Shown: positions 1 to 64,000 of the stretch, one piece after another
How positions within the stretch are numbered: the stretch's first letter is position 1
How the letters are laid out: the number at the start of each line of letters is the position of its first letter
Assembly: GCA_041661505.1 (NCBI GenBank)
Contig: JBAZUF010000001.1
Location: forward strand, 369,576 to 433,575
Source of the DNA: Patescibacteria group bacterium
GTDB taxonomy: Bacteria > Patescibacteriota > Patescibacteriia > Patescibacteriales > JBAZCA01
Length of the DNA stretch: 64,000 nt
Direction: 5' to 3'
Made by a program: the position numbers and the translations under genes
The notes under the pieces: model-generated
Told to the model about the DNA's origin: nothing
The model's database searches: none
Seen by the model: the letters and a program-made list of their open reading frames with translations, nothing else

Positions 1-300
1 TTCGGCTTTGGAAATAAAGTCGGAGTATTAAAAATTAAATGCTTCCGCCCCTTTCCTCATAAAGAGATCGCGGATATTTTAAAAACTGCCAAGCAGGTTG
101 CTGTTTTAGACAAGTCCATTTCTTTGGGGCATCTCGGCCCCCTGGCATCCGACATCCGTTCAATCAGCCTCGCGGGAAAAACCCAAATTAAAAGCTTTAT
201 CGCCGGTTTGGGCGGCCGGGACATAACCCGGGCGATGATAAAGAAAATAGCGGCCGATTTTCCTAAATCGAGTGTTGACGGGCCTAACTTTGTCGGATAA
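1..300 (+). CDS. 2-oxoacid:ferredoxin oxidoreductase alpha-subunit family, C-terminal fragment (5' part outside window)
   Basis: Frame 1 is open from base 1 to TAA 298-300. The translation ...KIKCFRPFPHKEIADILKTAKQVAVLDKSISLGHLGPLASDIRS...FIAGLGGRDITRAMI resembles the conserved C-terminal region of PorA/KorA-type subunits (FRPFP...LD...GLGGRD). Confidence 0.6.
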   Translation, partial: FGFGNKVGVLKIKCFRPFPHKEIADILKTAKQVAVLDKSISLGHLGPLASDIRSISLAGKTQIKSFIAGLGGRDITRAMIKKIAADFPKSSVDGPNFVG

Positions 301-332
301 AATTTGTCTGCGCCTAAGATATAATCTTGTTC

Positions 333-357
333 GTCCGCACGCTGTCAGCGTGCGGAC
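333..357. repeat. GC-rich hairpin (gtccgcacgc-tgtca-gcgtgcggac), member C of a short hairpin-repeat family
   Basis: Perfect 10-bp stem read directly. It is flanked by cttgttc on the left and ctcgct on the right, flanks also seen at 27482-27523. Confidence 0.6.
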
Positions 358-394
358 TCCCTCGCTTTAATTATTTCTGATGAAATAATCTAAT

Positions 395-430
395 TCGCTA
401 GTCCCGCATTTGCGGGGATCACTCACTTCA
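395..430 (+). repeat. GC-hairpin element copy A (cgctaGTCCCGCATTTGCGGGGATCACTCACTTC), ending 3 nt before the glgA start
   Basis: Hairpin cccgc/gcggg plus the flank ATCACTCACTTC. Reverse-complement copies occur at 7333-7378 and 60101-60128. Confidence 0.6.
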
Positions 431-433
431 GTT

Positions 434-1936
434 ATGAAAATTGTTTCCATTGCCAGTGAAGTGGCGCCTTTTTCCAAGACTGGCGGTTTGGCGGACGTAG
501 CCCGCAGCCTGCCAAAAGCGATTAAAAGGCTCGGCCATGAAATAATCGTAATCACTCCGCTTTACGGCAAAATAATTGCCAAAGAAGAGTATGATTTAAA
601 GCTGATTTTCGAAGGCGTCGGGGTAAAAATCGACAAGGAAGAATTTAAGATAAATTTTTGGAAGGGCTTTTTAATGGAAGACCTTCCAATTTATTTTGTC
701 GAAGAGCCGAATTTTTTTTCCAAGCGGGAAAAGATCTATGGCGGAAGCCGCGAGAATGCCCGCTTTTTGGTTTTTGATATAGCCGCCCTGAAACTTTTAA
801 CCCTTTTAAAATTCAAGGCTGATATTATCCATTGCCACGACTGGCATACCGGCCTGATTCCCTATTATTTGAAAGCCGACTTCAAATTATCTTCCTCATT
901 AAAAAAAGCCAAAACCGTTTACACCATCCATAACCTGGCTTTCCAATTCGGCCAAAACTGGTGGGAAGTGCCGGCTGAAAAAAAAGATTACGGCAAGAGC
1001 AAAATTCCGAGATTCGCTTCGCCGGATTTGGAATACGTGAATTTCGCCAAACGGGCGATATTAAACGCTGACGTCATTAACACCGTAAGCGAACAATACC
1101 GGGAAGAGATAATGACCAAAAATTTCGGCCAGGATCTCCATAGGATTCTAGCTAACCGGGAAAACCGGCTTTTCGGCATCATCAACGGCATTGATTACAA
1201 CGCCTACAATCCGGTCAAAGACGGCACCTTGGTTAAAAACTACAACACCAAGACCATCTACCGCAAAAAGGTCAATAAAGAATTCCTGCAAAAAAAACTG
1301 GGTCTGGCGGTTAACCGCGAAATTCCGTTAGTTTGCGTAACCTCGCGGGTAACCTTTCAAAAAGGCTTCCAGCTGATCGTAAAAATTCTTGACCAGCTCT
1401 CCAGGCTTGATGTCCAGCTGGTGGTTATGGGCGACGGCGAGAAAGAATACATCAGCCAAATTAAAAGCTTCCAAAAAAAATATCCGAAAAAATTCGCCTG
1501 GCTGCCTTTTGACCAAAAATTAGAAAACTTGGTTTATGCCGGTTCAGATATGTTTGTCCTGCCTTCTTTCCACGAACCCTGCGGAATCAACCAGCTGATT
1601 GCCATGCGCTACGGATGCGTGCCGATTGTCCGGAAAGTGGGAGGGTTGTACGATACAGTGGAAAATTATGATATAAGAAAAAATCAAGGCACCGGGTTCA
1701 GCTTTAATAATTTTGATACCTATTCCCTGTACGGCGCGCTTCTTATCGCTTTGGAAATATATAAAAACCGGCCGATGTGGCGCTCTATTGCCGGACGGGC
1801 GATGAAGCAGTCGAGTAGCTGGGAAATACCGGCCAAAAAATATATTACCTTATACCGCAAAGCATTGAGCTTAAAAATTACCGAGCAAGCCTTTAAGCCG
1901 GTTGCGGCCAAACCGCGCCAGGGATTATTGGGTTAG
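434..1936 (+). CDS. glgA: Glycogen/starch synthase (GT5), copy 1
   Basis: MKIVSIASEVAPFSKTGGLADVARSLPKA carries the KTGGL motif, and HEPCGINQLIAMRYGCVPIV is the C-terminal motif. I prefer ATG 434 over the TTG at 410 used by the ORF track. Confidence 0.85.
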   Translation: MKIVSIASEVAPFSKTGGLADVARSLPKAIKRLGHEIIVITPLYGKIIAKEEYDLKLIFEGVGVKIDKEEFKINFWKGFLMEDLPIYFVEEPNFFSKREKIYGGSRENARFLVFDIAALKLLTLLKFKADIIHCHDWHTGLIPYYLKADFKLSSSLKKAKTVYTIHNLAFQFGQNWWEVPAEKKDYGKSKIPRFASPDLEYVNFAKRAILNADVINTVSEQYREEIMTKNFGQDLHRILANRENRLFGIINGIDYNAYNPVKDGTLVKNYNTKTIYRKKVNKEFLQKKLGLAVNREIPLVCVTSRVTFQKGFQLIVKILDQLSRLDVQLVVMGDGEKEYISQIKSFQKKYPKKFAWLPFDQKLENLVYAGSDMFVLPSFHEPCGINQLIAMRYGCVPIVRKVGGLYDTVENYDIRKNQGTGFSFNNFDTYSLYGALLIALEIYKNRPMWRSIAGRAMKQSSSWEIPAKKYITLYRKALSLKITEQAFKPVAAKPRQGLLG

Positions 1937-1972
1937 GCATCGCGCCTTTAATACCTTCCTAACCAGACATTT

Positions 1973-3145
1973 ATGCTTTGGATAAATTTCCTCCATTTCT
2001 ACCAGCCCGCCAATATTGAAAAAGAAAAAATTATCGAAGCGGCGGAAAAAAGTTATTTTTATATCCTGGATTGCCTTGAAAAAAATCCGAAAGTAAAATT
2101 CACCATAAACCTGTCCGGCTGCCTCCTTCTCCGTTTTGACGAAGATCTCAAATACCAGCCGCTAATCGAAAGGTTTGCCCGGCTTTTTTCAAGGGGCCAG
2201 CTGGAAATCGCCGGAACCGCCGCCTACCATCCCCTTTTGCCCTTAATCCGCGGTAAAGTTGCGATTGAACAGATAAAAGAGCAGGAAAAAATTTTAAAAA
2301 AATTTTTTGATTGCCCGAGGCCGAGGGGATTTTTTTTCCCCGAGATGGCCTATTCGCCGGAGGCGGCAAAAATGATAAAAAGGCTCGAATATGAATGGAT
2401 AATTTTAGACGAAATTTCGGCCGGGCAAGGGCTCGGGAAAATTGATACGTCAAAAATTTATTTGGACAAAAACAGCGGGCTGAAAGTTGTTTTCCGCAAC
2501 CGGCGCCGGTCATCCGGCTACATCCCTAAGCACCTACTCGAAGACTGGGGAAAGCTTGAGGGAAAAACCCTGATTACCGCGACTGATGCCGAGCTTTACG
2601 GCTTAAAACACAATGATCATTCAAGGAATTTTGCAAAATTATTGAGCCATGATAAGCTTAAAACCGCTTCTATTTCCGAGTATATTGATTGCCAAAAAGA
2701 GCCGCCCGAGGAACTAAAAATTGTCTCTTCATCCTGGGAAACAACCGCGGAAGAATTAAAAAGAGGCGAAGCGTTTTCCCTTTGGTCCGGAAGCGACAAA
2801 ATCCACGTTAAACTATGGAAGCTCGCTAATTTGGCCCAAAAGCAATATTTAAAGCATAAAAGCGAGGCTTCGGCGCCTGAACCAGGCGCCAGCTATTGGT
2901 CTTATTGGCATTTAGCCCGGGGGCTCTCAAGCTGCGGCTTTTGGTGGGCCTCGGGAAAAGATTTTAGCCATTCTTTCGGGCCTAAAGCCTGGAGCCCGGA
3001 TGAGGTTGAAAAAGGCGTAAACGAGCTTACGCGCTCAATCCGTTCGCTGGAAAAATTAACTGATTTAAAGACCAAATTGAAAGCCGAAAAAATGGCTTTG
3101 GAAATTAAAAAGCTAATTTGGGAAAAGCATTGGAGAGGAGAATAA
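1973..3145 (+). CDS. Glycoside hydrolase family 57 protein (alpha-glucan branching/amylase-like)
   Basis: GH57-type motifs: LHFYQP, EIAGTAAYHPLLPL and FFPEMAYS. Located between two glgA genes. Confidence 0.7.
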   Translation: MLWINFLHFYQPANIEKEKIIEAAEKSYFYILDCLEKNPKVKFTINLSGCLLLRFDEDLKYQPLIERFARLFSRGQLEIAGTAAYHPLLPLIRGKVAIEQIKEQEKILKKFFDCPRPRGFFFPEMAYSPEAAKMIKRLEYEWIILDEISAGQGLGKIDTSKIYLDKNSGLKVVFRNRRRSSGYIPKHLLEDWGKLEGKTLITATDAELYGLKHNDHSRNFAKLLSHDKLKTASISEYIDCQKEPPEELKIVSSSWETTAEELKRGEAFSLWSGSDKIHVKLWKLANLAQKQYLKHKSEASAPEPGASYWSYWHLARGLSSCGFWWASGKDFSHSFGPKAWSPDEVEKGVNELTRSIRSLEKLTDLKTKLKAEKMALEIKKLIWEKHWRGE

Positions 3146-3184
3146 GCTAAAAATCCGCCTTGGATTAAAGGCAATAAAATAAAA

Positions 3185-4213
3185 ATGGTTATGAACAAGA
3201 TTTACAATTTGCTGGACGAGCAATTAGTGGCCGATTTATTTAGAAAAAAAGTTCTGCCGCTTTATCCGGCTTTTCGGTCAATCGAAAAAATTACTATCAA
3301 TCCGATTAAAAAAAATATCTGGAATAAAGCTTATCATGTTGTCTTTGAATACGAGACAATTTTCAAAAAAAATAGCGGGGAAACGGTAAAACTGCTTATT
3401 TACACGTCGGCGCATAGCGCGGAACCGAGAAAAAATGTTTTTACGGCTTTATCTTTTTTATGGGACTCCAGTTTCTCCGACGGCAATTTCACTATTCCCC
3501 GGCCGCTTTTTTTCGAGTCCGAGTATAACGCTGTTTTTTACCGCGGAGTCAGGGGAAAAAACCTTTACTATTACATTCAATCCAAAAATTTTGCCGAAAT
3601 CGAAAGCCTGGTCAAAAAGACCGCCCTTTGGCTGGCTAAGCTCCACCGCCTTCCAGCCGGGGCGGCCCAGAATTTCAACGAAATAAACAGCCGGGTGGAA
3701 ACTATAATCCCGGGGCGGAAAGAAACGCTAAATTTAATTCGCGACCGTTACCCGGACCAGCTGGCTTCAGTAGCCAAATGCTACGAGGCAATAATAGGGC
3801 GCGAGGAAAAACATCTGGATGAGACAAAAGCCAGGTGCCTAATCCATGGGGACGCCCATTCAGAGAACGTTATCCGGGTCAGTGAAGAAAAAATCGCCAT
3901 GATCGATTTTACTGATATCTGCCTGGGCGATTTCGCCCGCGACTTGGGCGCGTTTATCCAACAGCTCGAATATAAGTGCCGGAAAAAATTCGAGGACGGC
4001 GGATATATTGAAAAGCTAAAAAAAATATTTCTCGACGCCTATCTTCATGAAACGAACCTTAAATTAACGCCTGATTTAGCGGAAAGGATAAAAACTTATT
4101 ATTATTGGACCAGTTTTCGAACCGCGATTTTCCTTTTCCTTTTCCATAACCCCCAGCCCCAAAAAGCCAAAGAGCTCTTAGCTAAAACGATGGCCGGACT
4201 GGATATTAACTAA
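3185..4213 (+). CDS. Phosphotransferase/kinase of the aminoglycoside-phosphotransferase (APH/maltokinase-like) fold
   Basis: LIHGDAHSENVI is an HxDxxxxN catalytic loop. It is followed by IDFTD, a DFG-like metal site. Confidence 0.6.
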   Translation: MVMNKIYNLLDEQLVADLFRKKVLPLYPAFRSIEKITINPIKKNIWNKAYHVVFEYETIFKKNSGETVKLLIYTSAHSAEPRKNVFTALSFLWDSSFSDGNFTIPRPLFFESEYNAVFYRGVRGKNLYYYIQSKNFAEIESLVKKTALWLAKLHRLPAGAAQNFNEINSRVETIIPGRKETLNLIRDRYPDQLASVAKCYEAIIGREEKHLDETKARCLIHGDAHSENVIRVSEEKIAMIDFTDICLGDFARDLGAFIQQLEYKCRKKFEDGGYIEKLKKIFLDAYLHETNLKLTPDLAERIKTYYYWTSFRTAIFLFLFHNPQPQKAKELLAKTMAGLDIN

Positions 4214-4217
4214 ATCC

Positions 4218-4817
4218 ATGGCAGTTGATACCCGTATTTATGACCAGCGTTTTTTTGACCGGACTCTAAAGCTTGAGGAGTCTTCGGCTAAAGCCGTGGT
4301 TAATATTCTAATTAAGCGCTTCCGGCCTAAATCAGTTATCGACATCGGCTGCGGAATCGGGATTTATTTGAAGGAATTCGAAAAAAAAGGAATTGGAATA
4401 TCGGGCTATGATGGCGCTCCGGCGGCAATAAAAAATTCACTAGTTGGCGATAAAATTAAATATCACGACCTTGTCAAACCCCTTAGATTAAGCCGAAAAT
4501 TCGATCTTTGCCTTTGCGTCGAAGTAGCCGAACATTTGCCCGAAACTTGCGAAAACACCTTGATAAACAGCCTGGTCCGGCTTTCAGACACGCTTATTTA
4601 TACCGCCGCCACGCCCGGCCAGGGAGACCTGTTAATCGGGCATATTAACGAAAGGCCGCATGCCTACTGGAAAAAAAAACTTAAGGCTAGCGGCTTCACG
4701 TATAAGACAAAGCTCACCGGAGTGGTCCGGAAAGAAATGGCGGAGAAAAAAGCGGTTTGGTGGGTAGCTAAAAATTTAATGGTATTCCAAAAAAATGAAA
4801 AAAACATCACCCGTTAA
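4218..4817 (+). CDS. Class I SAM-dependent methyltransferase
   Basis: VIDIGCGIGIY is motif I (GxGxG), and DLCLCVEVAEHL is a motif II/III-like stretch. Confidence 0.7.
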   Translation: MAVDTRIYDQRFFDRTLKLEESSAKAVVNILIKRFRPKSVIDIGCGIGIYLKEFEKKGIGISGYDGAPAAIKNSLVGDKIKYHDLVKPLRLSRKFDLCLCVEVAEHLPETCENTLINSLVRLSDTLIYTAATPGQGDLLIGHINERPHAYWKKKLKASGFTYKTKLTGVVRKEMAEKKAVWWVAKNLMVFQKNEKNITR

Positions 4818-6198
4818 AAACAGCCGGCGGATTAAAATCCTTTTTCTTTCAGCCGAAATCGCGCCTTTGGCCAAAGTCGGCGGATTGGCTGACGTTTTGG
4901 GCGCCCTGCCTAAGGCTCTAGACAAAGACGTCTGCGAGATTAGGATGTGTCTGCCCTTTTACGGCTGTATTGATATAAAAAAATATCCGGTTAAACTCAT
5001 TACTAACAATTTATCCGTTCATCTTAATAATAAGAAAGAAAAATTTTCCCTCTATAATACGTATCTTCCGGGAACGAGAATTCCTGTATACTTGATCAAG
5101 CATTATTTTTTTTCTTCCAAAAAAATTTATATGTCAGAGAAGAAAAATAATGAGTCGGTAAACGTTCGGCGTTTTGCCTTTTTCACCCGCGCCTCGCTCA
5201 AAGCCATGGAATTTTTATTCTTCCAGCCCGGGATCATTCACGCCCATGACTGGCATACTGCCTTGGCTCCGGACATGATTAAAGACAGAAAAAAAATTAA
5301 CCGCTTCTATAGCCGTACAAAAATTTTGTACACCATCCACAACCTGGCGAATCAGGGAAAAACCGGCGGAAAAAATTTCATGGCCGAAGGCATACTCGGA
5401 GCCAATCTCGTAAACACAGTTAGCCCGGCTTATGCCAAAGAAATTTTAACCCATGAATTCGGTGCCGGGCTGGAAAAAAAACTGCAAAAAAAGAAAAAAT
5501 CCCTTTCCGGAATTTTAAACGGAATTGATACGGCCGAATATAACCCGCAAATAGACCCGCTTGTCCGATACCATTTCACGTCAGGTTCCATCCGCGAAAA
5601 AATAAAAAATAAATTATTTTTGCAGAAAAAACTCGGCTGGAAACCGGATAAAAAAATCCTTTTAGCCGGCGTCGTAACGCGGTTGACCGGGCAAAAAGGC
5701 ATTGAACTTTTTACCGAGAAGCTAATCAGTCAGGTTAATTCCATAAAAAAGCCCTGGCAGATTGTATTTTTAGGGACCGGAGAAAAAAAATACGAAAAAC
5801 AGCTAAAAAATCTGGCGAAAAAATACCCGAAAAATATAAAAACCCTGATTCGTTTTGATGAAAAGCTGGCCCGCCAAATCTACGCCGGCTCGGACCTGTT
5901 CTTAGTCCCGTCAAAATTCGAGCCTTGCGGCTTAACCCAGATGATTGCAATGCGTTATGGCAGTATTCCAATAGTCCGCGCCACCGGCGGACTAAAAGAT
6001 ACCGTTAATCCCGGCGTGGGATTTAGCTTTAAGAATTATACGTCCGAAGCCCTGGCCCACGCCTTGATTAAAGCTTTGGACAGGTACTATAATAAACCAG
6101 GCCTGTGGAAAAAATTACAGCTTAACGGCATGAAAAAAGATTTTTCCTGGAAAAAATCGGCTGGTGAGTATTTGAAATTATACAAAAAACTAACATGA
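4795..6198 (+). CDS. glgA: Glycogen/starch synthase (GT5), copy 2
   Basis: KILFLSAEIAPLAKVGGLADVLGALPKAL and FEPCGLTQMIAMRYGSIPIV. It overlaps the methyltransferase stop by 23 nt and the tsaD start by 4 nt. Confidence 0.85.
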   Translation: MKKTSPVKNSRRIKILFLSAEIAPLAKVGGLADVLGALPKALDKDVCEIRMCLPFYGCIDIKKYPVKLITNNLSVHLNNKKEKFSLYNTYLPGTRIPVYLIKHYFFSSKKIYMSEKKNNESVNVRRFAFFTRASLKAMEFLFFQPGIIHAHDWHTALAPDMIKDRKKINRFYSRTKILYTIHNLANQGKTGGKNFMAEGILGANLVNTVSPAYAKEILTHEFGAGLEKKLQKKKKSLSGILNGIDTAEYNPQIDPLVRYHFTSGSIREKIKNKLFLQKKLGWKPDKKILLAGVVTRLTGQKGIELFTEKLISQVNSIKKPWQIVFLGTGEKKYEKQLKNLAKKYPKNIKTLIRFDEKLARQIYAGSDLFLVPSKFEPCGLTQMIAMRYGSIPIVRATGGLKDTVNPGVGFSFKNYTSEALAHALIKALDRYYNKPGLWKKLQLNGMKKDFSWKKSAGEYLKLYKKLT

Positions 6199-7262
6199 AA
6201 ATATTAGGCATTGAAACGAGTTGCGATGAAACCGCCGCCTCGGTAGCCGAGGGAAAGGGTGAAAAAGTTACCATTCTCTCAAATATCATCGCATCGCAAA
6301 TCGGCATATTTAAAAAATACGGCGGCGTTATTCCGGAAGTGGCGGCGCGGGAACATGTCCTAAAAATATTGCCAGTTATAAACGAAGCTTTGGCTAAGGC
6401 GAAAATAAAAAGGCCGGACGCTTTAGCGGTTACTATTGGCCCGGGATTAGTTACATCCTTAATGGTTGGCGTCGAAACCGCTAAAACTTTAGCCTATGCC
6501 TGGAAATTGCCCTTGGTAGCGGTTAACCACATTGAAGGACATATTTACGCCAACTTCATCAACAACCCTAATATCAAATTTCCAGCCTTAATACTTACCG
6601 TATCCGGCGGGCACACGCAGTTGGTTTTAATGAAAGCTCACGGGAAATATAAAACCATTGGCGAGACCCGGGACGACGCGGCCGGCGAAGCCTTTGACAA
6701 AGCCGCGCAGATTATGGGCGTCGGCTACCCTGGCGGTCCAATAATTGCCAAGCTAGCGGAAAAAGCAAAAACCACGACACCGATTAAGTTTACTAAACCC
6801 CAGACCGCGCTTACTCATGGCAGAGGACCAGGCGACATCCATCTTCCCCGTCCGATGATTGATTCGCCGAATTTTGAATTTTCCTTTTCCGGATTAAAAA
6901 CGGCACTCCTCTATCAGATTAAAAAAGATCCGGATTGGAAAAATAAAATTCCTGAATACTGCCATGAATTCCAGCAGGCGACGGTGGACGTACTTATCCA
7001 TAAAACACTCAAGGCCGCAAAAGCCAACCAGACAAAAACCATAATGCTGGCCGGCGGAGTGTCCGCGAATATTGAATTAAGAAAACAAATGGGCGAAGCC
7101 ATAAAAAAACAGTTGCCGCAAACTAAATTGCACATCCCGGAACTTAAATACACGACCGATAATGCCGCCATGATCGCTTCGGCCGGATATTTCCGGGCTA
7201 AGAGGAAAGCCTATACCCGCTTTGATAAGATAAAAACCGAGCCCAATCTTCCTCTGAAATAG
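6195..7262 (+). CDS. tsaD: tRNA N6-adenosine threonylcarbamoyltransferase
   Basis: MKILGIETSCDETAASV, NHIEGHIY, SGGHTQL and the GxPGGP motif. Confidence 0.9.
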   Translation: MKILGIETSCDETAASVAEGKGEKVTILSNIIASQIGIFKKYGGVIPEVAAREHVLKILPVINEALAKAKIKRPDALAVTIGPGLVTSLMVGVETAKTLAYAWKLPLVAVNHIEGHIYANFINNPNIKFPALILTVSGGHTQLVLMKAHGKYKTIGETRDDAAGEAFDKAAQIMGVGYPGGPIIAKLAEKAKTTTPIKFTKPQTALTHGRGPGDIHLPRPMIDSPNFEFSFSGLKTALLYQIKKDPDWKNKIPEYCHEFQQATVDVLIHKTLKAAKANQTKTIMLAGGVSANIELRKQMGEAIKKQLPQTKLHIPELKYTTDNAAMIASAGYFRAKRKAYTRFDKIKTEPNLPLK

Positions 7263-7293
7263 TGAAAAATTAACCGAATTTTAATAATAAAAA

Positions 7294-7320
7294 CAGATGA
7301 TATTTACATCTGCTTTATAT
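7294..7320 (+). terminator. Hairpin cagatg-N7-catctg followed by a T-rich run, downstream of tsaD
   Basis: 6-bp stem read directly, followed by ctttatattt. It overlaps the next promoter. Confidence 0.45.
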
Positions 7321-7330
7321 TTGTTATAAT
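7303..7330 (+). promoter_or_regulatory. Sigma70-like promoter TTTACA-16-TATAAT
   Basis: TTTACA at 7303-7308 and TATAAT at 7325-7330. The predicted 5' UTR begins with hairpin element B. Confidence 0.5.
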
Positions 7331-7332
7331 CG

Positions 7333-7378
7333 AAGTGAGTGAGTCCCGCATCGCATTTGCGGGGCGAGCGAGCGAGAT
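7333..7378 (-). repeat. GC-hairpin element copy B, in inverted orientation relative to copy A
   Basis: The plus strand reads gaaGTGAGTGAGTCCCGCAtcgcattTGCGGGGcgagcgagcgagatt. Its reverse complement aligns with 395-430 (cgct..hairpin..ACTCACTCACTTC). Confidence 0.6.
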
Positions 7379-7379
7379 T

Positions 7380-7631
7380 ATGTCGTCAGACATAATCAAA
7401 TTGAACACTAACTATATGGACGATTTACAACAGGAAATTTTCGACCTGGTAATGAAAAAAATGCGCGAGCAAGGCGCCTATGACCGCGAGGCTTACAAGC
7501 AGTTTATCGACGAAACCATTGCCTATTTTCAGGAAAAAGGAAAAATCACCGATGATGACGATTACGAGCAGATGGAAGATCAGCTGAATGAACGCTGGGC
7601 CGACGCCGAAGCCATGCTGGTAAGAAAATAG
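7380..7631 (+). CDS. Hypothetical small acidic protein (83 aa)
   Basis: ATG at 7380 (the ORF track uses GTG 7335, which would translate the hairpin repeat). A terminator follows. I recognise no family. Confidence 0.5.
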   Translation: MSSDIIKLNTNYMDDLQQEIFDLVMKKMREQGAYDREAYKQFIDETIAYFQEKGKITDDDDYEQMEDQLNERWADAEAMLVRK

Positions 7632-7662
7632 CCCGCCAGAAATTAAAAAATGCGTTTAAAAA

Positions 7663-7688
7663 ACCGCCCTAGTGGCGGTGTTTTGTTT
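7663..7688 (+). terminator. Rho-independent terminator
   Basis: accgcc-ctagt-ggcggt followed by gttttgttt. Confidence 0.6.
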
Positions 7689-7694
7689 GGCACA

Positions 7695-7720
7695 ATAAAG
7701 AGCGGCATTTCTGCCGCCCT
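7695..7720 (-). terminator. Probable terminator of rnj
   Basis: On the minus strand: gggcggca-gaaa-tgccgctc followed by tttatt. Confidence 0.45.
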
Positions 7721-7760
7721 TTAAATCAAACAATACTCGCTCTATGTTCAGTCCGCGTCC

Positions 7761-9653
7761 TTATACCCTGATCACCACCGGTAAAACCATCGGCCTTCTT
7801 TTAGTCTGGCCGAAAAGAAATGAGCCGATTTCGTTCCGAATTTTATTTTTCAGATAATCATCGTCGGCCGGAGTGGAAGCGTCTAAAGATTTTACCATCT
7901 TTTTCACTTTCATCCGGGTCTTTTCAATCAATTCCTTGTTTTCTTTCATATAAACAAAGCCGCGGGAAATTATGTCCGGGTTGCCGATAATATCGCCGGT
8001 TGAAGAATCGATAGTGGCGATAATTACGATCATGCCGTCCTCGGCCATAACCCGCCGGTCGCGGAGCACGATGTTAGATACGTCTCCGACGCCGAGCCCG
8101 TCCACCATTACGTGATCCGTTACCACCTTATTATTAGTCAGCTTTCCGACCGTAGCCCCTTCCCGGGACTTTGAAAATTCAGCCACCTGGCCGTTGTCGG
8201 CGACGAATATTTTTTCTTTGGAGATTCCTACCTGCTCGGCTAAATCGGCGTGGGCCCGGAGCATGAAGTGGTTGCCTTCAATCGGCATGAAGTATTCCGG
8301 CTTAAAGAGCCGCATCATGAGCTTCAAATCTTCCTGCTTGGCGTGGCCGCCGGCGTGGACGTCCATCATTTCGTAATGGATAACCCTGGCGCCTTGTCTT
8401 ACAATCATATCCTTTAAAGATTGGATGGTCCGTTCGTTACCTGGAATGACCGAGGAAGAAAAGATAACCGTATCCCCTTCTTGCAAATGGACTGACCGGT
8501 GTTCGCCGTTAACGACCCGCATCAAGAAGGCGTTCGATTCGCCCTGGGCGCCGGTTCCAAGGACAATCACTTTGTTGTCCGGGATTTTTCGCAGTTCATT
8601 TTCGTTGTTTATCAGTGTTCGCGGATTGAATTTAAGGTAGCCAATTTGGTGGGCCACTTCCACGTTCGTATTCATTGACCGCCCCTGGAGAAAAATCCGC
8701 TTCCCGAATCTTTCGGCGATATCAAATATTTTTTGGACGCGGCTGATTTGCGAGGCAAAGGTGCCGATAATAATCCGGCCGTCGGTTTTCTCGAAAATCT
8801 TTCCCATTTCGTCGCCGATGGAAGATTCAGAGACCTGGTAGCCCGGGTGGGTGGAGTCGGTCGAGTCAGCCATCAAAAGCAGGATGCCCGCGCCGCCGAT
8901 TTGGGCGATCCGGTTTAAATCCGCCGGCTTGTCGTTGACCGGCGAGTAATCAATCTTAAAGTCGCCGGTATGGACGATTTTACCGACCGGAGTGGTAATA
9001 ATCACGGCAAAAGAATCCGGGATGGAATGGTTTACCCTAAGGAACTCCACCATAAAGCTTTTGCCCATCCGGACATGGTCTTTCTCGTCGATTTCCTGGA
9101 TATTTAAGACTGGGCAATCCCTGTATTCCTGAACCCGGTTTCTGACCAAGCCAGCCGTTAACTTGCCCATAAACATCGGCGGGTTGCCGATTTTACCCAT
9201 TAAATGGGGAATGGCGCCGATATGGTCCATATGCCCGTGGGTGATGATTACCCCCTTAATCCAATCCAGCTTGTCTTCCAAGTAGGCGGTATTAGGAATA
9301 ATGTAATCGATTCCCGGCATGTCTTCTTCCGGAAACTGGAGTCCCATGTCGATAATGATAATTTCCTTATCATATTCGATTAAGGTCATGTTCCGGCCGA
9401 CTTCTTCCAGGCCGCCGAGAACGATAATCTTTAATTTTTCCGCTTCGGCCGTTTTGCTTCCTGCGAAGGCCGGCGGGGTAGCTAACCGTCCGGTTGATAT
9501 CACCGGCCGGGCCGTTTCTGTTCCGGTTTCTGCACCCCGGAAAGGAAAGCCCATCTTTCTTGCGGCCGGATCTTTGGAAAAACCGGTACGCTTCGGTTTA
9601 GCTTCCCTTCCCGGGTGTCCCGGGCGGGAAGCTGGTTTGTACTTTGTAATCAT
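7761..9653 (-). CDS. rnj: Ribonuclease J with an approximately 75-aa basic Pro/Gly/Arg-rich N-terminal extension
   Basis: Metallo-beta-lactamase motif ITHGHMDHIGAIPHL, a beta-CASP region and the RNase J C-terminal domain. 630 aa. Confidence 0.9.
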   Translation of the reverse strand: MITKYKPASRPGHPGREAKPKRTGFSKDPAARKMGFPFRGAETGTETARPVISTGRLATPPAFAGSKTAEAEKLKIIVLGGLEEVGRNMTLIEYDKEIIIIDMGLQFPEEDMPGIDYIIPNTAYLEDKLDWIKGVIITHGHMDHIGAIPHLMGKIGNPPMFMGKLTAGLVRNRVQEYRDCPVLNIQEIDEKDHVRMGKSFMVEFLRVNHSIPDSFAVIITTPVGKIVHTGDFKIDYSPVNDKPADLNRIAQIGGAGILLLMADSTDSTHPGYQVSESSIGDEMGKIFEKTDGRIIIGTFASQISRVQKIFDIAERFGKRIFLQGRSMNTNVEVAHQIGYLKFNPRTLINNENELRKIPDNKVIVLGTGAQGESNAFLMRVVNGEHRSVHLQEGDTVIFSSSVIPGNERTIQSLKDMIVRQGARVIHYEMMDVHAGGHAKQEDLKLMMRLFKPEYFMPIEGNHFMLRAHADLAEQVGISKEKIFVADNGQVAEFSKSREGATVGKLTNNKVVTDHVMVDGLGVGDVSNIVLRDRRVMAEDGMIVIIATIDSSTGDIIGNPDIISRGFVYMKENKELIEKTRMKVKKMVKSLDASTPADDDYLKNKIRNEIGSFLFGQTKRRPMVLPVVIRV

Positions 9654-9740
9654 ATTTTTCTTATTGCGAGCCTAACTCGCTTTTCCATCAATTCAATCTT
9701 TTTTAGTTAATTAATAAATGAAGAGATGTAGTTTTTTAAT

Positions 9741-9827
9741 TGGTGGGGATAGAGAGACTCGAACTCTCACGGCATTTCTGCCACTAGCACCTGAAGCTAG
9801 CGTGTCTGCCAATTTCACCATATCCCC
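9741..9827 (-). tRNA. tRNA-Leu (anticodon CAG), CCA encoded
   Basis: The reverse complement ggggatatggtgaaattggcagacacgctagcTTCAGGTgctagtggcagaaatgccgtgagagttcgagtctctctatccccacca shows a cloverleaf with a long variable arm and a GTTCGAGTC T-loop. Confidence 0.9.
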
Positions 9828-9840
9828 TTGATGAGAACCG

Positions 9841-11796
9841 TTACCAGACTATTTTCTTATTCGTTTTTATATACCATTCGTTAATATCGGAAAGCCGGTC
9901 CGCCGGCGCGTATATCTTTATAACCCCGTAATTTTTAATGCTCTTGCTTTGAATATAATCGTATATCGGGGAATAAAGAAAAATGGCCGGGACGTCATCA
10001 GCGATAATCTCCTGGAATTTTTTGTATTTATCCTTTCTGACGCCGGCGTTTAGGGTCGCTCGCGCGTCTTCCAATAGCGCGTCCACGGTCTTATTGCTGT
10101 AGTTGGCGATATTCAGCCCTTTCTCCGCCTGGGATGAATGCCAGTAAGCGTAGGGGTCGGGGTCGGCGCCTTGGGTAATTCCGTAAAGGAGCGCCTCATA
10201 ATCCTTGTTTTTCACCAAATTTTGGATTTCTTCGACCGGCAACAGCTGGACTTCAACTTTCACCCCGATTTTCTCCCAACTTTCTTTTATAAACTGCGCT
10301 GTTTTAGAATTTTCCTCGACATCAACGGTCGTAAGCCTTAAGATAAAATATTTGCCGCTCTTATTTAAAAGCCATTTTCCTTTGCCCATCGCGATAATCG
10401 TTTCGGCCTTAGCTTTGGCGTCCGCGTCTTTTGAATTTAAATCTTCCTGGGCCTTCTTTATCGCCTCATCATTTAATTCGCCCGACTGCCATTCGGCATC
10501 CTTTAAAAGTTTCTCGGCTTCAGCCAAATTATTTTCGTACTTTTTAATCTCGGAAAAATAGTAAGGGCTGTCGGATGAAATCGGCGAGTATATTAAATTA
10601 TAATCGTCTTTCCCCAAAATTTCATTAACGAGCTTTTCTTTAGGAAGCGCGTAATTAAGGGCTTGCCTAACCTTTTTATCGGCTAAAATCCCATTATTGG
10701 CCGGGTTGAAAAAAACGGCGGTCAATTGGGGAAGTACGAGCTTGTTGAAATTATAGGAGCCGGCGGCGACAATATTAGATTTCATGCTCTTGGGCAGATA
10801 ATTTATCCCGTCAATCTGGTTGTCGTTTAGAGCCGAGACCATTTCTTCGTAAGCCGGATAGAAATAAAAATCAACTTCTTTAATATAAGCCTTGGGGCCG
10901 TAATAATCCGGATTAAGGATTAAATTAATGGCCCGGATATTCCCATTTTTGTCTTTAACCAGGGATTTGAATTTATAAGGCCCGGAACCAATCGGTTTTA
11001 AGTTCAATTCAGCCAGCCGCGCCGAACTGGGCGGAATTTGCTCCCAAAGCCTTTGGGGAATAATGCCGAAAGTTAAAAGGTCTAAAAACGCGGCATAAGA
11101 TTCGGTCAAAGTAAAGCGGATATTTTGGTCGTCAACTTTTTGAAGCTCAACTCCTCCGAAACTTGAATAAAGCGAAGATTTGTATTCACTGTATTTTATC
11201 GCGGAAAACGTAAAAACAATATCGTCTACCGTTAAATTCTCTTTATCATGCCATTTGATGTTCGGCCTGATTTTCAAATCGTAAGTTTTTCCGTCCGGAC
11301 TTGTTTTATAGCTTTCAACCAGGTCTCCGGCCAATTTCCCCTCCCGGTCTCTTTTAAATAACGAGGAGAAAACCAGCTGGCTGATATCCGAATCAACATC
11401 GTTTAAGGAGGAAAAAAGCGGATTCAAATATTTCGGCGTTCCGACCAGCCCTTCCCGATATTCGCCTCCGGTTTCGGGAACGGTTTTTAAATGATTTTGG
11501 TAAAAGCGGATTCCCAAAAAAGAAAAGTTTAAAATAATTACGCCCAGGCAGATCTTCATTATGAACGATTCGCGCGGGCTTAAAAACATTTTTAAATATT
11601 TAACCTGCTTGAGAGTCGGTATTTTTGAAGGGGACAAAGAATAAACGAGCCGTTTGTCGATTTCGTCCCTTTTTATGGAGCCGAACTTTTTGAAGAGCCC
11701 CCGATTAAAGAAATTTTTAAACCTACCCAGGGAGATAAGGGACGCGATTCTTATAAAAAAACTAGAGCTTTTCGAATTTTTAGAGTCCACAGGCAA
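9841..11796 (-). CDS. ABC-transporter substrate-binding protein, family 5 (peptide/nickel type), membrane-anchored; no permease genes adjacent
   Basis: Long SBP_bac_5-like body (YKFKSLVKDKNG..., ADPDPYAYWHSSQ) following an N-terminal TM helix (IMKICLGVIILNFSFLGI). The exact start is uncertain. Confidence 0.7.
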   Translation of the reverse strand: MPVDSKNSKSSSFFIRIASLISLGRFKNFFNRGLFKKFGSIKRDEIDKRLVYSLSPSKIPTLKQVKYLKMFLSPRESFIMKICLGVIILNFSFLGIRFYQNHLKTVPETGGEYREGLVGTPKYLNPLFSSLNDVDSDISQLVFSSLFKRDREGKLAGDLVESYKTSPDGKTYDLKIRPNIKWHDKENLTVDDIVFTFSAIKYSEYKSSLYSSFGGVELQKVDDQNIRFTLTESYAAFLDLLTFGIIPQRLWEQIPPSSARLAELNLKPIGSGPYKFKSLVKDKNGNIRAINLILNPDYYGPKAYIKEVDFYFYPAYEEMVSALNDNQIDGINYLPKSMKSNIVAAGSYNFNKLVLPQLTAVFFNPANNGILADKKVRQALNYALPKEKLVNEILGKDDYNLIYSPISSDSPYYFSEIKKYENNLAEAEKLLKDAEWQSGELNDEAIKKAQEDLNSKDADAKAKAETIIAMGKGKWLLNKSGKYFILRLTTVDVEENSKTAQFIKESWEKIGVKVEVQLLPVEEIQNLVKNKDYEALLYGITQGADPDPYAYWHSSQAEKGLNIANYSNKTVDALLEDARATLNAGVRKDKYKKFQEIIADDVPAIFLYSPIYDYIQSKSIKNYGVIKIYAPADRLSDINEWYIKTNKKIVW

Positions 11797-11925
11797 TAAA
11801 AAATTAGAAATTATGTTAGGAGTTGAGAAGCGGCCGCCTAAAAATTAGGAGAATATATCTGTATATAGGATAACATTGCCGGGCAAAAATTTCAAGCCGA
11901 TACGGGACGCGAGGCGAATAGCAAT

Positions 11926-12147
11926 TTAGGCCTTGCCAAGGAACATATTAAGGATTCCGACCCCAATGAAAAGCGCGGCCAAGACGATAGTCGAAATAAA
12001 AAGTATTCTTTCCACCCCCCGTTTGGTGCGGTAAACAGTCCCTGAACCGCCGAAAACTCCCGAAAGCCCCGATTCCCTGTTTTGAAGAAGAATGGCCGCC
12101 ATTAGCAGGATGGCGATTATGGGCTGGACTATTTGAAGAAATTTCAT
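11926..12147 (-). CDS. secG: Preprotein translocase subunit SecG
   Basis: A 73-aa two-TM protein with LLQNRESGLSGVFGG. Confidence 0.8.
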   Translation of the reverse strand: MKFLQIVQPIIAILLMAAILLQNRESGLSGVFGGSGTVYRTKRGVERILFISTIVLAALFIGVGILNMFLGKA

Positions 12148-12159
12148 AATTGAAAAATT

Positions 12160-12507
12160 TTAAGCTTTCACCTTTTCGATTATTTTTTCAAAAACTTTTT
12201 TGTCGTTGACCGCCAAATCGGCTAAAATTTTCCGGTCCAAGCCGATATTTTTTTCTTTTAAGGCGTGGATAAATTTGGAATAGCTTAATCCGTAATTTCT
12301 TGCCATCGCCCCGATTCTTATCTGCCAAAGGCCGCGCATATCCCGCTTCTTCTTTCTCCGGTCAATATACGAATGGACGCCGGCTTTAACTACGGCTTCC
12401 TTGGCTTGTTTGATAGTATTCTTTCTTCTCCATTTATAACCTTTGGTCCTGGATAAGACTTTTCTTCTTTTCTTCAAGTGAATTTTCGCGCGTTTTACTC
12501 TAGGCAT
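12160..12507 (-). CDS. rplT: 50S ribosomal protein L20
   Basis: MPRVKRAKIHLKKRRKVLSRTKGY...DRKILADLAV. Confidence 0.95.
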   Translation of the reverse strand: MPRVKRAKIHLKKRRKVLSRTKGYKWRRKNTIKQAKEAVVKAGVHSYIDRRKKKRDMRGLWQIRIGAMARNYGLSYSKFIHALKEKNIGLDRKILADLAVNDKKVFEKIIEKVKA

Positions 12508-12572
12508 ATTTATGTAAGGAATCGAGGTTCAAGCTGTTTCTCTGGCTTTCACCGGATTCAGGCTTTTTCATT

Positions 12573-12770
12573 CTAATTATATGGTATTAACATTTTAATG
12601 TTTTTCACGTCCCTTTTTGACAAAAGAATGTCTCTCCGCTTTCGGCGGGTGACTTTTCCCGATTCGCGGGAATTGAAATGGTCCTGTCCGGCTTTTCTTT
12701 TCAGGACTTTTTTATTTTTGGTTATTTTAAACCTTTTAACCGTAGCTTTGTGCGTTTTCAGTTTTCCCAT
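12573..12770 (-). CDS. rpmI: 50S ribosomal protein L35
   Basis: MGKLKTHKATVKRFKITKNKKVLRKAG-type sequence, 65 aa. Confidence 0.95.
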   Translation of the reverse strand: MGKLKTHKATVKRFKITKNKKVLKRKAGQDHFNSRESGKVTRRKRRDILLSKRDVKNIKMLIPYN

Positions 12771-12864
12771 AGTATTGGACCGTAACGTGGGTAGCCCAAG
12801 TTTAACGGCTTTTGTAGATATCCGTAAATATAAAAAAACAGGTAAACACCTGAATTTAGAAGAA

Positions 12865-13416
12865 TTATCTCCTATTAGATAGCTCTATTGTAAATCTTCC
12901 GCCCTTTTTTGTCAAGTCTTGGTCGCGGACCAAAGAAAGCCCCTCGGCTTTTTCCAATTCAGCCAGATATTCGCGCATTATCTCTTCCCCTTTCTGGGGA
13001 TAGGCTTTTTCCCGTCCTTTTAGCTGTAATTCAACAAGCAAGGGATGGCCTTTTTGCAAAAATTTTACCCCTTGATCAACCCGGACGCTAAGGTCATGCT
13101 TTCCGATGCGCACTGTCAGCCGGATGCTTTTTTGTTCGGCTTTTTTCCCTTTCTGGTTGGCTTTGGACTTTTTCTCCTGGGTATATTTGAACTGCCCGTA
13201 GTCCATTATTTTTACGATGGAAGGATTGGGAGTCGGATCAACTTCGACCAGGTCCAAGCCGGCTTCTTCAGCCTTTTTTCTCGCTTCCTCAATCGCGACC
13301 ACTCCAACCCTCACATTATTTTCGTCAATTAAAAAAACCTGGGGAATCCTGATAAAATCATTGACCCGAAACCGCTTTTCTTCTTTTGGCTTGGCTCTTC
13401 TCCAAATTTTCCGCAT
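12865..13416 (-). CDS. infC: Translation initiation factor IF-3
   Basis: RVNDFIRIPQVFLIDENNVRVGVV..., the C-terminal domain, and the infC-rpmI-rplT gene order. Confidence 0.9.
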   Translation of the reverse strand: MRKIWRRAKPKEEKRFRVNDFIRIPQVFLIDENNVRVGVVAIEEARKKAEEAGLDLVEVDPTPNPSIVKIMDYGQFKYTQEKKSKANQKGKKAEQKSIRLTVRIGKHDLSVRVDQGVKFLQKGHPLLVELQLKGREKAYPQKGEEIMREYLAELEKAEGLSLVRDQDLTKKGGRFTIELSNRR

Positions 13417-13443
13417 AAAATAAAAAGGTTATCTTTCCTGGCT

Positions 13444-13473
13444 ATTATACAGAGATAATGTCAATTTTGTCAA
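13444..13473 (-). promoter_or_regulatory. Sigma70-like promoter TTGACA-18-TATAAT for infC-rpmI-rplT
   Basis: The minus strand reads ttgacaaaattgacattatctctgtataat. The -10 is the reverse complement of 13444-13449 and the -35 that of 13468-13473. Confidence 0.5.
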
Positions 13474-13573
13474 AGCCTTCAAGATTTTTAATTTATCGCC
13501 ATTCTCATTTTTTTACGTCCGTTTCAATAGCTCTGGCAGAAGCCGAGGCGGCATTTCAGCCGGCTTTAATATT

Positions 13574-15382
13574 TTAGCCCTCCTTGCAGTCTTCCGGGCA
13601 GACTCCGGCTTTTTTCTCTATGTCATCACAAACCCCGTCGCCGCATCGCCCGCTATTTTTAGGCGCGTTTACATTTGGGATTATATTCTCTGGATTGTTG
13701 GCTGGCGGTTTGAAATCCTGGGAAGCTGAAGATTCCGGAACGCTGGCATGGCAATATTCGCTATAGGCCTTGCTGATAAAATGGCATCCATCTTTTGACT
13801 GATCACTATCACAACTCGTCTTTTCCCACAGGTCTTTTACTATCCGGCAGGAACAATCCGTTCCTGGAGCATATTTTGTTACTTCATTAACCGCTTTCTG
13901 ATTGTTTTCGGAAAACCAACTAGGATAAATACTGACTCCCCTAGTTGCCAGATCAGAAACATAGCCAAAAATTCCGCCAGCGCATTTTACTCCTTTCCCG
14001 ATAGCCGTCGCGTAAGCAATTTGGTCAGGGGATTCGCGCTTTGTTTGTTGGGCGCTGCCATTTTCAAAGCCAAAGAAAGACAGCTTCTTGTATTTATTGG
14101 CGTTTTCTACTGAAGAAATAATCCCCAGATATTGGTCTTCGCGGAATTTTGATGATGATGAACAGTCAAAACAGATATTATCATTCCGGATAAATCCGTC
14201 AATTTTTGCGTTATTCATAGCGGCAATACTTCCGCCGGAATTAAAAACAAGGATGTGGCTTGGATCATTGTCCTTAAAAAGATCGGTGTAAAAATTCCTG
14301 CTGCTGTCTGCCATAAAAGTCCGGAATTCGTAAAAGTCTTTTCCCTCTTCCGTAAGATTATTTATATCGCCGCTTAGCCACAGCTGTGACTCTTCGGGGA
14401 AAAGCCCCATCCACTTGTCCGAATCTTTGATCAGTTCTTTGGAAGGGGGAACAGTAGCTTTGTCCAATACTATTTTATTATCTTTCCAGGCGGTCTGCAA
14501 AGCTGAATTAGTTTTGTACTTATCTTTTAGCCACTCTTTAAATTTTCTTTGGAAAAAAGGCGAGTAGTCGGTGAACATCAGCGGTTTTCGTTCAAGCTCG
14601 CCAATTCCTCCGGGATTTCCAGCGATGGCGAGATAATTTGGCCCGTAATTATCTTCGCTGGTCGCGCCGATTCCGGTTACCCAGCCGATAAGCGCCGGAT
14701 GATTTTTGTAGCGGTTAATAATAATTTTTAGAAATGCCCCGAAGTCTTTTCGGGTGACGTCGCTATTCATGCTGGGATTATCATACACATTGCCATAAGA
14801 ATCTGTTTCACAAAAATCACAAGTCTTGTCCTTGTTATAAAGCGGAGGAAAATTGTTTTCTTTGAGCCACCAATCAGGCGCGTAGCGCTGAAGGGATAAG
14901 CTTAACATTATATAAACTCCTTTTTGGGACGCGTAATCCATCGTCTTGTCCAGACTCTCAAAATCATACTTTGTTTCCGGATTATTCGTTCTCGCGGCGG
15001 CATTATCAACATCAGACCACCAGATTTGGGGAATGACAATTTTAGTATCGTTATTTTTGGCGTCATCAATCACTTTTTCCATTCTATTTACCCATTCAGC
15101 CGAACTATACGCCGGTACATCCTCGGCGGCTCGAAGTTCTGGAAAATAGTATAATTGAGCGGAAGCGGTATTTAATTCCCGGCCGTTTACATATAACTTT
15201 ACCGCGCCGTCAACCGTTTTTACCTGGCTTGTGGTCGGTTCATTGGCCTGCCTGGTTTTGATTCTGGAAATAATATTCCAGTTAGCGACTCCGCTACCGC
15301 CAGAAACGAGCCAGACAATGACTGTGGCGGCGCCGACAACAAAAGCTATTATGAATATTGACTTCCAGCTCTTTATTTCCAT
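13574..15382 (-). CDS. Membrane-anchored secreted protein with a glycoside-hydrolase-like TIM-barrel core (GH42/GH5-like) and a Cys-rich tail
   Basis: N-terminal TM helix; DFESLDKTMDYASQKGVYIMLSL...APDWW...NHPALIGWVTG resembles GH42-type barrels; the C-terminus is GRCGDGVCDDIEKKAGVCPEDCKEG. The family assignment is tentative. Confidence 0.4.
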   Translation of the reverse strand: MEIKSWKSIFIIAFVVGAATVIVWLVSGGSGVANWNIISRIKTRQANEPTTSQVKTVDGAVKLYVNGRELNTASAQLYYFPELRAAEDVPAYSSAEWVNRMEKVIDDAKNNDTKIVIPQIWWSDVDNAAARTNNPETKYDFESLDKTMDYASQKGVYIMLSLSLQRYAPDWWLKENNFPPLYNKDKTCDFCETDSYGNVYDNPSMNSDVTRKDFGAFLKIIINRYKNHPALIGWVTGIGATSEDNYGPNYLAIAGNPGGIGELERKPLMFTDYSPFFQRKFKEWLKDKYKTNSALQTAWKDNKIVLDKATVPPSKELIKDSDKWMGLFPEESQLWLSGDINNLTEEGKDFYEFRTFMADSSRNFYTDLFKDNDPSHILVFNSGGSIAAMNNAKIDGFIRNDNICFDCSSSSKFREDQYLGIISSVENANKYKKLSFFGFENGSAQQTKRESPDQIAYATAIGKGVKCAGGIFGYVSDLATRGVSIYPSWFSENNQKAVNEVTKYAPGTDCSCRIVKDLWEKTSCDSDQSKDGCHFISKAYSEYCHASVPESSASQDFKPPANNPENIIPNVNAPKNSGRCGDGVCDDIEKKAGVCPEDCKEG

Positions 15383-15534
15383 ATTTTCGTTTTTTTAATA
15401 AATAAAAAACTTCTTCTCGGCCGGGAACGGATTTCGGCCTTACTTCGACCAGCCGACCCTTCACCCTTCCTAACAACAGACATAGATTTCTTTATTTAAT
15501 AGATACAAGTCTAATTATAGCAAGTTTAGCTAAA

Positions 15535-15564
15535 AAAACAAAAAACAGCCCCTTTTGGGGGCTG
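15535..15564 (-). terminator. Terminator closing the Fic-smpB-ssrA-HNH-tRNA unit
   Basis: cagcccc-ttttg-ggggctg with an A-run on the plus side, which is a T-run on the minus strand. Confidence 0.7.
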
Positions 15565-15576
15565 CTTTTTTCTTTG

Positions 15577-15648
15577 AGCGGGTAGGGGGAGTCGGACCCC
15601 CATCTCTACCTTGGCAAGGTAGCATAATAGCCGCTATACGATACCCGC
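15577..15648 (-). tRNA. tRNA-Gly (anticodon GCC), CCA not encoded
   Basis: Reverse complement gcgggtatcgtatagcggctattatgctaccTTGCCAAggtagagatgggggtccgactccccctacccgct. Confidence 0.9.
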
Positions 15649-15716
15649 GTAAGTCCGCTTCCAAGTAAATTCTTACGTGCAAGCTTCGTAAGAATCCACT
15701 AAGAGGCGAACACTTG

Positions 15717-15798
15717 TGGTCCAGGTGGGAGTCGAACCCACATGCCTTGCGGCACAGCATTTTAAGTGCTGCGTGTATACCAATTCCACCACTGGACC
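15717..15798 (-). tRNA. tRNA-Leu (anticodon UAA), CCA not encoded
   Basis: Reverse complement ggtccagtggtggaattggtatacacgcagcaCTTAAAAtgctgtgccgcaaggcatgtgggttcgactcccacctggacca, with a long variable arm. Confidence 0.9.
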
Positions 15799-16286
15799 TA
15801 ATTACCATTTCTCATTCTGTTTCTGCCTCGATGAGTCGGTTTTAAACTATGGCAATTAGGACAAAGAATTCTTAAGTTTACTAATCTATTATCCCGGCTA
15901 TTTCCATTGATGTGATCAAGCTCTAAAGGTATGCGCCCGTCAGCAGATTTTTTAGCCCAGCCGCATTCTTCGCATTTTGGATGTTTTATTCCTTCTTTAA
16001 AAAGGCGTTTTTTTAGCTTGAAACTTTGAAAATAACTATTTTTAACCAAAACCTTATTTAAAGCTATTCTTGGTTTTCCTATTCCTATTAATCCTCTGCT
16101 CCATCCTTTTCCCTTTAAATGACTGTCATCAATCTTCAAGTTTTTTATGAACTTTTTTACTTGCGTATAATTTCCTCCAGCCATGCGCAAATTTAATTTC
16201 TTCAGCACTTGTCTTATGCTTAAGGACGTTTTTACTGCTTGGCGAAGTTCTTTTTCTGTCCAGCTTCTTGGTCTCATATCTCCCAT
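15798..16286 (-). CDS. HNH endonuclease (homing-endonuclease-like)
   Basis: CEECGW...LELDHINGNSRDNRLVNLRILCPNCHS is an HNH beta-beta-alpha-metal motif with two CxxC pairs. The TAG stop occupies 15800-15798, so its G is nucleotide 1 of tRNA-Leu. The start is ATG 16286 or 16277 (the track uses TTG 16313). Confidence 0.8.
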   Translation of the reverse strand: MGDMRPRSWTEKELRQAVKTSLSIRQVLKKLNLRMAGGNYTQVKKFIKNLKIDDSHLKGKGWSRGLIGIGKPRIALNKVLVKNSYFQSFKLKKRLFKEGIKHPKCEECGWAKKSADGRIPLELDHINGNSRDNRLVNLRILCPNCHSLKPTHRGRNRMRNGN

Positions 16287-16355
16287 TATAACAAAAAGTA
16301 AAGGCTTAGACAAACGTCTGCTATTGCCTTTACCCTTTAGACTAGAATGGAAAAA

Positions 16356-16744
16356 TGGTGGAGATGGCGGGAATCGAACCCGCGTCTAATAATCTACTGT
16401 CTAGCACATTTACGGAAATATTCCGGTTTGTTGTTTAACCGCTATCCTAAAAACCAGACAAAACAAATAGCGGCTAGCCTATTAAGTCTTAATCCGCTGC
16501 CAAAGGCGGGCCGCGGATGCATCCTGATGTTATAACACCCGCTACCGGATATCAGAAATCACCGGGCGAATGGTTGCGGCTTAGTTAAGCTACAACAGGA
16601 GCGAAGGCTGGAACAGCGAAAACGCCGTTGCTAACCTTGCTGGCAAATGATTTTGCACTTATGTTTTTCCGGGTGTTTGGCAGGCTCCCGGAACGCCTGC
16701 ACCGAATACTAGAAGGATGATTATTATCGAATCCGATCATCCCC
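16356..16744 (-). ncRNA. ssrA: tmRNA (ssrA)
   Basis: The minus strand starts GGGGATGATCGGATTCGA and ends ...GGTTCGATTCCCGCCATCTCCACCA, a tRNA-Ala-like acceptor with a G3:U pair. smpB lies 4 nt upstream. A candidate tag frame is gca aaa tca ... gta gct taa (16656-16585), giving AKSFASKVSNGVFAVPAFAPVVA. Confidence 0.85.
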
Positions 16745-16748
16745 TATT

Positions 16749-17216
16749 TTATTTATTTCTTGTCAAAGTTCTAATCTTCCGGTCCAGCTCTCTTTTCTTA
16801 ATTACTTCGCGCTTGTCATGCTTTTTTCTTCCCTTGGCCAGCGCGAATTCAAGCTTTATTAGACCACGTACAGTATATATTTTCAAGGGCACTAATGTCA
16901 AGCCTTGTTCTTGCTTTTTGCCCATTAAATGCTTAATTTCGCTCTTCTTTATCAAAAGCTTTCGCGAGCGCAAAGGGTCGTGCGGCAACTTCTGGTTAGA
17001 GAATTTATATAAAGGAATATGGGCGTTTATCAGGTAGGCTTCAGGCAGTTTTCCCGGTTTGGATGACAGCTTGAAAGTAACATACGAGCCTTTCAGGCTG
17101 ACGTGCCCGGTCTTAATCGATTTTACTTCATGGCCATACAAAACCAGACCGGCTTCAATTTTTTCCAGTAATTCATAATCAAAAAACGCTTTTTTGTTCT
17201 CGGCTAAAGCTTTCAT
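16749..17216 (-). CDS. smpB: SsrA-binding protein SmpB
   Basis: KKAFFDYELLEKIEAGLVLYGHEVKSIK...; 155 aa; adjacent to the tmRNA. Confidence 0.9.
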   Translation of the reverse strand: MKALAENKKAFFDYELLEKIEAGLVLYGHEVKSIKTGHVSLKGSYVTFKLSSKPGKLPEAYLINAHIPLYKFSNQKLPHDPLRSRKLLIKKSEIKHLMGKKQEQGLTLVPLKIYTVRGLIKLEFALAKGRKKHDKREVIKKRELDRKIRTLTRNK

Positions 17217-17845
17217 GTTTTTCTATTCTGATCCAAATTTCTTAAAGCCTCCTTTAAAGCCGAGTAAATGAGCTTTTCTAACTTTTTATTGTTTCCCTGG
17301 TCAGCCGCCCCGAGAGCTTCAACATATTTTTTTCTTCCGCTCCTTGTCTCAACCTCTAATTCAGCAGGCGGCAAGTCAAGGTTCAATAAAATCATATTAA
17401 TTAGAAGCCGGCCGATTCTTCCGTTGTAATCGTTAAAAGGATGAATCCATAAAAATTGATGATGCGCCCAAGCCAATAAGCCAACCAGTTCTTCAAAAAA
17501 ACTTTCATCATCAATTAAAGGAATATGCTTCATCCGGATATTTAAATCATTAGTAAAATTCAGCATCAGTTGCGGTAAGAGATAAAATTTCGGGGGTTCA
17601 TAATTTGAAACTCTAACATCTAAAGACCTGTACCGGCCAGCGGTTTTTGGAAAGATCCATCCAAAACCAGCCTTGTGTGTTTTTAAAATAAAGCCGGGAG
17701 TAATAGGAATTTTTCCGCGCTTCCGGCTGGCTAATACAAAATCCCACGCTCTTTTAATCCCTTCTATTTCTAATGGAATTAGTTTTGAGCGTGGGATAAT
17801 TCCGAATGAAGTATCTTTGTAGCTGGTTTCGCCTTGCCTTCGCAT
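17213..17845 (-). CDS. Fic/Fido-domain protein with a deviant active-site motif
   Basis: HPFNDYNGRIGR compared with the canonical HxFx(D/E)GNGRxxR shows Tyr replacing the first Gly. It overlaps the smpB start by 4 nt (ATGA). Confidence 0.8.
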   Translation of the reverse strand: MRRQGETSYKDTSFGIIPRSKLIPLEIEGIKRAWDFVLASRKRGKIPITPGFILKTHKAGFGWIFPKTAGRYRSLDVRVSNYEPPKFYLLPQLMLNFTNDLNIRMKHIPLIDDESFFEELVGLLAWAHHQFLWIHPFNDYNGRIGRLLINMILLNLDLPPAELEVETRSGRKKYVEALGAADQGNNKKLEKLIYSALKEALRNLDQNRKT

Positions 17846-17849
17846 TCTT

Positions 17850-18032
17850 TTAGGCTGAAAATTTATTTAATATTTTTTTTACCATACTAAAGGTAACCTC
17901 GGGATTTTCGGTTTTGGTGGTGCGATAGATCATTTTTTTCTCAAAATCACGAAAATAATCCCGGCGGAGCTTGCTTTTTTCCGGGGCTTTTTGGAATTTT
18001 TTTAGAATTGTCAGCATCTTTTTTCTTGACAT
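17850..18032 (-). CDS. Small protein with a Fic-inhibitory-helix-like motif (VbhA-type antitoxin candidate)
   Basis: 60 aa, ending 4 nt before the Fic start. It contains TTKTEN, which fits [ST]xxxE[GN]. Confidence 0.55.
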   Translation of the reverse strand: MSRKKMLTILKKFQKAPEKSKLRRDYFRDFEKKMIYRTTKTENPEVTFSMVKKILNKFSA

Positions 18033-18041
18033 ACTGGAATA

Positions 18042-18069
18042 AATATAGCATTTTAGCTGGTTTTGTCAA
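18042..18069 (-). promoter_or_regulatory. Sigma70-like promoter TTGACA-16-TATATT, near-leaderless for the antitoxin-Fic-smpB unit
   Basis: The minus strand reads tttgacaaaaccagctaaaatgctatatttattccagtATG. The -10 ends 9 nt before the ATG. Confidence 0.5.
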
Positions 18070-18106
18070 ACTCAAGCTTTTAGATCAAGAAGGTTGTGCT
18101 GGCATG

Positions 18107-18838
18107 TTATTTTGGCAGATGATCCCAAAGCATTTCAAAAAACGATTTCATGGCTTTATAGATCTCCGGCGCTTCAATAATTATCGCCGTTTGCTCCAAG
18201 GCCGAAACGAAGAATACTCTTTTTCCGCCATAAATATTGATCTCGATCGGAAACGGGTATTTCTTATAATCAATTGATTTCGAAACTCTCAAGTGCTCCT
18301 TATCCTTGTCCATTATTTCTTTTTTTAAAAAATCAGTCGTAGCGGCGATTCCTTTTACCCGAATTCCCTTTTTAACTCTTTTCTTAACGTAGGATAGAAT
18401 CCAATCAAGACCAACTACTTTAATAACATCTTCCCCGCTAATAGCTAAAATCTCTCCCTTATAATTAAGCGTATCCGAATAAACTTCTTTTAAACCCTCG
18501 ACTCCGTTGTAAAACCAAATCTTAGGCTTGGTTCGATCAACATTATTGATTAAGTTTAACTGCGGAAGAATTTGGGATAATAAGGCCTCTCTTTTCTTAA
18601 TAACTATTTTTAGCTCATCCGGTTCAGTGGCAACATATCTTTTCTTCTTGCCCTTCACAGTCTGTTTAATAAAACCGGAATTGACCATATCATCAATAAA
18701 ATCATAGATAGTTGTCCGCTTTACCCCGGATTTTTTAGCTATCTCTTTTATCGAAGTTTCGCCCAGCTCCAAGCAAGCTACATATATCTGGGCTTGTTTT
18801 TCATTTAGTCCAATTTGTTTCAGGGTAGAAACCAGCAT
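18107..18838 (-). CDS. TrmB-family transcriptional regulator, paralog 1
   Basis: N-terminal wHTH LGLNEKQAQIYVACLELGETSIKEIAKKSGVKRTTIYDFIDDM. It is full-length homologous to the ORFs at 30370-31101 and 35093-35827. Confidence 0.8.
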   Translation of the reverse strand: MLVSTLKQIGLNEKQAQIYVACLELGETSIKEIAKKSGVKRTTIYDFIDDMVNSGFIKQTVKGKKKRYVATEPDELKIVIKKREALLSQILPQLNLINNVDRTKPKIWFYNGVEGLKEVYSDTLNYKGEILAISGEDVIKVVGLDWILSYVKKRVKKGIRVKGIAATTDFLKKEIMDKDKEHLRVSKSIDYKKYPFPIEINIYGGKRVFFVSALEQTAIIIEAPEIYKAMKSFFEMLWDHLPK

Positions 18839-18896
18839 ATTTATTAATATTTCATAAAATGTCGATATTTTCGACTACATTTTAAGTATATCATAA

Positions 18897-18912
18897 TTGA
18901 CAATAATGTCAA
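18897..18912. promoter_or_regulatory. Perfect palindrome TTGACA-ATAA-TGTCAA in a divergent promoter region (candidate TrmB operator plus back-to-back -35 boxes)
   Basis: Read directly. On the minus side, TTGACA-16-TATACT precedes the regulator gene. Related half-sites occur at 18861-18875 (GTCGA-N5-TCGAC), 19007-19023 and 19051-19073. Confidence 0.5.
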
Positions 18913-19130
18913 GAGCAATTAATCACAATAACCATTAAATTCCTTAAAAAATCTAGATTATAGCTATTTTATTATCGCTAATATTAGCTTCCTTGTTATC
19001 TTATTTTGTCGAAATTATTGACATAATACTATTCATGTGTTACACTAATATGTCAAGCTATAAAAAGTTTGACTGCCCTTTAAAAACCCAAACCTTAATA
19101 AAAAACCTCAAACCATAAAAAGGACATGCC

Positions 19131-20345
19131 ATGAGTAGCCTGCTTCTTATCAACCCGAACTTTGAAAGAAAAATCAACGGCCAGACTCCCTTGAATTTGG
19201 CATACCTGGCCGCCGCGATTGAAGCTTTTGTTCCGGTCAGAATCTTTGACCTGAACGTGCGGTCTTTTGTGGAGCTGGAGAAAATATTGAGTGAGTTTTG
19301 CCCGACCCATGTCGGCATCACGAGCTATACGCCTAATAACATCAGCGCCAAAGCCACCCTGAAGCAAATCCATGACCAGTACCCGCAAGTCATTACAATC
19401 AGCGGCGGCCCGCACGAATCTTACCGCGGACACATCACCAGAAAAATGTATCCCTGGATTGATCATGTGGTGACCGACCGGAAAGGCGAAAACGCTTTGG
19501 TTGAAATCATGACCGGAAAAAACATGCGGGTCGACTGGCGGACGATTTTTCCGGCCTATCATCTCTTGGACATGAATGAACCGAGCTACCGTTTTGACCA
19601 GCATCTTTTTGAGGGCAAGAGCATGGTTCAATACATGTCTTCCAGGGGATGTAATATGAGGTGTCTTTTCTGCGGTACCGAAGATTACATTCCGCTGAAA
19701 GTTCCGGTGGTGGTTGAGCATCTGAAAAAAATTGCTGATCTTGGATACGAGGCATTTTTCTTTAACGACGTTAATTTCATCTCGAGCGCCCGGCGCACCG
19801 CCGAACTTTCCCGGCAGATAGTCGCGAACGGCCTTAACTTTCTGGAATGGGGCTGCCAAACCGCCCTGGTCAAAGAAGTAACTGACGAAGTCTTGGAGTT
19901 GATGGTAGTCGCCGGTTGCTCCTATATCACCTTTTCACTGGAAAATCTTTCGCCTGATGCACTCCGGAAGATTGGCAAGCGCATTGATCCCGAATACGTG
20001 ACTGCCAAAGCTCTGTTTGCTAAAGAAATTGGGATGAAAATCGGCGTCTACGTCATGTTCGGAGTCCATAACAACGAGGAGGAAGACTGGTATTGGGCTA
20101 AAAAGACGCTTGACCGGATTGGAGAAATAAAGCCGGACTACGTGTCTTACAGTATTCTGGCCGACTATCCCAGCTCAAACCCTAACCTTCCTTACGAAAC
20201 CGAGGAATTCGGAACCGAGCCGGTCTGGCAGTTCTTTGATGAAGGCCGCGCCTATCACCCTTATACTACCGTCGGCTATGCTGAAAAACTCAAGACGGAA
20301 ATCGAAAAACGGCATCGGTTTTGGCCTGGAATCCGAAAATTTTAA
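19131..20345 (+). CDS. B12-binding-domain radical SAM enzyme (class B)
   Basis: The N-terminal Rossmann-like region LLLINPN...LAYLAAAIE...HVGITSYTP...ISGGPHES is followed by SSRGCNMRCLFCGTE (CxxxCxxC). Confidence 0.8.
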   Translation: MSSLLLINPNFERKINGQTPLNLAYLAAAIEAFVPVRIFDLNVRSFVELEKILSEFCPTHVGITSYTPNNISAKATLKQIHDQYPQVITISGGPHESYRGHITRKMYPWIDHVVTDRKGENALVEIMTGKNMRVDWRTIFPAYHLLDMNEPSYRFDQHLFEGKSMVQYMSSRGCNMRCLFCGTEDYIPLKVPVVVEHLKKIADLGYEAFFFNDVNFISSARRTAELSRQIVANGLNFLEWGCQTALVKEVTDEVLELMVVAGCSYITFSLENLSPDALRKIGKRIDPEYVTAKALFAKEIGMKIGVYVMFGVHNNEEEDWYWAKKTLDRIGEIKPDYVSYSILADYPSSNPNLPYETEEFGTEPVWQFFDEGRAYHPYTTVGYAEKLKTEIEKRHRFWPGIRKF

Positions 20346-20396
20346 CCGTTCCTTTTAAACCGTGGCTGGCCTTAGGTCAGCCAAAAATTCAAATAA

Positions 20397-20427
20397 AGAG
20401 CCAGTCCGGACAATTGGCTCTTTTTTC
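20397..20427 (+). terminator. Rho-independent terminator (possibly bidirectional)
   Basis: agagcca-N11-tggctct followed by ttttt. Confidence 0.75.
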
Positions 20428-20466
20428 TTTGATAAAAAGATGCCTTTAACATGAAAGCTTATAGCT

Positions 20467-21978
20467 TTAAGCAAACCCCGGAAAATAATCGGTTTTGATT
20501 TGTTTTCGCCTGACACCCATTTTTTTCAAAAGCTCTTCAAAGGTGAGTACCATGCCCCGCGGGCCGGAAAGATAAAAAATCCTCTCTCGGTAATCAGGCG
20601 CTTCCTTAATAATCATCGATTCATTAATCCTTCCGGTATAACACCAATTTGGCAAAACCGAGTCCTTATCCGTGACCAGGTAAACCGTTTTTAAGCCGAT
20701 TTTCTCTTCAGCCTGGTCAAAGACGTCCTTATAAACTATATCCCGGGCGAATTTATTGGAATAAAAAAGGACAATCGGCCGGGGCTCGTTCGTATCCAAG
20801 AGATATTTGATCATGCTCCGAAAAGGAGTGATGCCGATGCCGCCGCCGATAAATACCAATTTTTGCTTCCTGTCGGCCGGCATCGTAAAGTCGCCCGCGA
20901 GCTGGGAAGCGACAATAGTCTTGCCCTCGCCCATAGACGCGAATGACCTCTTGAAACTGCTCGGCTCGGGATAAAATTTTACGCCGAGCTTGATTTCCTT
21001 TTCGGTAGGTGAAGAGGCCAGGGTAAAAAAACGCCGAATGCCCCGGCTGTCCTCTCCCTTATGCCCAAGCGTCCATTCCATATATTGGCCGGGCGTAAAA
21101 ACCGCCTTTGAATCAGGCTTAAAAGAAAATTCAAAAATGTCCGGCGACAGTTCTCTTTTTTTCAGTAAGGCCAGAATGAATTTTTTCTTCGGGCCGACTG
21201 AATAGGAAAAAAGGTTGCCTAATAGGAGCGCCAGTTCCGGGGTGGAATAGATTGGGCCGATATGGATGGACGGTGCGAATAAAAGGCCGGTCAGGGCGCC
21301 GTAAACAATTCTCATTCTTTTTCGCGGCGGCGTAGTCATTGGTTCAGTGAGCATGATAAAGGAAAAAAACATTAAAGGCGAAGAAATAACCGCGCGATAA
21401 AGCGAAGTCGGAATGTTTTTCGCGGGGCCAGTCAGGGAAATAGAAACCAAGGCGGCAATAAAAAAAGTAAAAACCAAGTCAAACCTTTTTATTTTCCTAA
21501 CTACTAACAGCCCGGCAATGAGCACAAAGGGCGCCATATATAAGTTGCCGATCCACCAATTAGCCGGCTGGCTAATCGCCGCCGCGGTCAGGGCGACCGC
21601 GATCGCGGCCGGATTAAAAATATGCTTTTTATAGGGCGCGATTATGTATTTTGAGGCCATGGCAAGAATCCCGGCCCAGGCGAGAAAGGCCAGGTTTCCG
21701 AGCGGATTGACTGGAGAAATTATCAGGGCGAGAATAGCGGCGGTGATATATACCGAATCAATATTGGTCGGCGCCTCAAAAACAAAAGCGAAAACCAAAT
21801 CGGAAAAAACGCAAACCGCGAGTATAAAAGCGGCGGAAATAATTAAATCAGCCGGAGCAAAATACAAAACATTAAAAATGCTCAAGACCAAGGCGGCGAG
21901 CCAGATAAATATCAGGCTGTAAAGCGTCACCCGGTACATGGTTATATTGTTCAGGAAATTATCAATTCTTTTTAACAT
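20467..21978 (-). CDS. Fusion of an RnfD/NqrB-like polytopic membrane domain with an FNR-like FAD/NAD(P)H reductase domain
   Basis: The N-terminal part has about 8 TM helices with KHIFNPAA and FIMLTEPMTTPP (RnfD/NqrB-type motifs). The C-terminal part has RRFFTLASSP (RxFS FAD site) and FIGGGIGITP (GGxGxxP). Confidence 0.7.
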   Translation of the reverse strand: MLKRIDNFLNNITMYRVTLYSLIFIWLAALVLSIFNVLYFAPADLIISAAFILAVCVFSDLVFAFVFEAPTNIDSVYITAAILALIISPVNPLGNLAFLAWAGILAMASKYIIAPYKKHIFNPAAIAVALTAAAISQPANWWIGNLYMAPFVLIAGLLVVRKIKRFDLVFTFFIAALVSISLTGPAKNIPTSLYRAVISSPLMFFSFIMLTEPMTTPPRKRMRIVYGALTGLLFAPSIHIGPIYSTPELALLLGNLFSYSVGPKKKFILALLKKRELSPDIFEFSFKPDSKAVFTPGQYMEWTLGHKGEDSRGIRRFFTLASSPTEKEIKLGVKFYPEPSSFKRSFASMGEGKTIVASQLAGDFTMPADRKQKLVFIGGGIGITPFRSMIKYLLDTNEPRPIVLFYSNKFARDIVYKDVFDQAEEKIGLKTVYLVTDKDSVLPNWCYTGRINESMIIKEAPDYRERIFYLSGPRGMVLTFEELLKKMGVRRKQIKTDYFPGFA

Positions 21979-22001
21979 ACTTACTTAAGACAAACTAGTA
22001 A

Positions 22002-22763
22002 TTAAGCTTCATTTTTGTTCGGGTCAATATATTTTTGAAAATTACTGGTATACGTGGATCGTCCGTTTTTATCAATCATATAGCCTTCAAAGCCCTTGAG
22101 CTTCTCAATGAAAAAAATTCCGTCTCTGCCCATGGCGAAGCAGGCAGTAGCAAACCGGTCGGCCTCGTAAGCATTCGGTCCGATTACCGTCAGGCTCGCG
22201 ATTTCCGTAATCGGCTCTCCCCTTTTAAAAGGATTATATATGTGCTGGCCGCGGATATAGGTGCCGGAAGTGGCTATACCGGCATTTTTTAAACGGAGCA
22301 CTTTAACAATTTGCTCCTGGTTAAACGGATTTTTTATGCCTACGCTCCAGGGCTCTTCTCGGGAATTTTTGCCGTAAGCCTCAATGTCTCCGCCGGCGTT
22401 TACGTAAAAATTTTTGTACCTCAAATCCAGTAATATCCGGGCGGCGTTATGGATGGACCAGCCTTTAACAATTCCTGAAGGATTAATCCGGCCGTCATCA
22501 GCCATGATATCAAAAAAGCCATCAGTTTCAATCTTCGTAATTTCCGCCAATTTGAAAATTTCCTTCATGTCCTCGCTCCAGTCTTCTTCGGCGATTTTTC
22601 CCTGGTTGATTTTCGTTATTTCACTTTCCTCTTTAAAAGGGCTGAATTTCTCATCCACGTATCTAAAATAGGAAAAGGCTTTTTCCATCGCCCCTAAATC
22701 AGCTCCGGAGTCGGCGATTTCAATAGTAATTACGGTTCCCATCAAAGGCTTTGCCTCTTTCAT
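22002..22763 (-). CDS. apbE: ApbE-family FAD:protein FMN transferase, with no recognisable signal peptide
   Basis: PLMGTVITIEI, NAGGDIEAYG and GIATSGTYIRG. The N-terminus MKEAKPLMGT has no hydrophobic segment. Confidence 0.8.
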   Translation of the reverse strand: MKEAKPLMGTVITIEIADSGADLGAMEKAFSYFRYVDEKFSPFKEESEITKINQGKIAEEDWSEDMKEIFKLAEITKIETDGFFDIMADDGRINPSGIVKGWSIHNAARILLDLRYKNFYVNAGGDIEAYGKNSREEPWSVGIKNPFNQEQIVKVLRLKNAGIATSGTYIRGQHIYNPFKRGEPITEIASLTVIGPNAYEADRFATACFAMGRDGIFFIEKLKGFEGYMIDKNGRSTYTSNFQKYIDPNKNEA

Positions 22764-22774
22764 AAAAAGAATAA

Positions 22775-23800
22775 TTAATCGTCTTCATATTCACGCTCAT
22801 CTTCATACCCGCCTTCATCCTCCTGCGATGGCGGGGGGAGTTTTACAGTCTGGCTTTGAGCCTGGCTTATGTTTTGGCTTTGAGCTGGCGAGCCAGAGGC
22901 TTGCGTCCGGCTTTGGGTCTTAACCGCGGCTTGGCTTAAAGCCGAAGCCAGAGATTGTTTAAAACCAGTACTGGTATAGGTCGCTCCGGAAACAGTGTTA
23001 ACGTTAGAATTTTGCGCTTTTATCGCTTCCGATTTTAAAATCGGCATAGCCTGGGTGTTTATCAAGACCGAAGTCTGCCGGTCTTTGGGGTAGTCAAGAA
23101 AAGCGACATTAGTAATCTTCCCGCCCGCGATAGTCGCCCTTACCTGGACATTGCCGTAATAGACATTAAACGAAGCTCCGGTATAAGTCCCGTCTTTTAA
23201 AGAAGACGCCGGAGAAGAGGCGGTTGTTTGTTTTTTTACCGTTATTTTTGTAGAGGGCGGCACTGAAGAAGCTGGAGGGGCAGAAGGGGCGGCAGCCCGG
23301 GGCGAAGCGCTATTATTCGCGGAATCAGATTTCCCGGCCGCCTGAACCGAAGTCTGTCCCGATGCCTGGCTTAGGGCCGAAGAAAGCGAACTGATAAAAG
23401 CCTGGCTCGTATCGGTAGCGCCGGAAACTATATCGACCTGGGCGTTCTGGGCGTTAATGGCTTCGGATTTCAGGATTGGCATGGCTTGGTTATTTATCAG
23501 TATTGAAGTCTGCTGGTCTTGGGGGTGGTCAAGAAAAACCACATCCGTAATTTTTCCCCCGGAGATAACGGCTTTAACCTGGATATTGCCGTAATACGCG
23601 TCGGACGCGGCGCCAACATATTGCCCGTCTTTGTAGCCCGCCAAGCCGGACGGCTGGCCTGGCCCCGAAGAATTATTTTCTTCGGCCCGGACCAATCCTC
23701 CGCCGGTATTTTTTACCGCGGAGCGGTTAAAAGCCGAGTAAAAAACAAAGGCGGCGATTACAAAGCCTGATAAGATAAGTTTTTTCAGATGCACTTTCAT
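22775..23800 (-). CDS. Membrane-anchored protein with two FMN-binding (FMN_bind) domains
   Basis: N-terminal TM helix. Two repeated domains each carry a flavinylation-type motif (DIVSGATDTS and NTVSGATYTS). A Ser/Ala/Pro linker joins them and the tail is acidic. Confidence 0.75.
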   Translation of the reverse strand: MKVHLKKLILSGFVIAAFVFYSAFNRSAVKNTGGGLVRAEENNSSGPGQPSGLAGYKDGQYVGAASDAYYGNIQVKAVISGGKITDVVFLDHPQDQQTSILINNQAMPILKSEAINAQNAQVDIVSGATDTSQAFISSLSSALSQASGQTSVQAAGKSDSANNSASPRAAAPSAPPASSVPPSTKITVKKQTTASSPASSLKDGTYTGASFNVYYGNVQVRATIAGGKITNVAFLDYPKDRQTSVLINTQAMPILKSEAIKAQNSNVNTVSGATYTSTGFKQSLASALSQAAVKTQSRTQASGSPAQSQNISQAQSQTVKLPPPSQEDEGGYEDEREYEDD

Positions 23801-23901
23801 AAGTAGTTTTCATAATAATTTTCCCTACTATATATACGCATTTTCCTGATTAATAAATATCCTGATATTATGATAAAATCTCCTTAACTTTCCATTAAGA
23901 C

Positions 23902-23928
23902 AAAAAAACCGCCCCAGTTCGGGACGGA
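23902..23928 (-). terminator. Terminator of tig
   Basis: On the minus strand: ccgtccc-gaact-ggggcgg followed by ttttttt. Confidence 0.65.
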
Positions 23929-23989
23929 TTTTTAAGATTGTTGTTACCATGAAAAAATAACCATGTTCAGCCGCAATTCCGGAAATTAT

Positions 23990-25318
23990 CTATTTCCTAC
24001 TGGCAATATTTTCTTCACTCGCTTTTTCTTTATTAGCTAAATTCCACTCTCTTAAATTTTCAACCGCTTTTTGGTTAAGCATGGCGGAATAAAGCTGTCT
24101 TTTATAGTCATCCGACTTTACCCGCTCTTCCACCTTTTCGTAGCCCTTGTATTGCTTAATCAATTCTTCCTGGCGCTTATCTACTTCAGCCATCGGAACG
24201 TCGATTTTTTCTTTCTTTATTATTTCCCTTAAAGCCAAGCCCATCTTTACCCGCCGCATAGCCTCTGGCGCGAGGTCCAGCATAAATTCGGCTTTGGATT
24301 TTTTTAGGCTCGCGAGATAGTCTTCGAATTTTCCGCCCTGCCCCTGGATTTGGTGTTCAATCTCATGCATTAAGGCGTGGGCTTCTTCATTAACTAACGT
24401 TTCGGGGATATCGCCGTACTTAGAGCCTTTGACGATTCTTTCCATGATATCGGCATCCAGCTTTACTTCCGTTTGCTGATTCTTTTCCTGCTTTAAGCTA
24501 TCGGCGATATTTTTTTTAAGCTCCTCGGGATTTTTAGCGCCAAAAGTTTTTACTAAGTCATCATCCAGCTCCGGAATCTCCCGCTCGAATACGTCATTTA
24601 TTTTCACCCGGAATTCAACCATTTTTCCGGCTATATTTTTCTGATGGAAGTTATCTGGGTAAGGCAGGCTGAATTCCCGGGTGTCGCCTTTTTTTCCGCC
24701 GATTAATTTTTTATCCAAGCCCGGAACAATGTTTGACTTGCCGATAATGACAAAAGCGTTTTTCCCCTGGCCGCCTTCAATCGGCACTTTATCTAAAAAC
24801 ATTTCAATGTCAGCGATAACCTTATCCCCTTCTTTTATTTCCCGCTCGACCGGCGTTTCCTTAACTTTCATCTCCCTTAGCTGGTCAACGACTTTATTGA
24901 CGTCTTCATCGCTAACTTTCACCTCATCTTTTTTCAAACCAAAATTTTTATATTCTCCCAATTCCACGCTTGGTAGTAATACGACCGCCACCTTGTATTC
25001 CATGGGGTTATTGGGCGCTAGTTTGGTAATTCTGACGTCTGGCTGGCCGATCGGCTGTTCGTCCTTCAGGTGTTCGCGGAACACCTCGCCGATAGTTTTA
25101 TTAATCGCTAGATTAGCCGCTTCTTCCAGGATAGTTATCTCCCCGACTTTCTTTTTCACCATGTCGGCCGGAGCGTGCCCGGGTCTAAATCCGTCAATTT
25201 TTATGTCTTTAGCGATTTTTTCCACCGCCTTCTCGACATACGGCGCGAATTCTTCCACCGATATTTCTACGGTCAATTCCACCTGTGATTTACCTAAATT
25301 TTGTTTTTGAACATTCAT
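23990..25318 (-). CDS. tig: Trigger factor
   Basis: MNVQKQNLGKSQVELTVEI...DGFRPGHAP... I prefer ATG 25318 (the ORF track starts at TTG 25324). Confidence 0.9.
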   Translation of the reverse strand: MNVQKQNLGKSQVELTVEISVEEFAPYVEKAVEKIAKDIKIDGFRPGHAPADMVKKKVGEITILEEAANLAINKTIGEVFREHLKDEQPIGQPDVRITKLAPNNPMEYKVAVVLLPSVELGEYKNFGLKKDEVKVSDEDVNKVVDQLREMKVKETPVEREIKEGDKVIADIEMFLDKVPIEGGQGKNAFVIIGKSNIVPGLDKKLIGGKKGDTREFSLPYPDNFHQKNIAGKMVEFRVKINDVFEREIPELDDDLVKTFGAKNPEELKKNIADSLKQEKNQQTEVKLDADIMERIVKGSKYGDIPETLVNEEAHALMHEIEHQIQGQGGKFEDYLASLKKSKAEFMLDLAPEAMRRVKMGLALREIIKKEKIDVPMAEVDKRQEELIKQYKGYEKVEERVKSDDYKRQLYSAMLNQKAVENLREWNLANKEKASEENIASRK

Positions 25319-25331
25319 AATCAATATGTAT

Positions 25332-25468
25332 AGAGGCGGGCATAGTCTTTTGAGAAGCCTATTTTTGGCAAATTGCTTGGTCCGCCCAGGCGGAATTTGC
25401 CAAAAATCGGAGTAAAATTTTTCGCAGGAAAAAATTTTACGTCTTTGAAAAAGACTATGCCCGCCTCT
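25332..25468. repeat. 137-nt nested perfect inverted-repeat element (three-way-junction fold) between hppA and tig
   Basis: The outer stem pairs 25332-25351 with 25449-25468 (20/20 bp). Inner hairpin 1 pairs 25361-25374 with 25394-25407 (14/14 bp), with the apical sequence tccgcccaggcgga. Inner hairpin 2 pairs 25412-25422 with 25430-25440 (11/11 bp). Confidence 0.7.
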
Positions 25469-25483
25469 TTTAAAAAACGAAGT

Positions 25484-27481
25484 TTAAGCTAAGAGTAATC
25501 CGATGATGAGTAAGGCGACGATATTCAAAATCTTGATCATCGGGTTAATCGCCGGCCCGGCCGTATCTTTATAAGGGTCGCCGACCGTATCGCCGGTAAC
25601 CGCCGCCTGGTGGGCAAAGCTCCCTTTGCCGCCGAAGTTTCCGGATTCAATGTATTTCTTGGCATTATCCCAGGCTCCGCCGCCCGAAGTCATAGATATA
25701 GCGACAAAGATTCCGGTGATGATTGAGCCGACTAAAAGCCCGCCTAAAGCTTCAATACCTAAGACAAAACCCACCAAGATTGGCGCAAGCACTGGAATCA
25801 GGGCCGGGATAATCATTTCCCGGATCGCCGCTTTAGTAACGATATCCACGGTCTGGCCATAATCCGGTTTTTCCGTGCCGGCCATAATGCCCGGCTTGGC
25901 TTTAAACTGGTCGCGGACATTTTGCACTACCGCGCCGGCCGCCCGGCCGACCGCTTGCATGGACAAAGCGCCAAAATAATATGGAAGCAGTCCGCCGATA
26001 AATAATCCGGCCAGGACTCCGGGGTTAGATATGTCAAAAGTAAATTTACCAACCGGCAAAGCGTGGGTAAAATCGGCAAAAAGCACTAAAGCGGCCAAAG
26101 CGGCTGATCCGATAGCATAGCCTTTGGTAACGGCTTTAGTTGTATTGCCGACCGCATCTAAAGGATCGGTAACGTTTCGGACATCCTCTCCCATCTCCGC
26201 CATTTCGGCAATCCCTCCGGCGTTATCGGTAATCGGGCCGTAAGAGTCAATAGTAACGATGATGCCGGCCATGGATAGCATGGCCATAGCGGCGATCGCC
26301 ACGCCGTAAATTCCGGCTAAATTATAGGACGCTAAAATCGCGGCTACAATTACGATAACCGGCCAAGCAGTGGATTTCATGGAAACGGCCAAGCCAGTAA
26401 TGATGTTGGTGCCGTGTCCGGTTTCCGAGGCCTGGGCAATGTCTTTTACCGGCTTATATTTAGTTGAAGTATAATACTCGGTAATTATTACCAAAGCGGC
26501 GGTTACGGCCAAGCCGATTAAGGAAGCTAGGTAAATATTCATAACGCTATAATCCGGATTGGCGCTCATGAAGTAATTGGTTACCGGATAAAAGGCAATG
26601 GCCGATAAAACTCCGGCCGCGATCAAACCCTTGTATAAAGCGTTCATGATGTTTTGGCTTTGTCCCAATCGGATAAAAAAGGTGCCGATGATTGAGGCAA
26701 TAATGGAAACTGCGCCTAAAGCCAAAGGATAAATAATAGCGTTATCAAAACCGGCGAAAAGAAGAGAGCCGAGCATGATAGCGGCGATGGTCGTTACCAC
26801 GTAAGTTTCAAAAAGGTCAGCGGCCATGCCGGCGCAGTCGCCGACGTTATCGCCGACATTATCAGCGATTACGGCCGGGTTTCTCGGATCGTCTTCCGGA
26901 ATTCCGGCTTCCACCTTACCGACTAAGTCGGCTCCGACGTCAGCGGCTTTGGTAAAAATTCCGCCGCCTAAACGGGCAAAAATAGAAATTAAAGATCCGC
27001 CAAAACCTAAACCGATTAAGGCGTGGACATCTTTGGTAACAAAATAAAATCCGGCTGTGCCGAGTAAAGCAAGTCCAACGACTAACATGCCGGTAACGCT
27101 TCCGCCCTGCACCGCGACTGCCAAAGCTTTTTTAAGCCCTGACCGGGCGGCTTCGGCGGTTTTTAAATTAGCCCGGACCGAAACATTCATACCGATATAA
27201 CCGGTAGCGCCGGATAAAACCGCGCCGATTAAAAAAGCAACGGCGGTTGTCCAGCCTAAGCCCGGAACAAAACCGATAATGAGAAAAAGGACAACGGCGA
27301 CAATCGCCACGGTCCGATACTGCCGGTTCAAGTAAGCTTTAGCGCCTTCTTGGATGGCTTTGGCAATGGCTTGCATTTTGTCATTGCCGGAGGGAAGCTT
27401 TAAAATGATCCTGATTAAAACCACACCATAAATAATGGCCAGGATCGCGCTTCCGAAAATAGCGAAGAAAATCGTGTTCAT
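25484..27481 (-). CDS. hppA: Membrane-bound proton/sodium-translocating pyrophosphatase
   Basis: A 665-aa polytopic protein with [28 protein letters not shown] and [11 protein letters not shown] motifs. Confidence 0.95.
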
Positions 27482-27523
27482 AATTCGGCTTGTTCGAGTC
27501 CGCTCTGGGCGGACGAGCGAATT
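27482..27523. repeat. GC-hairpin element copy D, immediately 5' of the hppA start
   Basis: aattcg gcttgttcga GTCCGC tctgg GCGGAC gagcgaatt. The termini aattcg and cgaatt are inverted. It shares cttgttcg with copy C and gagcgaatt with the reverse complement of copy A. Confidence 0.55.
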
Positions 27524-27548
27524 AGATTAAATTTATTTAAATTATAAT

Positions 27549-29018
27549 TTACTCTTCTGTCTCGGCTTCAGCTTCCTTGGCTTCAGCCGCTTTTTTCTTT
27601 TTAGCCGGTTTCTTTTTGGTTTTTTTCTCTTTTTTTTCATCAACGGATACTTCGGCTTCGGGTTTTTCTTCAGGCATCTCTGCCTCTTCAGCCTTGCTAT
27701 TAGCTTCACCATCCGCGCCTCCGGCAGGTTTAGCGCTTTCCGCTTTTTCCCCGTCCAGTTCTTCTTCACCTTCCCCGTCCGCCGGAGAGGCGGATTCCTC
27801 CTTGGCTTTCTTGCTTTCCTCGATATCAATTTTCCAGCCGGTTAGATGGGCGGCTAAACGGACGTTTTGCCCGCTTTTACCGATCGCTAAAGAAAACTGG
27901 TCGGCGTTAACGCTAACCGTTGCCCGTTTTTCTTCAGTATTTAGCGCAATGCTTACGATTTTGGCCGGCGACAAGGCGTTAGCAATGAATTTTTCCGGAG
28001 CAGAATCGAATTCGATAATATCGACTTTTTCCCCGCCCAGCTCGGAAATGATAGTCTGGATCCGGGAGCCGCGCTGGCCGACACAGGAGCCGATCGGATC
28101 AACATTTTCAGCGTCAGTCGCGACCGCTACCTTTGAGCGGGAACCGGCTTCGCGGGCCACGGCTTTTATTTCAATTAGGCCGTTCGCGATTTCGGGAATT
28201 TCCAGATAAAAAACTTTGCGCAATATTTCTTCTGAAGTGCGAGATAGGATTATCTCCGCTCCGCGGGGTCCGAGCTTCACTTCCCGGACGTAAATTTTTA
28301 TCCTTTGCCCCGGCCGGTAATTCTCTCCGTAAATCTGCTCTTCGGCGGGCAGTATGCCGATAGCTTTTCCCAAATCAATTAAAACCACCCGGCCTTCGCG
28401 GCGCTGGATTACGCCCGAGACTACTTCCTTTTCCTTATCTTTAAATTCGCCGTAAACCATGTCGCGCTCGGCTTCCCGGAGCTTCTGGATAATAACCTGC
28501 TTAGCGGTCTGGGCGGCCATGCGCCCGAATTCGCCCGGCACTTCCAGCGGCATCCTAATTTCTTCACCGAGTTGGGCGTCTTTTTTCAGCATTAAAGCGT
28601 CTTTTAGCTGAATTTCGGTTTTAGGATTAAACTTCCTTGCTTCTTCCCCGGTTTCGGCTCCCGGAACTTCGGCACCCCCGGCCGGTTTAACTTCAAGCTC
28701 GACTGGCTTTTCCTCTTCTCTGGATTTTCTTTTCGGCTTGCCTTCTCTCGCCTCTTCAGCTCTTTCCGCCATTTTCGCCCGCGCCTCTTCCTCGGCTTTC
28801 AATTCCTCTTCGGTCAAATCAAGAACAACGGTTTTAACGTCATAAGCTTTGATGTGGGCCGTTTCCGGGTCAAATTCAACCTTGATGTTTTGCATCCGAT
28901 TGCCAAAGTCTTTGCGGTAGGCCGCCGCCAAAGCCGCCTCAATCGTAACCAAAACGGCGTCATAGCTTAATCCTTTTTCTGAACAAATTTGTTTTATCGC
29001 GTTTGAAATTTCCGACAT
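27549..29018 (-). CDS. nusA: Transcription termination/antitermination factor NusA, with an acidic insertion and a Lys/Glu-rich tail
   Basis: The N-terminal domain MSEISNAIKQICSEKGLSYDAVL... is followed by S1 and two KH regions (GPRGAEIILSRT, DPIGSCVGQRGSRIQ). Confidence 0.9.
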   Translation of the reverse strand: MSEISNAIKQICSEKGLSYDAVLVTIEAALAAAYRKDFGNRMQNIKVEFDPETAHIKAYDVKTVVLDLTEEELKAEEEARAKMAERAEEAREGKPKRKSREEEKPVELEVKPAGGAEVPGAETGEEARKFNPKTEIQLKDALMLKKDAQLGEEIRMPLEVPGEFGRMAAQTAKQVIIQKLREAERDMVYGEFKDKEKEVVSGVIQRREGRVVLIDLGKAIGILPAEEQIYGENYRPGQRIKIYVREVKLGPRGAEIILSRTSEEILRKVFYLEIPEIANGLIEIKAVAREAGSRSKVAVATDAENVDPIGSCVGQRGSRIQTIISELGGEKVDIIEFDSAPEKFIANALSPAKIVSIALNTEEKRATVSVNADQFSLAIGKSGQNVRLAAHLTGWKIDIEESKKAKEESASPADGEGEEELDGEKAESAKPAGGADGEANSKAEEAEMPEEKPEAEVSVDEKKEKKTKKKPAKKKKAAEAKEAEAETEE

Positions 29019-29271
29019 ATATTGTTTATCTCCGCATAATCATGCACGCCCGTCCGGGAGTTCAAGAAAAATAGGAGCAACTGTTAACTCTTCCTTATTT
29101 TTAATAAAAAAGGCTAGTTTAAAAGTCTTAAACTAGCTTATTCACATAATAACAAATTGCCATAAAGGTGTCAATCCGCTTTCTTAATAATATCTCTCGC
29201 CCCGGTTGCATTCCCGGATTTTTATGGTATATTAAAACCATAAAACTTATACCTTATTATTACTTAAATTT

Positions 29272-29841
29272 ATGAGCATTCAAGATTCAAAATTATACCG
29301 TTCCCGGACTGACCGGATAATTTTCGGCGTAGCGGGCGGAGTGGCGGATTATTTTCATTTTGACGCCACGATCATTAGAATTATTTTTATCTTACTGGCC
29401 TTTAACGGCTTTGGCATAATAATTTATTTGATTCTGGCTTTGGTAATTCCCTTGGAGCCAGCGCCCGGCCAGCCTGGATATCAGTCAGCCGGCCAGCCGT
29501 CCGGCCAAAGCCAATCCGCTTCATCAGATTCATCAGGCCCGGCAACCGGTGAACCGTTTTTCCGGGAAGAAAAAGTGCGGGAGTTTGCCCATGACGTCGG
29601 CGCCAAGGCCAAGGAAATGGCGGAAGAGTTTAGAGCTTCCCGGCATTGGGAAAGCGTAAACGCGGAAGAGCCGAGGCAGGGAATGAGAAACATCTTCGGC
29701 CTGATAATCGTTTTCTTTGGGATATTACTCCTCCTGAAGGAAATTTTTCCTTTCATCTTCGGCTGGTTCGGCTGGGGAATGCTCTGGCCGCTTCTATTTA
29801 TTTTTCTCGGCCTAGTCTTATTAATTAAGCATAAACAATAA
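29272..29841 (+). CDS. PspC-domain membrane protein
   Basis: LYRSRTDRIIFGVAGGVADYFHFDATIIRIIF is a PspC domain. The C-terminal TM hairpin resembles that of the next gene. Confidence 0.75.
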   Translation: MSIQDSKLYRSRTDRIIFGVAGGVADYFHFDATIIRIIFILLAFNGFGIIIYLILALVIPLEPAPGQPGYQSAGQPSGQSQSASSDSSGPATGEPFFREEKVREFAHDVGAKAKEMAEEFRASRHWESVNAEEPRQGMRNIFGLIIVFFGILLLLKEIFPFIFGWFGWGMLWPLLFIFLGLVLLIKHKQ

Positions 29842-29842
29842 T

Positions 29843-30298
29843 ATGGATTTCCAAGAAGGCGAATTTAAAGAAAAAGAGAATCCTGAATCAACTGATCAAA
29901 AAAAGGAAAAAGAGGCGGAGCAAAATAAAGGCTGGAGCCACCCCCATCCCCATCACTCCCATCACCACCATCGCCATGGCGGTTGTTGCAACGGCCACCG
30001 CGGCGGGTTTAACCCGGGTAAACTCTTTTTCGGATTATTCTTAATCGGCCTGGGCCTCTTATATCTTGCTAAAAATTTAGGCTTTCTCCCGGCCAGCTTT
30101 AATATTGAATGGGAAAAGCTCTGGCCGCTCCTAATAATCTTCCTCGGCCTTTCCTTTTTTACCGGCCGTAACTGGGCGTCAATCATTATCGTCATCCTCT
30201 TTACCATAATCATTATCGGCCTGGTCGCCGCCCTGATTGCCGGCGGAGTATTCCACGCCGTCCCGATGCCGATGTGGGGCCGGGGCTATAGCTACTAA
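29843..30298 (+). CDS. LiaF/DUF5668-like membrane protein with a His/Cys-rich N-terminal stretch
   Basis: WSHPHPHHSHHHHRHGGCCNGHRGG is followed by TM segments. LWPLLIIFLGL is shared with the PspC protein. Confidence 0.6.
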   Translation: MDFQEGEFKEKENPESTDQKKEKEAEQNKGWSHPHPHHSHHHHRHGGCCNGHRGGFNPGKLFFGLFLIGLGLLYLAKNLGFLPASFNIEWEKLWPLLIIFLGLSFFTGRNWASIIIVILFTIIIIGLVAALIAGGVFHAVPMPMWGRGYSY

Positions 30299-30369
30299 AG
30301 GTAAAAAAATTTTCAACAAAACACCTCCGTTTAGTCGGAGATGTTTTTCGCTTGACTACAAACAATTAA

Positions 30370-31101
30370 TTAATTTGTCTTCTCAAATAACTTCCAGTTC
30401 ATTTCAAAGACACTCTTTAGAGTATTGTAAATTTTCGGGCTCTCAACAATTAATCCGATCTGCTCTTCGAAAGACATAAAGCCGATTTTACTTTTGGCGT
30501 ATAAATTTATTTCCACGTCAAAAGGAAAATCTTGGGGCGGGATCATAAGGGTTTTACGGAACTGTTTTTGATCATCATCTTTCAATCCTCTTAAGGCCGG
30601 CAGGTCAGGAAAAAGCGCTCTCTGCCAGATTTTCTTTTCCACCCTTTTGGCAATGTAACTTTTTAGCCATTCAAAATCGAATTTCGTCGCCACTTCAGGC
30701 GAAGCCCAAGCCATAGTTTCCGATTTTGGATAATTTAGAGTATCGCGGTACACTTCTTTAATTCCTTCCATCCCTTCAAAATATCTGATTTTCGGTTTCC
30801 GATCAATAAAGTTGCAGACCGAAAGGAGCTCCGGAAGCATTCTTAAAAATTTTTCTTTTTTTTCTTCAATTTGCCCCTCAATTTTCCGCGGGTCCTCGGC
30901 GTAATAATACTTCTTACTTTTTCTTGAAGTAATGCCTACCAAAGCTTTTTCTTTTAAAGTTGCAATAACGTCATAAAGAGTAGTTCTTTTTATCTTTGAT
31001 TTTTCGGAAAGGCGCTGGATAGATGATTCCCCTAGCTCTAGAAGGCTTAAATATACCTGGGCTTCTTTTTTGTTTAAGCCGATGTCTTCTAAGTTTAGCA
31101 T
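30370..31101 (-). CDS. TrmB-family transcriptional regulator, paralog 2
   Basis: IGLNKKEAQVYLSLLELGESSIQRLSEKSKIKRTTLYDVIATLKEK. The C-terminal domain is homologous to paralogs 1 and 3. Confidence 0.8.
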   Translation of the reverse strand: MLNLEDIGLNKKEAQVYLSLLELGESSIQRLSEKSKIKRTTLYDVIATLKEKALVGITSRKSKKYYYAEDPRKIEGQIEEKKEKFLRMLPELLSVCNFIDRKPKIRYFEGMEGIKEVYRDTLNYPKSETMAWASPEVATKFDFEWLKSYIAKRVEKKIWQRALFPDLPALRGLKDDDQKQFRKTLMIPPQDFPFDVEINLYAKSKIGFMSFEEQIGLIVESPKIYNTLKSVFEMNWKLFEKTN

Positions 31102-31194
31102 AAATTTTATATTAATTATAAATTATGTCGTCAAAAAGGTCGTCATTAATAATGTATAATATTAGCTCATTAATTGTCAATAATTAATATAATA

Positions 31195-31234
31195 TGTCCC
31201 CATTAAGGACAGATTAAATTATTATGCCTATAAT
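31195..31234 (+). promoter_or_regulatory. Palindrome TGTCC-N7-GGACA overlapping the -35 region of a promoter with TATAAT at 31229-31234
   Basis: Read directly. A direct repeat GTCGTCA also occurs at 31127-31133 and 31139-31145. Confidence 0.4.
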
Positions 31235-31264
31235 TTGTCTATGCTAACTAGAGAGGTGGGTTTT

Positions 31265-32287
31265 ATGAAAAGAGAATTAACCAAAGAAAAATATTTTGGC
31301 TTGGGCCGGGTGCCAATCGGTATTGGCGCAGTCTTAAAAGGCTGGAATATTACTGAAGAGCATTTTAAGGACGCTTCTTCCCTTCCGGTGGTTGATTTTA
31401 GAGCCATGACTCCGGCCTGCCTGCACGACTGCTTCCATTGTTTTACCGACAAGTTAAAAAAGACCTTAACCCTAAAGGAGATAAAAAATATAATTGACCA
31501 GCTCGCGGAAATGAAAACTATCGCCATTGACTACTTAGGCGAGGGCGAACCGACTTTAGATCAGGATTTTTTCGAGATAATTGAATATACGGCGAAAAAA
31601 GGCATCCAGCCGATAATTTTTACCGATGCGGCTACCAAGCTTAGGGACAGGGATTTTGTAAAGAGAATAAGCGCGACCAGCGCTTCGGTCTGCCCTAAAT
31701 GCGACAGCCTCTGGAATAAGGATTTTCAAAACTGGGTAGTCGGCGACAAAACCGGAAAGTATTTTGATCAAAGAAACGAAGCGATACAAATGCTAATTGA
31801 AGAAGGATTTAATAAACCGGCAGCTGATGGCACCACGCGGCTCGGCTTCGACATGGTGGTCTGCCGGAAAAATATGCGCGAGGTGGAAAAAACTTTAAGA
31901 TATTGCCGGGAAAATAATTTATGGGTAATCTTTTCTTTTTATCTCCCTTCTGGCCGGAGCGGCCGCAATAATTTTGATAAATCTCTATTGCTTGCCAAAG
32001 AGGAAAAAAGGCAAATCCAGAAAATTGTAAAAAGAGTTGACGAAGAATACGGCTTCCATCATGAAATACATAACAACTTCCTTACTTCCCGCTGTGTCGA
32101 ATTTATGTGCATTTATGGCGACGGCCGGGTCTCGCCCTGCGTCGGCAACGAAAACATCGTCGGCAATATAAAAACCCACTCCATCAAAGAGCTGCGAAAA
32201 ATAATAATCGAAAAATTTCCCTGCCACGACCCCAAAACTTTTAACGGGAATTGCTGCTATCGAGAAACTATTCAAGCTCTAGTTTAG
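31265..32287 (+). CDS. Radical SAM enzyme with a Cys-rich C-terminal (SPASM/twitch-like) region
   Basis: ACLHDCFHCFTD (CxxxCxxC), GEGEPTL, and C-terminal CVEFMCIYGDGRVSPCVGN...CHDPKTFNGNCCYRE. ATG 31265 is preceded by GAGGTG (the track starts at TTG 31235). Confidence 0.75.
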   Translation: MKRELTKEKYFGLGRVPIGIGAVLKGWNITEEHFKDASSLPVVDFRAMTPACLHDCFHCFTDKLKKTLTLKEIKNIIDQLAEMKTIAIDYLGEGEPTLDQDFFEIIEYTAKKGIQPIIFTDAATKLRDRDFVKRISATSASVCPKCDSLWNKDFQNWVVGDKTGKYFDQRNEAIQMLIEEGFNKPAADGTTRLGFDMVVCRKNMREVEKTLRYCRENNLWVIFSFYLPSGRSGRNNFDKSLLLAKEEKRQIQKIVKRVDEEYGFHHEIHNNFLTSRCVEFMCIYGDGRVSPCVGNENIVGNIKTHSIKELRKIIIEKFPCHDPKTFNGNCCYRETIQALV

Positions 32288-32304
32288 TAATAAATAAAGA
32301 AAAA

Positions 32305-32333
32305 ACGCCCGTGATAAATCTATGGGCGTTTTG
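32305..32333 (+). terminator. Probable terminator after the radical SAM gene
   Basis: acgccc-N13-gggcgt followed by tttt. Confidence 0.5.
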
Positions 32334-32386
32334 CATCAAGACAGGTGAGCGTCGCCTGTCAGACTTTAAAGATCTAATCTAAGAAT

Positions 32387-33829
32387 CTAGGTCGGCCAGG
32401 GACCTCCGCTTTCCCATGCCCGAACCAGTTCCGGGCCATTGGCGATAATAAGAAGCCTGCGTCTCTCCCTGTTCAAGGTTTTCGCCTTGATATGAGGAGA
32501 ATTGTAGTTACTTCTTTCGTAACAATAGTCAGCTTGGCACCCAACTATTGCTTTTTCCAGCTGCTGGCCCAACGCCGTACCGGGAAGCGGAGTGACAAAG
32601 AAGAGGACGGCGCACTTCATGCCGCACTCGCGAAGGCGGGCGGCATAGCGCACTGTTTTTTCCACATCTTCCATGGTCTCGGACGGGAAGCCGATCATGA
32701 ATCCGCCATAAACTTCAATGCCAGCGGAATTAAGCGCCATCACAACCTGCTCTGCGATCTTCGGATCGCAATAAAGATTGCCCTTGTTAACCGACCGGAG
32801 AGTTTCCCGGCTGGCGCTTTCAACCGCCAGATAGATCCGGTAACAGCCGCAAGCGGCCATTTTTTGAATCAACTCCTGGTTAACGACCAGGCTCTGGTTT
32901 GTTTGGACGGTAAGCTGGCGGATGCCAATTCCGCCGATGGCTGTCCAGTCCAACCGCGCTTCATGGAGCAACTCGGCTATCTGGACGGCTCGCTTAGGAT
33001 TGGCCATGAAGTTGTCGTCTTCAATGACGACTTCTTTATAGCCTTCCTCCATGAGCTTGTCGAAAAGGCGCCGCACGTACTCCAGAGAATATGCGCGATG
33101 ATTGTGGCCGTGCACGGTTTCCACCGCGCAAAAATCACAATTATATGGACAGCCCCGAGTTGTGAAAACCTCCGCAACTTTCGTATTTCGCGCCTTTCCA
33201 CCATGGAACCGCTCGCCTCCGTACTGGATATTGCGAACCAGATGATAAGCTGGCAACGGCAGACTATCCAGGTTTATCACCGGCTGGCCCTGAACAACCC
33301 TTTCCTTGGGCGGATCGCCGCCAAGAAGCGACTTGACCAGACTAGTGAAAGCAATCTCGCCTTCACCCTTAACCAAATAATCGAAAGCGCCGGTAGCCAG
33401 AGACTGCTCGGGCTTGGTTGAGGCGTGGTAGCCGCCGGTAACTACCGTTATTTCGGGGAAGGCTTTCTTGATTGCCCTGCCCAGCTCAACATCCACATCG
33501 GACTGGGACGTAGTAAGGGAGGACAAGCCGATAATAGCCGGTTTAACCGCTGCGATCCGGTTCAGAATCTCTTCGATTTCCAGCCCGTAACGAAGAATAG
33601 GCTCTCCGTCGATCGGGGAAACTTCGCCGGTAAGATGCTCATTCTCGAATCCTTCGGCTGCCGCGTCCAAAAACGCAACGCTTATACCGGCTTCTTCAAG
33701 ACAGGCGGCTAATTGAAGAATGCCGCTGGGCATCCCGATCCGCTTTAATTGAAACCTAAAGCGGGTCTTGTGGGGATGGATAAACATAACTTGGAAATTT
33801 TTTTCTTTTTCTGTCATTATCGGCCTCAT
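32387..33829 (-). CDS. B12-binding-domain radical SAM enzyme (class B), second copy
   Basis: VMFIHPH...GILQLAACLEEAGISVAFLD...IIGLSSLTT...VTGGYHAS is followed by TTRGCPYNCDFCAVE. Confidence 0.8.
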   Translation of the reverse strand: MRPIMTEKEKNFQVMFIHPHKTRFRFQLKRIGMPSGILQLAACLEEAGISVAFLDAAAEGFENEHLTGEVSPIDGEPILRYGLEIEEILNRIAAVKPAIIGLSSLTTSQSDVDVELGRAIKKAFPEITVVTGGYHASTKPEQSLATGAFDYLVKGEGEIAFTSLVKSLLGGDPPKERVVQGQPVINLDSLPLPAYHLVRNIQYGGERFHGGKARNTKVAEVFTTRGCPYNCDFCAVETVHGHNHRAYSLEYVRRLFDKLMEEGYKEVVIEDDNFMANPKRAVQIAELLHEARLDWTAIGGIGIRQLTVQTNQSLVVNQELIQKMAACGCYRIYLAVESASRETLRSVNKGNLYCDPKIAEQVVMALNSAGIEVYGGFMIGFPSETMEDVEKTVRYAARLRECGMKCAVLFFVTPLPGTALGQQLEKAIVGCQADYCYERSNYNSPHIKAKTLNRERRRLLIIANGPELVRAWESGGPWPT

Positions 33830-34983
33830 CTCAACTCCTCCAGGTAATCAGGCAGTGCCAATGGAATTTGTTCATCCCCGTCAGTATAAAAAACTGAACA
33901 GGGGCAATACTCAAATAATCTAAATACCTCCCTCACCCGCTCAGAATCCAAGATGCGCTCGAGCGGCTCCTCTTTCAGATTTCCGTACTTCCGGCTATGA
34001 CTTGGGCAGTCCACTACATCGCCGTTCGGGTAAACAGTGAACGAATAAAGCGGACGGCGACATTGCGGCTGATCAATCATTCGCGTACCGTGTTCCGGCG
34101 ACCAGACAATTCCCAGTTCGGCGTCTTTGGCCGCCATTTTTTGGAAAAATTCACGGGCCCGGCCAAAATCATGGCAGACTGATTGCTCTTCATTTGAAGT
34201 CGAGATCTGAATAAATTCCTCAATCCAGGGAACAATGCCAAGCGCCCGGCAGAATGGTAAGAGGTCATTTAACGCCCGATTCTCGTTGTTAATGGTAACC
34301 GGCATTTCAACCGCCAGCCTCCCGTCACCCTGCATTCCCAGACGTAAGCATTCTTCAATCGTTTTCAAAGCCAACCGGAAATGCGGCCGCCCGACGAGCT
34401 GGTTATGCTTCGCTTCGATCGTATCGCGGATCGATATGATCAAAGCGATATTCCGGTCGTTCACCCAAGCTATTTCCGCGTTTGAGAGTAAGGTTCCGTT
34501 GGTAAATATCACCATTCCCAGCCCATGTCCGATAATCCGGTCAATATAATCAAAGGCGCTCTTCCAGGTAAAAAGTTCGCCTCCACCGGCGTAGATCACG
34601 GCCTGAACGCCAACCTGTTTGGCTGTACCGAGTATTGCCTCAAGCTCCTCGTTTCTAAAAAATGGGCCATCCAGATTGGCCAACAATTTGGATTTATCCT
34701 GACCGGTAAAACAGCCGCGGCAGACTTGGTTACAGGAGGTAGGTAGCATAATGTAGACAAACTGGAAACGCGGATCTCCCTCGCCGTTCTTCACCCATTT
34801 GAGATTATGGGCCATGATTTCTTCGGTTTCCTTGTTAACCGAATAATACTTTAAATGGCGCGCTGGGTTGATAATTGCTTTCGACTGAACGTTTGGGCCT
34901 CGAATAACTATTCCATCATCTTTCTTAAATTTAATCAGTTCCTTGAGTTGCATTTTTAATATCCTTTCATCCATTGTCAGCAT
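33826..34983 (-). CDS. Radical SAM enzyme with a Cys-rich C-terminal (SPASM/twitch-like) region, paralogous to 31265-32287
   Basis: PTSCNQVCRGCFTG (CxxxCxxC), AGGGELF, and C-terminal CRRPLYSFTVYPNGDVVDCPSH...EYCPCSVFY. It overlaps the downstream gene by 4 nt. Confidence 0.75.
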   Translation of the reverse strand: MLTMDERILKMQLKELIKFKKDDGIVIRGPNVQSKAIINPARHLKYYSVNKETEEIMAHNLKWVKNGEGDPRFQFVYIMLPTSCNQVCRGCFTGQDKSKLLANLDGPFFRNEELEAILGTAKQVGVQAVIYAGGGELFTWKSAFDYIDRIIGHGLGMVIFTNGTLLSNAEIAWVNDRNIALIISIRDTIEAKHNQLVGRPHFRLALKTIEECLRLGMQGDGRLAVEMPVTINNENRALNDLLPFCRALGIVPWIEEFIQISTSNEEQSVCHDFGRAREFFQKMAAKDAELGIVWSPEHGTRMIDQPQCRRPLYSFTVYPNGDVVDCPSHSRKYGNLKEEPLERILDSERVREVFRLFEYCPCSVFYTDGDEQIPLALPDYLEELR

Positions 34984-35023
34984 ATTTTAAAGACCGCATC
35001 CATCCCTATAATGGACATGGTAA

Positions 35024-35062
35024 AACATAGTAAGAAGGTAAAAGACTGTCAAACTGTTGACA
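35024..35062. promoter_or_regulatory. Perfect palindrome TGTCAA-ACTG-TTGACA (35047-35062) supplying back-to-back -35 boxes for divergent promoters; candidate TrmB operator
   Basis: On the minus side, TTGACA-17-TATGTT (the -10 is the reverse complement of 35024-35029) points toward the radical SAM operon. On the plus side, TTGACA at 35057-35062 and a second TTGACA at 35067-35072 point toward the regulator. Confidence 0.5.
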
Positions 35063-35092
35063 ACATTTGACAAATGACCTAGGCTAAAGCAA

Positions 35093-35827
35093 ATGAATAA
35101 CTACCTAAATGACAACGAAAAAAGAGTCTTATCCGGCTTGTATAAGCTGGAAGACTGTTCAATCCAAAAAATCGCCAAAGAAACCTTAATTAACCGGACC
35201 ACCCTCTACCCCATCCTGGAAAAGCTCGCTGACAAGGGTTTGGTTTCAAAAATCAAAGTCGAGGGAAAAATTCGGTTCCAGCCGATTTCAAAAGAAGAAT
35301 TCGCGCTTTGGGCTGAAAGGAAAGAAAAAGAGCTGAAAAAAAACAACCGCGAGCTTTTGCATTGGGTAGGCGAACAAGCAAAAAATAAAAAAGCGTCCCT
35401 TTTTTCAGAGATGAAATGTTTTGAAGGAATCGAAGGAATCAGAAGCCTTTACGCCGATACCTGGCGCGACAACCCGAAAAAATTAATTTACGGAATTACC
35501 GATTACCATAGCGCCTACGAAAACTTGGGTGAATTTTTCCGCCAAGAGTATTTGCCGGCAAGAATCGGGCACGGCGTTTGGATAAAAAACTTAATTCCCG
35601 AAAGCGCGGAAGGAAGAAAGGAATTAAAAGACGCGAAAAAGATGCTTAGAGAGATGAAATTCATCAAATTGTTTAAAGACTTAAATATTGACGTAAATAT
35701 CTACGGCTCAAAAGTTTCCATTGTCGCCTATGACAAAAAAAATCCGTCCGGCGTTATCATCAAAAACGAAAAAATCGCCGAAGCGATGAAGGAGATTTTC
35801 AGTTATCTTTGGAAAAACGCTAAATAA
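35093..35827 (+). CDS. TrmB-family transcriptional regulator, paralog 3
   Basis: RVLSGLYKLEDCSIQKIAKETLINRTTLYPILEKLADKGLV. The C-terminal domain is homologous to paralogs 1 and 2. Confidence 0.75.
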   Translation: MNNYLNDNEKRVLSGLYKLEDCSIQKIAKETLINRTTLYPILEKLADKGLVSKIKVEGKIRFQPISKEEFALWAERKEKELKKNNRELLHWVGEQAKNKKASLFSEMKCFEGIEGIRSLYADTWRDNPKKLIYGITDYHSAYENLGEFFRQEYLPARIGHGVWIKNLIPESAEGRKELKDAKKMLREMKFIKLFKDLNIDVNIYGSKVSIVAYDKKNPSGVIIKNEKIAEAMKEIFSYLWKNAK

Positions 35828-35850
35828 TTATTTTTTCGCATTCCATTACT

Positions 35851-35884
35851 AAAAACCCCCGGATCCAACCCGGGGCGTTTTTTA
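35851..35884. terminator. Bidirectional terminator between the TrmB paralog 3 gene and sodA
   Basis: aaaaa-ccccgg-atccaac-ccgggg-cgttttttatt. Confidence 0.7.
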
Positions 35885-35913
35885 TTTCCCAAAGAACACT
35901 TTTTGCTATTTTT

Positions 35914-36516
35914 TTATCCTAATCGTTCGCTTACTTTTTCCCAGTTAATTATATCCCAGATTGAGGCGAAAAACTTTGCCCGATCGTTTTTGTAATCTAT
36001 GTAATAAGCGTGCTCGAAAGCGTCAACCACCATCAATATATTAAAATTCGGGTAAAGGTTAACGCTGTGTTTTTCTATTTGCATAAGCAGAAGGCGATCG
36101 GTCAGCCGGCAATAAGCCAAAGCCGCCCAGCCCGACCCTTCGACTGAAATTCCGGTTTTATTGAATTCATCTTTAAAGCGGTTAAAATCGCCAAAATCCT
36201 CTTTTATTTTATCCGCCAGTTTTCCCGAAGGCTCGCCGCCGCCTCCTTGTCCGGCAGGAGCCAAATTTTCCCAAAATAAAGAGTGTAAAACATGCCCGCC
36301 AATATTAAAAGACAAGGCCTTCAGTTCCGCTTTTATGTCAATTTCTATTTCACCCTTATGGACTTTGTCCAACTTTTCTAAAATCGCGTTCGCGCCAATA
36401 ACGTAAGCGGCGTGGTGTTTATCGTGATGGATTTTTAACTGCTCTTCGCTCATTACCGGTGCCAGCGCGCCATACTCGTAAGACAAGGACGGGAGAGAAT
36501 ATAATTTTTGAGGCAT
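35914..36516 (-). CDS. sodA: Fe/Mn superoxide dismutase
   Basis: [32 protein letters not shown] ... [11 protein letters not shown]. Confidence 0.9.
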
Positions 36517-36682
36517 ACTTTTTTGTTAAAAATAAGATACCTTATTATTATAGCAGTATAATTAAATTTTAATGAAGAGCCGCGGCTCGTTAAATTAAGG
36601 CGGCCAGACGCTCTTTTCTTTTAAACGCGATATTTCTTCCGGTAAAAAGCTGCCCCGTCTGCAAAGCGATTTTCCGACAGGC

Positions 36683-37330
36683 TTAAAATATTACCTGCGT
36701 ATTAGGGAGTTTTTCCTCAATTGACTTTATAGAGTCCAGATTGTATTTATTTTCCGATAAATTCAGAATTTGAAGGTTGTCTTTTATATTTTCAATCTCA
36801 TTCGGCATAGTATCGATTTCATTGCCGCTAAAATTAATAAATCTTAAATTTTTCAGCTGGCCTATTTCGGCCGGGATGCCGGTAAGATTATTATTGTGCG
36901 CGTCTAAAATCCGCAATTTTGCCATTTTTCTGATTTCAGCCGGCAAAGCGCCTTCCAAATTATTATTATCAAGATAAAGCTCTTCCAAGCTTTGGAGCTC
37001 GCCGATTTCAGACGGAAGCGTTTTTAATTTATTGCCGGAAAGTACCAGCTTTTTAATATTTTTATCAGCCAACGCTTCTCTGGGAAATTCAGTTAGCCCC
37101 CGACCGCCGAAATTACCGGCCGGATCGCCGGCGGTTTGATCCGCGGCTCCGCCTGAAGCCGGTTTACCGGGCGCTGGGTTATCGGAAACGGCTGGCGTAT
37201 TGTCGTTTGGCAAAGAAGTATCTGCATTTCCAGCCGATCTAGTGTCGGTCTTTAGGCTGCTTCGCCGCACCAGGTACCCGCCCAAAACCATCACTGCTAG
37301 CGCTAAAAGTATTATTAAAATATTTTTCAT
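36683..37330 (-). CDS. Membrane-anchored leucine-rich-repeat protein
   Basis: An N-terminal TM helix and a disordered linker are followed by about 6 LRRs (LKTLPSEIGELQSLEELYLDNNNL, LTGIPAEIGQLKNLRFINFSGNEI). Confidence 0.7.
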   Translation of the reverse strand: MKNILIILLALAVMVLGGYLVRRSSLKTDTRSAGNADTSLPNDNTPAVSDNPAPGKPASGGAADQTAGDPAGNFGGRGLTEFPREALADKNIKKLVLSGNKLKTLPSEIGELQSLEELYLDNNNLEGALPAEIRKMAKLRILDAHNNNLTGIPAEIGQLKNLRFINFSGNEIDTMPNEIENIKDNLQILNLSENKYNLDSIKSIEEKLPNTQVIF

Positions 37331-37335
37331 ATTTT

Positions 37336-37839
37336 TTAGCGGTGAATTATTAAATACTCCTTCAAAGCTTTTTTGTTGGATTTGAACGCGATCTTGTCCA
37401 TCGGAAGGTCTTCCAGATCGAAAAATTTTCCTTCCAGAATCTCTTCTAAATCAAATTTTTTTGCGTCATCGAATTCTGCCTTGGCAAAAAAGAATAAATC
37501 CAGGGGCGCGTATTCGATATCGTGGTATAAATAATCGTTCGTGTAAGATCCAAGGTAATAGAGTTCGCCGATTTGGATTCCGATCTCTTCCTTTACTTCG
37601 CGCCGGGCCGCCTCTTCGGCGGTTTCATAAAAATTAATAAACCCGCCGGGTGAATCCCAGAAGCCTGCCCGCGGATCTTTGGCCCGCTTAATGAGATAGA
37701 TTTGATTCTTACTGTTTACTAAAATTACCCCGACCGCCGGACTCGGATTGCGATAATATTTGAAACCGCATTCGGAGCACCAATGCTGGTTTTTTTCTGT
37801 TTTTAGCTTGTTTTTGCATTTAGGGCAATAGATAAACAT
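37336..37839 (-). CDS. NUDIX hydrolase with an N-terminal zinc ribbon (NudC-like)
   Basis: CPKCKNKL...CSECG, and the Nudix box GGFINFYETAEEAARREVKEEIGI. I prefer ATG 37839 over the GTG at 37893 in the track. Confidence 0.75.
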   Translation of the reverse strand: MFIYCPKCKNKLKTEKNQHWCSECGFKYYRNPSPAVGVILVNSKNQIYLIKRAKDPRAGFWDSPGGFINFYETAEEAARREVKEEIGIQIGELYYLGSYTNDYLYHDIEYAPLDLFFFAKAEFDDAKKFDLEEILEGKFFDLEDLPMDKIAFKSNKKALKEYLIIHR

Positions 37840-37899
37840 AGCTCTTAAATTGCGTACGCTAATAAAGGCGGAGCAGGGCCGGAAATATTTCACTAAAAA

Positions 37900-39351
37900 C
37901 TAGACTTTTCCCAAATCCAAAACCTCGTCAAATTTTATTTCTTTAACAAAATCCGGCATGTGGCTTACCATAATGAGCGCCCCTTCGTATTCGTTAATCG
38001 CCTTGGCGATTACCGGAAGATGGCGGAAATTTATATGGTTGGTCGGCTCGTCTAAGATTAAGAGTCCGGGCCGCATAAGCGTAAGGCGCGCGAAAGACAA
38101 GAGCCCTTTTTGCCCTTCCGAAAGTTCGGAAACCTTGTGGCCCATCAGGCTGCCAGTAATTAAAAACCCGGCCGCGACCGAGCGCATGGTTTGAGTGTCA
38201 GTACCATCCGCCAAAACGCTTTGGAGCGATTCAAAAACCGTCTGGTTAAAATCGAGGTTAGAAAAATCCTGGCTATAATAGCCGACTCTTACCTGCTCCA
38301 AAATTTTCGCTTCTTTATTTTTGCCCGAAACAAGCGAGCGTAAAAACGTGCTTTTGCCCACTCCGTTCGGTCCGGTTACTAAGAGGTGCATTTTTTTGCG
38401 GAGAGTTTTATCGACTTTTTTTATCTGCGGCTCGTGGTTATAGATAATCTTCACGGCGCTAATCTTAACGATTTCGCCAACAATTTCTTGGGTCGGAATA
38501 TCGAACGGCCGGATAGTTCTATCTTCCTGCCGGACGTCAACCATATCTTCTTCCAGCTCGGCAGTTTCATCTTTTAATTTTTTGGCCAGCTTGCGCATCT
38601 TGCCGCCTTTATTGGCGAAAAAATTTACCTTTTCCTTGCGGTCGATAATCTGTTTTTTTAACTGGGCGTTTTTTCTCTGCTCGCGCTCGACCCTTTTACT
38701 GATTTCTTCCACTACCGAATAATAATCGCCGACGTAAGTTTCGATTTTTTTGGTAAAAACATCAAGATAAATAACGCCTTCAGTAAAGCAATTTAGGAAA
38801 TCGGCGTCATGAGAAATTACGATCACGGTTTTATCGTACATGATTAAGAAGGTAATTAGATGGTCAATTCCCTCTTGGTCCAGGTTATTGGTCGGTTCGT
38901 CAAGCAGTAGGATATCCGGATTTTGGATTAAAGCGAAAGCCAGTAAGAGCCTGGCTTGCTGGCCGCCGGAAAGGTCGCCGACGCGCCGGTCAGTTGGCAC
39001 ATCCAGGTTTACCGCCTCTAATACTTTAGAAATTCGGCTAGCTAAGTTGCCGGGCACGATCTCAAAAGCTTTGGCAAAATATTGTTCCACGGTTAAGTCC
39101 AAATCTTCCCGGGCCATTACCTGGCGGGCAGTCGCGATAGTCGCGTTATTCGCAACCGAAACCCGGCCGGACTTGGGTTTTAATTCACCCATGATTAAAG
39201 CGAACATCGAGCTCTTGCCTGCGCCATTTTGGCCCATTAAAGTAATCTTCGCGCTTTTTCGCACGCTAAAACTGGCCGCGTCCAAAATCGGCTTTTTTTC
39301 CTCGTATTCAAATGCGACTTCGTCGAACCGTAAAATTACTTCTTCAGCCAT
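37900..39351 (-). CDS. ABC-F family ATPase (two ABC cassettes, no TM domain)
   Basis: Walker A motifs GQNGAGKSS and GPNGVGKST; signature motifs LSGGQQ and LSEGQK; a charged inter-domain linker. Confidence 0.85.
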   Translation of the reverse strand: MAEEVILRFDEVAFEYEEKKPILDAASFSVRKSAKITLMGQNGAGKSSMFALIMGELKPKSGRVSVANNATIATARQVMAREDLDLTVEQYFAKAFEIVPGNLASRISKVLEAVNLDVPTDRRVGDLSGGQQARLLLAFALIQNPDILLLDEPTNNLDQEGIDHLITFLIMYDKTVIVISHDADFLNCFTEGVIYLDVFTKKIETYVGDYYSVVEEISKRVEREQRKNAQLKKQIIDRKEKVNFFANKGGKMRKLAKKLKDETAELEEDMVDVRQEDRTIRPFDIPTQEIVGEIVKISAVKIIYNHEPQIKKVDKTLRKKMHLLVTGPNGVGKSTFLRSLVSGKNKEAKILEQVRVGYYSQDFSNLDFNQTVFESLQSVLADGTDTQTMRSVAAGFLITGSLMGHKVSELSEGQKGLLSFARLTLMRPGLLILDEPTNHINFRHLPVIAKAINEYEGALIMVSHMPDFVKEIKFDEVLDLGKV

Positions 39352-39424
39352 ACTATTAACCTTAAAAATCGCCCCACCAATGAAGCGATTTTAAATTCAA
39401 AAATTCAAATTTTTAGCTAACATT

Positions 39425-39497
39425 GGGTGAGATACGGGGATCGAACCCGTAACGCTAGCGCCACAAGCTAGTGTGATACCACTTCACCAATCTCACC
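39425..39497 (-). tRNA. tRNA-His (anticodon GUG) with an extra 5' G that can pair with C73
   Basis: Reverse complement ggtgagattggtgaagtggtatcacactagcTTGTGGCgctagcgttacgggttcgatccccgtatctcaccc. Confidence 0.85.
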
Positions 39498-39500
39498 ATT

Positions 39501-39971
39501 TTACAATTTTTCTTTATGGTTATGTACTAAATGATGACAGTTTCTGCATAACCATACAAGATTTTGTATCGTATTATTTTTTCTATTACTGTCAATATGG
39601 TGGGCTTCTAAAACCCGTTTATCTTCTGTTCCGCATCTCTTGCATATCAACCGTACTTTACTTTTTATTAATAGACTCCTATAAATAAACGTGCCACCCT
39701 GCCATAGCGGATGATTTTCGCCGGAGTAATATACATTTCTCCATTTAGTTTGACAAGATTTGGAACAAAAAAACTTACCGCTTTTCGATCCGTTAAGATG
39801 CCTGGGCATTCTCCAAACTTCTTTTCCGCAAATTCCACAAATTACATATTTCCCCTTCCTGACTCCTAATGAACTGCATTTCCTGGAGCAGTATTTCCCC
39901 CATCCTAACTTTTGATGATTAGGCTTTGAGTAAAATTCTTTGTCGCAAATTTTACATTTAACTATTGGCAT
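39501..39971 (-). CDS. HNH endonuclease with N-terminal zinc-ribbon repeats
   Basis: Repeated CxxC...CxxC ribbons are followed by CKRCG...LEAHHIDSNRKNNTIQNLVWLCRNCHHLVH. The TAA stop lies 3 nt before the tRNA-His 5' end. Confidence 0.8.
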   Translation of the reverse strand: MPIVKCKICDKEFYSKPNHQKLGWGKYCSRKCSSLGVRKGKYVICGICGKEVWRMPRHLNGSKSGKFFCSKSCQTKWRNVYYSGENHPLWQGGTFIYRSLLIKSKVRLICKRCGTEDKRVLEAHHIDSNRKNNTIQNLVWLCRNCHHLVHNHKEKL

Positions 39972-40089
39972 AATTAAATTATACCAAGCAGTAATAATAA
40001 TGTAAAATGAACGAATTGTGGTCTGCTTCTATCAACTACCATCAAAATCAGAATATCAACCTCCTTATTACTTAAAACCAATCAGCGCC

Positions 40090-40164
40090 TGGTACGCCCA
40101 GTTGGAATCGGACCAACATATCCAGCTTAGAAGGCTGGTGTTCTATCCATTGAACTATGGGCGC
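40090..40164 (-). tRNA. tRNA-Arg (anticodon UCU), CCA encoded
   Basis: Reverse complement gcgcccatagttcaatggatagaacaccagcCTTCTAAgctggatatgttggtccgattccaactgggcgtacca. Confidence 0.9.
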
Positions 40165-40252
40165 CTAACAAAAGAAAAGGGCTTTAGCCCCGCTTGCCTA
40201 AAAGGCATCTTCTTACTTAATAATTTAATAAATTTTAGCCAATATGTCAACT

Positions 40253-42400
40253 TTATCGGCTGGCGCCCGAATAGCTTATAGCTCGGATTATACTCCAATC
40301 CTGGTAATTTATCGGCAACCTCCCGTAAACCTGGGCAAAGGTACTTAAAGCCGCCTGTTCCTTTAAAACATCCCTTTGGGGGCGGAGGCCGTAAGCCATG
40401 ATAGTTATGGCGGCGTTATCGTAAGAGTCCAGCATGTTTGGCTGGCGGTGATAGATTTTAACAAAATCCGCTTTTACCGCCTCTTCGCGTTCCGGATTTC
40501 TTTGGGACGGCCAGCGGCCATTAGCGATTTTTCGCGCGTCTTCCCATTCGCTTTCGCTCTCCGGGTTTTTTCCAAAGGCGTCAAAATACGATTTTAAAAT
40601 TTCTTCTTTTTCCGCCGCCGAAAAATTTTCCAAATAATCAACCTTCACTCCCAGCACCTCCCCTTTTTCTTCGCTCGCCTGGTCTTCATTCTTTTTCTCC
40701 TCATTAACGTTTTTATCAGCATTTTTTTCGCTATCATCCTTATCGTCTTTGACAAACTCTTCAATTTTTTCTTTATCCTTACCGCCTTCCTCTATTTTTT
40801 CTTCGTTCACGCTTTCTCCAGCCGGAATTTCATTTTTCACGCCCTCGACTTTGGAAAAATCATTCATTAAGGAATTCCAGTCTTTCCCTAAAGCCGCCGG
40901 AACCGCGTAGGCCGTCGCCCAGATCCTGGTATCTAACGGCGCGTCTTCTTTTTCCAACCCTCCGTCAGCCGCCTGCAAGGCTGCTAAAAAATCTTTCGGA
41001 TCGCTCCCGTTTTTTGCCCAGCCACCAGCATCCTCGCCCAAAGCATTTATCGCCATCAAAACCCAGCTGGTAGAAAAACTGTTGCCAAACCCGCCGTCTT
41101 CTTTTTGGCTCGCAGCCAGATAGCTTTTTGCTTTGGCTATCGCTTCGCCTATTTTCGCGTCCTGGGAAAGCGGACGCAAGGCCTGGATGGCGGCCGCCGT
41201 CAGATCGACTCCGCCAAAACTGCCGCTTGCGTCTTGTCCTGACAAAATATAGTTTACGTCTTTGGCGATTATTTCATCGCCCGCGCCAAACCCGGCATTT
41301 TCCAAAACCAAGAGGGAGAAAATATCGTCATTATTATAATCCGGATCGCCGAACTGGACGCCGTCAAATTGGCTGGTTATTTTTTTTATGTAATCGATTT
41401 TTAACCCGTTGTAAGGATTAATATTTAGAGCCATTAAAGCCATGGCCCGCCGGACATAATCGGTTAAGCCAAAACCGCTATCCGACGCGCCCTGGTAATA
41501 GCTTTTTATTTTTTCTAAATTTTCTCCCGGTCCGTAAGCGCTAAAGGCGATCGCCGCCCAGTCGGTAATCATGGGACTCGCGAACGACCCATCCTCCTTT
41601 TGATTCTTCGCTAAAAATTCTATGGCTTTTCCCAGATCAAAAGCTTTTTCCAAGGGCAAAAAGTATCCCCCGCCGCCGTTAATTCCGCTGTTTATCGGAA
41701 CAGCTTCAGGTACTGGTTCTTCGGCCGGTGCCTCATGCCCGCTAATTACTATGGCCGGGCTGTCTAAAAACCCCGGTTTTTTTCCGTAAACAGTTAAAGG
41801 AGTTGTTGTAGCGGCCGTAAATTTATAGCCTCCGTCGGCCGCTTCATTTTCCGCTCCGTCCACCAAAACCTTACTGCCCGCGGACGGACTCCAAACCGGA
41901 TTCCAGTCCGCGTCCAAGCCAAACTGATAAACTTTTATCTCCACCTCACTGCCGACCGTCGGCGTTGTAGTGGAAGTTTCAATTTTTAAAGGGTTTGTAT
42001 CATAAACAAGGAGCAAAGAATCATTTTCGCTTAATATCTGTTTGTTTAAAGCTAGCATGCCATAGTCCAGGTTTAAAAAATAGGACCAATAGATTCCGTT
42101 GCCGTCTTTATTGTTTTCATAAGTTCCGATTGAATTTAAAAAAGCGTCGCTGCCCCAATAGCTGAAATTATTCAAAAGCCCCGATTGCTCTATGGCGCAC
42201 TTGGCGTTTAAGGTTTCGGTCTCCGCGTCCGGACTTTCTTTGCAGGGGGAAACGCTTATATCTCCATTAAACAAGCTCTCGCCCGCGGTTTCCATTCTTA
42301 AATGAATAGTGGCGGCGCTAACGCCAAACGGCGCGGCTAGGATAAGCGCGGCCAGGATAATAATTCCTGAATTTTTAAAACTGATTTTCTGCGTTTTCAT
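40253..42400 (-). CDS. Secreted protein: DUF4430-like domain plus alpha/alpha-toroid (prenyltransferase/terpenoid-cyclase-like) repeats plus a shared C-terminal repeat module; transcobalamin-like domain set
   Basis: Signal peptide ...APFGVSA. The N-terminal IYWSYFLNLDYGMLALNKQILSENDSLLLVY is a DUF4430-type ending. Toroid repeats are KNQKEDGSFASPMITDWAAIAF, ASQKEDGGFGNSFSTSWVLMAI and ALQAADGGLEKE...RIWATAYAVPAL. The C-terminus is homologous to that of 51053-53788. Confidence 0.6.
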   Translation of the reverse strand: MKTQKISFKNSGIIILAALILAAPFGVSAATIHLRMETAGESLFNGDISVSPCKESPDAETETLNAKCAIEQSGLLNNFSYWGSDAFLNSIGTYENNKDGNGIYWSYFLNLDYGMLALNKQILSENDSLLLVYDTNPLKIETSTTTPTVGSEVEIKVYQFGLDADWNPVWSPSAGSKVLVDGAENEAADGGYKFTAATTTPLTVYGKKPGFLDSPAIVISGHEAPAEEPVPEAVPINSGINGGGGYFLPLEKAFDLGKAIEFLAKNQKEDGSFASPMITDWAAIAFSAYGPGENLEKIKSYYQGASDSGFGLTDYVRRAMALMALNINPYNGLKIDYIKKITSQFDGVQFGDPDYNNDDIFSLLVLENAGFGAGDEIIAKDVNYILSGQDASGSFGGVDLTAAAIQALRPLSQDAKIGEAIAKAKSYLAASQKEDGGFGNSFSTSWVLMAINALGEDAGGWAKNGSDPKDFLAALQAADGGLEKEDAPLDTRIWATAYAVPAALGKDWNSLMNDFSKVEGVKNEIPAGESVNEEKIEEGGKDKEKIEEFVKDDKDDSEKNADKNVNEEKKNEDQASEEKGEVLGVKVDYLENFSAAEKEEILKSYFDAFGKNPESESEWEDARKIANGRWPSQRNPEREEAVKADFVKIYHRQPNMLDSYDNAAITIMAYGLRPQRDVLKEQAALSTFAQVYGRLPINYQDWSIIRAISYSGASR

Positions 42401-43106
42401 ACTTCCAGCTGATTACATCGCCGGGCTTTAATTCATACCCTGAAATTCCAACGTTAGCCGGCTTGTTGTTAATATAGTAAATCCAAAACTCTCCGGTTTT
42501 GGGATTATTTTTTATTCCATTTATTTCTTCAACAAAAAACCCGATTCCTGAATAATTTTTCCCGCTAAACGACAGCGCTCCCTTATTTTTCAGGCTGTCC
42601 ATTAAATCATAAACCGTACTTCTGGGCAAAACCGAGGCGCCGAATTTTTCACTGCCAATATAAAGCGCGGCCGGATACATGTTTTCTGACTGGACAATCT
42701 CTACTTCCTTTTCGCGAGCGCCATCTCCGCCTGGCACAGTTTCATTTACAGCCGAAACAGATTGATTAACCGCCGCGGAACCCGTATCTGACCCAATTTT
42801 ATTGCCCGCCACTTCCTTTTTTGGCAGATTATTCGATTTGTCAGAATCGGCCGAGGTCTTCTTCTCTATATAACCATTCAACCCCGGATTATCGGTTAAT
42901 CCCAAACCATCTTCCGAAACACTGCCTTGAGGCTCTGCGCTTTCTTCGGCGGCCAGATTAGAATCGCCGCTTATTTTTTCCGAGACCGGCAGTTCTTTAT
43001 TGGCGTCCGAATCCAGCCAGCCTGCATTTCCAATAAACGTTAAGGATAAAAAGACGAAAAAAGCCGCCAACACAATCATTCTAAATTTTTTGGAAAAATT
43101 TATCAT
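42375..43106 (-). CDS. Membrane-anchored DUF4430-domain protein
   Basis: N-terminal TM helix. The C-terminal 100 aa, ...TVYDLMDSLKNKGALSFSGKNYSGIGFFVEEINGIKNNPKTGEFWIYYINNKPANVGISGYELKPGDVISWKY, form a typical DUF4430 pattern. Confidence 0.7.
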   Translation of the reverse strand: MINFSKKFRMIVLAAFFVFLSLTFIGNAGWLDSDANKELPVSEKISGDSNLAAEESAEPQGSVSEDGLGLTDNPGLNGYIEKKTSADSDKSNNLPKKEVAGNKIGSDTGSAAVNQSVSAVNETVPGGDGAREKEVEIVQSENMYPAALYIGSEKFGASVLPRSTVYDLMDSLKNKGALSFSGKNYSGIGFFVEEINGIKNNPKTGEFWIYYINNKPANVGISGYELKPGDVISWKYENAENQF

Positions 43107-43336
43107 ACAAAAACCCGCCTTTCGAGCGGGTAAATAAATTCAACTGTTGTAAAGCCAAAGCTTGAACTAAAAAATAAACAAAGGCCTGAATTTATTTTCC
43201 TCTTTGCTCGAAGAGAAAATATTTATTTTAGGCCTTGGTGTTCTGGCTTTCCTTGTTCTTCGCCTAAATAGCGCGGAACAAAAATTACAGTTGCGGCACA
43301 GCGCCCGATTTTCACGGGACTTTCCCAAAGCTATGC
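43107..43336 (-). promoter_or_regulatory. Cobalamin (B12) riboswitch-like leader with two terminator-type hairpins
   Basis: The minus-strand RNA reads UUGGGAAAGUCCCGUGAAAAUCGGGCGCUGUGCCGCAACUGUAA (43326-43285), then the hairpin UUGUUC...GAACAA, then GGAAAGCCAGAACACCAAGGCC (B12-box-like, 43249-43231). CCGCAACUGUAA fits the CCGCnACUGUnA core exactly, judged against my memory of the Rfam RF00174 consensus. Hairpin plus U-run combinations occur at 43169-43236 and 43107-43131, and the second ends 1 nt before the ATG. Confidence 0.65.
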
Positions 43337-43340
43337 ACTA

Positions 43341-43369
43341 ATTATATCTGATTAAAAGTGGCCAGTCAA
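43341..43369 (-). promoter_or_regulatory. Sigma70-like promoter TTGACT-17-TATAAT driving the riboswitch leader
   Basis: The minus strand reads ttgactggccacttttaatcagatataat. Confidence 0.65.
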
Positions 43370-43397
43370 CAATTGCGCATCGCCTTAGTCTTTTAGA

Positions 43398-43406
43398 CCC
43401 CCCCCC
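43398..43406. repeat. Homopolymeric C9 tract just upstream of the hsp20 -35 box
   Basis: agaCCCCCCCCCttgcccc, read directly. Confidence 0.9.
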
Positions 43407-43413
43407 TTGCCCC

Positions 43414-43442
43414 TTGCTACTACCGTAAAAAAATAATATAAT
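43414..43442 (+). promoter_or_regulatory. Sigma70-like promoter TTGCTA-17-TATAAT for hsp20
   Basis: ttgctactaccgtaaaaaaataatataat. Confidence 0.55.
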
Positions 43443-43485
43443 GAAAGCAGGCAAAACTTAAAAAAACTAACCCGGCAATAAAACT

Positions 43486-43956
43486 ATGGCTAATCTTTTC
43501 AAAAAATTAGCGGGTCTCAATAACGCAATTGAAATAACCAACCTGGCCGAAGGAGAAACCGAAGCCGGGGAATGGGGCGAAGAAGGCGCCAAAGAAGACG
43601 GATGGCTGGGTGAAGAATTTGACGAGGGCCAGCTTTCGATTGATGTTTACCAGACTCCGGAAAATATCGTAGTAAAATCGACCATCGCCGGCGTAAAACC
43701 CCAGGATATTGACATTTCAATCAACAATGATATGCTGACCATCCGCGGACGGCGGGAAATGGGAGAAACTGTCCGGGAAGAAAATTACCTTTTCCGGGAA
43801 TGCTACTGGGGCAATTTTTCCCGCTCGGTAATTTTGCCGGTGGAAGTAAAAGCGGAAAAAATCGAAGCTACTTTGGAAAACGGCATTCTTACCATTGTCT
43901 TGCCTAAGGCTAAGACTATGAAGCAGATTTCGGTTAAGGTGAAAGAAATATTATAA
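43486..43956 (+). CDS. Hsp20/alpha-crystallin small heat-shock protein
   Basis: Alpha-crystallin domain with DVYQTPENIVVKSTIAGV, LTIRGRRE and ENGILTIVLPK. Confidence 0.85.
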   Translation: MANLFKKLAGLNNAIEITNLAEGETEAGEWGEEGAKEDGWLGEEFDEGQLSIDVYQTPENIVVKSTIAGVKPQDIDISINNDMLTIRGRREMGETVREENYLFRECYWGNFSRSVILPVEVKAEKIEATLENGILTIVLPKAKTMKQISVKVKEIL

Positions 43957-44014
43957 TGAATTTTCGGATGGGGAAAATCCGCGATACGGGAAAATACCGG
44001 CTAATCTTAAAGGC

Positions 44015-44248
44015 ATGAAAATAATTTTCATAATCGATCGCTTCGAGGGGGAAGAAGCCATTTTAAAAACCGAAGACGGAAAAGAGACGGTAGCCTTTCC
44101 CCGCCGCCTTCTGCCAGCGGCAAACGAGGGGGCGATGATCAATTTTGACTTAAAAACTTTGAAAGAAGCCGAGGAGGAAAAGAGAAAAAAGGCCAAAGAC
44201 GTTTTAAATGAGATTTTAAATCTGGAAGAAGAAAGCCCTGACAATTAA
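44015..44248 (+). CDS. DUF3006-family small protein
   Basis: MKIIFIIDRFEGEEAILKTEDGKETVAFPRRLLPAANEGAMINFDL is a typical DUF3006 pattern. Confidence 0.65.
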   Translation: MKIIFIIDRFEGEEAILKTEDGKETVAFPRRLLPAANEGAMINFDLKTLKEAEEEKRKKAKDVLNEILNLEEESPDN

Positions 44249-44293
44249 GGCCGTCGGGCCGGAAAAAAGGGAAAGAAGCCTGTTTCAAAATCA

Positions 44294-46267
44294 ATGCCGA
44301 GCTTATCCGCCAAATTCGACAGTTGGAAGCAGAACAGATTGCTTAGTTTAGCAGTCGTTTTTTTTATTGCTTTATTAGTTTTTTTGGGGATTCTATGCGC
44401 CGCTATTTTCATTTTTCAAAGCCAGTATAAAGGCAAGGCCTACCCCGGGGTTTACGCCGGCAATATTAATCTGGGCGGAAAAAACCAAAATGAGGTTAAT
44501 TCCATCCTGGCAGAAAAATTTTCCGAGATTGATAAAAACGGCATTCTTTTTTATCGCGGAAACGGCCAAGTTATCGTTTACCCGGCATTGGCGGAAAGCG
44601 CCGATATTGCCGTTAACTTAATCAGTCTCGATCTTGACGCGACCTCAAAAAATATTTTCCAATACGGAAGAGGGGCAAGCTTCTTCTCCGGCCTTTTAGA
44701 TATCTTAAACGCCGCGGTTTACGGGGAAAGAGTTTTTTTAGCCGTCGAAACTAATGATGAAAAGATAAAAGAGCTTTTGGAAAACGGCTTCACTCCCCTA
44801 GAAGTCCAGGCTAAAAGCGCCGGCCTTGAATACGCAAACGGGGCGTTCGCCGTTACCCGGGAGCAGTCCGGCCAGCTGGTAAATTATGACAAGGCTTTAA
44901 ATTCTTTAAAAAGCAATTTAAGGCGGGCCAATTTCTCCCCGATTGAAGTCGAAATTAGCCAAGTTGCCAGTCCCGAAGTAAGCTATAGCGAAGTTTTGGA
45001 AAGCGACGCCATTAACCGCGCGGAAAGCATTATCGGCCTGGCGCCGCTGACTTTAACCTGCAAGGACAAAAAATGGCCAATCGCGAAAGAGGACTTGGCG
45101 GGCTTCCTTGCCTTGAAAAAGGATTATGCTTACTGCCAGGCCAATCCGGCGGAATGCGAAAATACAGCTTTAAGCAAGATTAAGGTTGGAATCGATGAAG
45201 ATAAGTTCAGGGAATACCTGGAAAAAAACGTATCTCCGCAAATCGATATCGCGGCCCAGGATGCCAGGTTTAAAATCGAGAATGGCGCCGTTACCGAATT
45301 CCAGGGATCAAACGACGGACAAAAATTAGACCTGGAAAAAAGTCTGGCTAAAATAGAATTTGAGCTGGCTATCAAAAAAAATAATAAAGTCGAGCTGGCG
45401 GTCGAGGTTACCAAAAGCGGCTTAAGCCAAGAAAGCGTAAACGAATACGGGATAAAAGAAATTGTCGGAATCGGAGAATCGAATTTTGCCGGAAGTCCGA
45501 CCAACCGGAGAAAAAATATCCGTACCGGCGCCAATAAGTTAAATGGAGTATTAATCCGCCCGGGCGAAGAATTCTCACTGCTTAAAGCTTTGGGCAAAAT
45601 TGACGGCACTACCGGATATTTCACCGAGCTGGTAATCAAAGGCAACAAAACCATTCCCGAATACGGCGGCGGGCTGTGCCAAATCGGAACAACGGTTTTC
45701 CGCGCCGCTTTGGCTTCGGGCCTGCCGATTACCGCTCGCGCCAACCATTCTTACCGGGTCCAGTATTATGAGCCGGCCGGAACTGACGCGACGATTTATG
45801 ATCCGGCGCCGGATTTAAAATTTTTAAATGACACGGGAAATTACATCCTTATCCAGTCCCGCATTGAAGGCAATTATTTATATTTTGATTTCTGGGGAGC
45901 TAAAGACGGCCGCCAAATTACGAAGACCAAGCCCGTTATCTACAACATTGTTAAACCCGCGCCCCAGAAAATCGTTGAAACCACCGACTTAAAGCCGGGC
46001 GAAAAAAAGTGCACGGAAAAAGCCCATAACGGCGCGGACGCCTATTTTGATTATAAAGTCATCTATCCTTCGGGCGAGGCAAAAGAAAAAAGATTTTCTT
46101 CCCATTATCGCCCCTGGCAGGCAGTCTGCCTTTTAGGGGTGGAAAAATTATCGGCCGAAGCAAATGTCCAGACTCCCGCCGTCCAGAGCACCGGCTCAAG
46201 TACTATCCAGACTCCCGCACCTGCCGTCCCTTCTTCCGGGGAAACCCCGCCAGTTCCAAGCCAATAA
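44294..46267 (+). CDS. VanW-family protein, membrane-anchored
   Basis: N-terminal TM helix; VanW core GYFTELVIKGNKTIPEYGGGLCQIGTTVFRAALASGLPITARANHSY. Confidence 0.8.
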   Translation: MPSLSAKFDSWKQNRLLSLAVVFFIALLVFLGILCAAIFIFQSQYKGKAYPGVYAGNINLGGKNQNEVNSILAEKFSEIDKNGILFYRGNGQVIVYPALAESADIAVNLISLDLDATSKNIFQYGRGASFFSGLLDILNAAVYGERVFLAVETNDEKIKELLENGFTPLEVQAKSAGLEYANGAFAVTREQSGQLVNYDKALNSLKSNLRRANFSPIEVEISQVASPEVSYSEVLESDAINRAESIIGLAPLTLTCKDKKWPIAKEDLAGFLALKKDYAYCQANPAECENTALSKIKVGIDEDKFREYLEKNVSPQIDIAAQDARFKIENGAVTEFQGSNDGQKLDLEKSLAKIEFELAIKKNNKVELAVEVTKSGLSQESVNEYGIKEIVGIGESNFAGSPTNRRKNIRTGANKLNGVLIRPGEEFSLLKALGKIDGTTGYFTELVIKGNKTIPEYGGGLCQIGTTVFRAALASGLPITARANHSYRVQYYEPAGTDATIYDPAPDLKFLNDTGNYILIQSRIEGNYLYFDFWGAKDGRQITKTKPVIYNIVKPAPQKIVETTDLKPGEKKCTEKAHNGADAYFDYKVIYPSGEAKEKRFSSHYRPWQAVCLLGVEKLSAEANVQTPAVQSTGSSTIQTPAPAVPSSGETPPVPSQ

Positions 46268-46270
46268 AAA

Positions 46271-46390
46271 AAGGCCGGATTAAGCGGGCAGGCAAGAAGT
46301 TTCCATCACCATTTCCCCAGTTAAAGAACCGGGTAAACGTGACGAGAAAATCCCCATGCTTGTCGTGCCTGGCCCGCTTAATACGGCCTT
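46271..46390. repeat. 120-nt element bounded by 24/25-nt inverted repeats (long rod-like hairpin)
   Basis: aaggccggattaagcgggcaggca (46271-46294) pairs with tgcctggcccgcttaatacggcctt (46366-46390): 23 bp with one mismatch and one bulge. An interior hairpin is cccagtt-aaag-aaccggg. An A8 run precedes the element, which gives a T-run after the hairpin on the minus strand. Confidence 0.65.
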
Positions 46391-46530
46391 TGCACTATTA
46401 ATTACACTATTTTACTATATATTTGTTTGCTATAATGCAATGTTTTCGCTATTGCCACGAGAACTTACCAATATAGCACACATATTTGGGGTTGTCAAGC
46501 GCAAGAGGAAAAATACTAATGTTTTCTTAT

Positions 46531-47322
46531 ATGAATCATAAAATTATTACCAGCCGGGAAAATCCGAAAATAAAAGAAATAATCAAGCTGAAATCAAGCC
46601 GCAAAGAGCGCGAAGCCAAGGCCTTGGCTGTCGCCGAAGGCTACCGGGAATTAAATTTAGCCTTGCAAGCTGAACATAATATCGATTCCCTCTTTTTTTG
46701 CCCCGAATTTTTAAAGGGCAGGCCAATATTTAATCTTCCACCAGACAAACTGATTGAGGTTTCGCCGTCGGTCTTTGAAAAAATTTCTTTTCGCGAAAAT
46801 CCGGACGGCGTCCTGGCAATACTGCGCTTAACCCCTCCTTCATTAGCCGGCATTAAACTTTCAAAAAATCCACTGGTAATAGTTTTGGAAGCGGTAGAAA
46901 AGCCCGGCAACCTCGGGGCGATCCTGCGGACCGCCGACGCGGCCGGTGTCGACGCGGTTTTGATTTCTGATCCGAAGACCGATTTATATAATCCCAATGT
47001 CATTCGCGCGAGCCAGGGAACGATTTTTACTACGCGGGTCGCGGCTGGTTCGCGCGGCGAGATTCTTGCGTTCCTGGGATCCAAAGGCATTTCCCTCATA
47101 GCTACGACGCCGGGAGCAAAGAAACTTTACACCCAGATTGATTTAAAAAAACCGACCGCAATTTTAATGGGAACCGAAGACCGGGGCTTGTCAGACGCCT
47201 GGCTAAAAGCGGCCGATGAAAAAGTTAAAATCCCCATGTACGGAAAAATCGATTCATTGAATGTTTCCGTTTCCGCCGCCGTAATAGTCTATGAAGCTTT
47301 GCGCCAGCGAACGCGGGATTAA
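46531..47322 (+). CDS. TrmH/SpoU-family RNA 2'-O-methyltransferase
   Basis: VIVLEAVEKPGNLGAILRTADAAGVD and IPMYGKIDSLNVSVSAAVIVYE. The start is ATG 46531 or 46519 (the track starts further upstream). Confidence 0.8.
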   Translation: MNHKIITSRENPKIKEIIKLKSSRKEREAKALAVAEGYRELNLALQAEHNIDSLFFCPEFLKGRPIFNLPPDKLIEVSPSVFEKISFRENPDGVLAILRLTPPSLAGIKLSKNPLVIVLEAVEKPGNLGAILRTADAAGVDAVLISDPKTDLYNPNVIRASQGTIFTTRVAAGSRGEILAFLGSKGISLIATTPGAKKLYTQIDLKKPTAILMGTEDRGLSDAWLKAADEKVKIPMYGKIDSLNVSVSAAVIVYEALRQRTRD

Positions 47323-47502
47323 GCTTCTGCCTCCGCCATTAATTGACTAACAGCACTTTCTTTGTTAATATATTTTTGACCCGTAAAGGGATATTTTTAT
47401 TTTTCAGAGGACATTAACCATAGCTTAAAATCATTAAGCTGGAGTTAAGTAAAGAAAAGTACTGGAAATCAGGATGTGGCAAAGAAAAAATAAAAACTAC
47501 CT

Positions 47503-47558
47503 GGAGTGGTAGCTCAGTTGGTTGCCTGCCTGCCGGCAGGCAGGGAGCGCTGCCCTGT
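47503..47558 (+). pseudogene. Displaced tRNA-Asp 5' fragment (nt 1-35) interrupted by the 20-nt palindrome CCTGCCTGCCGGCAGGCAGG
   Basis: ggagtggtagctcagttggtt G [palindrome 47525-47544] gagcgctgccctgt. Homology to the tRNA ends after anticodon position 35. Confidence 0.8.
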
Positions 47559-47559
47559 T

Positions 47560-47874
47560 ATGTTCTATATTTATGCTCTGTTATTTGAATCAGGCAGAAT
47601 ATACGTCGGTATGACGTCTGATTTAGAAACCCGAATAAAAGATCATAAACGTGGAAAGACAAAATCCACAAAAAACAGAGGAAATTTCCAAGTCGCAATT
47701 CTTGGGGAAGCAGAAAACCGGACAAACGCACGCCAAAAAGAAAAGTACTGGAAATCAGGATGTGGCAAAGAAAAAATAAAAACTACCTGGAGTGGTAGCT
47801 CAGTTGGTTACCTGCCTGCCGGCAGGCAGGGAGCGCTGCCCTGTTATGTTCTATATTTATGCTCTGTTATTTGA
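47560..47874 (+). CDS. GIY-YIG nuclease-family protein (YhbQ-like), copy 1, with read-through extension because the stop is disrupted
   Basis: MFYIYALLFESGRIYVGMTSDLETRIKDHKRGKTKSTKNRG... has the GIY...YVG motif. The palindrome destroys the TAG used by copy 2, so the frame continues for 21 codons. Confidence 0.65.
   Translation: MFYIYALLFESGRIYVGMTSDLETRIKDHKRGKTKSTKNRGNFQVAILGEAENRTNARQKEKYWKSGCGKEKIKTTWSGSSVGYLPAGRQGALPCYVLYLCSVI
47789..47844 (+). pseudogene. Second displaced tRNA-Asp 5' fragment with the same 20-nt palindrome (47811-47830)
   Basis: ggttA[cctgcctgccggcaggcagg]GAGCGC is an exact insertion relative to ggttAGAGCGC of the intact tRNA. Confidence 0.8.
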
Positions 47875-48097
47875 ATCAGGCAGAATATACGTCGGTATGA
47901 CGTCTGATTTAGAAACCCGAATAAAAGATCATAAACGTGGAAAGACAAAATCCACAAAAAACAGAGGAAATTTCCAAGTCGCAATTCTTGGGGAAGCAGA
48001 AAACCGGACAAACGCACGCCAAAAAGAAAAGTACTGGAAATCAGGATGTGGCAAAGAAAAAATAAAAACTACCTGGAGTGGTAGCTCAGTTGGTTAG
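47846..48097 (+). CDS. GIY-YIG nuclease-family protein (YhbQ-like), copy 2; the last 8 codons lie inside tRNA-Asp
   Basis: 83 aa. The ORF ends ...KTTWSGSSVG-TAG, where tgg agt ggt agc tca gtt ggt tag covers tRNA nucleotides 1-23. Confidence 0.75.
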   Translation: MFYIYALLFESGRIYVGMTSDLETRIKDHKRGKTKSTKNRGNFQVAILGEAENRTNARQKEKYWKSGCGKEKIKTTWSGSSVG

Positions 48098-48148
48098 AGC
48101 GCTGCCCTGTCACGGCAGAGGTCGCGGGTTCGAGCCCCGTCCGCTCCG
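48075..48148 (+). tRNA. tRNA-Asp (anticodon GUC), CCA not encoded
   Basis: ggagtggtagctcagttggttagagcgctgccCTGTCACggcagaggtcgcgggttcgagccccgtccgctccg. Confidence 0.9.
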
Positions 48149-48160
48149 CAATAACTTTAA

Positions 48161-48184
48161 ACAGGCTTGATGGCCTGTTTTTTG
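48161..48184 (+). terminator. Rho-independent terminator after tRNA-Asp
   Basis: acaggc-ttgatg-gcctgt followed by ttttttg. Confidence 0.8.
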
Positions 48185-48190
48185 TTGTCA

Positions 48191-48219
48191 TTGACTATAA
48201 CGAACAAATATGGTAATCT
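48191..48219 (+). promoter_or_regulatory. Promoter TTGACT-17-TAATCT with a TG extension
   Basis: ttgactataacgaacaaatatggtaatct. Confidence 0.45.
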
Positions 48220-48270
48220 AATCGGCTGGCCATTTTTATATCATAAACCTCAAACACAGGAGTTCCTCCC

Positions 48271-48435
48271 ATGAGAGTGAAAGAATTTTTCGCAAGTTTG
48301 GGACTCATAATTGTTGGGATCGTAATTTTTCTGGCGATCCTTTTGACGGTCGCGGCCCAGCCTGCCGAGGAACCAGAACTGGTAGGCGGCAAGCCGGTAG
48401 CGAGTCTGGCCTGCAACGCAGGCAGACCTACATGA
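48271..48435 (+). CDS. Small single-pass membrane protein (54 aa), not in the ORF track
   Basis: The AGGAG-containing stretch caggagttcctccc precedes the ATG. The product is MRVKEFFASLGLIIVGIVIFLAILLTVAAQPAEEPELVGGKPVASLACNAGRPT. It has its own promoter and terminator. Confidence 0.5.
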   Translation: MRVKEFFASLGLIIVGIVIFLAILLTVAAQPAEEPELVGGKPVASLACNAGRPT

Positions 48436-48472
48436 ACCTTTAAATGATTAGCCTGGGCGTTGCCCGGGCCAC

Positions 48473-48517
48473 ACCCTTGCCGGAATTTTTATTCTTTCCG
48501 GCAAGGGTTGTTTTTTT
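48473..48517 (+). terminator. Rho-independent terminator
   Basis: acccttgccgga-N12-tccggcaagggt followed by tgttttttt. Confidence 0.8.
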
Positions 48518-48618
48518 ATAACCGAAAAAATTACCAAATAGATGTAAGGCACACGCAAGTTGCGGGAAACGGACCCAAAAGTCCCTTACCGTACAAAGCG
48601 CCTTGCATCCTTTTTTTG

Positions 48619-48646
48619 TTGCCAAAATATTTAATAGCATTATAAT
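48619..48646 (+). promoter_or_regulatory. Promoter TTGCCA-16-TATAAT; the -10 ends 7 nt before the greA ATG (leaderless-type arrangement)
   Basis: ttgccaaaatatttaatagcattataattaaaaccATG. Confidence 0.5.
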
Positions 48647-48653
48647 TAAAACC

Positions 48654-49148
48654 ATGAGAGTGCCAATTAGAAAACCAGGAAAATATACCCATCTAAAGCC
48701 AGACCCCCATCTGACCGAGGAAAAATATAATGAGCTCAAGTCAAAACTGGTTCGCATGTTAAAGTCGCGTCCGCCCCTGATTGAAGAAGTAAAATTCCAT
48801 GCCCTAAACGGCGACTTCTCGGAAAACGCCGCTTACCAGATTGCCAAAGGGCGCCTCCGAGGCTTAAACCAGCGCATAATTGAGCTGGAAGACCATCTTA
48901 AACAGGCAATAATTATCAGCCCGAGAAATAACTTTCGGATTGAGGCCGGGCACAAGGTAACGGTTTTAGTCCGGGGGAAAGAAAAAATTTATAAAATCCT
49001 TGGCTCTTCCGAAACTGACCCGGACAAGGGAATAATCTCCCGCAATTCTCCGATAGGCTCGGCGCTCTTAGGCCGCAAGGCCGGCGACCGGGTAAAAGTG
49101 CGCTTAGCCGAAAAGGAAGTAATATATGAGATTTTAAAAATTGAATAA
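48654..49148 (+). CDS. greA: GreA-family transcription elongation factor
   Basis: The C-terminal domain has ISRNSPIGSALLGRKAGDRVKV, and the N-terminal part is a coiled-coil. I prefer ATG 48654. Confidence 0.75.
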   Translation: MRVPIRKPGKYTHLKPDPHLTEEKYNELKSKLVRMLKSRPPLIEEVKFHALNGDFSENAAYQIAKGRLRGLNQRIIELEDHLKQAIIISPRNNFRIEAGHKVTVLVRGKEKIYKILGSSETDPDKGIISRNSPIGSALLGRKAGDRVKVRLAEKEVIYEILKIE

Positions 49149-49177
49149 GGACGTTTCAAGACTAGACCATAAAAAAA

Positions 49178-49207
49178 CAGGGCCAGTTCAAGGCTCTGTT
49201 TTTTTAT
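49178..49207 (+). terminator. Rho-independent terminator after greA
   Basis: cagggcc-agttcaa-ggctctg followed by ttttttt. Confidence 0.7.
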
Positions 49208-49328
49208 TTTGCTGGAGTGGGCATATTATCATAAAAAGGGCATGCCAGCTTATTACCTCCGGCTCTTGACATTAATGTTAGAATAATATAACATATAAAT
49301 AGTTAGAAATAATTAACCTTAAAAACCT

Positions 49329-49889
49329 ATGACTCTTAAAAAATTCCGGGCGCTAAAAATTGTCGTGGCCGCCATCCTCTCCGCCTTAGTAGCCCAGGCG
49401 GTAATCATCAACAATTTTTATCTCGCGGCCGCGGGCGTATTAATCGCCATGGCCCTAATTTTGATAATGCGCCGCCAGGTAAAAGAAGTAGTGGCGGATG
49501 AGAGGGATTATGAGATTGCCGGCAAAGCGGCCCGCTGGTCATTAACCATCTTTTCCATCATTGGCTCAATAGCAGTTTTTGTTTTACTGGCCCTCCGGAG
49601 CGAAAACCCTATTTTTGAGGCCGTCGGTTCGGCCTTAGCCTATTCGATTTGCTCCCTGCTTCTTTTAAATGGTTTGATCTTTAGCTATTTAAATAAATCC
49701 TTTACCGGCGGACGGAAAACCCTATATTTTATCCTGGCCGCGGTTTTGATTTTAATCTTTACCGTTGCCGGGTTAAGGCTATTTTCCGGAGAAGACGGCT
49801 GGATCTGTGTAAACGGCCAATGGGTTGAGCACGGCCATCCAAGATCCCCGATGCCGGATTCGGTCTGTGGCAAAGCCAGCGGACAATAA
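49329..49889 (+). CDS. DUF2178-family membrane protein
   Basis: Four TM segments, [17 protein letters not shown], and an adjacent XRE regulator, which is a typical pairing. Confidence 0.65.
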
Positions 49890-49893
49890 TCTT

Positions 49894-50088
49894 ATGACTA
49901 ATAGAATCAAGGAATTAAGGCAAAAATTCGGACTCACCCAGGAAGAACTGGCGAACATCGCCGGGGTCAGGCGGGAAACTATTATTTTTTTGGAACAAGG
50001 AAAATATAATCCTTCCTTAAAATTGGCGCATGACGTGGCGCGGGCGCTAAAGGCGAAAATTGATGACGTTTTTATATTCGGTAAATAA
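49894..50088 (+). CDS. XRE-family helix-turn-helix transcriptional regulator
   Basis: [52 protein letters not shown]. Confidence 0.85.
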
Positions 50089-50134
50089 AAAAACGCCTTA
50101 ATTAAGGCATTTATTTTCCAATAATTTTTCAGTT

Positions 50135-50902
50135 TTAATCTTTCTTCGCGAGCCCGTCAGCCGGGTTAAGCTTATAATAGTTGATGCCGACGTCATTAAT
50201 CCATTTTTTTACGCTGGCCTTGTCAAATCCTCTGCAGCTATAGCCGCATTTCCAAACAACCATCCCGGCCGGGTTTTTTACGCCTTGCTTTATGAGCGAG
50301 TCAATCCGGTTGCCGACGACGCTTATCGCCTGGGCGGGAGAGTCAAAGCAGGAGTAGCCGCTTCTAGTCGGATTTTCCCGGCCGCGGTATCCCCAATAGT
50401 TATAGCAATCGACATTGTTGCTTTTTCTCGGCGCATGAAAGCCGAACTCGCTTTCTTTTAAGGCGATGCCGACTATATAAGCGGCGGTAGCCCGGTCTCT
50501 CTTAGCTATCTCATCGGTCATGGCCTCCATAGGAGTGCCTTTGATAATCAAAAGGACTTCCCTTTTTAATTTCTCGGCTCTTTTCTGTTCAGCTTCAGCC
50601 GCCGAAATTCGCCCGTCCTCGGTTGAATCGGCATCCTGGGGGTCAGAATCAAAAGTGCTGGCTAAAGCCACCTCTTTCTCGCCTTCTATCCCATTGGCGT
50701 CCGGAGACGGAGCGGCTGAAAACGGGGAAAAGAAAATAAAAAACGTAATACCGGCCAAAAGGTGGGTAAATAACAGATTAGTTCTCTTTAAGGATGGCTT
50801 GGGCGATGCGCTTATAATAGCGGCTTTATTTGATTTTCTGCGGTTTTTTAGCTTCTTTTTCTTAAGCCGTCTTTTGCGCTCGCTGTTAGTTATTCTTTTC
50901 AT
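50135..50902 (-). CDS. Hypothetical membrane-anchored secreted protein (possible cell-wall hydrolase-like domain)
   Basis: Basic N-terminus plus a TM helix. The C-terminal domain IALKESEFGFHAPRKSNNVDCYNYWGYRG is only weakly reminiscent of lysozyme or transglycosylase E-S motifs. Confidence 0.35.
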   Translation of the reverse strand: MKRITNSERKRRLKKKKLKNRRKSNKAAIISASPKPSLKRTNLLFTHLLAGITFFIFFSPFSAAPSPDANGIEGEKEVALASTFDSDPQDADSTEDGRISAAEAEQKRAEKLKREVLLIIKGTPMEAMTDEIAKRDRATAAYIVGIALKESEFGFHAPRKSNNVDCYNYWGYRGRENPTRSGYSCFDSPAQAISVVGNRIDSLIKQGVKNPAGMVVWKCGYSCRGFDKASVKKWINDVGINYYKLNPADGLAKKD

Positions 50903-51052
50903 TTATTGGCTAATATTAGTCAATTAAAAAGAATAGCCTTTGGGGCTATCCCTAACTTGAAGTATCTTAGCAGATTTTAGAAAAAAATCAACCCTTGAGC
51001 AAGCGGCCGCCGCGGGGCGGCTATTCCCAACCGAATAAATAATAAAGCGCTC

Positions 51053-53788
51053 TTACCTCTTTGATCCGCTGTAGGCTATGGCGTGAATTATGTCCCAATC
51101 AAAAGAGGATTTTGGCTGGCGCCCATAGACGGCCATAAAAGTCTTTATCGAGCTGGCTTCGCTCCCCAGGTTTCTCTTGCCCGGCTTTGGCCCATAGGCG
51201 ATTATCAAAACGGCGGCATCGTCGCTCAAATCGCCGGGCTTTGGATTCCTTTTATAAATTTTTTTAAATATTTTTTTGGCGGCAGACTCTTTGTAAGGGT
51301 CTTTTTTAATTTTTTCTCCCAATATAACCGCCGCCGGTTTTTCTGCGGCTATAAATTCCGGCTTTAGAAGCGGTTGATCGGCGCTATCTATGGCTTTACT
51401 CTTATTATTGCCGCTTGCTCCATCGGCAATATTCTCGCCTCTGGTTTTATCATCACCGCTTCCACTCCCGCCAGAACCTTCTCTTTCCCTGTCTGGACTT
51501 TGGGCCGGCCGGCCGCCTCCATTATAGGGTGAGGCTGGCAAAGACGGGGAAATAACAATGTCTGGCGGCGGGAGCGTGGTAAACGCCTGAATTGAGCTCG
51601 TCGCGATATCACCGTATTCATCAACCGATTCAACGAAAAAATAATAAGTCGTGCTCGCGGACAAATTCGCGAGCAGGCTGTTGTGGCTGACAGTTAGCTG
51701 GCCGTCAAAAACCGAATTGTCAAAATCTATAGTCGAAGTTGCATAGGCGACTTTGCTTTTGGCCGGCTTGTCAGTAAGCCAGGCAACGATTGCCGAGTCC
51801 GCGGTAGTTGACGCGATTTGGATATTGGAAATTACGGGAGGGGCTAAGCTTTCTAAGGCGCTTAATGCGTTTATTCTTTTGCCGGTAACAATTTTTCCGT
51901 CAAGCGGCGGCAAAGAATCGCCGGTTTCTAAAATTAAATCCTTAACCTTGTCCGCGTCCAATCCGGGCTTATAACCCCAAATCAAAGCCGCTAGGCCGGC
52001 CGCCTGCGGAGCGGCCGTAGAAGTCCCCTGCATAAAACCGTATTGTTCATCCGATCCGTCGGAAAAAAATTCTTTGATTATTTTAATGTTATCGATATAG
52101 CAGCCCCCATAATCATTATCCTGCCCGTCGGAAACCCAGCGGAAGCGGAATCTAAAATTGGAAGTTAAAAATCCAGCCGGAAGGATCGCGTCTTTAAAAT
52201 GGTAGGCGGCGCTCCCGGCTGGATCCGGAGGCGATTCGGAATTTAGGATGTCCAGGGTCGGTTCGTCGAATTTGCTTCCAAAAGACGGAATAAGGTTAAA
52301 CTCCTGGAAAGTAGCGCCGTCAGAACTAATTTCTAAAGCCATGTAATCGGTCCAGCGGTCAGTCCGGTACTCCGTATCGCAAGCCGCCCAAAAATCAATT
52401 TTGGCTCCGGCGGCGCCGTTTAAATCAATTACCGGCGAGGAAGCAAAGTAATTTGAATCGCCGTCATATGGATTTTGCCGCAAGTCTCCGAATAAAACAA
52501 AGTCTGTAGAACTCGCTATATCATAGATTCCCATATTTCCGCCCGCCTCCCAGCCGCCGGGCAAATTGGGCGGATTAGCGGTTTGAAAATCTTCCGAAAA
52601 CGGCGTGGTAGAGGCCGACCCGGCGATGGTGCTAAAAATATTTTTTCCCGGCGCGGCGACGTCAACCGAAAGATTGCCATAGTCGGAAAACGAAGCCAGG
52701 CTGTCATCCTGGCCAGTCGCCGCGACAACGATGACGTTTTTTAATCCCGGCCCGGCCGATGAATCGACTCGGAACCCGGCCGGGTAAATCATTGAGCCGA
52801 AGTCGCCTGAATCATGGTTTTGGGCTTGGTTTCCCGCGGCAACGACAAAAATTCCCGGGAAATCCGCGATGGCATCGTACAAAAACTGGTCCAGGCAATC
52901 GTGCGTATAGGCTCCGTTTTGGAAATCGTCGCCCCAGCTGGCATTAATAATTTTCGCGTTATTTTGTTTGGCAAAATGGATGGCTTTGACAATTTCGGCC
53001 GTGGTAAAGGAAGTTTTTAGGGCCATAATCTTTGCACGGGGAGCGACGCCGGTTATGCCTTTGGCGTTATTCTTCGCGGCGGCGATAATTCCGGCGATAT
53101 GGGTGCCGTGGAAACTTCCGGTTGGAATCGGCGTTCGGTCATTATCTTCAAAATCATAGCCGTGGCTGCATCCGCCTAACGCATTACCGTTCTCGTCCGC
53201 GCAGCCAGTCCCGTCCCACATGCTGGCCGCCAGATCCGGATGATTATAAGCAACTCCGGTATCAATTACCGCGACGACTGCTTCGCCGTTTTGTCCTTCG
53301 CTAATTTTCCAGGCTTCATTAGCCTTAATATCCGCGCCATCGATTCCTGAAATTCCGCCGACGTTTTGCCCGAAGTTCTCTATGGCCCAAAGATAATCTT
53401 TATAAGGGTCGTTGGAATCGATTGAAAGCGGATGATATCGGTAGTTGGGCTGGGCCAGCTCAATATTCGGATCTTTTTTTAATTCCGCTACTTTTTCTTC
53501 GACAGACTTACTATCTTTAATCTTCAAAACTTCGCTGTTTTCTTCAGCCAAGTCCCCGTTTCGAGCAAGGAATTTTCCCCCGGCCAAATCCGAAGCCGCG
53601 GTTTGGCCCGAAGGAGTGTCCAAATCAATTTTACTTTCTTTATATTTAACCAGCACTTCCCCTTCGATATAATTTTTGCTTTCAGAAGGGGCGGCGGCCA
53701 GAGAAAAATCGCCCCCAAACAGAAAAACGGCGGCTAAAAAAATTATCGCCCAATTTTTTTTCAGACTGTAATTTTTTTCGGCGTCCAT
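51053..53788 (-). CDS. Secreted subtilisin-like (S8) serine protease with a large C-terminal extension
   Basis: Catalytic triad contexts VAVIDTGVAYNHPDL, HGTHIAGIIAA and GTSTAAPQAAGLAALI. An FN3-like segment is also present, and the terminal 75 aa are homologous to the terminus of 40253-42400. Confidence 0.85.
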   Translation of the reverse strand: MDAEKNYSLKKNWAIIFLAAVFLFGGDFSLAAAPSESKNYIEGEVLVKYKESKIDLDTPSGQTAASDLAGGKFLARNGDLAEENSEVLKIKDSKSVEEKVAELKKDPNIELAQPNYRYHPLSIDSNDPYKDYLWAIENFGQNVGGISGIDGADIKANEAWKISEGQNGEAVVAVIDTGVAYNHPDLAASMWDGTGCADENGNALGGCSHGYDFEDNDRTPIPTGSFHGTHIAGIIAAAKNNAKGITGVAPRAKIMALKTSFTTAEIVKAIHFAKQNNAKIINASWGDDFQNGAYTHDCLDQFLYDAIADFPGIFVVAAGNQAQNHDSGDFGSMIYPAGFRVDSSAGPGLKNVIVVAATGQDDSLASFSDYGNLSVDVAAPGKNIFSTIAGSASTTPFSEDFQTANPPNLPGGWEAGGNMGIYDIASSTDFVLFGDLRQNPYDGDSNYFASSPVIDLNGAAGAKIDFWAACDTEYRTDRWTDYMALEISSDGATFQEFNLIPSFGSKFDEPTLDILNSESPPDPAGSAAYHFKDAILPAGFLTSNFRFRFRWVSDGQDNDYGGCYIDNIKIIKEFFSDGSDEQYGFMQGTSTAAPQAAGLAALIWGYKPGLDADKVKDLILETGDSLPPLDGKIVTGKRINALSALESLAPPVISNIQIASTTADSAIVAWLTDKPAKSKVAYATSTIDFDNSVFDGQLTVSHNSLLANLSASTTYYFFVESVDEYGDIATSSIQAFTTLPPPDIVISPSLPASPYNGGGRPAQSPDREREGSGGSGSGDDKTRGENIADGASGNNKSKAIDSADQPLLKPEFIAAEKPAAVILGEKIKKDPYKESAAKKIFKKIYKRNPKPGDLSDDAAVLIIAYGPKPGKRNLGSEASSIKTFMAVYGRQPKSSFDWDIIHAIAYSGSKR

Positions 53789-53979
53789 GGGTTTCGTCTT
53801 ATGGAAATAAAGCCCGCGGATTGGTATAATTCATTACTAAATTATCGCCCAAAATAATTAATTTTTAATTAAGGACGGGCTGGAAAATATAAAAAAATCT
53901 ATTAAATCTTGGCACTTTTTTGCATTTTTTTCGGCTTTACTGCTATAATAAAACGGTGTAGAAATTTACTTGAAAGCTC

Positions 53980-54564
53980 ATGCTTCTTACCTTATCGCAA
54001 ATCACCGCCAGCATAATCCAGTACAGGTACATGCTGCTTTTTCCGATTTCAATTTTTGAGGGCCCGATCATAACCGTAATTACCGGGAGCCTTACCGCTA
54101 TCGGAATAATGGATTTTTGGGCGGCTTATGCCATTTTATCCTTAGGCGACATTGTCGGCGACGCGGTTTATTATGCCTTGGGTTTTTACGGCAAAGCCCA
54201 GATCATAAAACGCTTTGGGAAATTGCTAAGATTTGACATCAGCCAGGTAGAAAGCCTGGAGAAGCATTTTGAAGACCACGGCGGAAAAACCCTTCTGGCC
54301 GGAAAAATTTCCCATGGGATCGGCGGAGTATTCTTAGTCGCGGCCGGCGCGGCTAAAATGAATTTTTGGAAATTTATCGGCTACAATATCCTCGGCACCC
54401 TGCCGAAAACTTTATTCCTATTATTAATCGGCTATTATTTCGGCAGGGCCATATCCCGGGTAAGATCGGCCATGGACTATTTTGCCGTTTTCGCCGGTAT
54501 TGCCTTTATTGCCGCCATCCTCCTTTACCTTTACCGGTCGAAAAAATTCTGGCCGCGCCTATAG
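53980..54564 (+). CDS. DedA/SNARE-associated family membrane protein
   Basis: LLFPISIFEGPIITVITGSL and LLAGKISHGIGG patterns; 194 aa. Confidence 0.7.
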   Translation: MLLTLSQITASIIQYRYMLLFPISIFEGPIITVITGSLTAIGIMDFWAAYAILSLGDIVGDAVYYALGFYGKAQIIKRFGKLLRFDISQVESLEKHFEDHGGKTLLAGKISHGIGGVFLVAAGAAKMNFWKFIGYNILGTLPKTLFLLLIGYYFGRAISRVRSAMDYFAVFAGIAFIAAILLYLYRSKKFWPRL

Positions 54565-54579
54565 GCCTCTGAAAAATTT

Positions 54580-55416
54580 ATGAATCAGGATGAATTAGTA
54601 AAAAAATCAATCGAAACGGGAAAAGGGGAAATATTTTATTTTACCAACAGCCGCCACCCGGGACGGCCGACTGTAGTATTTTTGCATGGCCTGTCTTCCA
54701 ATCACCGGACTTGGGTTCCGGCGGCGCTCGCCTTGGACAATGAAAAATTCAACAGCCTCTTAATCGATATCCGCGGGCACGGCCATTCTGATAAAAGAAA
54801 AAGGAAATCGCTTTATAACTTCGAAAATTTAAGCCGGGATTTGGACTTAATTCTAAAAAAAGAGGGGCTAGCTAGAATAATTTTAGCCGGCTATTCTTTC
54901 GGCGGTTCTATCTCTCTTGATTTCGCTTTGCGCCACCCGGACATGGTATCCGGGATTATACTTGTAAGCGCCAATCACGCCGGGCCGCTGAAATTCATCG
55001 GACCCAGCTGGGCTTCTCCTTTGGCCGATTTGATTACTAATATTTTAGCCTGGCTCTTAATTTGGCAAAGTCGCAGAAAATATCTTTATTACGAGCCCTG
55101 GAAGGGAAAAAGCTATTGGGATACGGTCTGGAAAGGCTTTAAAACCATGCCTCTGTCGGTCAACCTCTGGCTCGTATCCCACATGATTAACTTAAATTTA
55201 AGGAGTTTAATTAAGGAAATAAAAGCGCCGGTTTGGATAATCCATTCAAGCTACGACCCCTTTCTCACTAAAAAGGAATTAAAAGAAATAAAAGAAGCGA
55301 TTCCTAAAGTAAAAATTTTTACCCTGGATAATCCCAGCCATTTTATCGCCACCGACATGCAGGAGGAAGTGGCGGAAATTATTTTAAGGTTCTTAAAAGA
55401 AAACTTCGTATCATAA
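54580..55416 (+). CDS. Alpha/beta-fold hydrolase
   Basis: VVFLHGLSSN and GYSFGG (a GxSxG nucleophile elbow), with a C-terminal His context. Confidence 0.75.
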   Translation: MNQDELVKKSIETGKGEIFYFTNSRHPGRPTVVFLHGLSSNHRTWVPAALALDNEKFNSLLIDIRGHGHSDKRKRKSLYNFENLSRDLDLILKKEGLARIILAGYSFGGSISLDFALRHPDMVSGIILVSANHAGPLKFIGPSWASPLADLITNILAWLLIWQSRRKYLYYEPWKGKSYWDTVWKGFKTMPLSVNLWLVSHMINLNLRSLIKEIKAPVWIIHSSYDPFLTKKELKEIKEAIPKVKIFTLDNPSHFIATDMQEEVAEIILRFLKENFVS

Positions 55417-55448
55417 ATTTAAAATTGCGAGACTTGCCAGCCAAAATT

Positions 55449-56609
55449 ATGAAAATAGCGATTTTTAGCGATACATATTTTCCCCAGGTAAACGGCGTTG
55501 CTTCTGTCGCCCGGCAGACTGCCGTTAATTTGAGCGAGGCCGGCCATGAGGTCGCGGTTTTTACGGTTTCGCAGGAGCCGGAAGCGGAATTGAACAGAAA
55601 ATTAGGCAACCGGTTTAAAGTCATCCTTCTTCCCTCCCTTCCTTTCTGGGCTTACAGCGACTACCGGATAACTTTGCCAGCGAGCTTTTCCTTAAAAAAA
55701 GTGAAAAAATTCCAGCCGGACATTATCCATGTCCAGACGCCCTTCGGGGCCGGATGGGAAGGGGTGCTTTGCTCTAAGCTGTTAAAAGTTCCCCTAGTCG
55801 GCACCCATCACACCTTCTACGATTACTATCTAAAGCACATTAAGCTGGATTATAAAATTCCGAAAAAACTTTCCTGGAAGTATACCGCCGGTTTTTACAA
55901 CCGCTGTGATCTTGTTTTAAACCCTTCCCGCGTCTTAAACGACCAGTTGAAAGAAAACGGCTTAACCAAGCCTTCCTTAGTTTTACCCAATCCGATTGAT
56001 ACGGTTTTTTTCAAGCCGGCCGCAACTGAAGAAGAAAAAAAATCAGTTAAAAAGGAGTTTGGCGTTGGCGGGCGAGTGGTTTCCTATATGGGCCGGGTGA
56101 GTTATGAAAAAAGCATCGATCAGGCTATCAAGGCTTTTTCTATTGCGTCAGGAAAATTGGAGGATGCGAAAATGATGATAATCGGCGACGGGCCGGAAAG
56201 GGAAAATCTGGAACGGTTAGTCAAGAAGCTTAAGCTGGGTGATAAAGTAATCTTTACCAGTTATCTTTTTGGAGGCCAGCTATTAAAAGCCCTGCAAGCC
56301 GCCGACGTTTTTATAACCGCGTCGAAAAGCGAAAACCAGCCAGTATCGGTTTTGGAAGCTATGGCCTGCGGCCTGCCGATAGTCGCGGTTTCCGCCGAAG
56401 GCCTGCCGGAAATTGTTAATGACGGCAAAAACGGGTTTTTAGCCAAGCCCGATAAACCGGAGGAAATGGCGGAAAAAATTATTTTAATAATGAGGGACTC
56501 GAAACTTAAAAATAAATTTTCCCAAAACTCGAGAGAAATCGCGCTTCGTTTTTCCAATAAAATAATAACGGAAAAATTAATCGGGCATTATTCTTCTTTA
56601 TTAGCATAA
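55449..56609 (+). CDS. Glycosyltransferase family 4
   Basis: MKIAIFSDTYFPQVNGV... and SENQPVSVLEAMACGLPIV (EX7E region). Confidence 0.8.
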   Translation: MKIAIFSDTYFPQVNGVASVARQTAVNLSEAGHEVAVFTVSQEPEAELNRKLGNRFKVILLPSLPFWAYSDYRITLPASFSLKKVKKFQPDIIHVQTPFGAGWEGVLCSKLLKVPLVGTHHTFYDYYLKHIKLDYKIPKKLSWKYTAGFYNRCDLVLNPSRVLNDQLKENGLTKPSLVLPNPIDTVFFKPAATEEEKKSVKKEFGVGGRVVSYMGRVSYEKSIDQAIKAFSIASGKLEDAKMMIIGDGPERENLERLVKKLKLGDKVIFTSYLFGGQLLKALQAADVFITASKSENQPVSVLEAMACGLPIVAVSAEGLPEIVNDGKNGFLAKPDKPEEMAEKIILIMRDSKLKNKFSQNSREIALRFSNKIITEKLIGHYSSLLA

Positions 56610-56684
56610 TTATATCTGATGATATAATTTCATTCACCAGGAAGCGGCTTGGCAAGTCTAGCCATTCCCTGGCTCAAATCAATT

Positions 56685-57698
56685 ATGAAAATTTGCCTTT
56701 ACCTCGAGTTTAAAAATTTTTTGGGCGGCCTTTTTTACAAAAAAATCGGCACCGGGCTTTTGTCTTCCTATAAAAATCAGGAAGACATGCTAAAGCATCT
56801 CGCGATCCCTTTTAGTGGCCGCTGGGATCCGTCTTGCGATATTCTGCAGATTAACACCCCCTGGTTTAAATCCATATATCTAATGAAAAGGGCAAAAAAG
56901 CTCAATAAAAAAATCATAGTCTGGGCGCATGTATCTCCCGAAGACGCCAAGCACGTTTTTAGAATCAACCGCTTTATCTACCCGGCAATAAAAAAATATC
57001 TCGTTTACGCCTACAATCTCGCCGACGTAATCCTTTGCCCTTCAGAATATACCAAAAAACTGATGATTGCCCACGGCTTGCCCGAAAAAAAGTTAATCGT
57101 CCAGTCAAACGGCGTTGATTTGGCCAAATTTTATAAAAGTGAAGAAAAAAGAAAAGCCGGCCGGCAGTTATTCGGGCTGGATGGGCGGCTGGCTGTCGGT
57201 ACGGTCGGGCTGATAATTCCGAGAAAAGGCACGGACACCTTTTTAAAACTGGCCGAAGGCTTTAAGGAAAATAAATTTATCTGGATTGGAAAAAAATATA
57301 ACCGCCTGATGGTAAAATCCCTTCCGGGCGAACTGCCCGCTAACGTAAATTTTACCGGCTTTATCGACGATATTTTGGCGGGCTTTAACGCGCTGGACAT
57401 TTTCCTTTTCCCCTCTTATGAAGAAAACGAGGGGATGGTTATTTTGGAGGCGGCGGCTTTAGGCTTGCCGATTTTGGTCCGCGACATCCCGGTTTACGAG
57501 GGCTGGCTCAAGCACGGAGAAAATTGCCTTAAGGCTAAAAACGACAATGAGTTCTCTAAATATCTAAACGAGCTTCTTCGCGATGAGGATTTGAGAAAAA
57601 AATTGGGGATTGGCGCCTTGGCACTGGCCCAATCCAAAAGCAAATCCGTCTTAGCGCTAAAGCTAAAAGAAGTCTATGACTTACTTTTAAAAAAATAA
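56685..57698 (+). CDS. Glycosyltransferase family 4 (second)
   Basis: FPSYEENEGMVILEAAALGLPILV. ATG 56685. Confidence 0.75.
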   Translation: MKICLYLEFKNFLGGLFYKKIGTGLLSSYKNQEDMLKHLAIPFSGRWDPSCDILQINTPWFKSIYLMKRAKKLNKKIIVWAHVSPEDAKHVFRINRFIYPAIKKYLVYAYNLADVILCPSEYTKKLMIAHGLPEKKLIVQSNGVDLAKFYKSEEKRKAGRQLFGLDGRLAVGTVGLIIPRKGTDTFLKLAEGFKENKFIWIGKKYNRLMVKSLPGELPANVNFTGFIDDILAGFNALDIFLFPSYEENEGMVILEAAALGLPILVRDIPVYEGWLKHGENCLKAKNDNEFSKYLNELLRDEDLRKKLGIGALALAQSKSKSVLALKLKEVYDLLLKK

Positions 57699-57753
57699 CT
57701 TTGTATCTTTTCGGGTTCTACGCGAAGCACTAAGGAAAATCTTATCAATTACC

Positions 57754-57781
57754 AAAAAAGCCGGAGGGGATCCGGCTTTTA
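57754..57781. terminator. Bidirectional terminator
   Basis: aaaaa-agccgga-gggga-tccggct-tttt. Confidence 0.7.
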
Positions 57782-57804
57782 ACTAATTAGTGTTCACGTT
57801 TAAG

Positions 57805-58383
57805 CTACTGGCTTTCTTTCTGCCATTCGGCATTATCCACTTTCCATCCGTTGCCAACGCGGACTATCGTCAGAAGCAAGCCTTGGCTAAATTTCCGGTC
57901 GCCTCCATCTTTTTTTTCTATCCGCTCAGTAGTTAGCATAAGCAAATCCATGCCAGCTTTATCGTCTAATGAGATCACTTGCTGGGACAAAATCCCGGTA
58001 GTAGTAATCTGGACAACAGGGGTCTTTGACCGGCTAAGCGTTTTCTCTTTTTGCGCTTCCCTTTTTTTCATTTCCTCCGTCATTTTTGGACCTAGCTCTT
58101 TTAGGGAGGCATTGCCATAAACTGAAGCGAATGAACTGGCGAGCTCTCCGGCTACTGGGTCAAGCTCTTGAATATCTATATCTTCCGGCAACTGGTCAGC
58201 CGGTATTGCAGAGCCGGCTTTGGCTGACTCGTCATTTGCATTTACTGAATCCGCCGGCTTGATTGAATTTAACTTCCCTGCATTAGACAGTTTAATCAGA
58301 TAAAACGACATCCCAAAAGCCGACACTCCCAGTATCAGATTAAATATCAGAAGTAAAACAATAATTTTTTCTTTGTTTATCAT
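57805..58383 (-). CDS. Cassette 1, gene c: membrane-anchored 192-aa protein
   Basis: The N-terminal 52 aa are identical to the paralog at 60730-61314. The C-terminus is LLLTIVRVGNGWKVDNAEWQKESQ. Confidence 0.7.
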   Translation of the reverse strand: MINKEKIIVLLLIFNLILGVSAFGMSFYLIKLSNAGKLNSIKPADSVNANDESAKAGSAIPADQLPEDIDIQELDPVAGELASSFASVYGNASLKELGPKMTEEMKKREAQKEKTLSRSKTPVVQITTTGILSQQVISLDDKAGMDLLMLTTERIEKKDGGDRKFSQGLLLTIVRVGNGWKVDNAEWQKESQ

Positions 58384-58394
58384 AATTTTCCAGG

Positions 58395-60050
58395 TTAATA
58401 GCAGAGGGTTTGAGCAAAATTCGCCGTGCAGGTAATATAAGAAGTGTTGCAGCCAACGTCATATTCATAATATCCGTTGCCATAGGTGCAAGTTTCTGCG
58501 GGAGTGTTACTCCAACCATGGCTTCCGGTAGAACAAGACGACCCGGGACAGCCATCCCCTGTGGCGCCGGTGCAGGTATTGGGGTAAGTAGCCGACCAGT
58601 TGGCTACATAAGTCCAGCCTGAAGCGCAGTAGCCAGTAAAAAGGCAATAATCAGCCCAGTACACGGTTCCGCCGGCGGCAGTGCACTGGGCTTCGGTGTG
58701 GATCCCGCCGTAAAGCTCATCGGGATTTAGTTTTCTGCATACTTCTAGATAGTTACCACCGACACTAGTTCCACCCTTATAATAAAAACCGAGGTAGCCG
58801 TAATCGCCTTCATCGTCAATGAAATAAGGATTTAAAGAAAAGAGTTGAACATATCCAGCAGGACAATGATCCCACCGGTTGGCTGTAGCATGCGCGAAAA
58901 CAAAATTTACCGGCAAAACCCCGCTTGCGATAGTGCTTAAGCAATTACCGCCTCCCTGGTCAGTGCAAATATCGCCAGACGCGTGAATAGCTCCCGCAAC
59001 ATCCAGCCTTTTTGTCGGTTCAGTCGTTCCAATGCCGACGTTGCCGCCTCTTTTGAAAGTAACCCGGTTATCCGTTCCGTCCCAGAAATTTAAATCATTG
59101 GAACTTCCGGCGACATACCCCAGCCATTTCAAAGTTCCGTCCTTTGCCCAGCCGACTCTCGCCTGGTCGGCGGCCGCGGAGTCAGTAATAATCCCTGACG
59201 TAGCCGAATAGACATGCAAAGCCGATATAGGCGCTAGCGTCCCGATGCCGACATTGCCATTTTTCATTGTTAATGTTTGCAGCGGATTGCCGGAACTGTT
59301 CGGAGTTGTAAAAGACAATCTTGCGCCGGCCCAGCCATTCGTATCAATGACCGCGTCGGCCTTTGCGATCCAGCCAACATACCCTCCATTATTCCCGTAC
59401 CATCTTAGTGCGCCGTTTCCTGCCGCGCCCGCGGCGCTAGTAGTTGTAAGTTCAAGTTTTGCCCCGGTGTCGCCGCCTGAAGCGATGCCCGGCGCCGCCG
59501 TCGATCCGATGCCGACGTTGCCGGCGGTAACTCTTAATCCGCCGCCTTGAATATCGACAAAGCTCTTGCCGTAAGCCATCCCCGGGTTCATAACAATCCC
59601 GGTTGGCCAGTCAAGGGTTAATTGCGCGTACGGCGCCACCCAAGCCCCCGATGATCTGTATATTCCATAGTCATTCCCGGATCCTCCTGTATGCCAATAA
59701 ACACCTGCCGTAGAATCGGTTGATACTGTTCCCAGATCAATATAGTCATTTGACAGAAGAATATTCCCGTTTACTTCAAGTTTTGCCCCTGGCCCTAGCG
59801 TCCCGATGCCGACATTGCCGTTCTCAACCAACAATCCGTTGGTGGTGGGGGCGCCGAGGTGGTTTAACGATAAGCCGCCGTTTTTTGTTTGAAAGGTGGT
59901 AGATATGTTTAGCGGGGTGTCGATATTTCCACCTGGAGGACCTACGGTAGGGGAAATCCAGACCGCAAGGAGCGACTGGAAGGATATGGAAAGCCCGAGA
60001 GTAACTATTATCGCAACGGCGAATAAGATTACTAATTTATGAGTCCTCAT
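58395..60050 (-). CDS. Cassette 1, gene b: membrane-anchored fibre-like protein with GNVGIGT repeats and a Cys-rich C-terminal domain
   Basis: N-terminal anchor plus WISPTVGPPGGNIDTPLN, four GNVGIG(T/S) motifs, and a C-terminal domain HTEAQCTAAGGTV...CASGWTYVANWS...GSHGWSNTP...ANFAQTLCY. Confidence 0.7.
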   Translation of the reverse strand: MRTHKLVILFAVAIIVTLGLSISFQSLLAVWISPTVGPPGGNIDTPLNISTTFQTKNGGLSLNHLGAPTTNGLLVENGNVGIGTLGPGAKLEVNGNILLSNDYIDLGTVSTDSTAGVYWHTGGSGNDYGIYRSSGAWVAPYAQLTLDWPTGIVMNPGMAYGKSFVDIQGGGLRVTAGNVGIGSTAAPGIASGGDTGAKLELTTTSAAGAAGNGALRWYGNNGGYVGWIAKADAVIDTNGWAGARLSFTTPNSSGNPLQTLTMKNGNVGIGTLAPISALHVYSATSGIITDSAAADQARVGWAKDGTLKWLGYVAGSSNDLNFWDGTDNRVTFKRGGNVGIGTTEPTKRLDVAGAIHASGDICTDQGGGNCLSTIASGVLPVNFVFAHATANRWDHCPAGYVQLFSLNPYFIDDEGDYGYLGFYYKGGTSVGGNYLEVCRKLNPDELYGGIHTEAQCTAAGGTVYWADYCLFTGYCASGWTYVANWSATYPNTCTGATGDGCPGSSCSTGSHGWSNTPAETCTYGNGYYEYDVGCNTSYITCTANFAQTLCY

Positions 60051-60100
60051 AAATGATATAAGCGCGGGAAGCGTAAAAGCCCGTTTTTCCGCTTCCTTGC

Positions 60101-60128
60101 GAATGAGTGATCCCGAATTCCCGGGGTC
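60101..60128 (-). repeat. GC-hairpin element copy E, inside an 88-nt spacer that is absent from the paralogous cassette
   Basis: The plus strand reads gaatGAGTGATCCCGaattccCGGGGTC, compared with the reverse complement of copy A, aGTGAGTGATCCCCGC. An adjacent hairpin ggaagcg/cgcttcc lies at 60067-60096. Confidence 0.55.
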
Positions 60129-60138
60129 AGATATAGTT

Positions 60139-60501
60139 TTAGCGTATCCCTAATTCATTTTTAATTTTTACGCTTGGGTCGTAAATAAAATCCATTTCTT
60201 CCTGGGTGTAGTTTCTTCCGCTAGCCGCGACTCGGATCTCATCAAGCCGTTTTCTTATTTTTTCTTCTATAGCCGCGTTCAATATTTCCTCTTCTTTGGA
60301 CGTAAGCGCTTGGTTATTTTTTTTCTTTTCAATTATGCCATTTGAATCAGCCCGGGGGCTTACAGCCTTCTCCATCGTATTTGGAGCCTTGGCTTCCGGA
60401 TTTGTCCATCTGGTTTTATCAATGAAAAAATACAGATCCGCGCCGATTATCATTAGCGCGGCAATAATTGACAAATACACTATGGCTTTCTTTGGATCCA
60501 T
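60139..60501 (-). CDS. Cassette 1, gene a: 120-aa single-pass membrane protein
   Basis: Paralog of 62469-62831, sharing IIEKKKNN...GR.YTQEE..FIY.PSV.VKNELGI. Confidence 0.65.
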   Translation of the reverse strand: MDPKKAIVYLSIIAALMIIGADLYFFIDKTRWTNPEAKAPNTMEKAVSPRADSNGIIEKKKNNQALTSKEEEILNAAIEEKIRKRLDEIRVAASGRNYTQEEMDFIYDPSVKIKNELGIR

Positions 60502-60579
60502 GCGTTAGTAATAACAATGCGAATACGCAATATCTTAGCGGGCCGGAGGCTGCCCCTCCCCTCGGACTGTACAATATAT

Positions 60580-60588
60580 ATTTTACCA
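60580..60588 (-). promoter_or_regulatory. Extended -10 element TGGTAAAAT upstream of cassette 1
   Basis: The minus strand reads aaaaatggtaaaatatat. The analogous TGGTAGAAT lies upstream of cassette 2. Confidence 0.4.
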
Positions 60589-60729
60589 TTTTTATAATAA
60601 ATAGGGAAACAAACCCCCTTGGCCGGGAGCAAAACCGGACGTGCTACGGCTTATTGTCGGCGGCGTCTCGCCTATCTATGCCAAAAATCCGGTAAAAATC
60701 CATCATTTTCCGCTATTATTCAAATTAAA

Positions 60730-61314
60730 TTACTGGCTTTCTTCTTGCCATTCGGCATTATCCACTTTCCATCCGTTGCCAACGCGGACTATCGTCAGAA
60801 GCAAGTCTTGGTTAAATTTCCGGCCGCCTTTTTCTCCCGCTTTGGCTTCTTGGCGCTCTAAGGTAAACATAAGAAGATATTTTCCGGCGCTGTCATCCAG
60901 TGAAATCACCTGCTGGGATAAAACTTCGGTAGTGGTATATTGGCCGGCCGGATTTTTTGATTGGCTAATTATTTTTTCCTTTTGCTCTTCCTCTTTCTTC
61001 ATCTCCTCCGTCATTTTCGGACCTAGCTCTTTTAGAGTAGCTTTGCCATAGGCTTGGGCGAATGAGCTCGCGAGCTCCCCGGCTACTGGGTCAAGCTCTT
61101 GAATATCTATATCTTCCGGCAGCTGGATATCCGGTATTACAGATCCGGCTTTGACTGCTTCGTCATTTGCATTTACTGAATCCGCCGGCTTGATTGAATT
61201 TAACTTCCCTGCATTAGACAGTTTAATCAGATAAAACGACATCCCAAAAGCCGACACCCCAAGTATCAGATTAAATATCAGAAGTAAAACAATGATTTTT
61301 TCTTTGTTTAACAT
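60730..61314 (-). CDS. Cassette 2, gene c: membrane-anchored approximately 194-aa protein
   Basis: Start at MLNKEKIIVLLLIF (ATG 61314). About 80% identical to 57805-58383. Confidence 0.7.
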   Translation of the reverse strand: MLNKEKIIVLLLIFNLILGVSAFGMSFYLIKLSNAGKLNSIKPADSVNANDEAVKAGSVIPDIQLPEDIDIQELDPVAGELASSFAQAYGKATLKELGPKMTEEMKKEEEQKEKIISQSKNPAGQYTTTEVLSQQVISLDDSAGKYLLMFTLERQEAKAGEKGGRKFNQDLLLTIVRVGNGWKVDNAEWQEESQ

Positions 61315-61324
61315 AATTCCGAGG

Positions 61325-62467
61325 TTAATAGCAGAGGGTTTGAGCAAAATTCGCCCAGCAGGTTTTATTTATGATATCACAACTCGACGTTTCCCCGTTA
61401 TAAAATGCGTCGCCATAGTCGCGAGTTTCCAGGGGAGTGTTGCTCCAACCATGGCTTCCGGTAGTACAATCCGCGGGGGGGCACATTCCTCCAGTCGGAT
61501 TAACTGCCGCTTCGCCTTTACAGACGTGCGGATAAGTAGTTGACCAATTAGCCACATAAGTCCAGCCAGAAGCGCAGTAGCTGGGGAAAATACAGTAATC
61601 ACCCGACACGGTTCCTCCGGCGGCAGTACATTGGGCCTCTGTGTGGTATCCTTTGTATAAATCTTCCGGCAGCAATTCCATACAAAAGTACAATTTTACT
61701 TCGCTACGTTCATTGCCGCCATTTATGCTAAGATGCGTATCTTCTTCGTCTTCGTCTGTACGAACGCCAAACAATTCCCGATTTGAGCCACAACCGCTGA
61801 AAGAAGCGTAATATTTTCTTGCTTTTCCGCCTGAAGCCTGCCAAGTCCCCACTCCATTAGCATCCGAGGTCAAAACCTTTCCGGCGGCCTGATTGCCGTC
61901 GGTTATTTTTATCTTTCCATTTACTTCCAGTTTTTGCCCAGGATTAGTTGTTCCAATGCCTACGTTTCCGCCAATAATCGCTCCGTTTGATGGCGGAAGA
62001 GCTCCGCTGTATCCAATAGTTAATCCGGCGTTACTGCCCAGGACATTATCCACCCATACGTTTTTATTGTTAAAGGCTCTTATCCAGTTTGAGTCAAACA
62101 TATACCAGCCTCCGCCGTAGGTTTCGTTATACCAGCCAGTCGTTCCGGTAGTTCGCAGCCAGGCGTTTTGAGCGCGGATTTCCCCGACAACATCCAATCG
62201 GTATCCAGGCGCTAGCGTCCCTATCCCGACGTTGCCGTTTTCAACCAATAAGCCGCTCGAAGCGGCCGCGCCGGTATGATTTAAAATTATTCCGCCGTCT
62301 TTTTGCTGGAAAGCCGAAGAAGTGTTTAGAGGGGCGGAAATATTTCCGTCTGGCGCGGTCTCTTTAGGAGAAATCCAGGCGGCCAAAAGGGATTGAAGAG
62401 AAATTGAAAGTCCAAGAGTAATAACTACCGAAGCTATTATTAAAATTGTTAATTTATGGGCTTTCAT
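61325..62467 (-). CDS. Cassette 2, gene b: fibre-like protein (380 aa) with GNVGIGT repeats and a Cys-rich C-terminal domain
   Basis: The N-terminal region and C-terminal Cys-rich domain are homologous to 58395-60050. The middle is shorter and diverged. Confidence 0.7.
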   Translation of the reverse strand: MKAHKLTILIIASVVITLGLSISLQSLLAAWISPKETAPDGNISAPLNTSSAFQQKDGGIILNHTGAAASSGLLVENGNVGIGTLAPGYRLDVVGEIRAQNAWLRTTGTTGWYNETYGGGWYMFDSNWIRAFNNKNVWVDNVLGSNAGLTIGYSGALPPSNGAIIGGNVGIGTTNPGQKLEVNGKIKITDGNQAAGKVLTSDANGVGTWQASGGKARKYYASFSGCGSNRELFGVRTDEDEEDTHLSINGGNERSEVKLYFCMELLPEDLYKGYHTEAQCTAAGGTVSGDYCIFPSYCASGWTYVANWSTTYPHVCKGEAAVNPTGGMCPPADCTTGSHGWSNTPLETRDYGDAFYNGETSSCDIINKTCWANFAQTLCY

Positions 62468-62468
62468 A

Positions 62469-62831
62469 TTAATCTATCCCTAATTCATTTTTTACTATCA
62501 CGCTTGGATTATAAATAAAATTAAGTTCTTCTTGGGTATAAGATCTTCCTTCGGCCGCTTTTTGGATCTCGCCTACCCGTTTTTTAACTTTTTCCTTTAT
62601 TACCTCATCCAATACGTTCTCTTCTTCAGGCGACAACGGCTCGTTATTTTTCTTCTTTTCGATAATGCCAATTAAATCCGCCGGGAGTATGCTGGTATTT
62701 TCATTTTGCGCTTTGTCCCATGGGCTAGAGTTCATCCATCCGGCGTTAGTAAAAAGAAAATATGAAGCCACGCCGACAACTAATAGTACGGCAATTATTG
62801 AAAAGGAAATTATATCTTTTTTCGAATTCAT
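62469..62831 (-). CDS. Cassette 2, gene a: 120-aa single-pass membrane protein
   Basis: Paralog of 60139-60501. Its stop lies 1 nt before the start of gene b. Confidence 0.65.
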   Translation of the reverse strand: MNSKKDIISFSIIAVLLVVGVASYFLFTNAGWMNSSPWDKAQNENTSILPADLIGIIEKKKNNEPLSPEEENVLDEVIKEKVKKRVGEIQKAAEGRSYTQEELNFIYNPSVIVKNELGID

Positions 62832-62912
62832 GCCTGGATATTAAAAATTCTTAATATAAAGCCGGCGGCGTAAGCATGAGCTTTAATTTTCTTCGAGGCC
62901 CAAGCTATACAT

Positions 62913-62921
62913 ATTCTACCA
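62913..62921 (-). promoter_or_regulatory. Extended -10 element TGGTAGAAT upstream of cassette 2
   Basis: The minus strand reads aaaagtggtagaatatgta. Confidence 0.4.
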
Positions 62922-63030
62922 CTTTTAATGAAAACGCGGGAGGGGGCAGATATTGAAATAAGGCAAAATCCCTGCTAAGCTGGATTAGTAAATTATATTA
63001 GCCATAAAAAAGGACTAGAAAAATATTAAT

Positions 63031-64000
63031 ATGCTTTCAATCGGAATCGTCGGGCTCCCGAACGTCGGAAAATCGACCTTATTTAACGTCCTAACCAAAA
63101 AGGGCGTAGCGGCGGAAAACTTCCCGTTTTGTACTATTGACCCGAATGTCGGGGTAGTTAGCGTGCCGGACGGACGGCTGGAAGAGATTGCCGCTATATC
63201 AAAGCCAAAAAAAATTATCCCCACGGCGATTGAGTTTGTCGATATTGCCGGCTTGGTTAAAGGCGCCCATAAAGGCGAAGGGCTCGGAAACCAATTTTTG
63301 TCGCACATTAGAGAATGCGACGCGATTTGCGAAGTGGTGCGGGCGTTTGACAATGAAAACATAATCCACGTTGAGGGAAAAATTGATCCGGAGCGCGACC
63401 AGGAAACTATAAACATGGAACTCATATTTGCCGATATGAAAACCGTTGAAAAAGCGCTCGACCGGGCCGGACGAGAAGCTAAAAGCGGCAATAAGGACAT
63501 GATCCTGGAAAAGCAAATCCTTGAAAAAATAAAAGCCGGACTGGAAGCCGGTCGATCGGCCCGGCAGATTGATCTGAACGAAGAAGAGAAAAAAATAATT
63601 AAGTCCCTTAGCCTCTTAACTTTAAAACCGATTATCTACGCGCTAAACACGGATAATGACGCACCGGTGGATACGTCAAAATGGGACGGGCAAATAATAA
63701 AAATCAACGCAAAGATTGAAGAAGAGATCGCTAATTTAAACGAAGACGAGCAAAAAGAATTTATGAGCGAATTGGGCATTTCTGAACGGGGGCTCGATAA
63801 ACTGATCCGCGCTTCTTACGAATTATTGGGACTGATTACTTTTTTTACGACCGGGCCGGACGAGACCCGGGCTTGGACCGTAAAACGCGGGTCTAAAGCC
63901 CCGCAGGCGGCCGGAGTAATCCACACGGATTTTTCCCAAGGTTTTGTCCGGGCTGAAGTTATGGATTATAGAAAATTCTTGGAAGCCGGAGGAGAATCGC
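63031..64000 (+). CDS. ychF: Ribosome-binding ATPase YchF (3' end outside window)
   Basis: MLSIGIVGLPNVGKSTLFNVLT...FCTIDPNVG...DIAGLVKGAHKGEGLGNQFL. The frame is open to the window end and is absent from the ORF track because no stop is reached. Confidence 0.9.
   Translation, partial: MLSIGIVGLPNVGKSTLFNVLTKKGVAAENFPFCTIDPNVGVVSVPDGRLEEIAAISKPKKIIPTAIEFVDIAGLVKGAHKGEGLGNQFLSHIRECDAICEVVRAFDNENIIHVEGKIDPERDQETINMELIFADMKTVEKALDRAGREAKSGNKDMILEKQILEKIKAGLEAGRSARQIDLNEEEKKIIKSLSLLTLKPIIYALNTDNDAPVDTSKWDGQIIKINAKIEEEIANLNEDEQKEFMSELGISERGLDKLIRASYELLGLITFFTTGPDETRAWTVKRGSKAPQAAGVIHTDFSQGFVRAEVMDYRKFLEAGGES

Follow-up and report, generated by a model that had tools for sequence, protein, structure and literature searches.

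A putative free-standing HNH homing-endonuclease gene abutting tRNA-Leu(UAA) in a Patescibacteria chromosome

The window analyzed here is the whole stretch of 64,000 nt of Patescibacteria DNA, in which the ORF of an HNH nuclease (HNH-A) lies between the tmRNA gene and a pair of tRNA genes. The features of the locus are listed below in their order on the minus strand.

16749–17216 (−): smpB, which heads the native smpB-ssrA-tRNA-Leu-tRNA-Gly arrangement (Pfam SmpB, E=2.8e-48)
16356–16744 (−): tmRNA gene (ssrA) with tag AKSFASKVSNGVFAVPAFAPVVA, left neighbor of the presumed insertion (ARAGORN; Rfam RF00023, 131.7 bits)
16292–16339 (−): left-end inverted repeat (hairpin) of the presumed inserted element (arms from the sequence; RNA fold)
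16285–16313 (−): promoter-like element (promoter scan, 10/12 with TG)
15798–16277 (−): HNH-A, putative homing-endonuclease gene, 159 aa, TAG stop at 15800–15798 (Pfam HNH and HNH_3)
15716/15717–15798 (−): tRNA-Leu(UAA), nucleotide 1 being G15798 (ARAGORN; Rfam, 61.1 bits)
15576–15648 (−): tRNA-Gly(GCC), downstream and co-transcribed (ARAGORN; Rfam)
15540–15570 (−): hairpin with T-run resembling an intrinsic terminator, which closes the unit (terminator scan, 13-pair stem)

The stop codon of HNH-A consists of T15800, A15799 and G15798, the last of which doubles as nucleotide 1 of tRNA-Leu(UAA). This shared base had been claimed in the original prediction and is confirmed by ARAGORN, by Rfam and by the sequence, as is the placement of HNH-A between ssrA and the tRNA-Leu/tRNA-Gly pair on one strand with a single terminator (the hairpin at 15570–15540). 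In full the ORF spans 15798–16313 (−) from a TTG at 16313; however, the ATG at 16277 is the likely start, because it aligns with the M-R-x-R-S-W of homologues. An endonuclease encoded in a group I intron of tRNA-Leu(UAA) was rejected as the identity of HNH-A, since the tRNA is continuous, the Rfam scan of the window gave no group I intron match, and the ORF lies upstream of nucleotide 1. A tRNA-targeting element mobilized by an integrase was rejected as well: gene calls and ORF lists around the locus show no integrase next to the ORF, the element is inserted 5′ of the tRNA, and any piece of tRNA that is duplicated comes from the 5′ part. An anti-phage HNH system (Zorya ZorE, McrA-like) fared no better, as the matches are confined to the HNH core (the NCBIfam ZorE profile reaches 21.9 bits where its cut-off is 600, and PADLOC ZorE covers the core only) and partner genes are absent, the neighbors being smpB, ssrA and tRNAs.

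The C-terminal part of the protein is a Cys4 HNH domain of the beta-beta-alpha-metal type with zinc-binding cysteines. Pfam matches to HNH (E=1.6e-5) and HNH_3 (E=6.1e-6) both exceed their cut-offs, and C105, C108, H125, N137, C142, C145 and H146 are invariant across 25 sequences. The AlphaFold model (overall pLDDT 83) is bipartite, with a flexible, disordered linker (residues 61–72, pLDDT below 50) and an N-terminal three-helix module (residues ~10–50; helices 11–19, 24–30 and 37–49; pLDDT about 88–96). Judging by the model, this module is a candidate DNA-binding module separate from the nuclease; a fold search with the N-terminal domain returned no solved homologue and only weak Myb/HTH-like matches (E>1). 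HNH-A matches phrog_10822 over its full length (E=1.5e-42) and the PADLOC "HEase" profile (E=2.4e-20), and it is predicted to be a free-standing HNH homing endonuclease of the type found in phage tRNA clusters.

HNH-A has 6548 homologues and is a member of a very large family in Patescibacteria, devoted to the gene for tRNA-Leu(UAA). All 116 full-length copies with readable flanks adjoin tRNA-Leu(UAA) on the same strand, as do the homologues in genome loci (80/80), and three further homologues lie directly 3′ of it. The gap between ORF and tRNA ranges from −102 to +108 nt (n=116). In 51 of the 116 copies the stop codon falls within the tRNA, clustering at −13, −18, −36 and −47, and 6 of these 51 have a stop that matches in geometry the TAA anticodon of the tRNA itself; in the other 65 it precedes the tRNA by 0–108 nt, in all but one by no more than 26 nt. 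The upstream neighbor is tRNA-Cys in 62 cases, tmRNA in 4 and tRNA-Gly in 2, while 48 copies have none within 400 nt; the position of ssrA next to HNH-A is thus coincidental, most members coming after tRNA-Cys. A literature search of limited coverage found no description of this HNH/tRNA-Leu(UAA) pairing in Patescibacteria.

Two other nuclease/tRNA units occur in the window.

39425–40164 (−): second unit, with tRNA-Arg(UCU) at 40164–40090, the HNH-B ORF at 39971–39501 and tRNA-His at 39497–39425
47451–48149 (+): third unit, with a 286-bp unit carrying a GIY-YIG ORF in 2.25 tandem copies, followed by an intact tRNA-Asp at 48075–48149

HNH-B ends (39503–39501) 3 nt ahead of G-1 of tRNA-His (39497), and its extended −10 box TGgTATAAT (39986–39978), 6 nt from the ORF, repeats the layout of HNH-A. 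Its family lies between tRNA-Arg and tRNA-His for 4/4 proteins looked up and at 8/8 loci of sufficient extent. The 286-bp unit consists of tRNA-Asp nt 1–21, a variable base, the palindrome CCTGCCTGCCGGCAGGCAGG, tRNA-Asp sequence to position 35 and the GIY-YIG ORF (ATGs at 47560 and 47846; Pfam GIY-YIG E=1.6e-13), the last copy of which ends at 48097, 23 nt into the tRNA-Asp that starts at 48075. The C-termini of this GIY-YIG family read into tRNAs, and relatives overlap tRNA-Met. Linkage to a tRNA is family-wide for HNH-B/tRNA-His and GIY-YIG/tRNA-Asp as well. Both stop positions agree with the original prediction, and so does its count of three among the six tRNA genes of the window with a nuclease ORF at the 5′ end. 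A screen of the window for the HNH and GIY-YIG types, with profiles from these three nucleases, detected no further ORF of either type; elsewhere, LAGLIDADG ORFs also occupy the tRNA-adjacent position at other tRNAs. ORFs adjacent to tRNA-Cys were rejected as a further nuclease association, as most, judging by C-terminal sequence motifs, appear to be rbfA, an ordinary gene. A minority of the tRNA-Cys-adjacent ORFs are GIY-YIG and LAGLIDADG.

Patescibacteria genomes are gene-dense, and rbfA and other genes also end near tRNA-Cys, so that a nuclease gene could come to lie beside a tRNA simply through compaction of a streamlined genome. For HNH-A the odds of this are negligible: the family-wide survey, with 116 of 116 copies tied to one specific tRNA and three more homologues on its immediate 3′ side, refutes it, and a rough estimate of the chance of three such nuclease/tRNA junctions within the window is about 2e-8. 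The claim that homing-type nucleases are tied to tRNA 5′ ends, far more than chance would allow, is supported, and the tie extends to each whole family.

Most of the known systems closest to HNH-A are those of phages. In T5, free-standing HNH genes (F-TflI, F-TflII, F-TflIV) likewise lie among tRNA genes, and F-TflIV (hegA) has a homologous catalytic half (46% identity over residues 72–156); however, hegA is a phage gene of 227 aa with another N-terminal part, whereas HNH-A is chromosomal, has 159 aa, keeps to one tRNA species throughout a bacterial phylum and comes with an inverted repeat that mimics a tRNA and with a promoter of the leaderless type. The relatives in phrog_10822 and IMG/VR share its full-length architecture, and the ends of their ORFs often overlap a tRNA. 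At least one tRNA gene lies within about 3 kb at 73 of 80 phage HNH loci; tRNA-Leu makes up 60% of the tRNAs that flank the phage homologues compared with 25% of all tRNAs in those loci, and annotated phage HNH ORFs abut or overlap tRNA-Leu. The phage relatives differ from HNH-A in sequence (35–52% identity) and in lying 5′ or 3′ of tRNA-Leu genes of various isoacceptors. T4 SegB, also a free-standing homing endonuclease within a tRNA operon that recognizes a conserved tRNA-gene motif, differs in its GIY-YIG fold and in having no promoter of its own (PMC2330249). Its target is the T-psi-C motif common to many tRNAs, whereas the HNH-A family is tied to one tRNA, and its homing has been demonstrated by experiment, whereas that of HNH-A is predicted from sequence. 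Within the same phylum, single-copy tRNA genes are also targeted by HNH homing-endonuclease genes carried in group I introns of tRNA-Asn/Asp at position 35/36 (PMC13011429), but the HNH-A ORF lies outside the tRNA, with no intron or ribozyme, and splicing is unneeded. The partial tRNA-Asp copy in the GIY-YIG unit of the window breaks at exactly 35/36, as do these introns.

Upstream of the ORF, the inverted repeat has a 5′ arm GGGTAAAGGC (16335–16326), a loop of 20 nt and a 3′ arm GCCTTTAC (16305–16298), and folds as RNA with −17.3 kcal/mol (z=−4.2). The family-wide form is (AA)TGGTA(G/T)AC(GC)-~20 nt-(GC)GT(C/A)TACCA(TT), a mimic of the tRNA-Leu D-arm, from whose consensus arms the repeat in the window departs by two paired substitutions; the loop is fixed at 19–21 nt, the arms covary, and the tRNA-like match upstream of the family's ORFs has p=4e-18. 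Within-locus arms compared with shuffled ones give z=12.7, a value inflated because the arms were chosen by complementarity, and mismatches between arms (G-T about 38, A-C about 29) show no clear strand bias. The −35 element TTGTCT (16313–16308) lies within the hairpin loop, and the extended −10 element TGtTATAAT (16293–16285) ends 7 nt ahead of ATG 16277, a spacing that predicts a leaderless mRNA. At 91 of 105 homologous loci a −10 box is found 4–10 nt (mode 6–7) ahead of the ATG, compared with 12.6% at random positions. The original prediction that these nucleases ride on tRNA transcription consequently stands only in part: the tie to the tRNA 5′ end is real, but HNH-A homologues have their own −10 box, and HNH-B likewise. 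The inverted repeat may act in DNA as an operator or in RNA as a hairpin, or it may be a relic of repair. I-TevI binds an operator that resembles its own homing site (autorepression). The overlap of palindrome and promoter just upstream of the nuclease ORF is common to HNH-A and to that case. The same comparison covers the RBS-sequestering hairpins of T4 homing-endonuclease genes, whose control by hairpin and promoter is described in PMC2330249. HNH-A differs in that the arms of its repeat reproduce the target tRNA's D-arm and in that action could be on DNA or RNA.

Comparable metagenomic tRNA-Leu(UAA) loci number 109, of which 41 (about 38%) are occupied by HNH-A and 68 are empty. At empty loci tRNA-Cys or tmRNA is followed by tRNA-Leu after 3–70 nt (for example tmRNA-13 nt-tRNA-Leu in L223 and tmRNA-40 nt-tRNA-Leu in L181), whereas L234 carries an insert of 541 nt, although its tmRNA 3′ end is the same as at the empty sites and its tRNA-Leu is nearly identical to theirs. 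The tRNA-Cys genes of L226 (empty) and of L078 and L019 (occupied) are similarly near-identical, and relatives with the same ssrA-tRNA-Leu or tRNA-Cys-tRNA-Leu synteny that lack the nuclease, which the original prediction had proposed to look for, do exist. Truncated or frameshifted remnants and pseudogenes of HNH-A were found at the same site in L183, L251, L275 and L177. The idea that one D-loop allele confers resistance was rejected, as 30 of 81 loci with GGTATAC (T) and 11 of 28 with the G allele are occupied among the 109 metagenomic loci. Occupied tRNA-Leu genes mostly have GGTATAC in the D-loop, and the upstream repeat often has the canonical GGTAGAC. GGTATAC is also used by other Leu isoacceptors.

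Near-identity of tRNA-Leu between occupied and empty relatives, together with preservation of the native tmRNA-Leu-Gly or Cys-Leu synteny, makes it very improbable that nuclease and tRNA-Leu were acquired jointly from a phage tRNA cluster, with a foreign tRNA; the adjacency of phage homologues to tRNA-Leu genes would be expected from such an origin, but the gene calls and ORF lists examined around the locus contain no other phage genes, and identity to phage proteins reaches at most 52%, compared with about 66% inside the bacterial family. Somewhat less remote, and still improbable, is a domesticated host gene: a vertically inherited, non-mobile gene for a conserved cellular factor, with a role perhaps in maintaining tRNA or DNA, that is expressed together with tRNA-Leu(UAA). 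The strictly conserved position of HNH-A, its own conserved promoter, the intactness of most copies and a high and uniform amino-acid conservation (pairwise identity 66 ± 3.7%, star-like distribution) all fit this proposal. However, HNH-A is absent from 62% of the comparable loci, including close relatives of the same synteny, decayed copies occur at the same site, the nearest relatives beyond the phylum are homing endonucleases from phage tRNA clusters, and unrelated superfamilies (HNH-B, GIY-YIG, LAGLIDADG) hold the same position at other tRNAs. Pairwise identity comparison revealed no near-identical copies across distant lineages; given this and the uniform identity, recent horizontal spread is not visible, and empty sites would also be expected from vertical descent with repeated loss. 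Identity within the HNH-A family correlates weakly with tRNA-Leu identity (rho 0.14). Copies labeled Elusimicrobia and Omnitrophica nest among those of Patescibacteria (69–77% identity) in the same star-like distribution.

There is no room for a terminator between the HNH-A ORF and tRNA-Leu, and the tRNA would therefore be cut from the 3′ end of the nuclease transcript. The HNH-A TAG overlaps the predicted RNase P site of the co-transcribed tRNA-Leu, and cleavage at the tRNA 5′ end (G15798) would leave ...UA and no stop codon, a structurally sound expectation. In T4 the segB ORF is cut between its last sense codon and its stop by maturation of tRNA-Arg, the same geometry as in HNH-A, and the stop-removal idea is accordingly not new, having been proposed for segB/tRNA-Arg and, as reduced expression through processing of the primary transcript, for the T5 F-Tfl genes (PMC2330249). 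It is conceivable, though doubtful, that the overlap was selected as a limiter of expression, with RNase P generating non-stop mRNAs whose nuclease product is mostly tagged and destroyed by way of tmRNA, as the original prediction had suggested. The geometry in the window, the 51 copies with a stop inside the tRNA (including the 6 at the anticodon) and the similar phage proposals speak for such a design. But because the stop lies upstream of the tRNA in 65 of 116 members, its loss appears to be tolerated rather than selected and limitation by non-stop decay cannot be general; moreover, the stop site resembles the first in-frame stop encountered and not a selected position, the ssrA neighbor is coincidental, and translation of a leaderless mRNA can end ahead of processing.

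The best explanation of the locus, to which we assign a probability of roughly 0.78, is that HNH-A is a free-standing homing gene of a family dedicated to tRNA-Leu(UAA), present as an insertion of ~560 bp in the native ssrA-tRNA-Leu-tRNA-Gly spacer, a reading that rests on the tRNA-Leu linkage, the occupied/empty polymorphism, the remnants, the phage relatives and the conservation of promoter and inverted repeat. The insertion would comprise the D-arm-copying inverted repeat, the leaderless promoter and the ORF reaching up to or into the tRNA. The N-terminal helical module of HNH-A would recognize the tRNA-Leu gene by its conserved D-arm sequence. In element-free alleles the HNH domain would cut nearby, and repair would copy the element in, with homology given by the tRNA gene and, on the left side, by the upstream partial tRNA copy. 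The promoter of the element would now drive nuclease and tRNA jointly, and the contact between stop codon and tRNA would be a by-product of tight insertion. RNase P processing would then remove or crowd the stop codon, and nuclease output could fall via non-stop decay and tmRNA, as in the T4 segB proposal. One observation weighs against homing as described: tRNA-Leu stays intact in the occupied allele, so that this scheme does not account for self-immunity.

HNH-A at tRNA-Leu corresponds, on a bacterial chromosome, to the homing nucleases that the tRNA clusters of T4 and T5 have long been known to contain. More tentatively, and with odds well below even, Patescibacteria may carry undescribed, intron-less chromosomal "tRNA-gene homing cassettes" from at least three nuclease superfamilies, each with a decoy, a promoter and a fused ORF end. 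If so, the tRNAs concerned would be tRNA-Leu(UAA) for HNH-A, tRNA-His for HNH-B, tRNA-Asp and tRNA-Met for GIY-YIG, and other tRNAs for LAGLIDADG. The partial decoy copy of the tRNA and its palindromic partner would serve as left homology arm, as operator or as both; the leaderless promoter would capture transcription of an essential single-copy tRNA, making clean loss costly; and fusion of the ORF end to the tRNA 5′ end would let tRNA maturation and trans-translation cap nuclease dosage. That tRNA-mimicking repeats precede nucleases of three unrelated families may point to a common solution to targeting or self-control. On the reading of HNH-A as a homing gene, with about four in ten comparable tRNA-Leu(UAA) loci occupied, a phage-type homing lifestyle is widespread on the chromosomes of a whole phylum whose genomes are tiny and whose tRNA genes are single-copy. 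For annotation, an ORF of these genomes that extends into a tRNA gene is to be taken as a real gene and not as an artefact. The fusion of a selfish nuclease gene to the precursor of an essential tRNA would offer a natural system in which setting the dose of a potentially toxic enzyme by tRNA processing, leaderless translation and ribosome rescue could be tested.

The junction between tRNA-Leu(UAA) and the HNH nuclease ORF upstream of it (HNH-A) is real and strongly non-random. The relevant features, the three RNA genes being called by both ARAGORN and Rfam, are as follows.

Features of the HNH-A locus in the window
16356-16744, minus strand: tmRNA (ssrA)
15716-15798, minus strand: tRNA-Leu(UAA)
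15576-15648, minus strand: tRNA-Gly(GCC)
15570-15540: terminator-like hairpin downstream of tRNA-Gly(GCC)

As originally described, the HNH-A stop codon shares a base with the tRNA: the ORF (15798-16313) ends with T15800, A15799 and G15798, and G15798 is tRNA nucleotide 1. Alignment with homologues places the start at ATG 16277 (159 aa) instead of TTG 16313. Two further junctions also proved to be as described, with the stop of a second HNH ORF (HNH-B; 39503-39501) lying 3 nt ahead of tRNA-His G-1 at 39497, and a GIY-YIG ORF ending at 48097, 23 nt into tRNA-Asp (start 48075). Pfam confirmed the family of all three nucleases; profiles made from them revealed no additional HNH or GIY-YIG gene among all window ORFs (LAGLIDADG-type ORFs fall outside this screen), and the chance of three such junctions in the window is roughly estimated at 2e-8. 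Elsewhere in the window, a Fic/DOC family gene (17216-17845, minus strand) lies directly upstream of smpB and overlaps it, as in the related loci L001 and L002 (L numbers denote loci from related genomes or metagenomes), and an AdoCbl (cobalamin) riboswitch (43189-43353, minus strand) scores 51.7 bits versus the Rfam gathering score of 50.

HNH-A has 6548 homologues in a large protein collection, nearly all of ~156 aa, and the named ones belong to Patescibacteria. A same-strand tRNA-Leu(UAA) adjoins the homologue in 80 of 80 genome loci from different species, and in 116 of 116 copies when all full-length genes with readable flanks, genomic and metagenomic, are considered; the gap between the stop codon and the first tRNA base runs from -102 to +108 nt in these copies (mode +4). 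What precedes HNH-A differs between copies (tRNA-Cys in 62, tmRNA in 4, tRNA-Gly in 2, none within 400 nt in 48), and the partner of HNH-A is therefore tRNA-Leu and not ssrA; the adjacent ssrA is a coincidence of synteny. Three HNH-A-like genes, more divergent or rearranged copies, lie instead about 60-70 nt 3' of tRNA-Leu.

HNH-A-like genes downstream of tRNA-Leu
L188, 3388-3849: after tRNA-Leu(AAG), itself adjacent to tRNA-Leu(UAA); 64% identity
L231, 2315-2779: directly after tRNA-Leu(UAA); 47% identity
L262, 171-590: directly after tRNA-Leu(UAA); 36% identity

L188 is a dense tRNA array, and many phage loci likewise carry the nuclease gene downstream of tRNA-Leu, as these three do.

When metagenomes were scanned with the 5' half of Patescibacteria-type tRNA-Leu(UAA), 109 loci proved informative: HNH-A is present in 41 and absent from 68. 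At the empty sites, 3-70 nt separate tRNA-Leu from the tRNA-Cys or tmRNA ahead of it. Empty L223 (13-nt spacer) and L181 (40-nt spacer) have a tmRNA 3' end in common with L234, whose tRNA-Leu is near-identical to theirs and whose 541-nt insert comprises repeat, promoter and ORF; tRNA-Cys is similarly near-identical between empty L226 and occupied L078 and L019. Decayed copies occur at the same site: L183 and L251 retain the C-terminal third only, L275 is frameshifted, and L177 has an internal deletion. These empty sites and decayed copies speak against HNH-A being an indispensable host gene, and the pattern is what invasion, decay and loss of a homing-endonuclease gene should produce. The best explanation for HNH-A is a homing-endonuclease gene of the HNH class, free-standing and dedicated to tRNA-Leu(UAA). 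Four-helix-bundle ORFs of the 23S rRNA intervening-sequence protein type were also seen in tRNA spacers: L195 (7795-8217, between tmRNA and tRNA-Leu(UAA), identified by eye from the translation), L173 (1126-1271, a remnant) and L296 (1824-2180, between tRNA-Met and tRNA-Asp, with PF05635 in the gene call).

The protein has phage relatives. HNH-A matches the phage HNH endonuclease family phrog_10822 over its full length (E=1.5e-42) and the PADLOC 'homing endonuclease' model, and in its catalytic half it shares 46% identity with T5 F-TflIV (hegA), which is sited among the T5 tRNA genes. IMG/VR relatives (35-52% identity) have tRNA genes within ~3-kb flanks in 73 of 80 cases, and tRNA-Leu accounts for 60% of flanking tRNAs in the 64 distinct loci versus 25% of all tRNAs present. 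In annotated genomes, an HNH ORF overlaps tRNA-Leu by 10 nt in Salmonella phage Arash and ends 6 nt ahead of it in a T4-like phage. In the AlphaFold model (pLDDT 83) a module of three helices at the N-terminus is joined by a disordered linker to the HNH domain, and a structure search found no solved structure matching outside the HNH core.

A promoter scan placed an extended -10 element (TGtTATAAT, 16293-16285) ending 7 nt ahead of ATG 16277, with a -35 box (TTGTCT) at 16313-16308. In 91 of 105 homologous loci the ATG is preceded at 4-10 nt (mode 6-7) by a TANNNT box, versus 12.6% at random positions; judged from sequence, this spacing is that of a leaderless message. Because the ORF ends within at most a few nucleotides of the tRNA, maturation of the tRNA must excise it from the nuclease transcript. 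Upstream of or overlapping the promoter is an inverted repeat, (AA)TGGTA(G/T)AC(GC), ~20 nt, (GC)GT(C/A)TACCA(TT), whose arms are copies of the tRNA-Leu D-loop and D-stem, whose loop is constant at 19-21 nt, and whose 3' arm ends 15-17 nt ahead of the ATG or right at it. The arms covary, the window pair GTAAAGGC/GCCTTTAC showing two paired substitutions relative to consensus, and the window repeat has a predicted folding energy of -17.3 kcal/mol (z=-4.2). In several loci a longer part of tRNA-Leu (nt ~2/8-27) is retained as a copy whose sequence follows that of the resident tRNA; the upstream tRNA-like match has p=4e-18. Candidate roles are an operator mimicking the target, a left homology arm for homing, a repair relic, or an RNA hairpin that would act on read-through transcripts, by analogy with those described for T4 homing-endonuclease genes (PMC2330249).

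The proposal that RNase P removes the stop codon stands in part: after a cut at G15798 the mRNA would end in ...UA, free of a stop, and its product might then be tagged by tmRNA; such loss would be common in the family, where the stop lies inside tRNA-Leu in 51 of 116 copies (44%), without being the rule. The one-base overlap recurs in L015, and at a gap of -36 (L019, L044, L045, L051, L068 and one metagenome locus) the stop is the TAA anticodon of tRNA-Leu itself. Internal stops cluster at offsets -13, -18, -36 and -47, as expected if translation just ends at the first in-frame stop inside the tRNA. Stop removal was proposed for T4 segB, where tRNA-Arg maturation severs the stop codon from the last sense codon; lowered expression via processing of the primary transcript was likewise proposed for T5 F-Tfl genes, as noted in the same paper (PMC2330249). 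In our reading, tight insertion produced the overlap as a by-product that is tolerated and that may also lower nuclease expression.

HNH-B and the GIY-YIG nucleases behave like HNH-A toward tRNAs. HNH-B (467 homologues) lies between tRNA-Arg and tRNA-His, 6-17 nt ahead of the latter, for 4 of 4 proteins looked up, and does so in all 8 loci with enough flanking sequence (L294 stops at the contig edge). Its family has a -10 box 6 nt ahead of the ATG and, ahead of a TTGAC -35 box, a conserved motif TTATCCACAGCAC that includes the tRNA-His anticodon loop in antisense (window 39972-40089, L284, L288, L291, L293); L288 retains a partial sense 5' half of tRNA-His, which forms a short hairpin with the motif. 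GIY-YIG family C-termini are translated tRNA sequence (e.g. WSGSSVG, GVEQSGSSSGS). Relatives overlap an intact tRNA-Met and are preceded by a tRNA-Met copy (L295, L298, L300) that the palindrome CCTGCCTGCCGGCAGGCAGG interrupts at position 35/36. The window gene is contained in a perfect 286-bp tandem repeat (47451-48097, 2.25 copies), each unit holding part of tRNA-Asp as a copy that the same 20-nt palindrome splits and that breaks at anticodon position 35/36, where group I introns are reported for Patescibacteria tRNA-Asp and tRNA-Asn (PMC13011429). LAGLIDADG-type ORFs adjoin tRNA-Leu(GAG), tRNA-Leu(UAG) and tRNA-Cys in other loci. ORFs with an HTH or LAGLIDADG_3 domain end -36 to +11 nt from tRNA-Gly(GCC), tRNA-Lys(CUU), tRNA-Pro(UGG), tRNA-Leu(GAG/UAG) and tRNA-Cys (L042, L032, L208/L283, L165, L244, L019, L061, L169, L261, and L181 between tRNA-Leu(UAA) and tRNA-Gly(GCC)); in L181 the tRNA-Leu site is empty and the tRNA-Gly(GCC) site occupied.

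Phages T4 and T5 already provide known examples of such genes, and removal of the stop codon has been proposed before. The searchable literature yielded no description of the phylum-wide chromosomal occurrence of these genes, the pairing of one family with one tRNA, a predicted leaderless promoter that would drive nuclease and tRNA jointly, or tRNA-mimicking repeats common to unrelated nuclease families; these four features appear to be newly described here.

Follow-up and report, generated by a model that had tools for sequence, protein, structure and literature searches.

A predicted NQR/RNF-like operon with a leaderless ApbE in a Patescibacteria group bacterium

In this study, we describe a three-gene operon that probably encodes a two-subunit NQR/RNF-like complex together with its own flavin transferase and passes electrons from NAD(P)H to flavins at the cell surface. 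It lies in a window of 64 kb, by which we mean the whole stretch of DNA that was analysed. Judged by its sequence, the operon is an added member of a published class, the NQR/RNF-like systems, and is not new in kind; our additions to this class are a recurrent gene order, a clade of leaderless ApbE proteins and Sec-type N-in anchors without a Tat motif. Domain content, topology signals, conserved synteny, an intact ApbE core and, for the fusion, the apparent loss of the RnfD flavinylation loop come directly from the sequence analysis. The features, in window coordinates, are the following.

20395..20423, no strand assigned: terminator-like hairpin with an 11-bp stem and T-runs on both strands (hairpin scan and sequence)
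20467..21978, minus strand: fusion gene, RnfD/NqrB-like plus FNR, 503 aa
20467..21180 including the stop codon, minus strand: predicted FNR-type FAD/NAD(P)H domain, aa 267-503, with RRFFTLASSP and GGGIGITP (Pfam, AF2, Foldseek)
21193..21978, minus strand: predicted RnfD/NqrB-like membrane domain, aa 1-262, about 10 TM helices, N-in/C-in (Pfam, AF2, loop charges)
22002..22763, minus strand: ApbE gene, compact leaderless ApbE-family FAD:protein FMN transferase, 253 aa
22775..23800, minus strand: FMN_bind gene, NqrC/RnfG-like subunit, 341 aa
22928..23203, minus strand: FMN_bind domain 2, aa 200-291, with predicted motif NTVSGAT at aa 268-274 (nt 22979-22999) and predicted acceptor Thr274
23363..23638, minus strand: FMN_bind domain 1, aa 55-146, with predicted motif DIVSGAT at aa 123-129 (nt 23414-23434) and predicted acceptor Thr129
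23729..23779, minus strand: predicted signal-anchor helix, aa 8-24, LILSGFVIAAFVFYSAF, after MKVHLKK (hydrophobicity; no twin-arginine motif)
23867..23894, minus strand: promoter-like site TGGAAA-16 nt-CATAAT (consensus scan)

The three minus-strand genes are adjacent and tightly packed, separated by 11 and 23 nt, in the order FMN_bind–ApbE–fusion. Of 48 related genomes from Patescibacteria and Chloroflexi, about 40 keep this order, with ApbE between its substrate gene and the fusion partner; the stop codon of one gene often overlaps the start codon of the next. The operon appears to have its own promoter-like and terminator-like sites, which we count in favour of our reading. The promoter-like site, a pattern match of a kind not found above shuffled expectation, sits between the terminator hairpin of the trigger-factor gene (23909-23927) and the FMN_bind gene, and the terminator-like hairpin separates the fusion gene from a convergent B12-radical-SAM gene. 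Respiratory-chain genes are lacking among the 53 largest ORFs scanned across the window, and no acceptor or terminal reductase gene lies in the operon or adjoins it; the former counts in favour of our reading and the latter against it. Among the 48 related loci, no acceptor gene was found to be conserved beside the module. The recurrent neighbours (13/48 loci) are HlyD/ABC/MacB/DUF5666 genes, which are missing from the window. A first-pass annotation of this DNA had placed three minus-strand ORFs here and assigned them to a TM-anchored protein with two FMN_bind domains, each bearing a [D/N]xxSGAT motif, to an ApbE without signal peptide or TM helix, and to a 503-aa RnfD/NqrB-like–FNR fusion whose membrane part seemed to have no SGAT site of its own. 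It had also seen no respiratory chain in the window. All of these readings hold, and the four HMMs FMN_bind, ApbE, NQR2_RnfD_RnfE and NAD_binding_1 found their matches.

Comparison with published catalogues of ApbE-associated clusters identified the architecture as the NQR/RNF-like system defined by Méheust et al. 2021, eLife (PMC8238504), who listed 127 clusters, mainly from Actinobacteria and the candidate phyla radiation. Their definition asks for an N-terminal PF03116 and a C-terminal PF00175 in one protein, encoded within five genes of ApbE and/or FMN_bind; here, a protein of this build adjoins both an ApbE gene and a gene for an NqrC/RnfG-like FMN_bind protein. Huang et al. 2024 (PMC10979944) modelled the complex, reported that the flavinylated threonine of RnfD/NqrB has been lost and described an NqrC/RnfG-like FMN carrier, and in our operon the partner has two SGAT sites. 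The missing SGAT of the RnfD-like part, a question raised in the first-pass annotation, is real and was already reported by Huang et al. The architecture, too, was already catalogued, which that annotation had not recognised. Besides the lost Thr, our operon shares with the class the host range (candidate phyla radiation, Chloroflexi) and the proposed one-way path from NAD(P)H to the outside. It differs in its FMN_bind subunit, which has two domains, whereas most relatives have one. Our literature search found no experimental study of class members or of their leaderless ApbE, and no comment on the missing export signal of this ApbE or on the mismatch with its substrate that is discussed below.

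The fusion protein matches PF03116 NQR2_RnfD_RnfE (E=5.3e-12, 46.1 bits versus a cutoff of 27.7) and PF00175 NAD_binding_1 (E=5.6e-14, 53.2 bits versus a cutoff of 22). Its AF2 model (pLDDT 87.4) has helices up to residue 261, followed by a beta-barrel and a Rossmann FNR module, and Foldseek matched it to the FNR domains of flavohaemoglobin, NqrF and SpNOX. In the structural comparison with NqrB/RnfD, the Foldseek list is dominated by the FNR domain. The sequence profile of the membrane domain reached only A. vinelandii RnfD (E=1.2e-4), aligning to RnfD residues 220-325 and leaving the loop upstream of these without a counterpart; this confinement of RnfD similarity to the C-terminal half of the domain counts against our reading. 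Within the membrane domain the motifs KKHxFNPxA and TEPxTxP are invariant, and [ST]G[AS][TS] occurs neither in the window fusion nor in any of about 49 homologues checked. The RnfD loop bearing the flavinylated Thr appears to be absent and not merely mutated. Charge counts give 13 K+R in inside loops versus 2 outside for the window fusion, and 11.1 versus 2.3 as the family mean; by the positive-inside rule, the FNR domain is predicted to be cytoplasmic, with short conserved loops outside. There are more than 7,700 fusion homologues, and the best 120 of them are mostly of about 505 aa.

The 341-aa protein matches Pfam FMN_bind PF04205 in two stretches (E=3.7e-20) and is built from a membrane anchor at the N-terminus, the two FMN_bind domains, a Ser/Ala/Pro-rich low-complexity linker and, at the C-terminus, an acidic tail (...EREYEDD). 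Its single N-terminal hydrophobic segment is LILSGFVIAAFVFYSAF; MKVHLKK followed by these 17 hydrophobic residues looks like a Sec-type signal, which may stay uncleaved and act as an anchor, and the protein has no lipobox. In the family, the anchors start with MKK followed by a TM helix, have Lys-Lys on the N-flank and a neutral C-flank, and precede low-complexity linkers, many of them proline-rich. The flanking charges favour N-in/C-out in 32/39 anchors, which predicts that the FMN_bind domains lie outside the cell and not in the cytoplasm. As a twin-arginine is found in 0/39 anchors, Tat export of a pre-folded flavoprotein is ruled out. The two domains share 67% identity. Domain 1 is closest, at 75%, to the first FMN_bind gene of locus L051, which encodes a single domain, and domain 2 is of the type that relatives encode in their second gene (SGATYTSTGF). 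Most relatives have one FMN_bind domain; the rarer double state is found in the nearest clade, as two genes or as double-domain proteins, and the EYEDD tail recurs there. A published catalogue already lists multi-flavinylated proteins, in which several FMN_bind domains are joined (PMC8238504), and the 341-aa protein, with two PF04205 stretches, two SGAT sites and a location outside predicted from its anchor, would be such a protein.

For the mechanism, we infer the direction of electron flow, the internal flavin site, the acceptor and the place of flavinylation. The cytoplasmic FNR domain would transfer hydride from NAD(P)H onto a non-covalent FAD, and electrons would then cross the membrane via the RnfD/NqrB-like domain, likely by the reverse of the usual RnfD/NqrB path between periplasm-side FMN and cytoplasm-side riboflavin; in RnfD/NqrB, the covalent FMN is about 8 Å from the riboflavin (PMC12174285). 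Since the RnfD-like domain seems to lack its own covalent-FMN loop, we propose that the covalent FMN of the membrane-proximal FMN_bind domain docks in the vacated outer site. In the published AlphaFold-multimer model of the complex, the FMN_bind domain sits on this outer side (PMC10979944). The second FMN_bind domain would relay electrons outward to an external acceptor, for which ferric iron, free flavins or a host-supplied oxidant are candidates, and NAD(P)+ would be regenerated in a fermentative cell lacking a respiratory chain. ApbE would install FMN from FAD on Thr129 and Thr274. The chain from NAD(P)H over FAD and the membrane domain to surface FMN, which had been proposed at first pass, is supported as a proposal and coincides with the published class model (PMC8238504, PMC10979944).

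The same architecture might instead be assimilatory, its surface flavins serving iron uptake by reduction of Fe(III) or of siderophore-bound iron and not acting as a general electron sink. We consider this role unlikely. A VIT1 ferrous-iron transporter occurs in 6 of the 127 NQR/RNF-like clusters, iron assimilation has been proposed for the analogous MsrQ-like and PepSY-like systems (PMC8238504), and the acidic EYEDD tail of the double-domain proteins could bind cations. However, the operon and the rest of the window contain neither an iron transporter nor a Fur-type regulator, and the same holds for the conserved neighbours at the 48 related loci, where the recurrent genes are of the HlyD/ABC/MacB type.

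The 253-aa ApbE matches Pfam PF02424 (E=2e-41). Its AF2 model (pLDDT 94.1) aligns to the matched solved ApbE/Ftp/FmnB structures with query-normalised Foldseek TM-scores of 0.80-0.88, FmnB being the best match (7esb, E=2e-21). ATSG, H174, D202xxxT206 and GD125-126 are invariant in 62 family members. In alignments to E. coli and V. cholerae ApbE, ATSG and DxxxT are the metal/phosphate motifs, His174 is the counterpart of V. cholerae H257, and an aromatic residue stands at the position of E. coli Tyr60. The fold and the conserved metal/phosphate and catalytic residues of the ApbE family are present, and the catalytic core is intact by sequence. About 53 residues of solved ApbEs (E. coli 106-158) are lacking.

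Exported lipoproteins or secreted enzymes are the typical, though not universal, form of ApbE, and the window protein is neither. Its top 19-residue Kyte-Doolittle score of 0.98 speaks against a TM helix or signal peptide, and an in-frame stop and the stop codon of the FMN_bind gene, 11 nt away, leave no space for a longer N-terminus. The trait extends to the family: a hydrophobic leader or signal peptide was found in 0/120 close homologues and in 0/124 full-length 50%-identity representatives, and none of about 45 operon-linked ApbEs has a hydrophobic N-terminus. By these counts, the operon ApbE belongs to a compact leaderless clade. A mis-called start hiding a leader is ruled out, as the longest possible ORFs contain no hydrophobic segment, and starts from several gene-calling pipelines agree at a conserved MKxTxxxMG motif. 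Family alignments favour the long starts (fusion 503 aa, ApbE 253 aa) over public calls (490 aa, 246 aa). Tethering of ApbE outside by readthrough or frameshift from the FMN_bind gene is also ruled out, since the window has the FMN_bind and ApbE genes in differing frames, 11 nt apart; across loci, the junction varies between 4-nt overlaps and small gaps with no conserved frame relation.

A leaderless ApbE with a substrate predicted outside leaves at least one biogenesis step unaccounted for, which counts against our reading. The topological mismatch noticed in the first-pass annotation stands, and it is family-wide. Tentatively, we suggest that throughout the family ApbE might modify the still unfolded FMN_bind protein with cytoplasmic FAD, followed by Sec export with FMN attached, a route that we consider less likely than not. 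If true, it would dispense with FAD export (FmnA/RibU in Listeria) and give extracytosolic covalent flavoproteins a new path of biogenesis, suited to minimal genomes.

Less probable still is that the FMN_bind domains are cytoplasmic and flavinylated there, the complex then being an NAD(P)H oxidoreductase that faces inward or is coupled to ions, and not an extracytosolic conduit. ApbE is indeed leaderless here and clade-wide, and the sole characterised bacterial leaderless ApbE in a review modifies a cytoplasmic substrate (PMC12052999). The cytoplasmic ApbE of Klebsiella pneumoniae, which shares the absence of a signal peptide, flavinylates soluble fumarate reductase (PMC12052999), whereas the substrate here is Sec-anchored and predicted outside. 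Moreover, the Lys-Lys N-flanks and neutral C-flanks of the anchors indicate N-in/C-out, long linkers of low complexity, which are rich in proline in close relatives, fit wall-spanning proteins, as does the multiplication of domains, and the vacated flavin site is on the outer face, as in RnfD/NqrB, where the published multimer model docks FMN_bind (PMC10979944). Equally improbable is a leaderless ApbE that handles cytoplasmic flavin (FAD hydrolysis, trafficking, another target) while a second, secreted ApbE flavinylates FMN_bind: about 53 residues of canonical ApbEs are missing, T. pallidum Ftp has an ApbE fold acting as FAD pyrophosphatase (PMC4767422) and the inspected part of the genome is 64 kb, but the transferase-linked residues (His174, ATSG, DxxxT, the aromatic at the Tyr60 position) are kept, the gene lies between substrate and partner in about 40/48 loci, with stop and start codons often overlapping, and two ApbEs would seem improbable in a genome of about 1 Mb.

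Returning to the NQR/RNF-like complex with its own ApbE, Na+-NQR and Rnf share with it a homologous membrane subunit, a homologous covalently flavinylated FMN_bind subunit, an NqrF-like FNR module and dependence on ApbE. Of their six-subunit operon, however, we see no more than a D/B-like part, a G/C-like part and, limited to the FNR, an F-like part, and genes for NqrA/RnfC, NqrD/E (RnfA/E) and RnfB were not found in the window. Here the FNR part has no 2Fe-2S ferredoxin domain, and the RnfD-like domain, of about 260 aa, apparently lacks the covalent FMN loop, with no covalent FMN predicted on an RnfD/NqrB-type Thr. Electrons are proposed to move one way here, outward, whereas their flow in Na+-NQR and Rnf is semicircular. 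Equivalog scores are far under the cutoffs (rnfD 19.8 versus 207; nqrF 45.7 versus 295; nqrC 24.6 versus 144). The flavin-based Listeria extracellular electron transfer system (Ndh2, DmkA/B, EetA/B, PplA, FmnB, FmnA/RibU) shares the monoderm cell, the NAD(P)H-derived electron supply and a surface protein in which two FMN_bind domains carry flavin of the ApbE type, as predicted here. The first-pass comparison with PplA and FmnB survives as an analogy but not as a homologous locus: the PplA model NF041941 scores 25.5 bits versus a cutoff of 325 on the FMN_bind protein, which is TM-anchored whereas PplA is a lipoprotein; the window contains no Ndh2, EetAB or Dmk domains, and the membrane route would use neither Ndh2, quinone nor EetA/B; and our ApbE has no leader, whereas FmnB, an exported lipoprotein, needs FAD export. 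NOX/MsrQ-like fusions (SpNOX, PDB 8qta) also carry a cytoplasmic C-terminal FNR module on a membrane electron-transfer domain, and MsrQ-like flavinylation clusters follow the same logic (PMC8238504). Their membrane domain is a six-helix di-haem ferric reductase, while that of our fusion is RnfD/NqrB-like and presumably flavin-based. Compared with solved ApbEs, the ApbE here is about 50-60 residues shorter.

Bacteria of the candidate phyla radiation are thought to be fermentative, without respiratory chains. A widespread, conserved module that could dump NAD(P)H electrons on outside acceptors would alter the view of their redox balance and of their dependence on hosts or minerals, an idea already in the literature. 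Resolving the mismatch between ApbE and its substrate would lead either to a revised topology of the published model or to a new way of making surface flavoproteins, and the compact 245-aa ApbE could serve as a small cytoplasmic flavin-tagging enzyme.

Profile searches bear out the flavin module described in the first-pass annotation. By Pfam, the 341-aa product carries FMN_bind in two stretches, the 253-aa product is an ApbE (E=2e-41) and the 503-aa product, correctly read as an RnfD-like/FNR fusion, joins NQR2_RnfD_RnfE (E=5e-12) to NAD_binding_1 (E=6e-14). All module proteins score far under the cutoffs of the NCBIfam equivalog models for RnfD, NqrB, NqrC, NqrF and PplA, which makes them relatives of these subunits rather than orthologues. 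A PF03116+PF00175 fusion within a flavinylation cluster is the "NQR/RNF-like system" of Méheust et al. 2021 (PMC8238504), who also catalogued proteins carrying two or more FMN_bind domains, some of them linked to transmembrane systems; a Ktedonobacter complex of this class was modelled by Huang et al. 2024 (PMC10979944). The module thus belongs to a known class, whose members are so far known from genes and models. Given these two papers, the architecture, the proposed mechanism and the question of the SGAT site missing from the RnfD-like part are already published and not new; the question of ApbE location is addressed in none of the papers searched.

The module and its flanking sites are arranged as follows:

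20467-23800, minus strand: three-ORF module, intergenic gaps of 11 and 23 nt
23867-23894: promoter-like site upstream of the module (consensus match only)
23909-23927: terminator-like hairpin after the trigger-factor gene, upstream of the module (consensus match)
20395-20423: 11-bp hairpin with T-runs on both strands, between the fusion gene and a convergent B12-radical-SAM gene (consensus match)

As consensus matches only, these flanking sites fit an operon of three genes that stands on its own. Gene order is identical in the ENA entry for this DNA (ERZ27249449, a 335-kb contig), where shorter starts make ApbE 246 aa and the fusion 490 aa long. The longer starts were kept because family alignments conserve residues upstream of the ENA starts.

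The AF2 model of the fusion (pLDDT 87.4, pTM 0.82) comprises about 10 membrane helices as far as residue 261 and, beyond them, an FNR module built of a beta-barrel and a Rossmann fold; its top Foldseek matches are the dehydrogenase domains of flavohaemoglobin, NqrF and SpNOX. When the AF2 helices define the TM segments, 13 Lys and Arg residues fall in loops predicted inside and 2 in those outside (means of 11.1 and 2.3 across 63 family members). This bias predicts an N-in/C-in topology in which the FNR domain lies on the cytoplasmic side, with access to NAD(P)H, and 10-TM RnfD/NqrB is likewise N-in/C-in (PMC12174285). Searching the PDB with a membrane-domain profile matched only A. vinelandii RnfD (E=1.2e-4), positions 149-255 of the profile aligning to RnfD 220-325. 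The motif KKHxFNPxA is invariant in the fusion family and is probably the counterpart of the RnfD motif NPFNPA. Only about 20 residues lie between KKHxFNPxA and the next helix, at a place where RnfD has a long outer loop bearing the flavinylated Thr; judged from this spacing, the flavinylation loop appears to have been deleted in the fusion. Neither the window's fusion nor any of the roughly 49 homologues checked has a [ST]G[AS][TS] motif in its membrane part, so the RnfD-like part indeed lacks an SGAT site of its own, as had been suspected.

At a threshold of E<1e-5 the fusion has more than 7,700 homologues; among the best 120, most are about 505 aa long (range 483-538), and they carry both Pfam domains or PF00175 alone. 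From GTDB species representatives 48 related loci were recovered, mostly of Patescibacteria (Microgenomates, Gottesmanbacteria, Woesebacteria, Saccharimonadia and others) and Chloroflexi, and about 40 of the 48 keep the order FMN_bind-ApbE-fusion, all three genes lying on the same strand and the stop codon of one often overlapping the start codon of the next. In a Saccharimonadia/Paceibacteria subgroup (loci L031, L033, L035, L036, L041 and L043) the ApbE is of another kind: it is about 290 aa long, likewise lacks a leader and has the N-terminus ..F.AIGT.W. Where the upstream region of this subgroup was recovered (L031, L035, L036, L041), it encodes small anchored proteins that end in an SGAS or SGSS motif, in which Ser replaces the acceptor Thr. 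The fusion gene of L031 is present in two tandem copies. At 13 of the 48 loci (L001, L005, L010-L012, L016, L018, L019, L024, L025, L027, L030 and L037) a HlyD-like protein, an ABC ATPase, a MacB/FtsX permease and a small DUF5666 protein adjoin the module, no more than about 5 kb from the fusion gene, accompanied at seven by a two-component system; none of these neighbours is found in the 64-kb window.

The FMN_bind protein has a single N-terminal hydrophobic helix following MKVHLKK, low-complexity linkers, an acidic tail and two domains 67% identical to one another, each with a [D/N]xxSGAT motif. The usual partner across related loci is a single-domain protein of 145-230 aa, and FMN_bind is expanded in the nearest relatives of the window (fusions 63-67% identical): L051 has two FMN_bind genes, L052 one single-domain and one double-domain gene, and L053 a double-domain protein. 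Of the two domains in the window protein, the first is nearest to the first-gene type of these relatives and the second to their second-gene type, a pattern suggesting that the 341-aa protein arose when two such genes fused. Having two fused FMN_bind domains is a variation on a known theme, at the level of this clade. The longer proteins of L052 (3164-4237) and L053 (1-747) share with it the acidic ending EYEDD (window 22778-22801), which could serve in cation binding or as a sorting or docking signal.

A Pfam scan of the 53 largest ORFs of the window revealed no quinone, cytochrome, Rnf/Nqr or NADH dehydrogenase genes, in agreement with the earlier statement that no respiratory chain is visible there; this fits a fermentative Patescibacteria genome. 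The window holds housekeeping genes (trigger factor, NusA, SmpB/tmRNA, IF3, L20, RNase J) together with glycogen metabolism, B12-radical-SAM enzymes, pilin-like genes and the following features:

25484-27481: membrane H+-pyrophosphatase, the sole ion-motive enzyme seen in the window
35914-36516: Fe/Mn superoxide dismutase, which implies some oxygen exposure
43189-43353, minus strand: AdoCbl riboswitch (51.7 bits, gathering score 50)

The riboswitch lies directly upstream of a DUF4430 protein (42375-43106) and a 715-aa ORF without Pfam match (40253-42400), probably a B12 binding or uptake operon. Radical SAM genes lie at 19131-20345 (+), 31235-32287 (+), 32387-33829 (-) and 33826-34983 (-), two of them B12-binding, one plain and one SPASM. 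TrmB-family regulators stand beside three (18107-18838 by 19131-20345, 30370-31101 by 31235-32287, 35093-35827 by 33826-34983), and one such pair flanks the flavin operon. Small HNH and GIY-YIG endonuclease ORFs adjoin tRNA genes at 15798-16313 (tRNA 15577-15798), 39501-39971 (39426-39496 and 40093-40164) and 47506-47874 (48075-48148). A run of ORFs without Pfam matches around a Shufflon_N/pilin-like protein (61325-62467) probably represents a cluster for a type IV pilus or pseudopilins (57805-63500).

The 253-aa ApbE has no hydrophobic segment and aligns to solved ApbEs in two blocks, skipping E. coli residues 106-158. Its AF2 model (pLDDT 94.1) gives query-normalised TM-scores of 0.80-0.88 with all ApbE/Ftp/FmnB structures among the Foldseek matches, Listeria FmnB being the best. 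ATSG, GD125-126, His174 and D202xxxT206 are invariant in 62 family members, His174 lines up with the histidine that H257G replaces in V. cholerae 6nxj, and an aromatic residue occupies the position of E. coli Tyr60. From fold and conserved residues, it looks like an active, compact flavin transferase.

A leader was sought in the operon-linked ApbEs and found in none. It is equally absent from the 120 closest homologues (0/120; 233-269 aa), nearly all with an MG[MT] motif within 12 residues of the N-terminus, and from full-length representatives of 50%-identity clusters (0/124), where the sole N-terminal hydrophobic stretches are the first beta-strand of the fold. The anchors of 39 FMN_bind partners have a two-Lys N-flank and a neutral C-flank, which favours N-in/C-out in 32; no RR motif occurs in any of the 39, and proline-rich linkers follow many. 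By sequence these look like ordinary Sec signal-anchors. The mismatch between a leaderless ApbE and an outside substrate, raised in the first-pass annotation, is therefore real and family-wide.

Flavinylation in the cytoplasm followed by Sec export would be physically plausible, because ApbE accepts flavinylation tags that are short and unfolded, and E. coli is able to export domains carrying biotin. The options remaining beside it are a second, exported ApbE encoded elsewhere in the genome and, against the orientation favoured for most anchors, FMN_bind domains located in the cytoplasm. Rejected were mis-called ApbE starts hiding a leader (the longest possible ORFs have no hydrophobic segment), a Tat route for the FMN_bind protein (no RR motif), and a readthrough fusion of ApbE to the FMN_bind gene (different frames across the 11-nt gap in the window, no conserved frame relation across loci). 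The papers defining and modelling the class (Méheust 2021, Huang 2024) do not mention the mismatch, and the sole cytoplasmic ApbE cited in a review of these enzymes has a cytoplasmic substrate (PMC12052999). The leaderless compact ApbE is the only point of this module that could lead somewhere new.

Follow-up and report, generated by a model that had tools for sequence, protein, structure and literature searches.

A GIY-YIG nuclease cassette joined to tRNA-Asp in a Patescibacteria genome and a related family of tRNA-associated loci with hairpin-tagged tRNA fragments

Single-domain GIY-YIG proteins form thousands of clusters, and their cellular role is almost unknown apart from that of Ssn in Neisseria. 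Such a gene occurs in an uncultured Patescibacteria genome as a tandem array that shares sequence with the 5' half of a tRNA-Asp gene. This arrangement raises the question of how a small nuclease gene comes to be joined to a tRNA gene, and whether the locus is best read as a mobile element, a resident host system or a product of assembly. We examined it within a stretch of 64,000 nucleotides (hereafter the window) and compared it with related loci, numbered with the prefix L, in other genomes.

The array extends from 47451 to 48096 on the forward strand as a single tandem repeat with a period of 286 bp, 2.3 copies and 99% matches (TRF, score 1285). It lies directly before an intact tRNA-Asp(GTC) gene (48075-48149, +; ARAGORN; Rfam RF00005, 69.4 bits), as proposed in the original prediction. 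The full units, 47451-47736 and 47737-48022, differ solely at 47524 (G) versus 47810 (A), and this one-base difference had also been seen correctly. Together the array holds two GIY-YIG ORFs, two tRNA-Asp 5' fragments, one 20-nt palindrome per fragment and the one intact tRNA-Asp. A 73-nt segment composed of the ORF tail and the tRNA 5' end is present three times at 100% identity. The leftmost 0.3 unit consists of a remnant of the last 52 nt of the ORF (47451-47502, +; codons 60-77) followed by a tRNA fragment; by tblastn, query residues 60-83 align to 47451-47522 at 100% identity.

Both displaced fragments are split by the same short insert. Fragment 1 (47503-47558, +) comprises tRNA nt 1-22 (47503-47524, with the last base changed from A to G), a 20-nt hairpin (47525-47544) and nt 23-36 (47545-47558), and fragment 2 (47789-47844, +) comprises nt 1-22 (47789-47810), the hairpin (47811-47830) and nt 23-36 (47831-47844). 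Homology to the tRNA ends between the second and third bases of the anticodon, and since the anticodon occupies linear positions 35-37, this end corresponds to canonical position 35/36; fragment alignment thus bears out the junction that had been placed there. The perfect 20-nt palindrome CCTGCCTGCCGGCAGGCAGG is found in the window solely at 47525 and 47811, and none is expected by chance, even allowing 3 mismatches. In both fragments it separates the A from the G in the TAG of GGTTAGAGC, as previously claimed. The search that had been suggested for more tRNA 5'-half duplications and palindromes was run on the 64-kb window and found no further copies of either.

The claim of an 83-aa ORF in each unit holds for copy 2 (47846-48097, +; Pfam PF01541; NCBI annotation MFA6171240.1) but not for copy 1 (47560-47874, +; NCBI annotation MFA6171239.1), in which the hairpin of fragment 2 destroys the stop codon and reading continues through the palindrome to give 104 aa. 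Copy 2 does end within the tRNA 5' half, its last 7 sense codons and TAG stop being encoded by tRNA-Asp nt 1-23. An exact look-up of the 104-aa product gave no record, and that of a 101-aa version led to a second assembly of the same genome (L139). Both ORFs match Pfam GIY-YIG with E about 1e-13 (copy 2: E 8.8e-14, 52 bits versus a cut-off of 22.6). Across 43 homologues R25, H29 and E61 never vary, and at least 90% of them keep Y5 and Y15. The AF2 model of the 83-aa protein (pLDDT 83) has a GIY-YIG fold with residues 80-83 disordered, and its Foldseek matches are I-TevI 1ln0 (TM 0.57), UPF0213 1zg2, Slx1 and UvrC. Profile score, conserved residues and fold place the protein in the GIY-YIG superfamily (PF01541), with the UPF0213 proteins BH0048 (E 3.4e-6) and EF2693 as its closest solved relatives. 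The domain takes up ~75 of the 83 aa and is followed by a disordered tail that the tRNA encodes; 8 residues remain after the catalytic domain, and there is no C-terminal DNA-binding domain of the I-TevI/Seg kind. A weak match to TIGR01453 'group I intron endonuclease' (23.5 bits versus a cut-off of 56) covers the N-terminal domain only, PHROGs annotates the nuclease as 'homing endonuclease' (4e-8), and defence-system models gave no meaningful PADLOC match. The nuclease evolves under purifying selection, pN/pS being 0.17 between the window copy and its orthologue.

A consensus scan alone places a promoter-like site, TTGACC-16-TATTTT, before the array (47376-47403, +) and an intrinsic-terminator-like hairpin with a T run, which would close the transcription unit, at 48159-48190 (+). 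The intergenic sequence around the promoter-like site (47356-47439) is 82% conserved at the orthologous locus L058. The site is probably the native tRNA-Asp promoter and would now drive the fragments, ORFs and tRNA jointly. As the stop codon of the ORF lies within the tRNA, RNase P processing should give a non-stop mRNA, a built-in limit on nuclease expression. The original prediction of no integrase or transposase is sustained within about 6 kb on either side of the cassette. A tRNA-targeting integrative element was rejected, since the ORFs from 40253 to 54564 contain no recombinase domains and the repeat is the 5' part of the tRNA, not its 3' end.

Comparison across genomes yielded about 100 related loci, mostly in Patescibacteria with some in Bacteroidota, in which a ~75-aa nuclease core stands beside an intact tRNA on the same strand. 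The core either stops 2-12 nt ahead of tRNA +1, and does so in all tRNA types, or lies just past a tRNA. On the far side of the ORF is a displaced partial tRNA copy that bears the palindrome, or a hairpin-compensated variant, at a tRNA loop. The proposal that the cassette retains an intact tRNA together with a displaced partial copy describes a family pattern, with the ORF in or against a tRNA gene. Within one locus the fragment and the intact tRNA copy are mostly 100% identical, and so are uninformative on whether the inserted gene end is foreign. In the close subfamily 43 of 54 ORF copies overlap or abut the start of a same-strand tRNA (Met, Asp, Asn, Val, Ile); half of the distant copies (26/52) abut a tRNA on either side, and mirrored distant cases have the intact tRNA upstream (Leu, Cys, Trp) and a 3' fragment downstream. 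Within a conserved Met-Met-Asp cluster the cassette mostly precedes Met1, but in L003, L070 and L096 it precedes Asp. Copies are found diverged in stacks or tandems (L112, L121, L118, L070), with different subfamily members stacked at one tRNA in L118, and pseudogenised nuclease copies are frequent (L016, L017, L021, L070). L064 has tandem 3' halves and tandem fragment arrays that lack ORFs. At E<=1e-10 the nuclease family comprises 1159 cluster representatives. It has no match in 50,697 phage records, one weak match among plasmids and one weak match among viral contigs. Literature searches on the palindrome, on GIY-YIG with tRNA and Patescibacteria, and on GIY-YIG beside Bacteroidetes tRNA genes described this architecture nowhere; the large tRNA-associated nuclease family found here is described nowhere in the literature searched. 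One large GIY-YIG clade is now tied to a readable genomic outcome, namely split tRNA genes with hairpin-tagged remnants.

Entry through the anticodon, as first supposed, does not extend to the family as a rule. Fragment and ORF meet anywhere from about tRNA position 15 to 69; in other tRNA-Asp cassettes the junction is at about 30, 41 and 43, and in tRNA-Met cassettes it spans about 15-69. Position 35/36 nevertheless recurs as a junction in the window, in L058 and at Asn loci.

Across the family, hairpins split the displaced fragments at three places, namely the D loop, anticodon 35/36 and the T loop, and 24 of the 46 inserts are exactly 20 nt, with tRNA bases neither lost nor duplicated. Every tRNA-Met fragment bearing the palindrome in the anticodon loop has it at 35/36 (15 exact cases). 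There are 61 canonical copies and 34 variants in 405 kb; the variants keep the 6-bp stem, 4-nt loop and tail, but the full palindrome register is not kept. Compensatory cells number 9 versus 3.2+-1.4 in shuffles (0/500 shuffles reach 9), and these compensatory changes support the hairpin. Placement inside the stop codon is not general, as it is contradicted by L003, L015 and L018, and in L003 the stop lies elsewhere. Among 85 ORFs with enough flank, the hairpin lies <=200 nt upstream of 33, <=450 nt downstream of 22 and on both sides of 16, these counts being minima, since some upstream copies are masked by ORF calls that read through them. Some hairpin-bearing tRNA fragments have no adjacent ORF, e.g. 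L001 at 6040 and L010 at 2576. The 20-mer is also present in 35 IMG/VR contigs, where it is mostly remote from tRNAs and has no GIY-YIG in the vicinity, which contradicts a hairpin confined to tRNA or GIY-YIG contexts. Of the options that had been offered for the palindrome, an independent miniature insertion fits best, given a conserved hairpin in many tRNA fragments and elsewhere.

The history of the window locus can be followed in two further sequences. L058, from a relative at 90% identity, holds the orthologous locus with a single copy, an identical junction and a fragment that has decayed; the idea that it retains the ORF-tail remnant was rejected, as no significant similarity was found upstream of its fragment. 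L139 is an independent MEGAHIT assembly of the same genome as the window, with 1.3 units and the G allele only; the two sequences are 100% identical over the 2305 nt upstream, and in the 2361 nt that begin with the last unit they differ by one mismatch. The suggested comparison of the tRNA-Asp locus in related genomes yielded a one-copy locus in L058 and no empty site that is strictly orthologous; both L058 and L139 are occupied. The basic cassette (fragment, palindrome, ORF, tRNA) and the ORF-tail remnant left of the first fragment are present in the window and in L139, and the junction GGTTA+hairpin is exclusive to the 2-copy version. Because L139, from the same genome, holds only 1.3 units, copy number is either polymorphic or assembler-dependent. 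The difference of 1.3 versus 2.3 copies suggests ongoing rearrangement at the locus, and reads containing GGTTACCTGCC would mark a real 2-copy array.

Several known systems share parts of this anatomy. The Ssn enzymes are ~94-aa single-domain GIY-YIG proteins that bind and cut ssDNA beside hairpin repeats flanking their own genes, and include SsnA of Neisseria meningitidis (CDD cd10448; Chenal et al. 2025, PMC11893778). They resemble the studied family as single-domain GIY-YIG proteins of about 80-95 aa with no DNA-binding domain (83 aa in the window) and in the short GC-rich repeats on either side of the gene, each a hairpin with a 6-7-bp stem, 4-nt loop and non-palindromic tail. Hairpin variants that co-vary with lineage, and a hairpin-gene-hairpin layout that recalls an insertion sequence, are further likenesses. 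The studied hairpin (CCTGCC-TGCC-GGCAGG-CAGG family) nevertheless falls outside the published SRM consensus: HGTCWY..YYVSBRH..WNVSBRG..RNCYNB has 2 matches in 405 kb versus 0-4 in shuffles, which is chance level, and no consensus match overlaps the 20-nt hairpin, so the published motif does not describe it. Other differences are that the studied hairpins occupy exact loop positions within partial copies of a tRNA, that the gene is fused to a tRNA gene, and that the nearest solved structures are UPF0213 proteins; the Ssn paper does not mention tRNA, Patescibacteria or Bacteroidota (PMC11893778). Fungal mitochondria have mobile endonuclease ORFs, or mORFs (Allomyces atp6; Glomus atp6/atp9/cox2/nad3), which carry a substitute gene end and displace the native end (PMC3630166). 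In these, an endonuclease ORF (GIY-YIG in some) lies in a host gene that remains functional beside a displaced duplicate of its native end, and the ORF may have no stop codon of its own and be in frame with the host sequence (PMC3630166). The same anatomy is found in the window and about 60 loci, where the ORF lies in a host gene, one end of that gene is duplicated and a single functional hybrid results. The mORFs differ in occupying mitochondrial protein-coding genes and replacing the 3' end, whereas here a bacterial tRNA gene and usually its 5' part are involved; their endonucleases are large with DNA-binding regions, and their displaced copies are not reported to contain an inserted hairpin.

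Phage T4 SegB, a free-standing GIY-YIG homing endonuclease, is likewise encoded among tRNA genes and favours its own inheritance through cleavage of a related genome in the tRNA gene region (PMC2330249). Its gene differs in being phage-borne and in lying between intact tRNA genes, with no tRNA duplication or hairpin, whereas the studied family has no match in the phage records. SegB is a member of the modular I-TevI/Seg group of homing enzymes, whose DNA-binding domain is separate. Position 35/36 of tRNA-Asn and tRNA-Asp is an experimentally validated group I intron site in Patescibacteria; the survey in question describes no GIY-YIG genes and no tRNA fragments (Nakagawa et al. 2026, PMC13011429). 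Phylum, tRNAs and phosphodiester are the same as for the junction in the window and at Asn loci, and in L014 the cassette lies directly upstream of a tRNA-Asn that bears a group I intron (RF00028, 55.8 bits); the studied cassette, in contrast, has no ribozyme and is resolved by DNA duplication rather than RNA splicing. In REP/RAYT and IS200/IS605 systems, short hairpin repeats with asymmetric tails flank one small nuclease gene. The studied cassette resembles them in its hairpins flanking a small nuclease gene and in an implied single-strand hairpin recognition. Those systems use HUH/Y1 transposases, whereas GIY-YIG enzymes are hydrolytic, and no HUH/Y1 transposase is present in the studied cassette. 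REPs are not known to insert into tRNA loops or to split host genes. The REP/RAYT-type comparison rests partly on the discussion in PMC11893778.

Our favoured reading, which we hold to be somewhat probable, is a resident selfish cassette that duplicates part of a tRNA, spreads by homology, has the hairpin as the cognate of its nuclease and sits at an old locus with recent tandem change. The cassette consists of a free-standing single-domain GIY-YIG gene, with a ~75-aa core and no DNA-binding domain, inside a tRNA transcription unit. Its occupancy of a tRNA gene duplicates part of that gene and leaves an intact, functional tRNA abutting the ORF, which in the window's subfamily runs into this tRNA and borrows a stop codon there; the displaced partial tRNA on the other side has the conserved 20-nt hairpin exactly within a tRNA loop. 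The most likely mode of spread would be homology-dependent insertion into the cognate, highly conserved tRNA gene, by homing after a nuclease-made break or by recombination of incoming DNA. The tRNA halves may serve as homology arms, and the native tRNA promoter may express the ORF. The hairpin would be the cognate single-strand hairpin of the nuclease, as the SRM/NTS repeats are for Ssn. Being common to the 90%-identity relative, the cassette is presumably old at this locus, with recent tandem amplification or contraction through unequal recombination or replication slippage between the 73-nt repeats. We infer movement for both cassette and hairpin.

Some observations run counter to a resident selfish cassette. 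Cleavage by the nuclease is putative, and the protein has no DNA-binding domain to give homing specificity. The intact tRNA beside the ORF keeps the putative target sequence, and simple self-immunity therefore does not apply. The variable junction between fragment and ORF is not predicted by a fixed cleavage site, the hairpin mismatches the Ssn consensus with its 20-mer mostly remote from tRNAs in IMG/VR, and no orthologous empty site was recovered. With no phage match and one weak plasmid match, no vehicle is identified for the family. The middle unit reads GGTTA+hairpin, and a simple unequal crossover from the 1.3-copy state predicts GGTTG+hairpin.

A site-specific homing element, which cuts tRNA-Asp at 35/36, inserts with a replacement 5' half and builds the array by repeated invasion, agrees with the junction at that site in the window, L058 and Asn loci, with the 15 exact tRNA-Met cases of the hairpin there, with the validated intron site of tRNA-Asn and tRNA-Asp (PMC13011429) and with the intron in the tRNA right after the L014 cassette. 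We judge it unlikely, as the units are identical bar one base, L058 has one copy at the same site and L139 1.3 units, the 52-nt ORF tail of the leftmost unit is not a product of 35/36 invasion, and other tRNA-Asp and tRNA-Met cassettes have junctions elsewhere. Because L058 has a single copy and the second assembly 1.3 units, the array would reflect recent local amplification and not the repeated invasion originally suggested; tandem duplication or deletion between the 73-nt repeats explains it better. Alternatively, the second full copy could be an assembly product: the organism would have a single ORF copy, and two alleles of the fragment, with G or A ahead of the hairpin, would have been strung together in tandem. 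Short reads resolve a perfect 286-bp repeat poorly, and the MEGAHIT assembly L139 runs straight through with 1.3 units and the G allele only. This reading is possible but doubtful: the GGTTA+hairpin sequence must exist in reads, a 463-kb contig with two ORFs is held at both NCBI and JGI, the ORF-tail remnant, which both assemblies contain, is proof of an earlier duplication, diverged tandem copies at other loci show such arrays to be natural, and a deletion from 2.3 to 1.3 units accounts for the G/A pattern more simply than the reverse.

Two further readings concern the nature of the gene. A domesticated, non-mobile Ssn-like system could act on ssDNA at highly transcribed tRNA loci, for example by modulating transformation or recombination, with the tRNA fragments as side products of local rearrangement that the hairpins provoke. 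This is consistent with purifying selection on the ORF, vertical inheritance at the window locus, the role of Ssn in Neisseria transformation (PMC11893778), the hairpin-bearing fragments with no adjacent ORF and the ORF-less arrays of L064. It is made improbable by the frequent pseudogenised copies, the different subfamily members stacked in L118, the different tRNAs occupied within the same conserved Met-Met-Asp cluster and the cross-phylum distribution; decay, stacking, varied tRNA occupancy and cross-phylum spread are the marks of a selfish element cycling between invasion and decay. A degenerate group I intron remnant, with an intron-encoded GIY-YIG endonuclease in the tRNA-Asp anticodon loop, would account for a 5' fragment that ends exactly at the 35/36 intron site with the ORF starting 1 nt later, and for the weak TIGR01453 and PHROGs matches. 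It is very improbable: no Rfam intron lies in 46000-50000, where RF00028 has no match at E<=1 (L014 served as the positive control at 55.8 bits), ORF takes up 252 of the 286 bp of the unit and leaves no space for a ribozyme, the ORF is followed by the tRNA 5' end rather than a 3' exon, most family members have other junctions, and 35/36 introns are reported with HNH endonuclease genes only (PMC13011429). No introns were found in 20 family loci that lack tRNAs.

A bolder variant, which we regard as doubtful though worth stating, is that the 20-nt hairpin is a minimal mobile element moved in trans by the single-domain GIY-YIG clade, the two forming a drive-like pair and a hydrolytic counterpart of REP/RAYT. 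If true, the hairpin inserts with single-nucleotide precision and no target duplication into single-stranded tRNA-gene loops (D, anticodon 35/36, T), and the nuclease cassette survives by always carrying or regenerating an uninterrupted tRNA copy. The pair would then break one tRNA copy and supply another, tRNA loci would be continually remodelled in Patescibacteria and Bacteroidota, and the anticodon would be a target common to the pair and to the group I introns of this phylum. For biochemistry, the 35/36 site and the hairpin within its tRNA surroundings are testable substrates.

At L097, two canonical Ssn-type (NTS-like) motifs lie just upstream of the cassette. The nuclease family is a possible partner for those tRNA group I introns of the phylum that lack their own homing endonuclease gene. 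It may also explain tRNA pseudo-fragments and over-extended 'GIY-YIG' gene calls in Patescibacteria and Bacteroidota assemblies; 28 of the 220 family proteins fetched carry a translated hairpin as read-through.

The tRNA-splitting GIY-YIG cassette is widespread; it combines a small GIY-YIG nuclease ORF, a displaced partial tRNA copy and a 20-nt hairpin beside an intact tRNA gene. Its representative in the window is the sole array reported there by Tandem Repeats Finder (47451-48096; period 286, 2.3 copies, 99% matches), which ends in an intact tRNA-Asp(GTC) at 48075-48149 (ARAGORN; Rfam 69.4 bits). As originally predicted, a single base separates the two full units (47524 G vs 47810 A), and the three copies of a 73-nt segment in the array are identical. 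Each full unit encodes one GIY-YIG-domain ORF (PF01541, E ~1e-13) and carries tRNA linear nucleotides 1-22 and 23-36, between which both fragments hold a perfect 20-nt palindrome, CCTGCCTGCCGGCAGGCAGG, with no further copy across the 64 kb and none expected by chance. The anticodon occupies linear positions 35-37, and the tRNA homology therefore ends between its second and third bases, at canonical position 35/36; the ATG of the ORF begins one base past that end. An 83-aa ORF had been predicted for each unit. This holds for the last ORF (47846-48097), whose stop is the TAG of GGTTAGAGC within the intact tRNA, and fails for the first (47560-47874), where translation continues through the palindrome to give 104 aa. 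The leftmost 0.3 unit consists of the 3' end of an ORF (52 nt) and a tRNA fragment. The 64-kb window contains no additional GIY-YIG copy or tRNA-fragment duplication, and an Rfam scan of 46000-50000 found no ribozyme. The array is surrounded by ordinary genes (HSP20, VanW, SpoU methyltransferase, GreA, DUF2178, subtilase) with no recombinase among them, consistent with the predicted lack of an integrase or transposase. A promoter-like site (47376-47403) and a terminator-like hairpin (48159-48190), each from a consensus scan only, lie on opposite flanks of the whole array.

Homologues of ~80-90 aa are found for the most part in Patescibacteria, and a profile search of 1.84 billion representatives returned 8607 clusters at E<=1e-3, of which 1159 pass the stricter cut-off of E<=1e-10. 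Their C-termini resemble translated tRNA 5' ends (WSGSSVG, VEQSGSSSGS, GWSNGSSRGS), and some contain the translated palindrome: its three reading frames (PACRQA, LPAGRQ or CLPAGR) appear in 28 of 220 fetched proteins, mostly at the N-terminus, as read-through out of the upstream fragment. We compared 22 loci from species-representative genomes and 80 from metagenomes. Of the 54 ORF copies in the close subfamily, 43 run into or adjoin the 5' end of a tRNA on the same strand (Met, Asp, Asn, Val or Ile). The conserved core of the family (...GCGKEKLK) stops only 2-12 nt before tRNA +1, irrespective of tRNA type. The duplication of a tRNA fragment, proposed as a check on related loci, recurs in the family: the side of the ORF away from the intact tRNA carries a partial copy of it, usually 100% identical and broken by at least one short hairpin. 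The junction between this fragment and the ORF leader varies from tRNA position ~15 to 69. Half of the distant members (26/52; 36-48% identity) also abut a tRNA, and those from named genomes are Bacteroidota. Eleven of these 26 lie upstream of the tRNA and the other 15 are mirrored, with the ORF closely preceded by an intact tRNA-Cys, Leu or Trp and closely followed by a 3' fragment of the same gene.

The hairpin is a conserved component of these loci. Across 405 kb of family loci there are 61 copies of the canonical 20-mer and 55 occurrences of 34 variants, and nearly all copies examined lie within tRNA-like sequence at three sites: the 3' edge of the D loop (between GGT(T)A and GAGC), the tRNA-Met anticodon at 35/36 (between CTCA and TAACC) and the T loop (between GGTTC and (G/A)AATCC). 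Contiguous tRNA segments flank 46 inserts. Of these, 24 measure exactly 20 nt, with tRNA bases neither lost nor duplicated, and 15 of the 24 are at tRNA-Met 35/36. The variants carry compensated changes in the register 1-6/11-16 (TCTGCC-TACC-GGCAGA-CAGG, CCTGTC-TGCC-GACAGG-CAGG, TCCGCC-AGCC-GGCGGA-CAGG), with 9 double-change cells observed against 3.2+-1.4 in shuffles (0 of 500 as high), whereas the full 10-bp palindrome register has fewer compensations than shuffles. The conserved feature is therefore a 6-bp stem with a 4-nt loop and a 4-nt tail on one strand. This pattern supports conservation as a folded single strand and not as a symmetric duplex site, and is supportive rather than conclusive given the small sample and the relatedness of the variants. 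Other subfamilies have different hairpins in similar placement, e.g. CCCGGC-loop-GCCGGG in tRNA-Cys fragments. The exact 20-mer is also present in 35 IMG/VR contigs (L023-L057; e.g. L025 at 1660, L041 at 3391, L031 at 8396), mostly in GC-rich, non-tRNA settings with no nearby GIY-YIG, so the element is not exclusive to the cassette; several of these copies lie between direct repeats 7-14 nt long, suggesting that the element also exists independently as a mini-repeat. Two contigs (L047, ~2240-2340; L024, ~8570-8660) contain a tRNA-Met-like gene, in L047 otherwise full length, with the hairpin in the variable loop, where, as with class II tRNAs, such an addition could be tolerated. At another locus (L062, 1405-1444) the hairpin occurs twice in tandem (40 nt) at one 35/36 site of a tRNA-Met fragment. 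In the window (47539-47559 and 47825-47845), base pairing is also possible between the 3' arm of the palindrome (GGCAG) and the 5' strand of the fragment's tRNA-Asp anticodon stem (CTGCC), which has the same sequence as the hairpin stem.

Position 35/36 recurs in several settings. The fragment ends there in the window, in the orthologous locus of a relative (L058) and in the tRNA-Asn loci, and every tRNA-Met fragment with an anticodon-loop hairpin has it at this position. Self-splicing group I introns interrupt tRNA-Asn and tRNA-Asp of Patescibacteria at 35/36, the majority of them without homing endonuclease genes (PMC13011429). In L014, a tRNA-Asn with a bona fide group I intron at 35/36 (3258-3503; RF00028, 55.8 bits; exons 3222-3265 and 3512-3550) directly follows a GIY-YIG cassette whose own displaced fragment likewise ends at 35/36, an arrangement that could be 'collaborative homing' of a free-standing nuclease gene and an ORF-less intron. 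These coincidences suggest a common site that is prone to breaks or targeted by a nuclease. The junctions of other tRNA-Asp cassettes, at ~30, 41 and 43, make the coincidence a lead, not a rule.

Two further assemblies bear on the history of the locus. Between the window and L058, a metagenome contig, identity is 82% in the upstream intergenic region, 90.7% over cassette and tRNA and 89% for the ORF (protein). L058 has the same 35/36 junction, the palindrome identical in sequence and place, and a single ORF copy; the proposed comparison of orthologous sites yielded a difference in copy number at an occupied site and no empty one. The ORFs diverge with a pN/pS of 0.17 and the L058 fragment has decayed (two G>A changes and an additional 44-45-nt insert), so selection maintains the protein and not the fragment. 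An independent MEGAHIT assembly of the window genome (L139; ENA ERZ27249449, k141_970548) has the same synteny, with 100% identity over 2305 nt on the upstream side and 1 mismatch in the 2361 nt that start with the last unit. Its array (1946-2360) comprises 1.3 units, namely an ORF-tail remnant, a G-allele fragment with palindrome, one ORF and the intact tRNA; copy number is therefore polymorphic or assembler-dependent. Both assemblies retain the 52-nt ORF-tail remnant to the left of the first fragment, for which no counterpart was found in L058, and the junction of GGTTA with the palindrome is contained only in a two-copy molecule, which together argue that the duplication is real in the window lineage. 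Most simply, the G/A pattern would reflect loss of one unit from a 2.3-copy state to give L139. The original prediction also considered repeated invasion of the anticodon loop, which is unnecessary for the array and leaves the ORF-tail remnant unexplained.

Diverged tandem or stacked copies at other loci (L112, L121, L118, L070, L064) show arrays to be a normal outcome for the family. L118 holds two subfamilies with a tRNA-Gln copy riddled with hairpins between them, and in L070 a newer cassette's displaced tRNA-Asp fragment is directly preceded by a divergent, older GIY-YIG pseudogene (420-666) that has an in-frame stop, which indicates that successive occupants have piled up at a single tRNA gene. 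Downstream of an intact tRNA-Met in L064 are two tandem 102-nt units without an ORF (2452-2657), each made of a spacer and a tRNA-Met copy that lacks its 5' end and has the hairpin at 35/36; these tandem hairpin-bearing 3' halves mirror the window array.

In literature outside subscription journals we found neither GIY-YIG cassettes that split tRNA genes nor the insertion of a 20-nt hairpin into tRNA loops described. Mitochondrial mORFs, mobile endonuclease ORFs, follow the same logic, in that the ORF supplies a replacement gene end and the native end is displaced (PMC3630166). Ssn proteins are single-domain GIY-YIG nucleases of ~94 aa that bind and cut ssDNA only, beside hairpin repeats flanking their own genes (PMC11893778). 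The cassette is alike in protein format and flanking hairpins, but its hairpin departs from the SRM consensus, a defining Ssn feature. T4 SegB has a similar tRNA neighbourhood; an I-TevI/Seg type is excluded for the cassette nuclease, which has no DNA-binding domain. Its membership is established for the GIY-YIG superfamily only, and the closest solved structures are UPF0213 proteins.

The mechanism we propose builds on the anatomy, family-wide tRNA-gene link, hairpin conservation, ORF selection and local amplification established here. The tRNA promoter would drive transcription of the ORF jointly with the tRNA, and RNase P processing would yield a non-stop nuclease message because the stop codon sits inside the tRNA. 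Maturation of tRNA 5' ends and trans-translation are established processes, on which this proposal is based. To spread, the cassette would insert into the cognate tRNA gene in a homology-dependent manner, with the highly conserved tRNA halves as arms, after a nuclease-made break or during DNA uptake. The hairpin may be the cognate single-strand recognition element of the nuclease, given the Ssn analogy and a locus (L097) with two canonical, inverted Neisseria-type Ssn motifs (2320-2357 (+), CGTCATTCC...GGAATCCAG; 2379-2406 (-), TGTCATACCCGCGCAGGCGGGTATCCAG) directly upstream of a tRNA-Asn fragment, the 20-nt hairpin and a GIY-YIG ORF. Breaks at hairpins, together with flanking direct repeats, could generate local duplications and deletions. 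Against this scheme stand the nuclease's lack of a DNA-binding domain, the retention of any tRNA-borne target sequence in the intact tRNA, the variable fragment/ORF junctions and the misfit of the 20-nt hairpin to the published Ssn motif. No empty orthologous tRNA site was found among the recovered loci, and phage and plasmid searches found no vehicle, which also count against it.

A tmRNA gene in the window at 16356-16744 (-) has a long predicted tag (AKSFASKVSNGVFAVPAFAPVVA) and is relevant only because RNase P cleavage should leave the nuclease ORF on a non-stop mRNA. The SpoU-family RNA methyltransferase gene (46486-47322) is directly upstream of the cassette in both the window and L139, and probably also at the L058 locus. 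PMC1564403 notes a fusion of GIY-YIG and TrmH; the adjacency is probably a coincidence.
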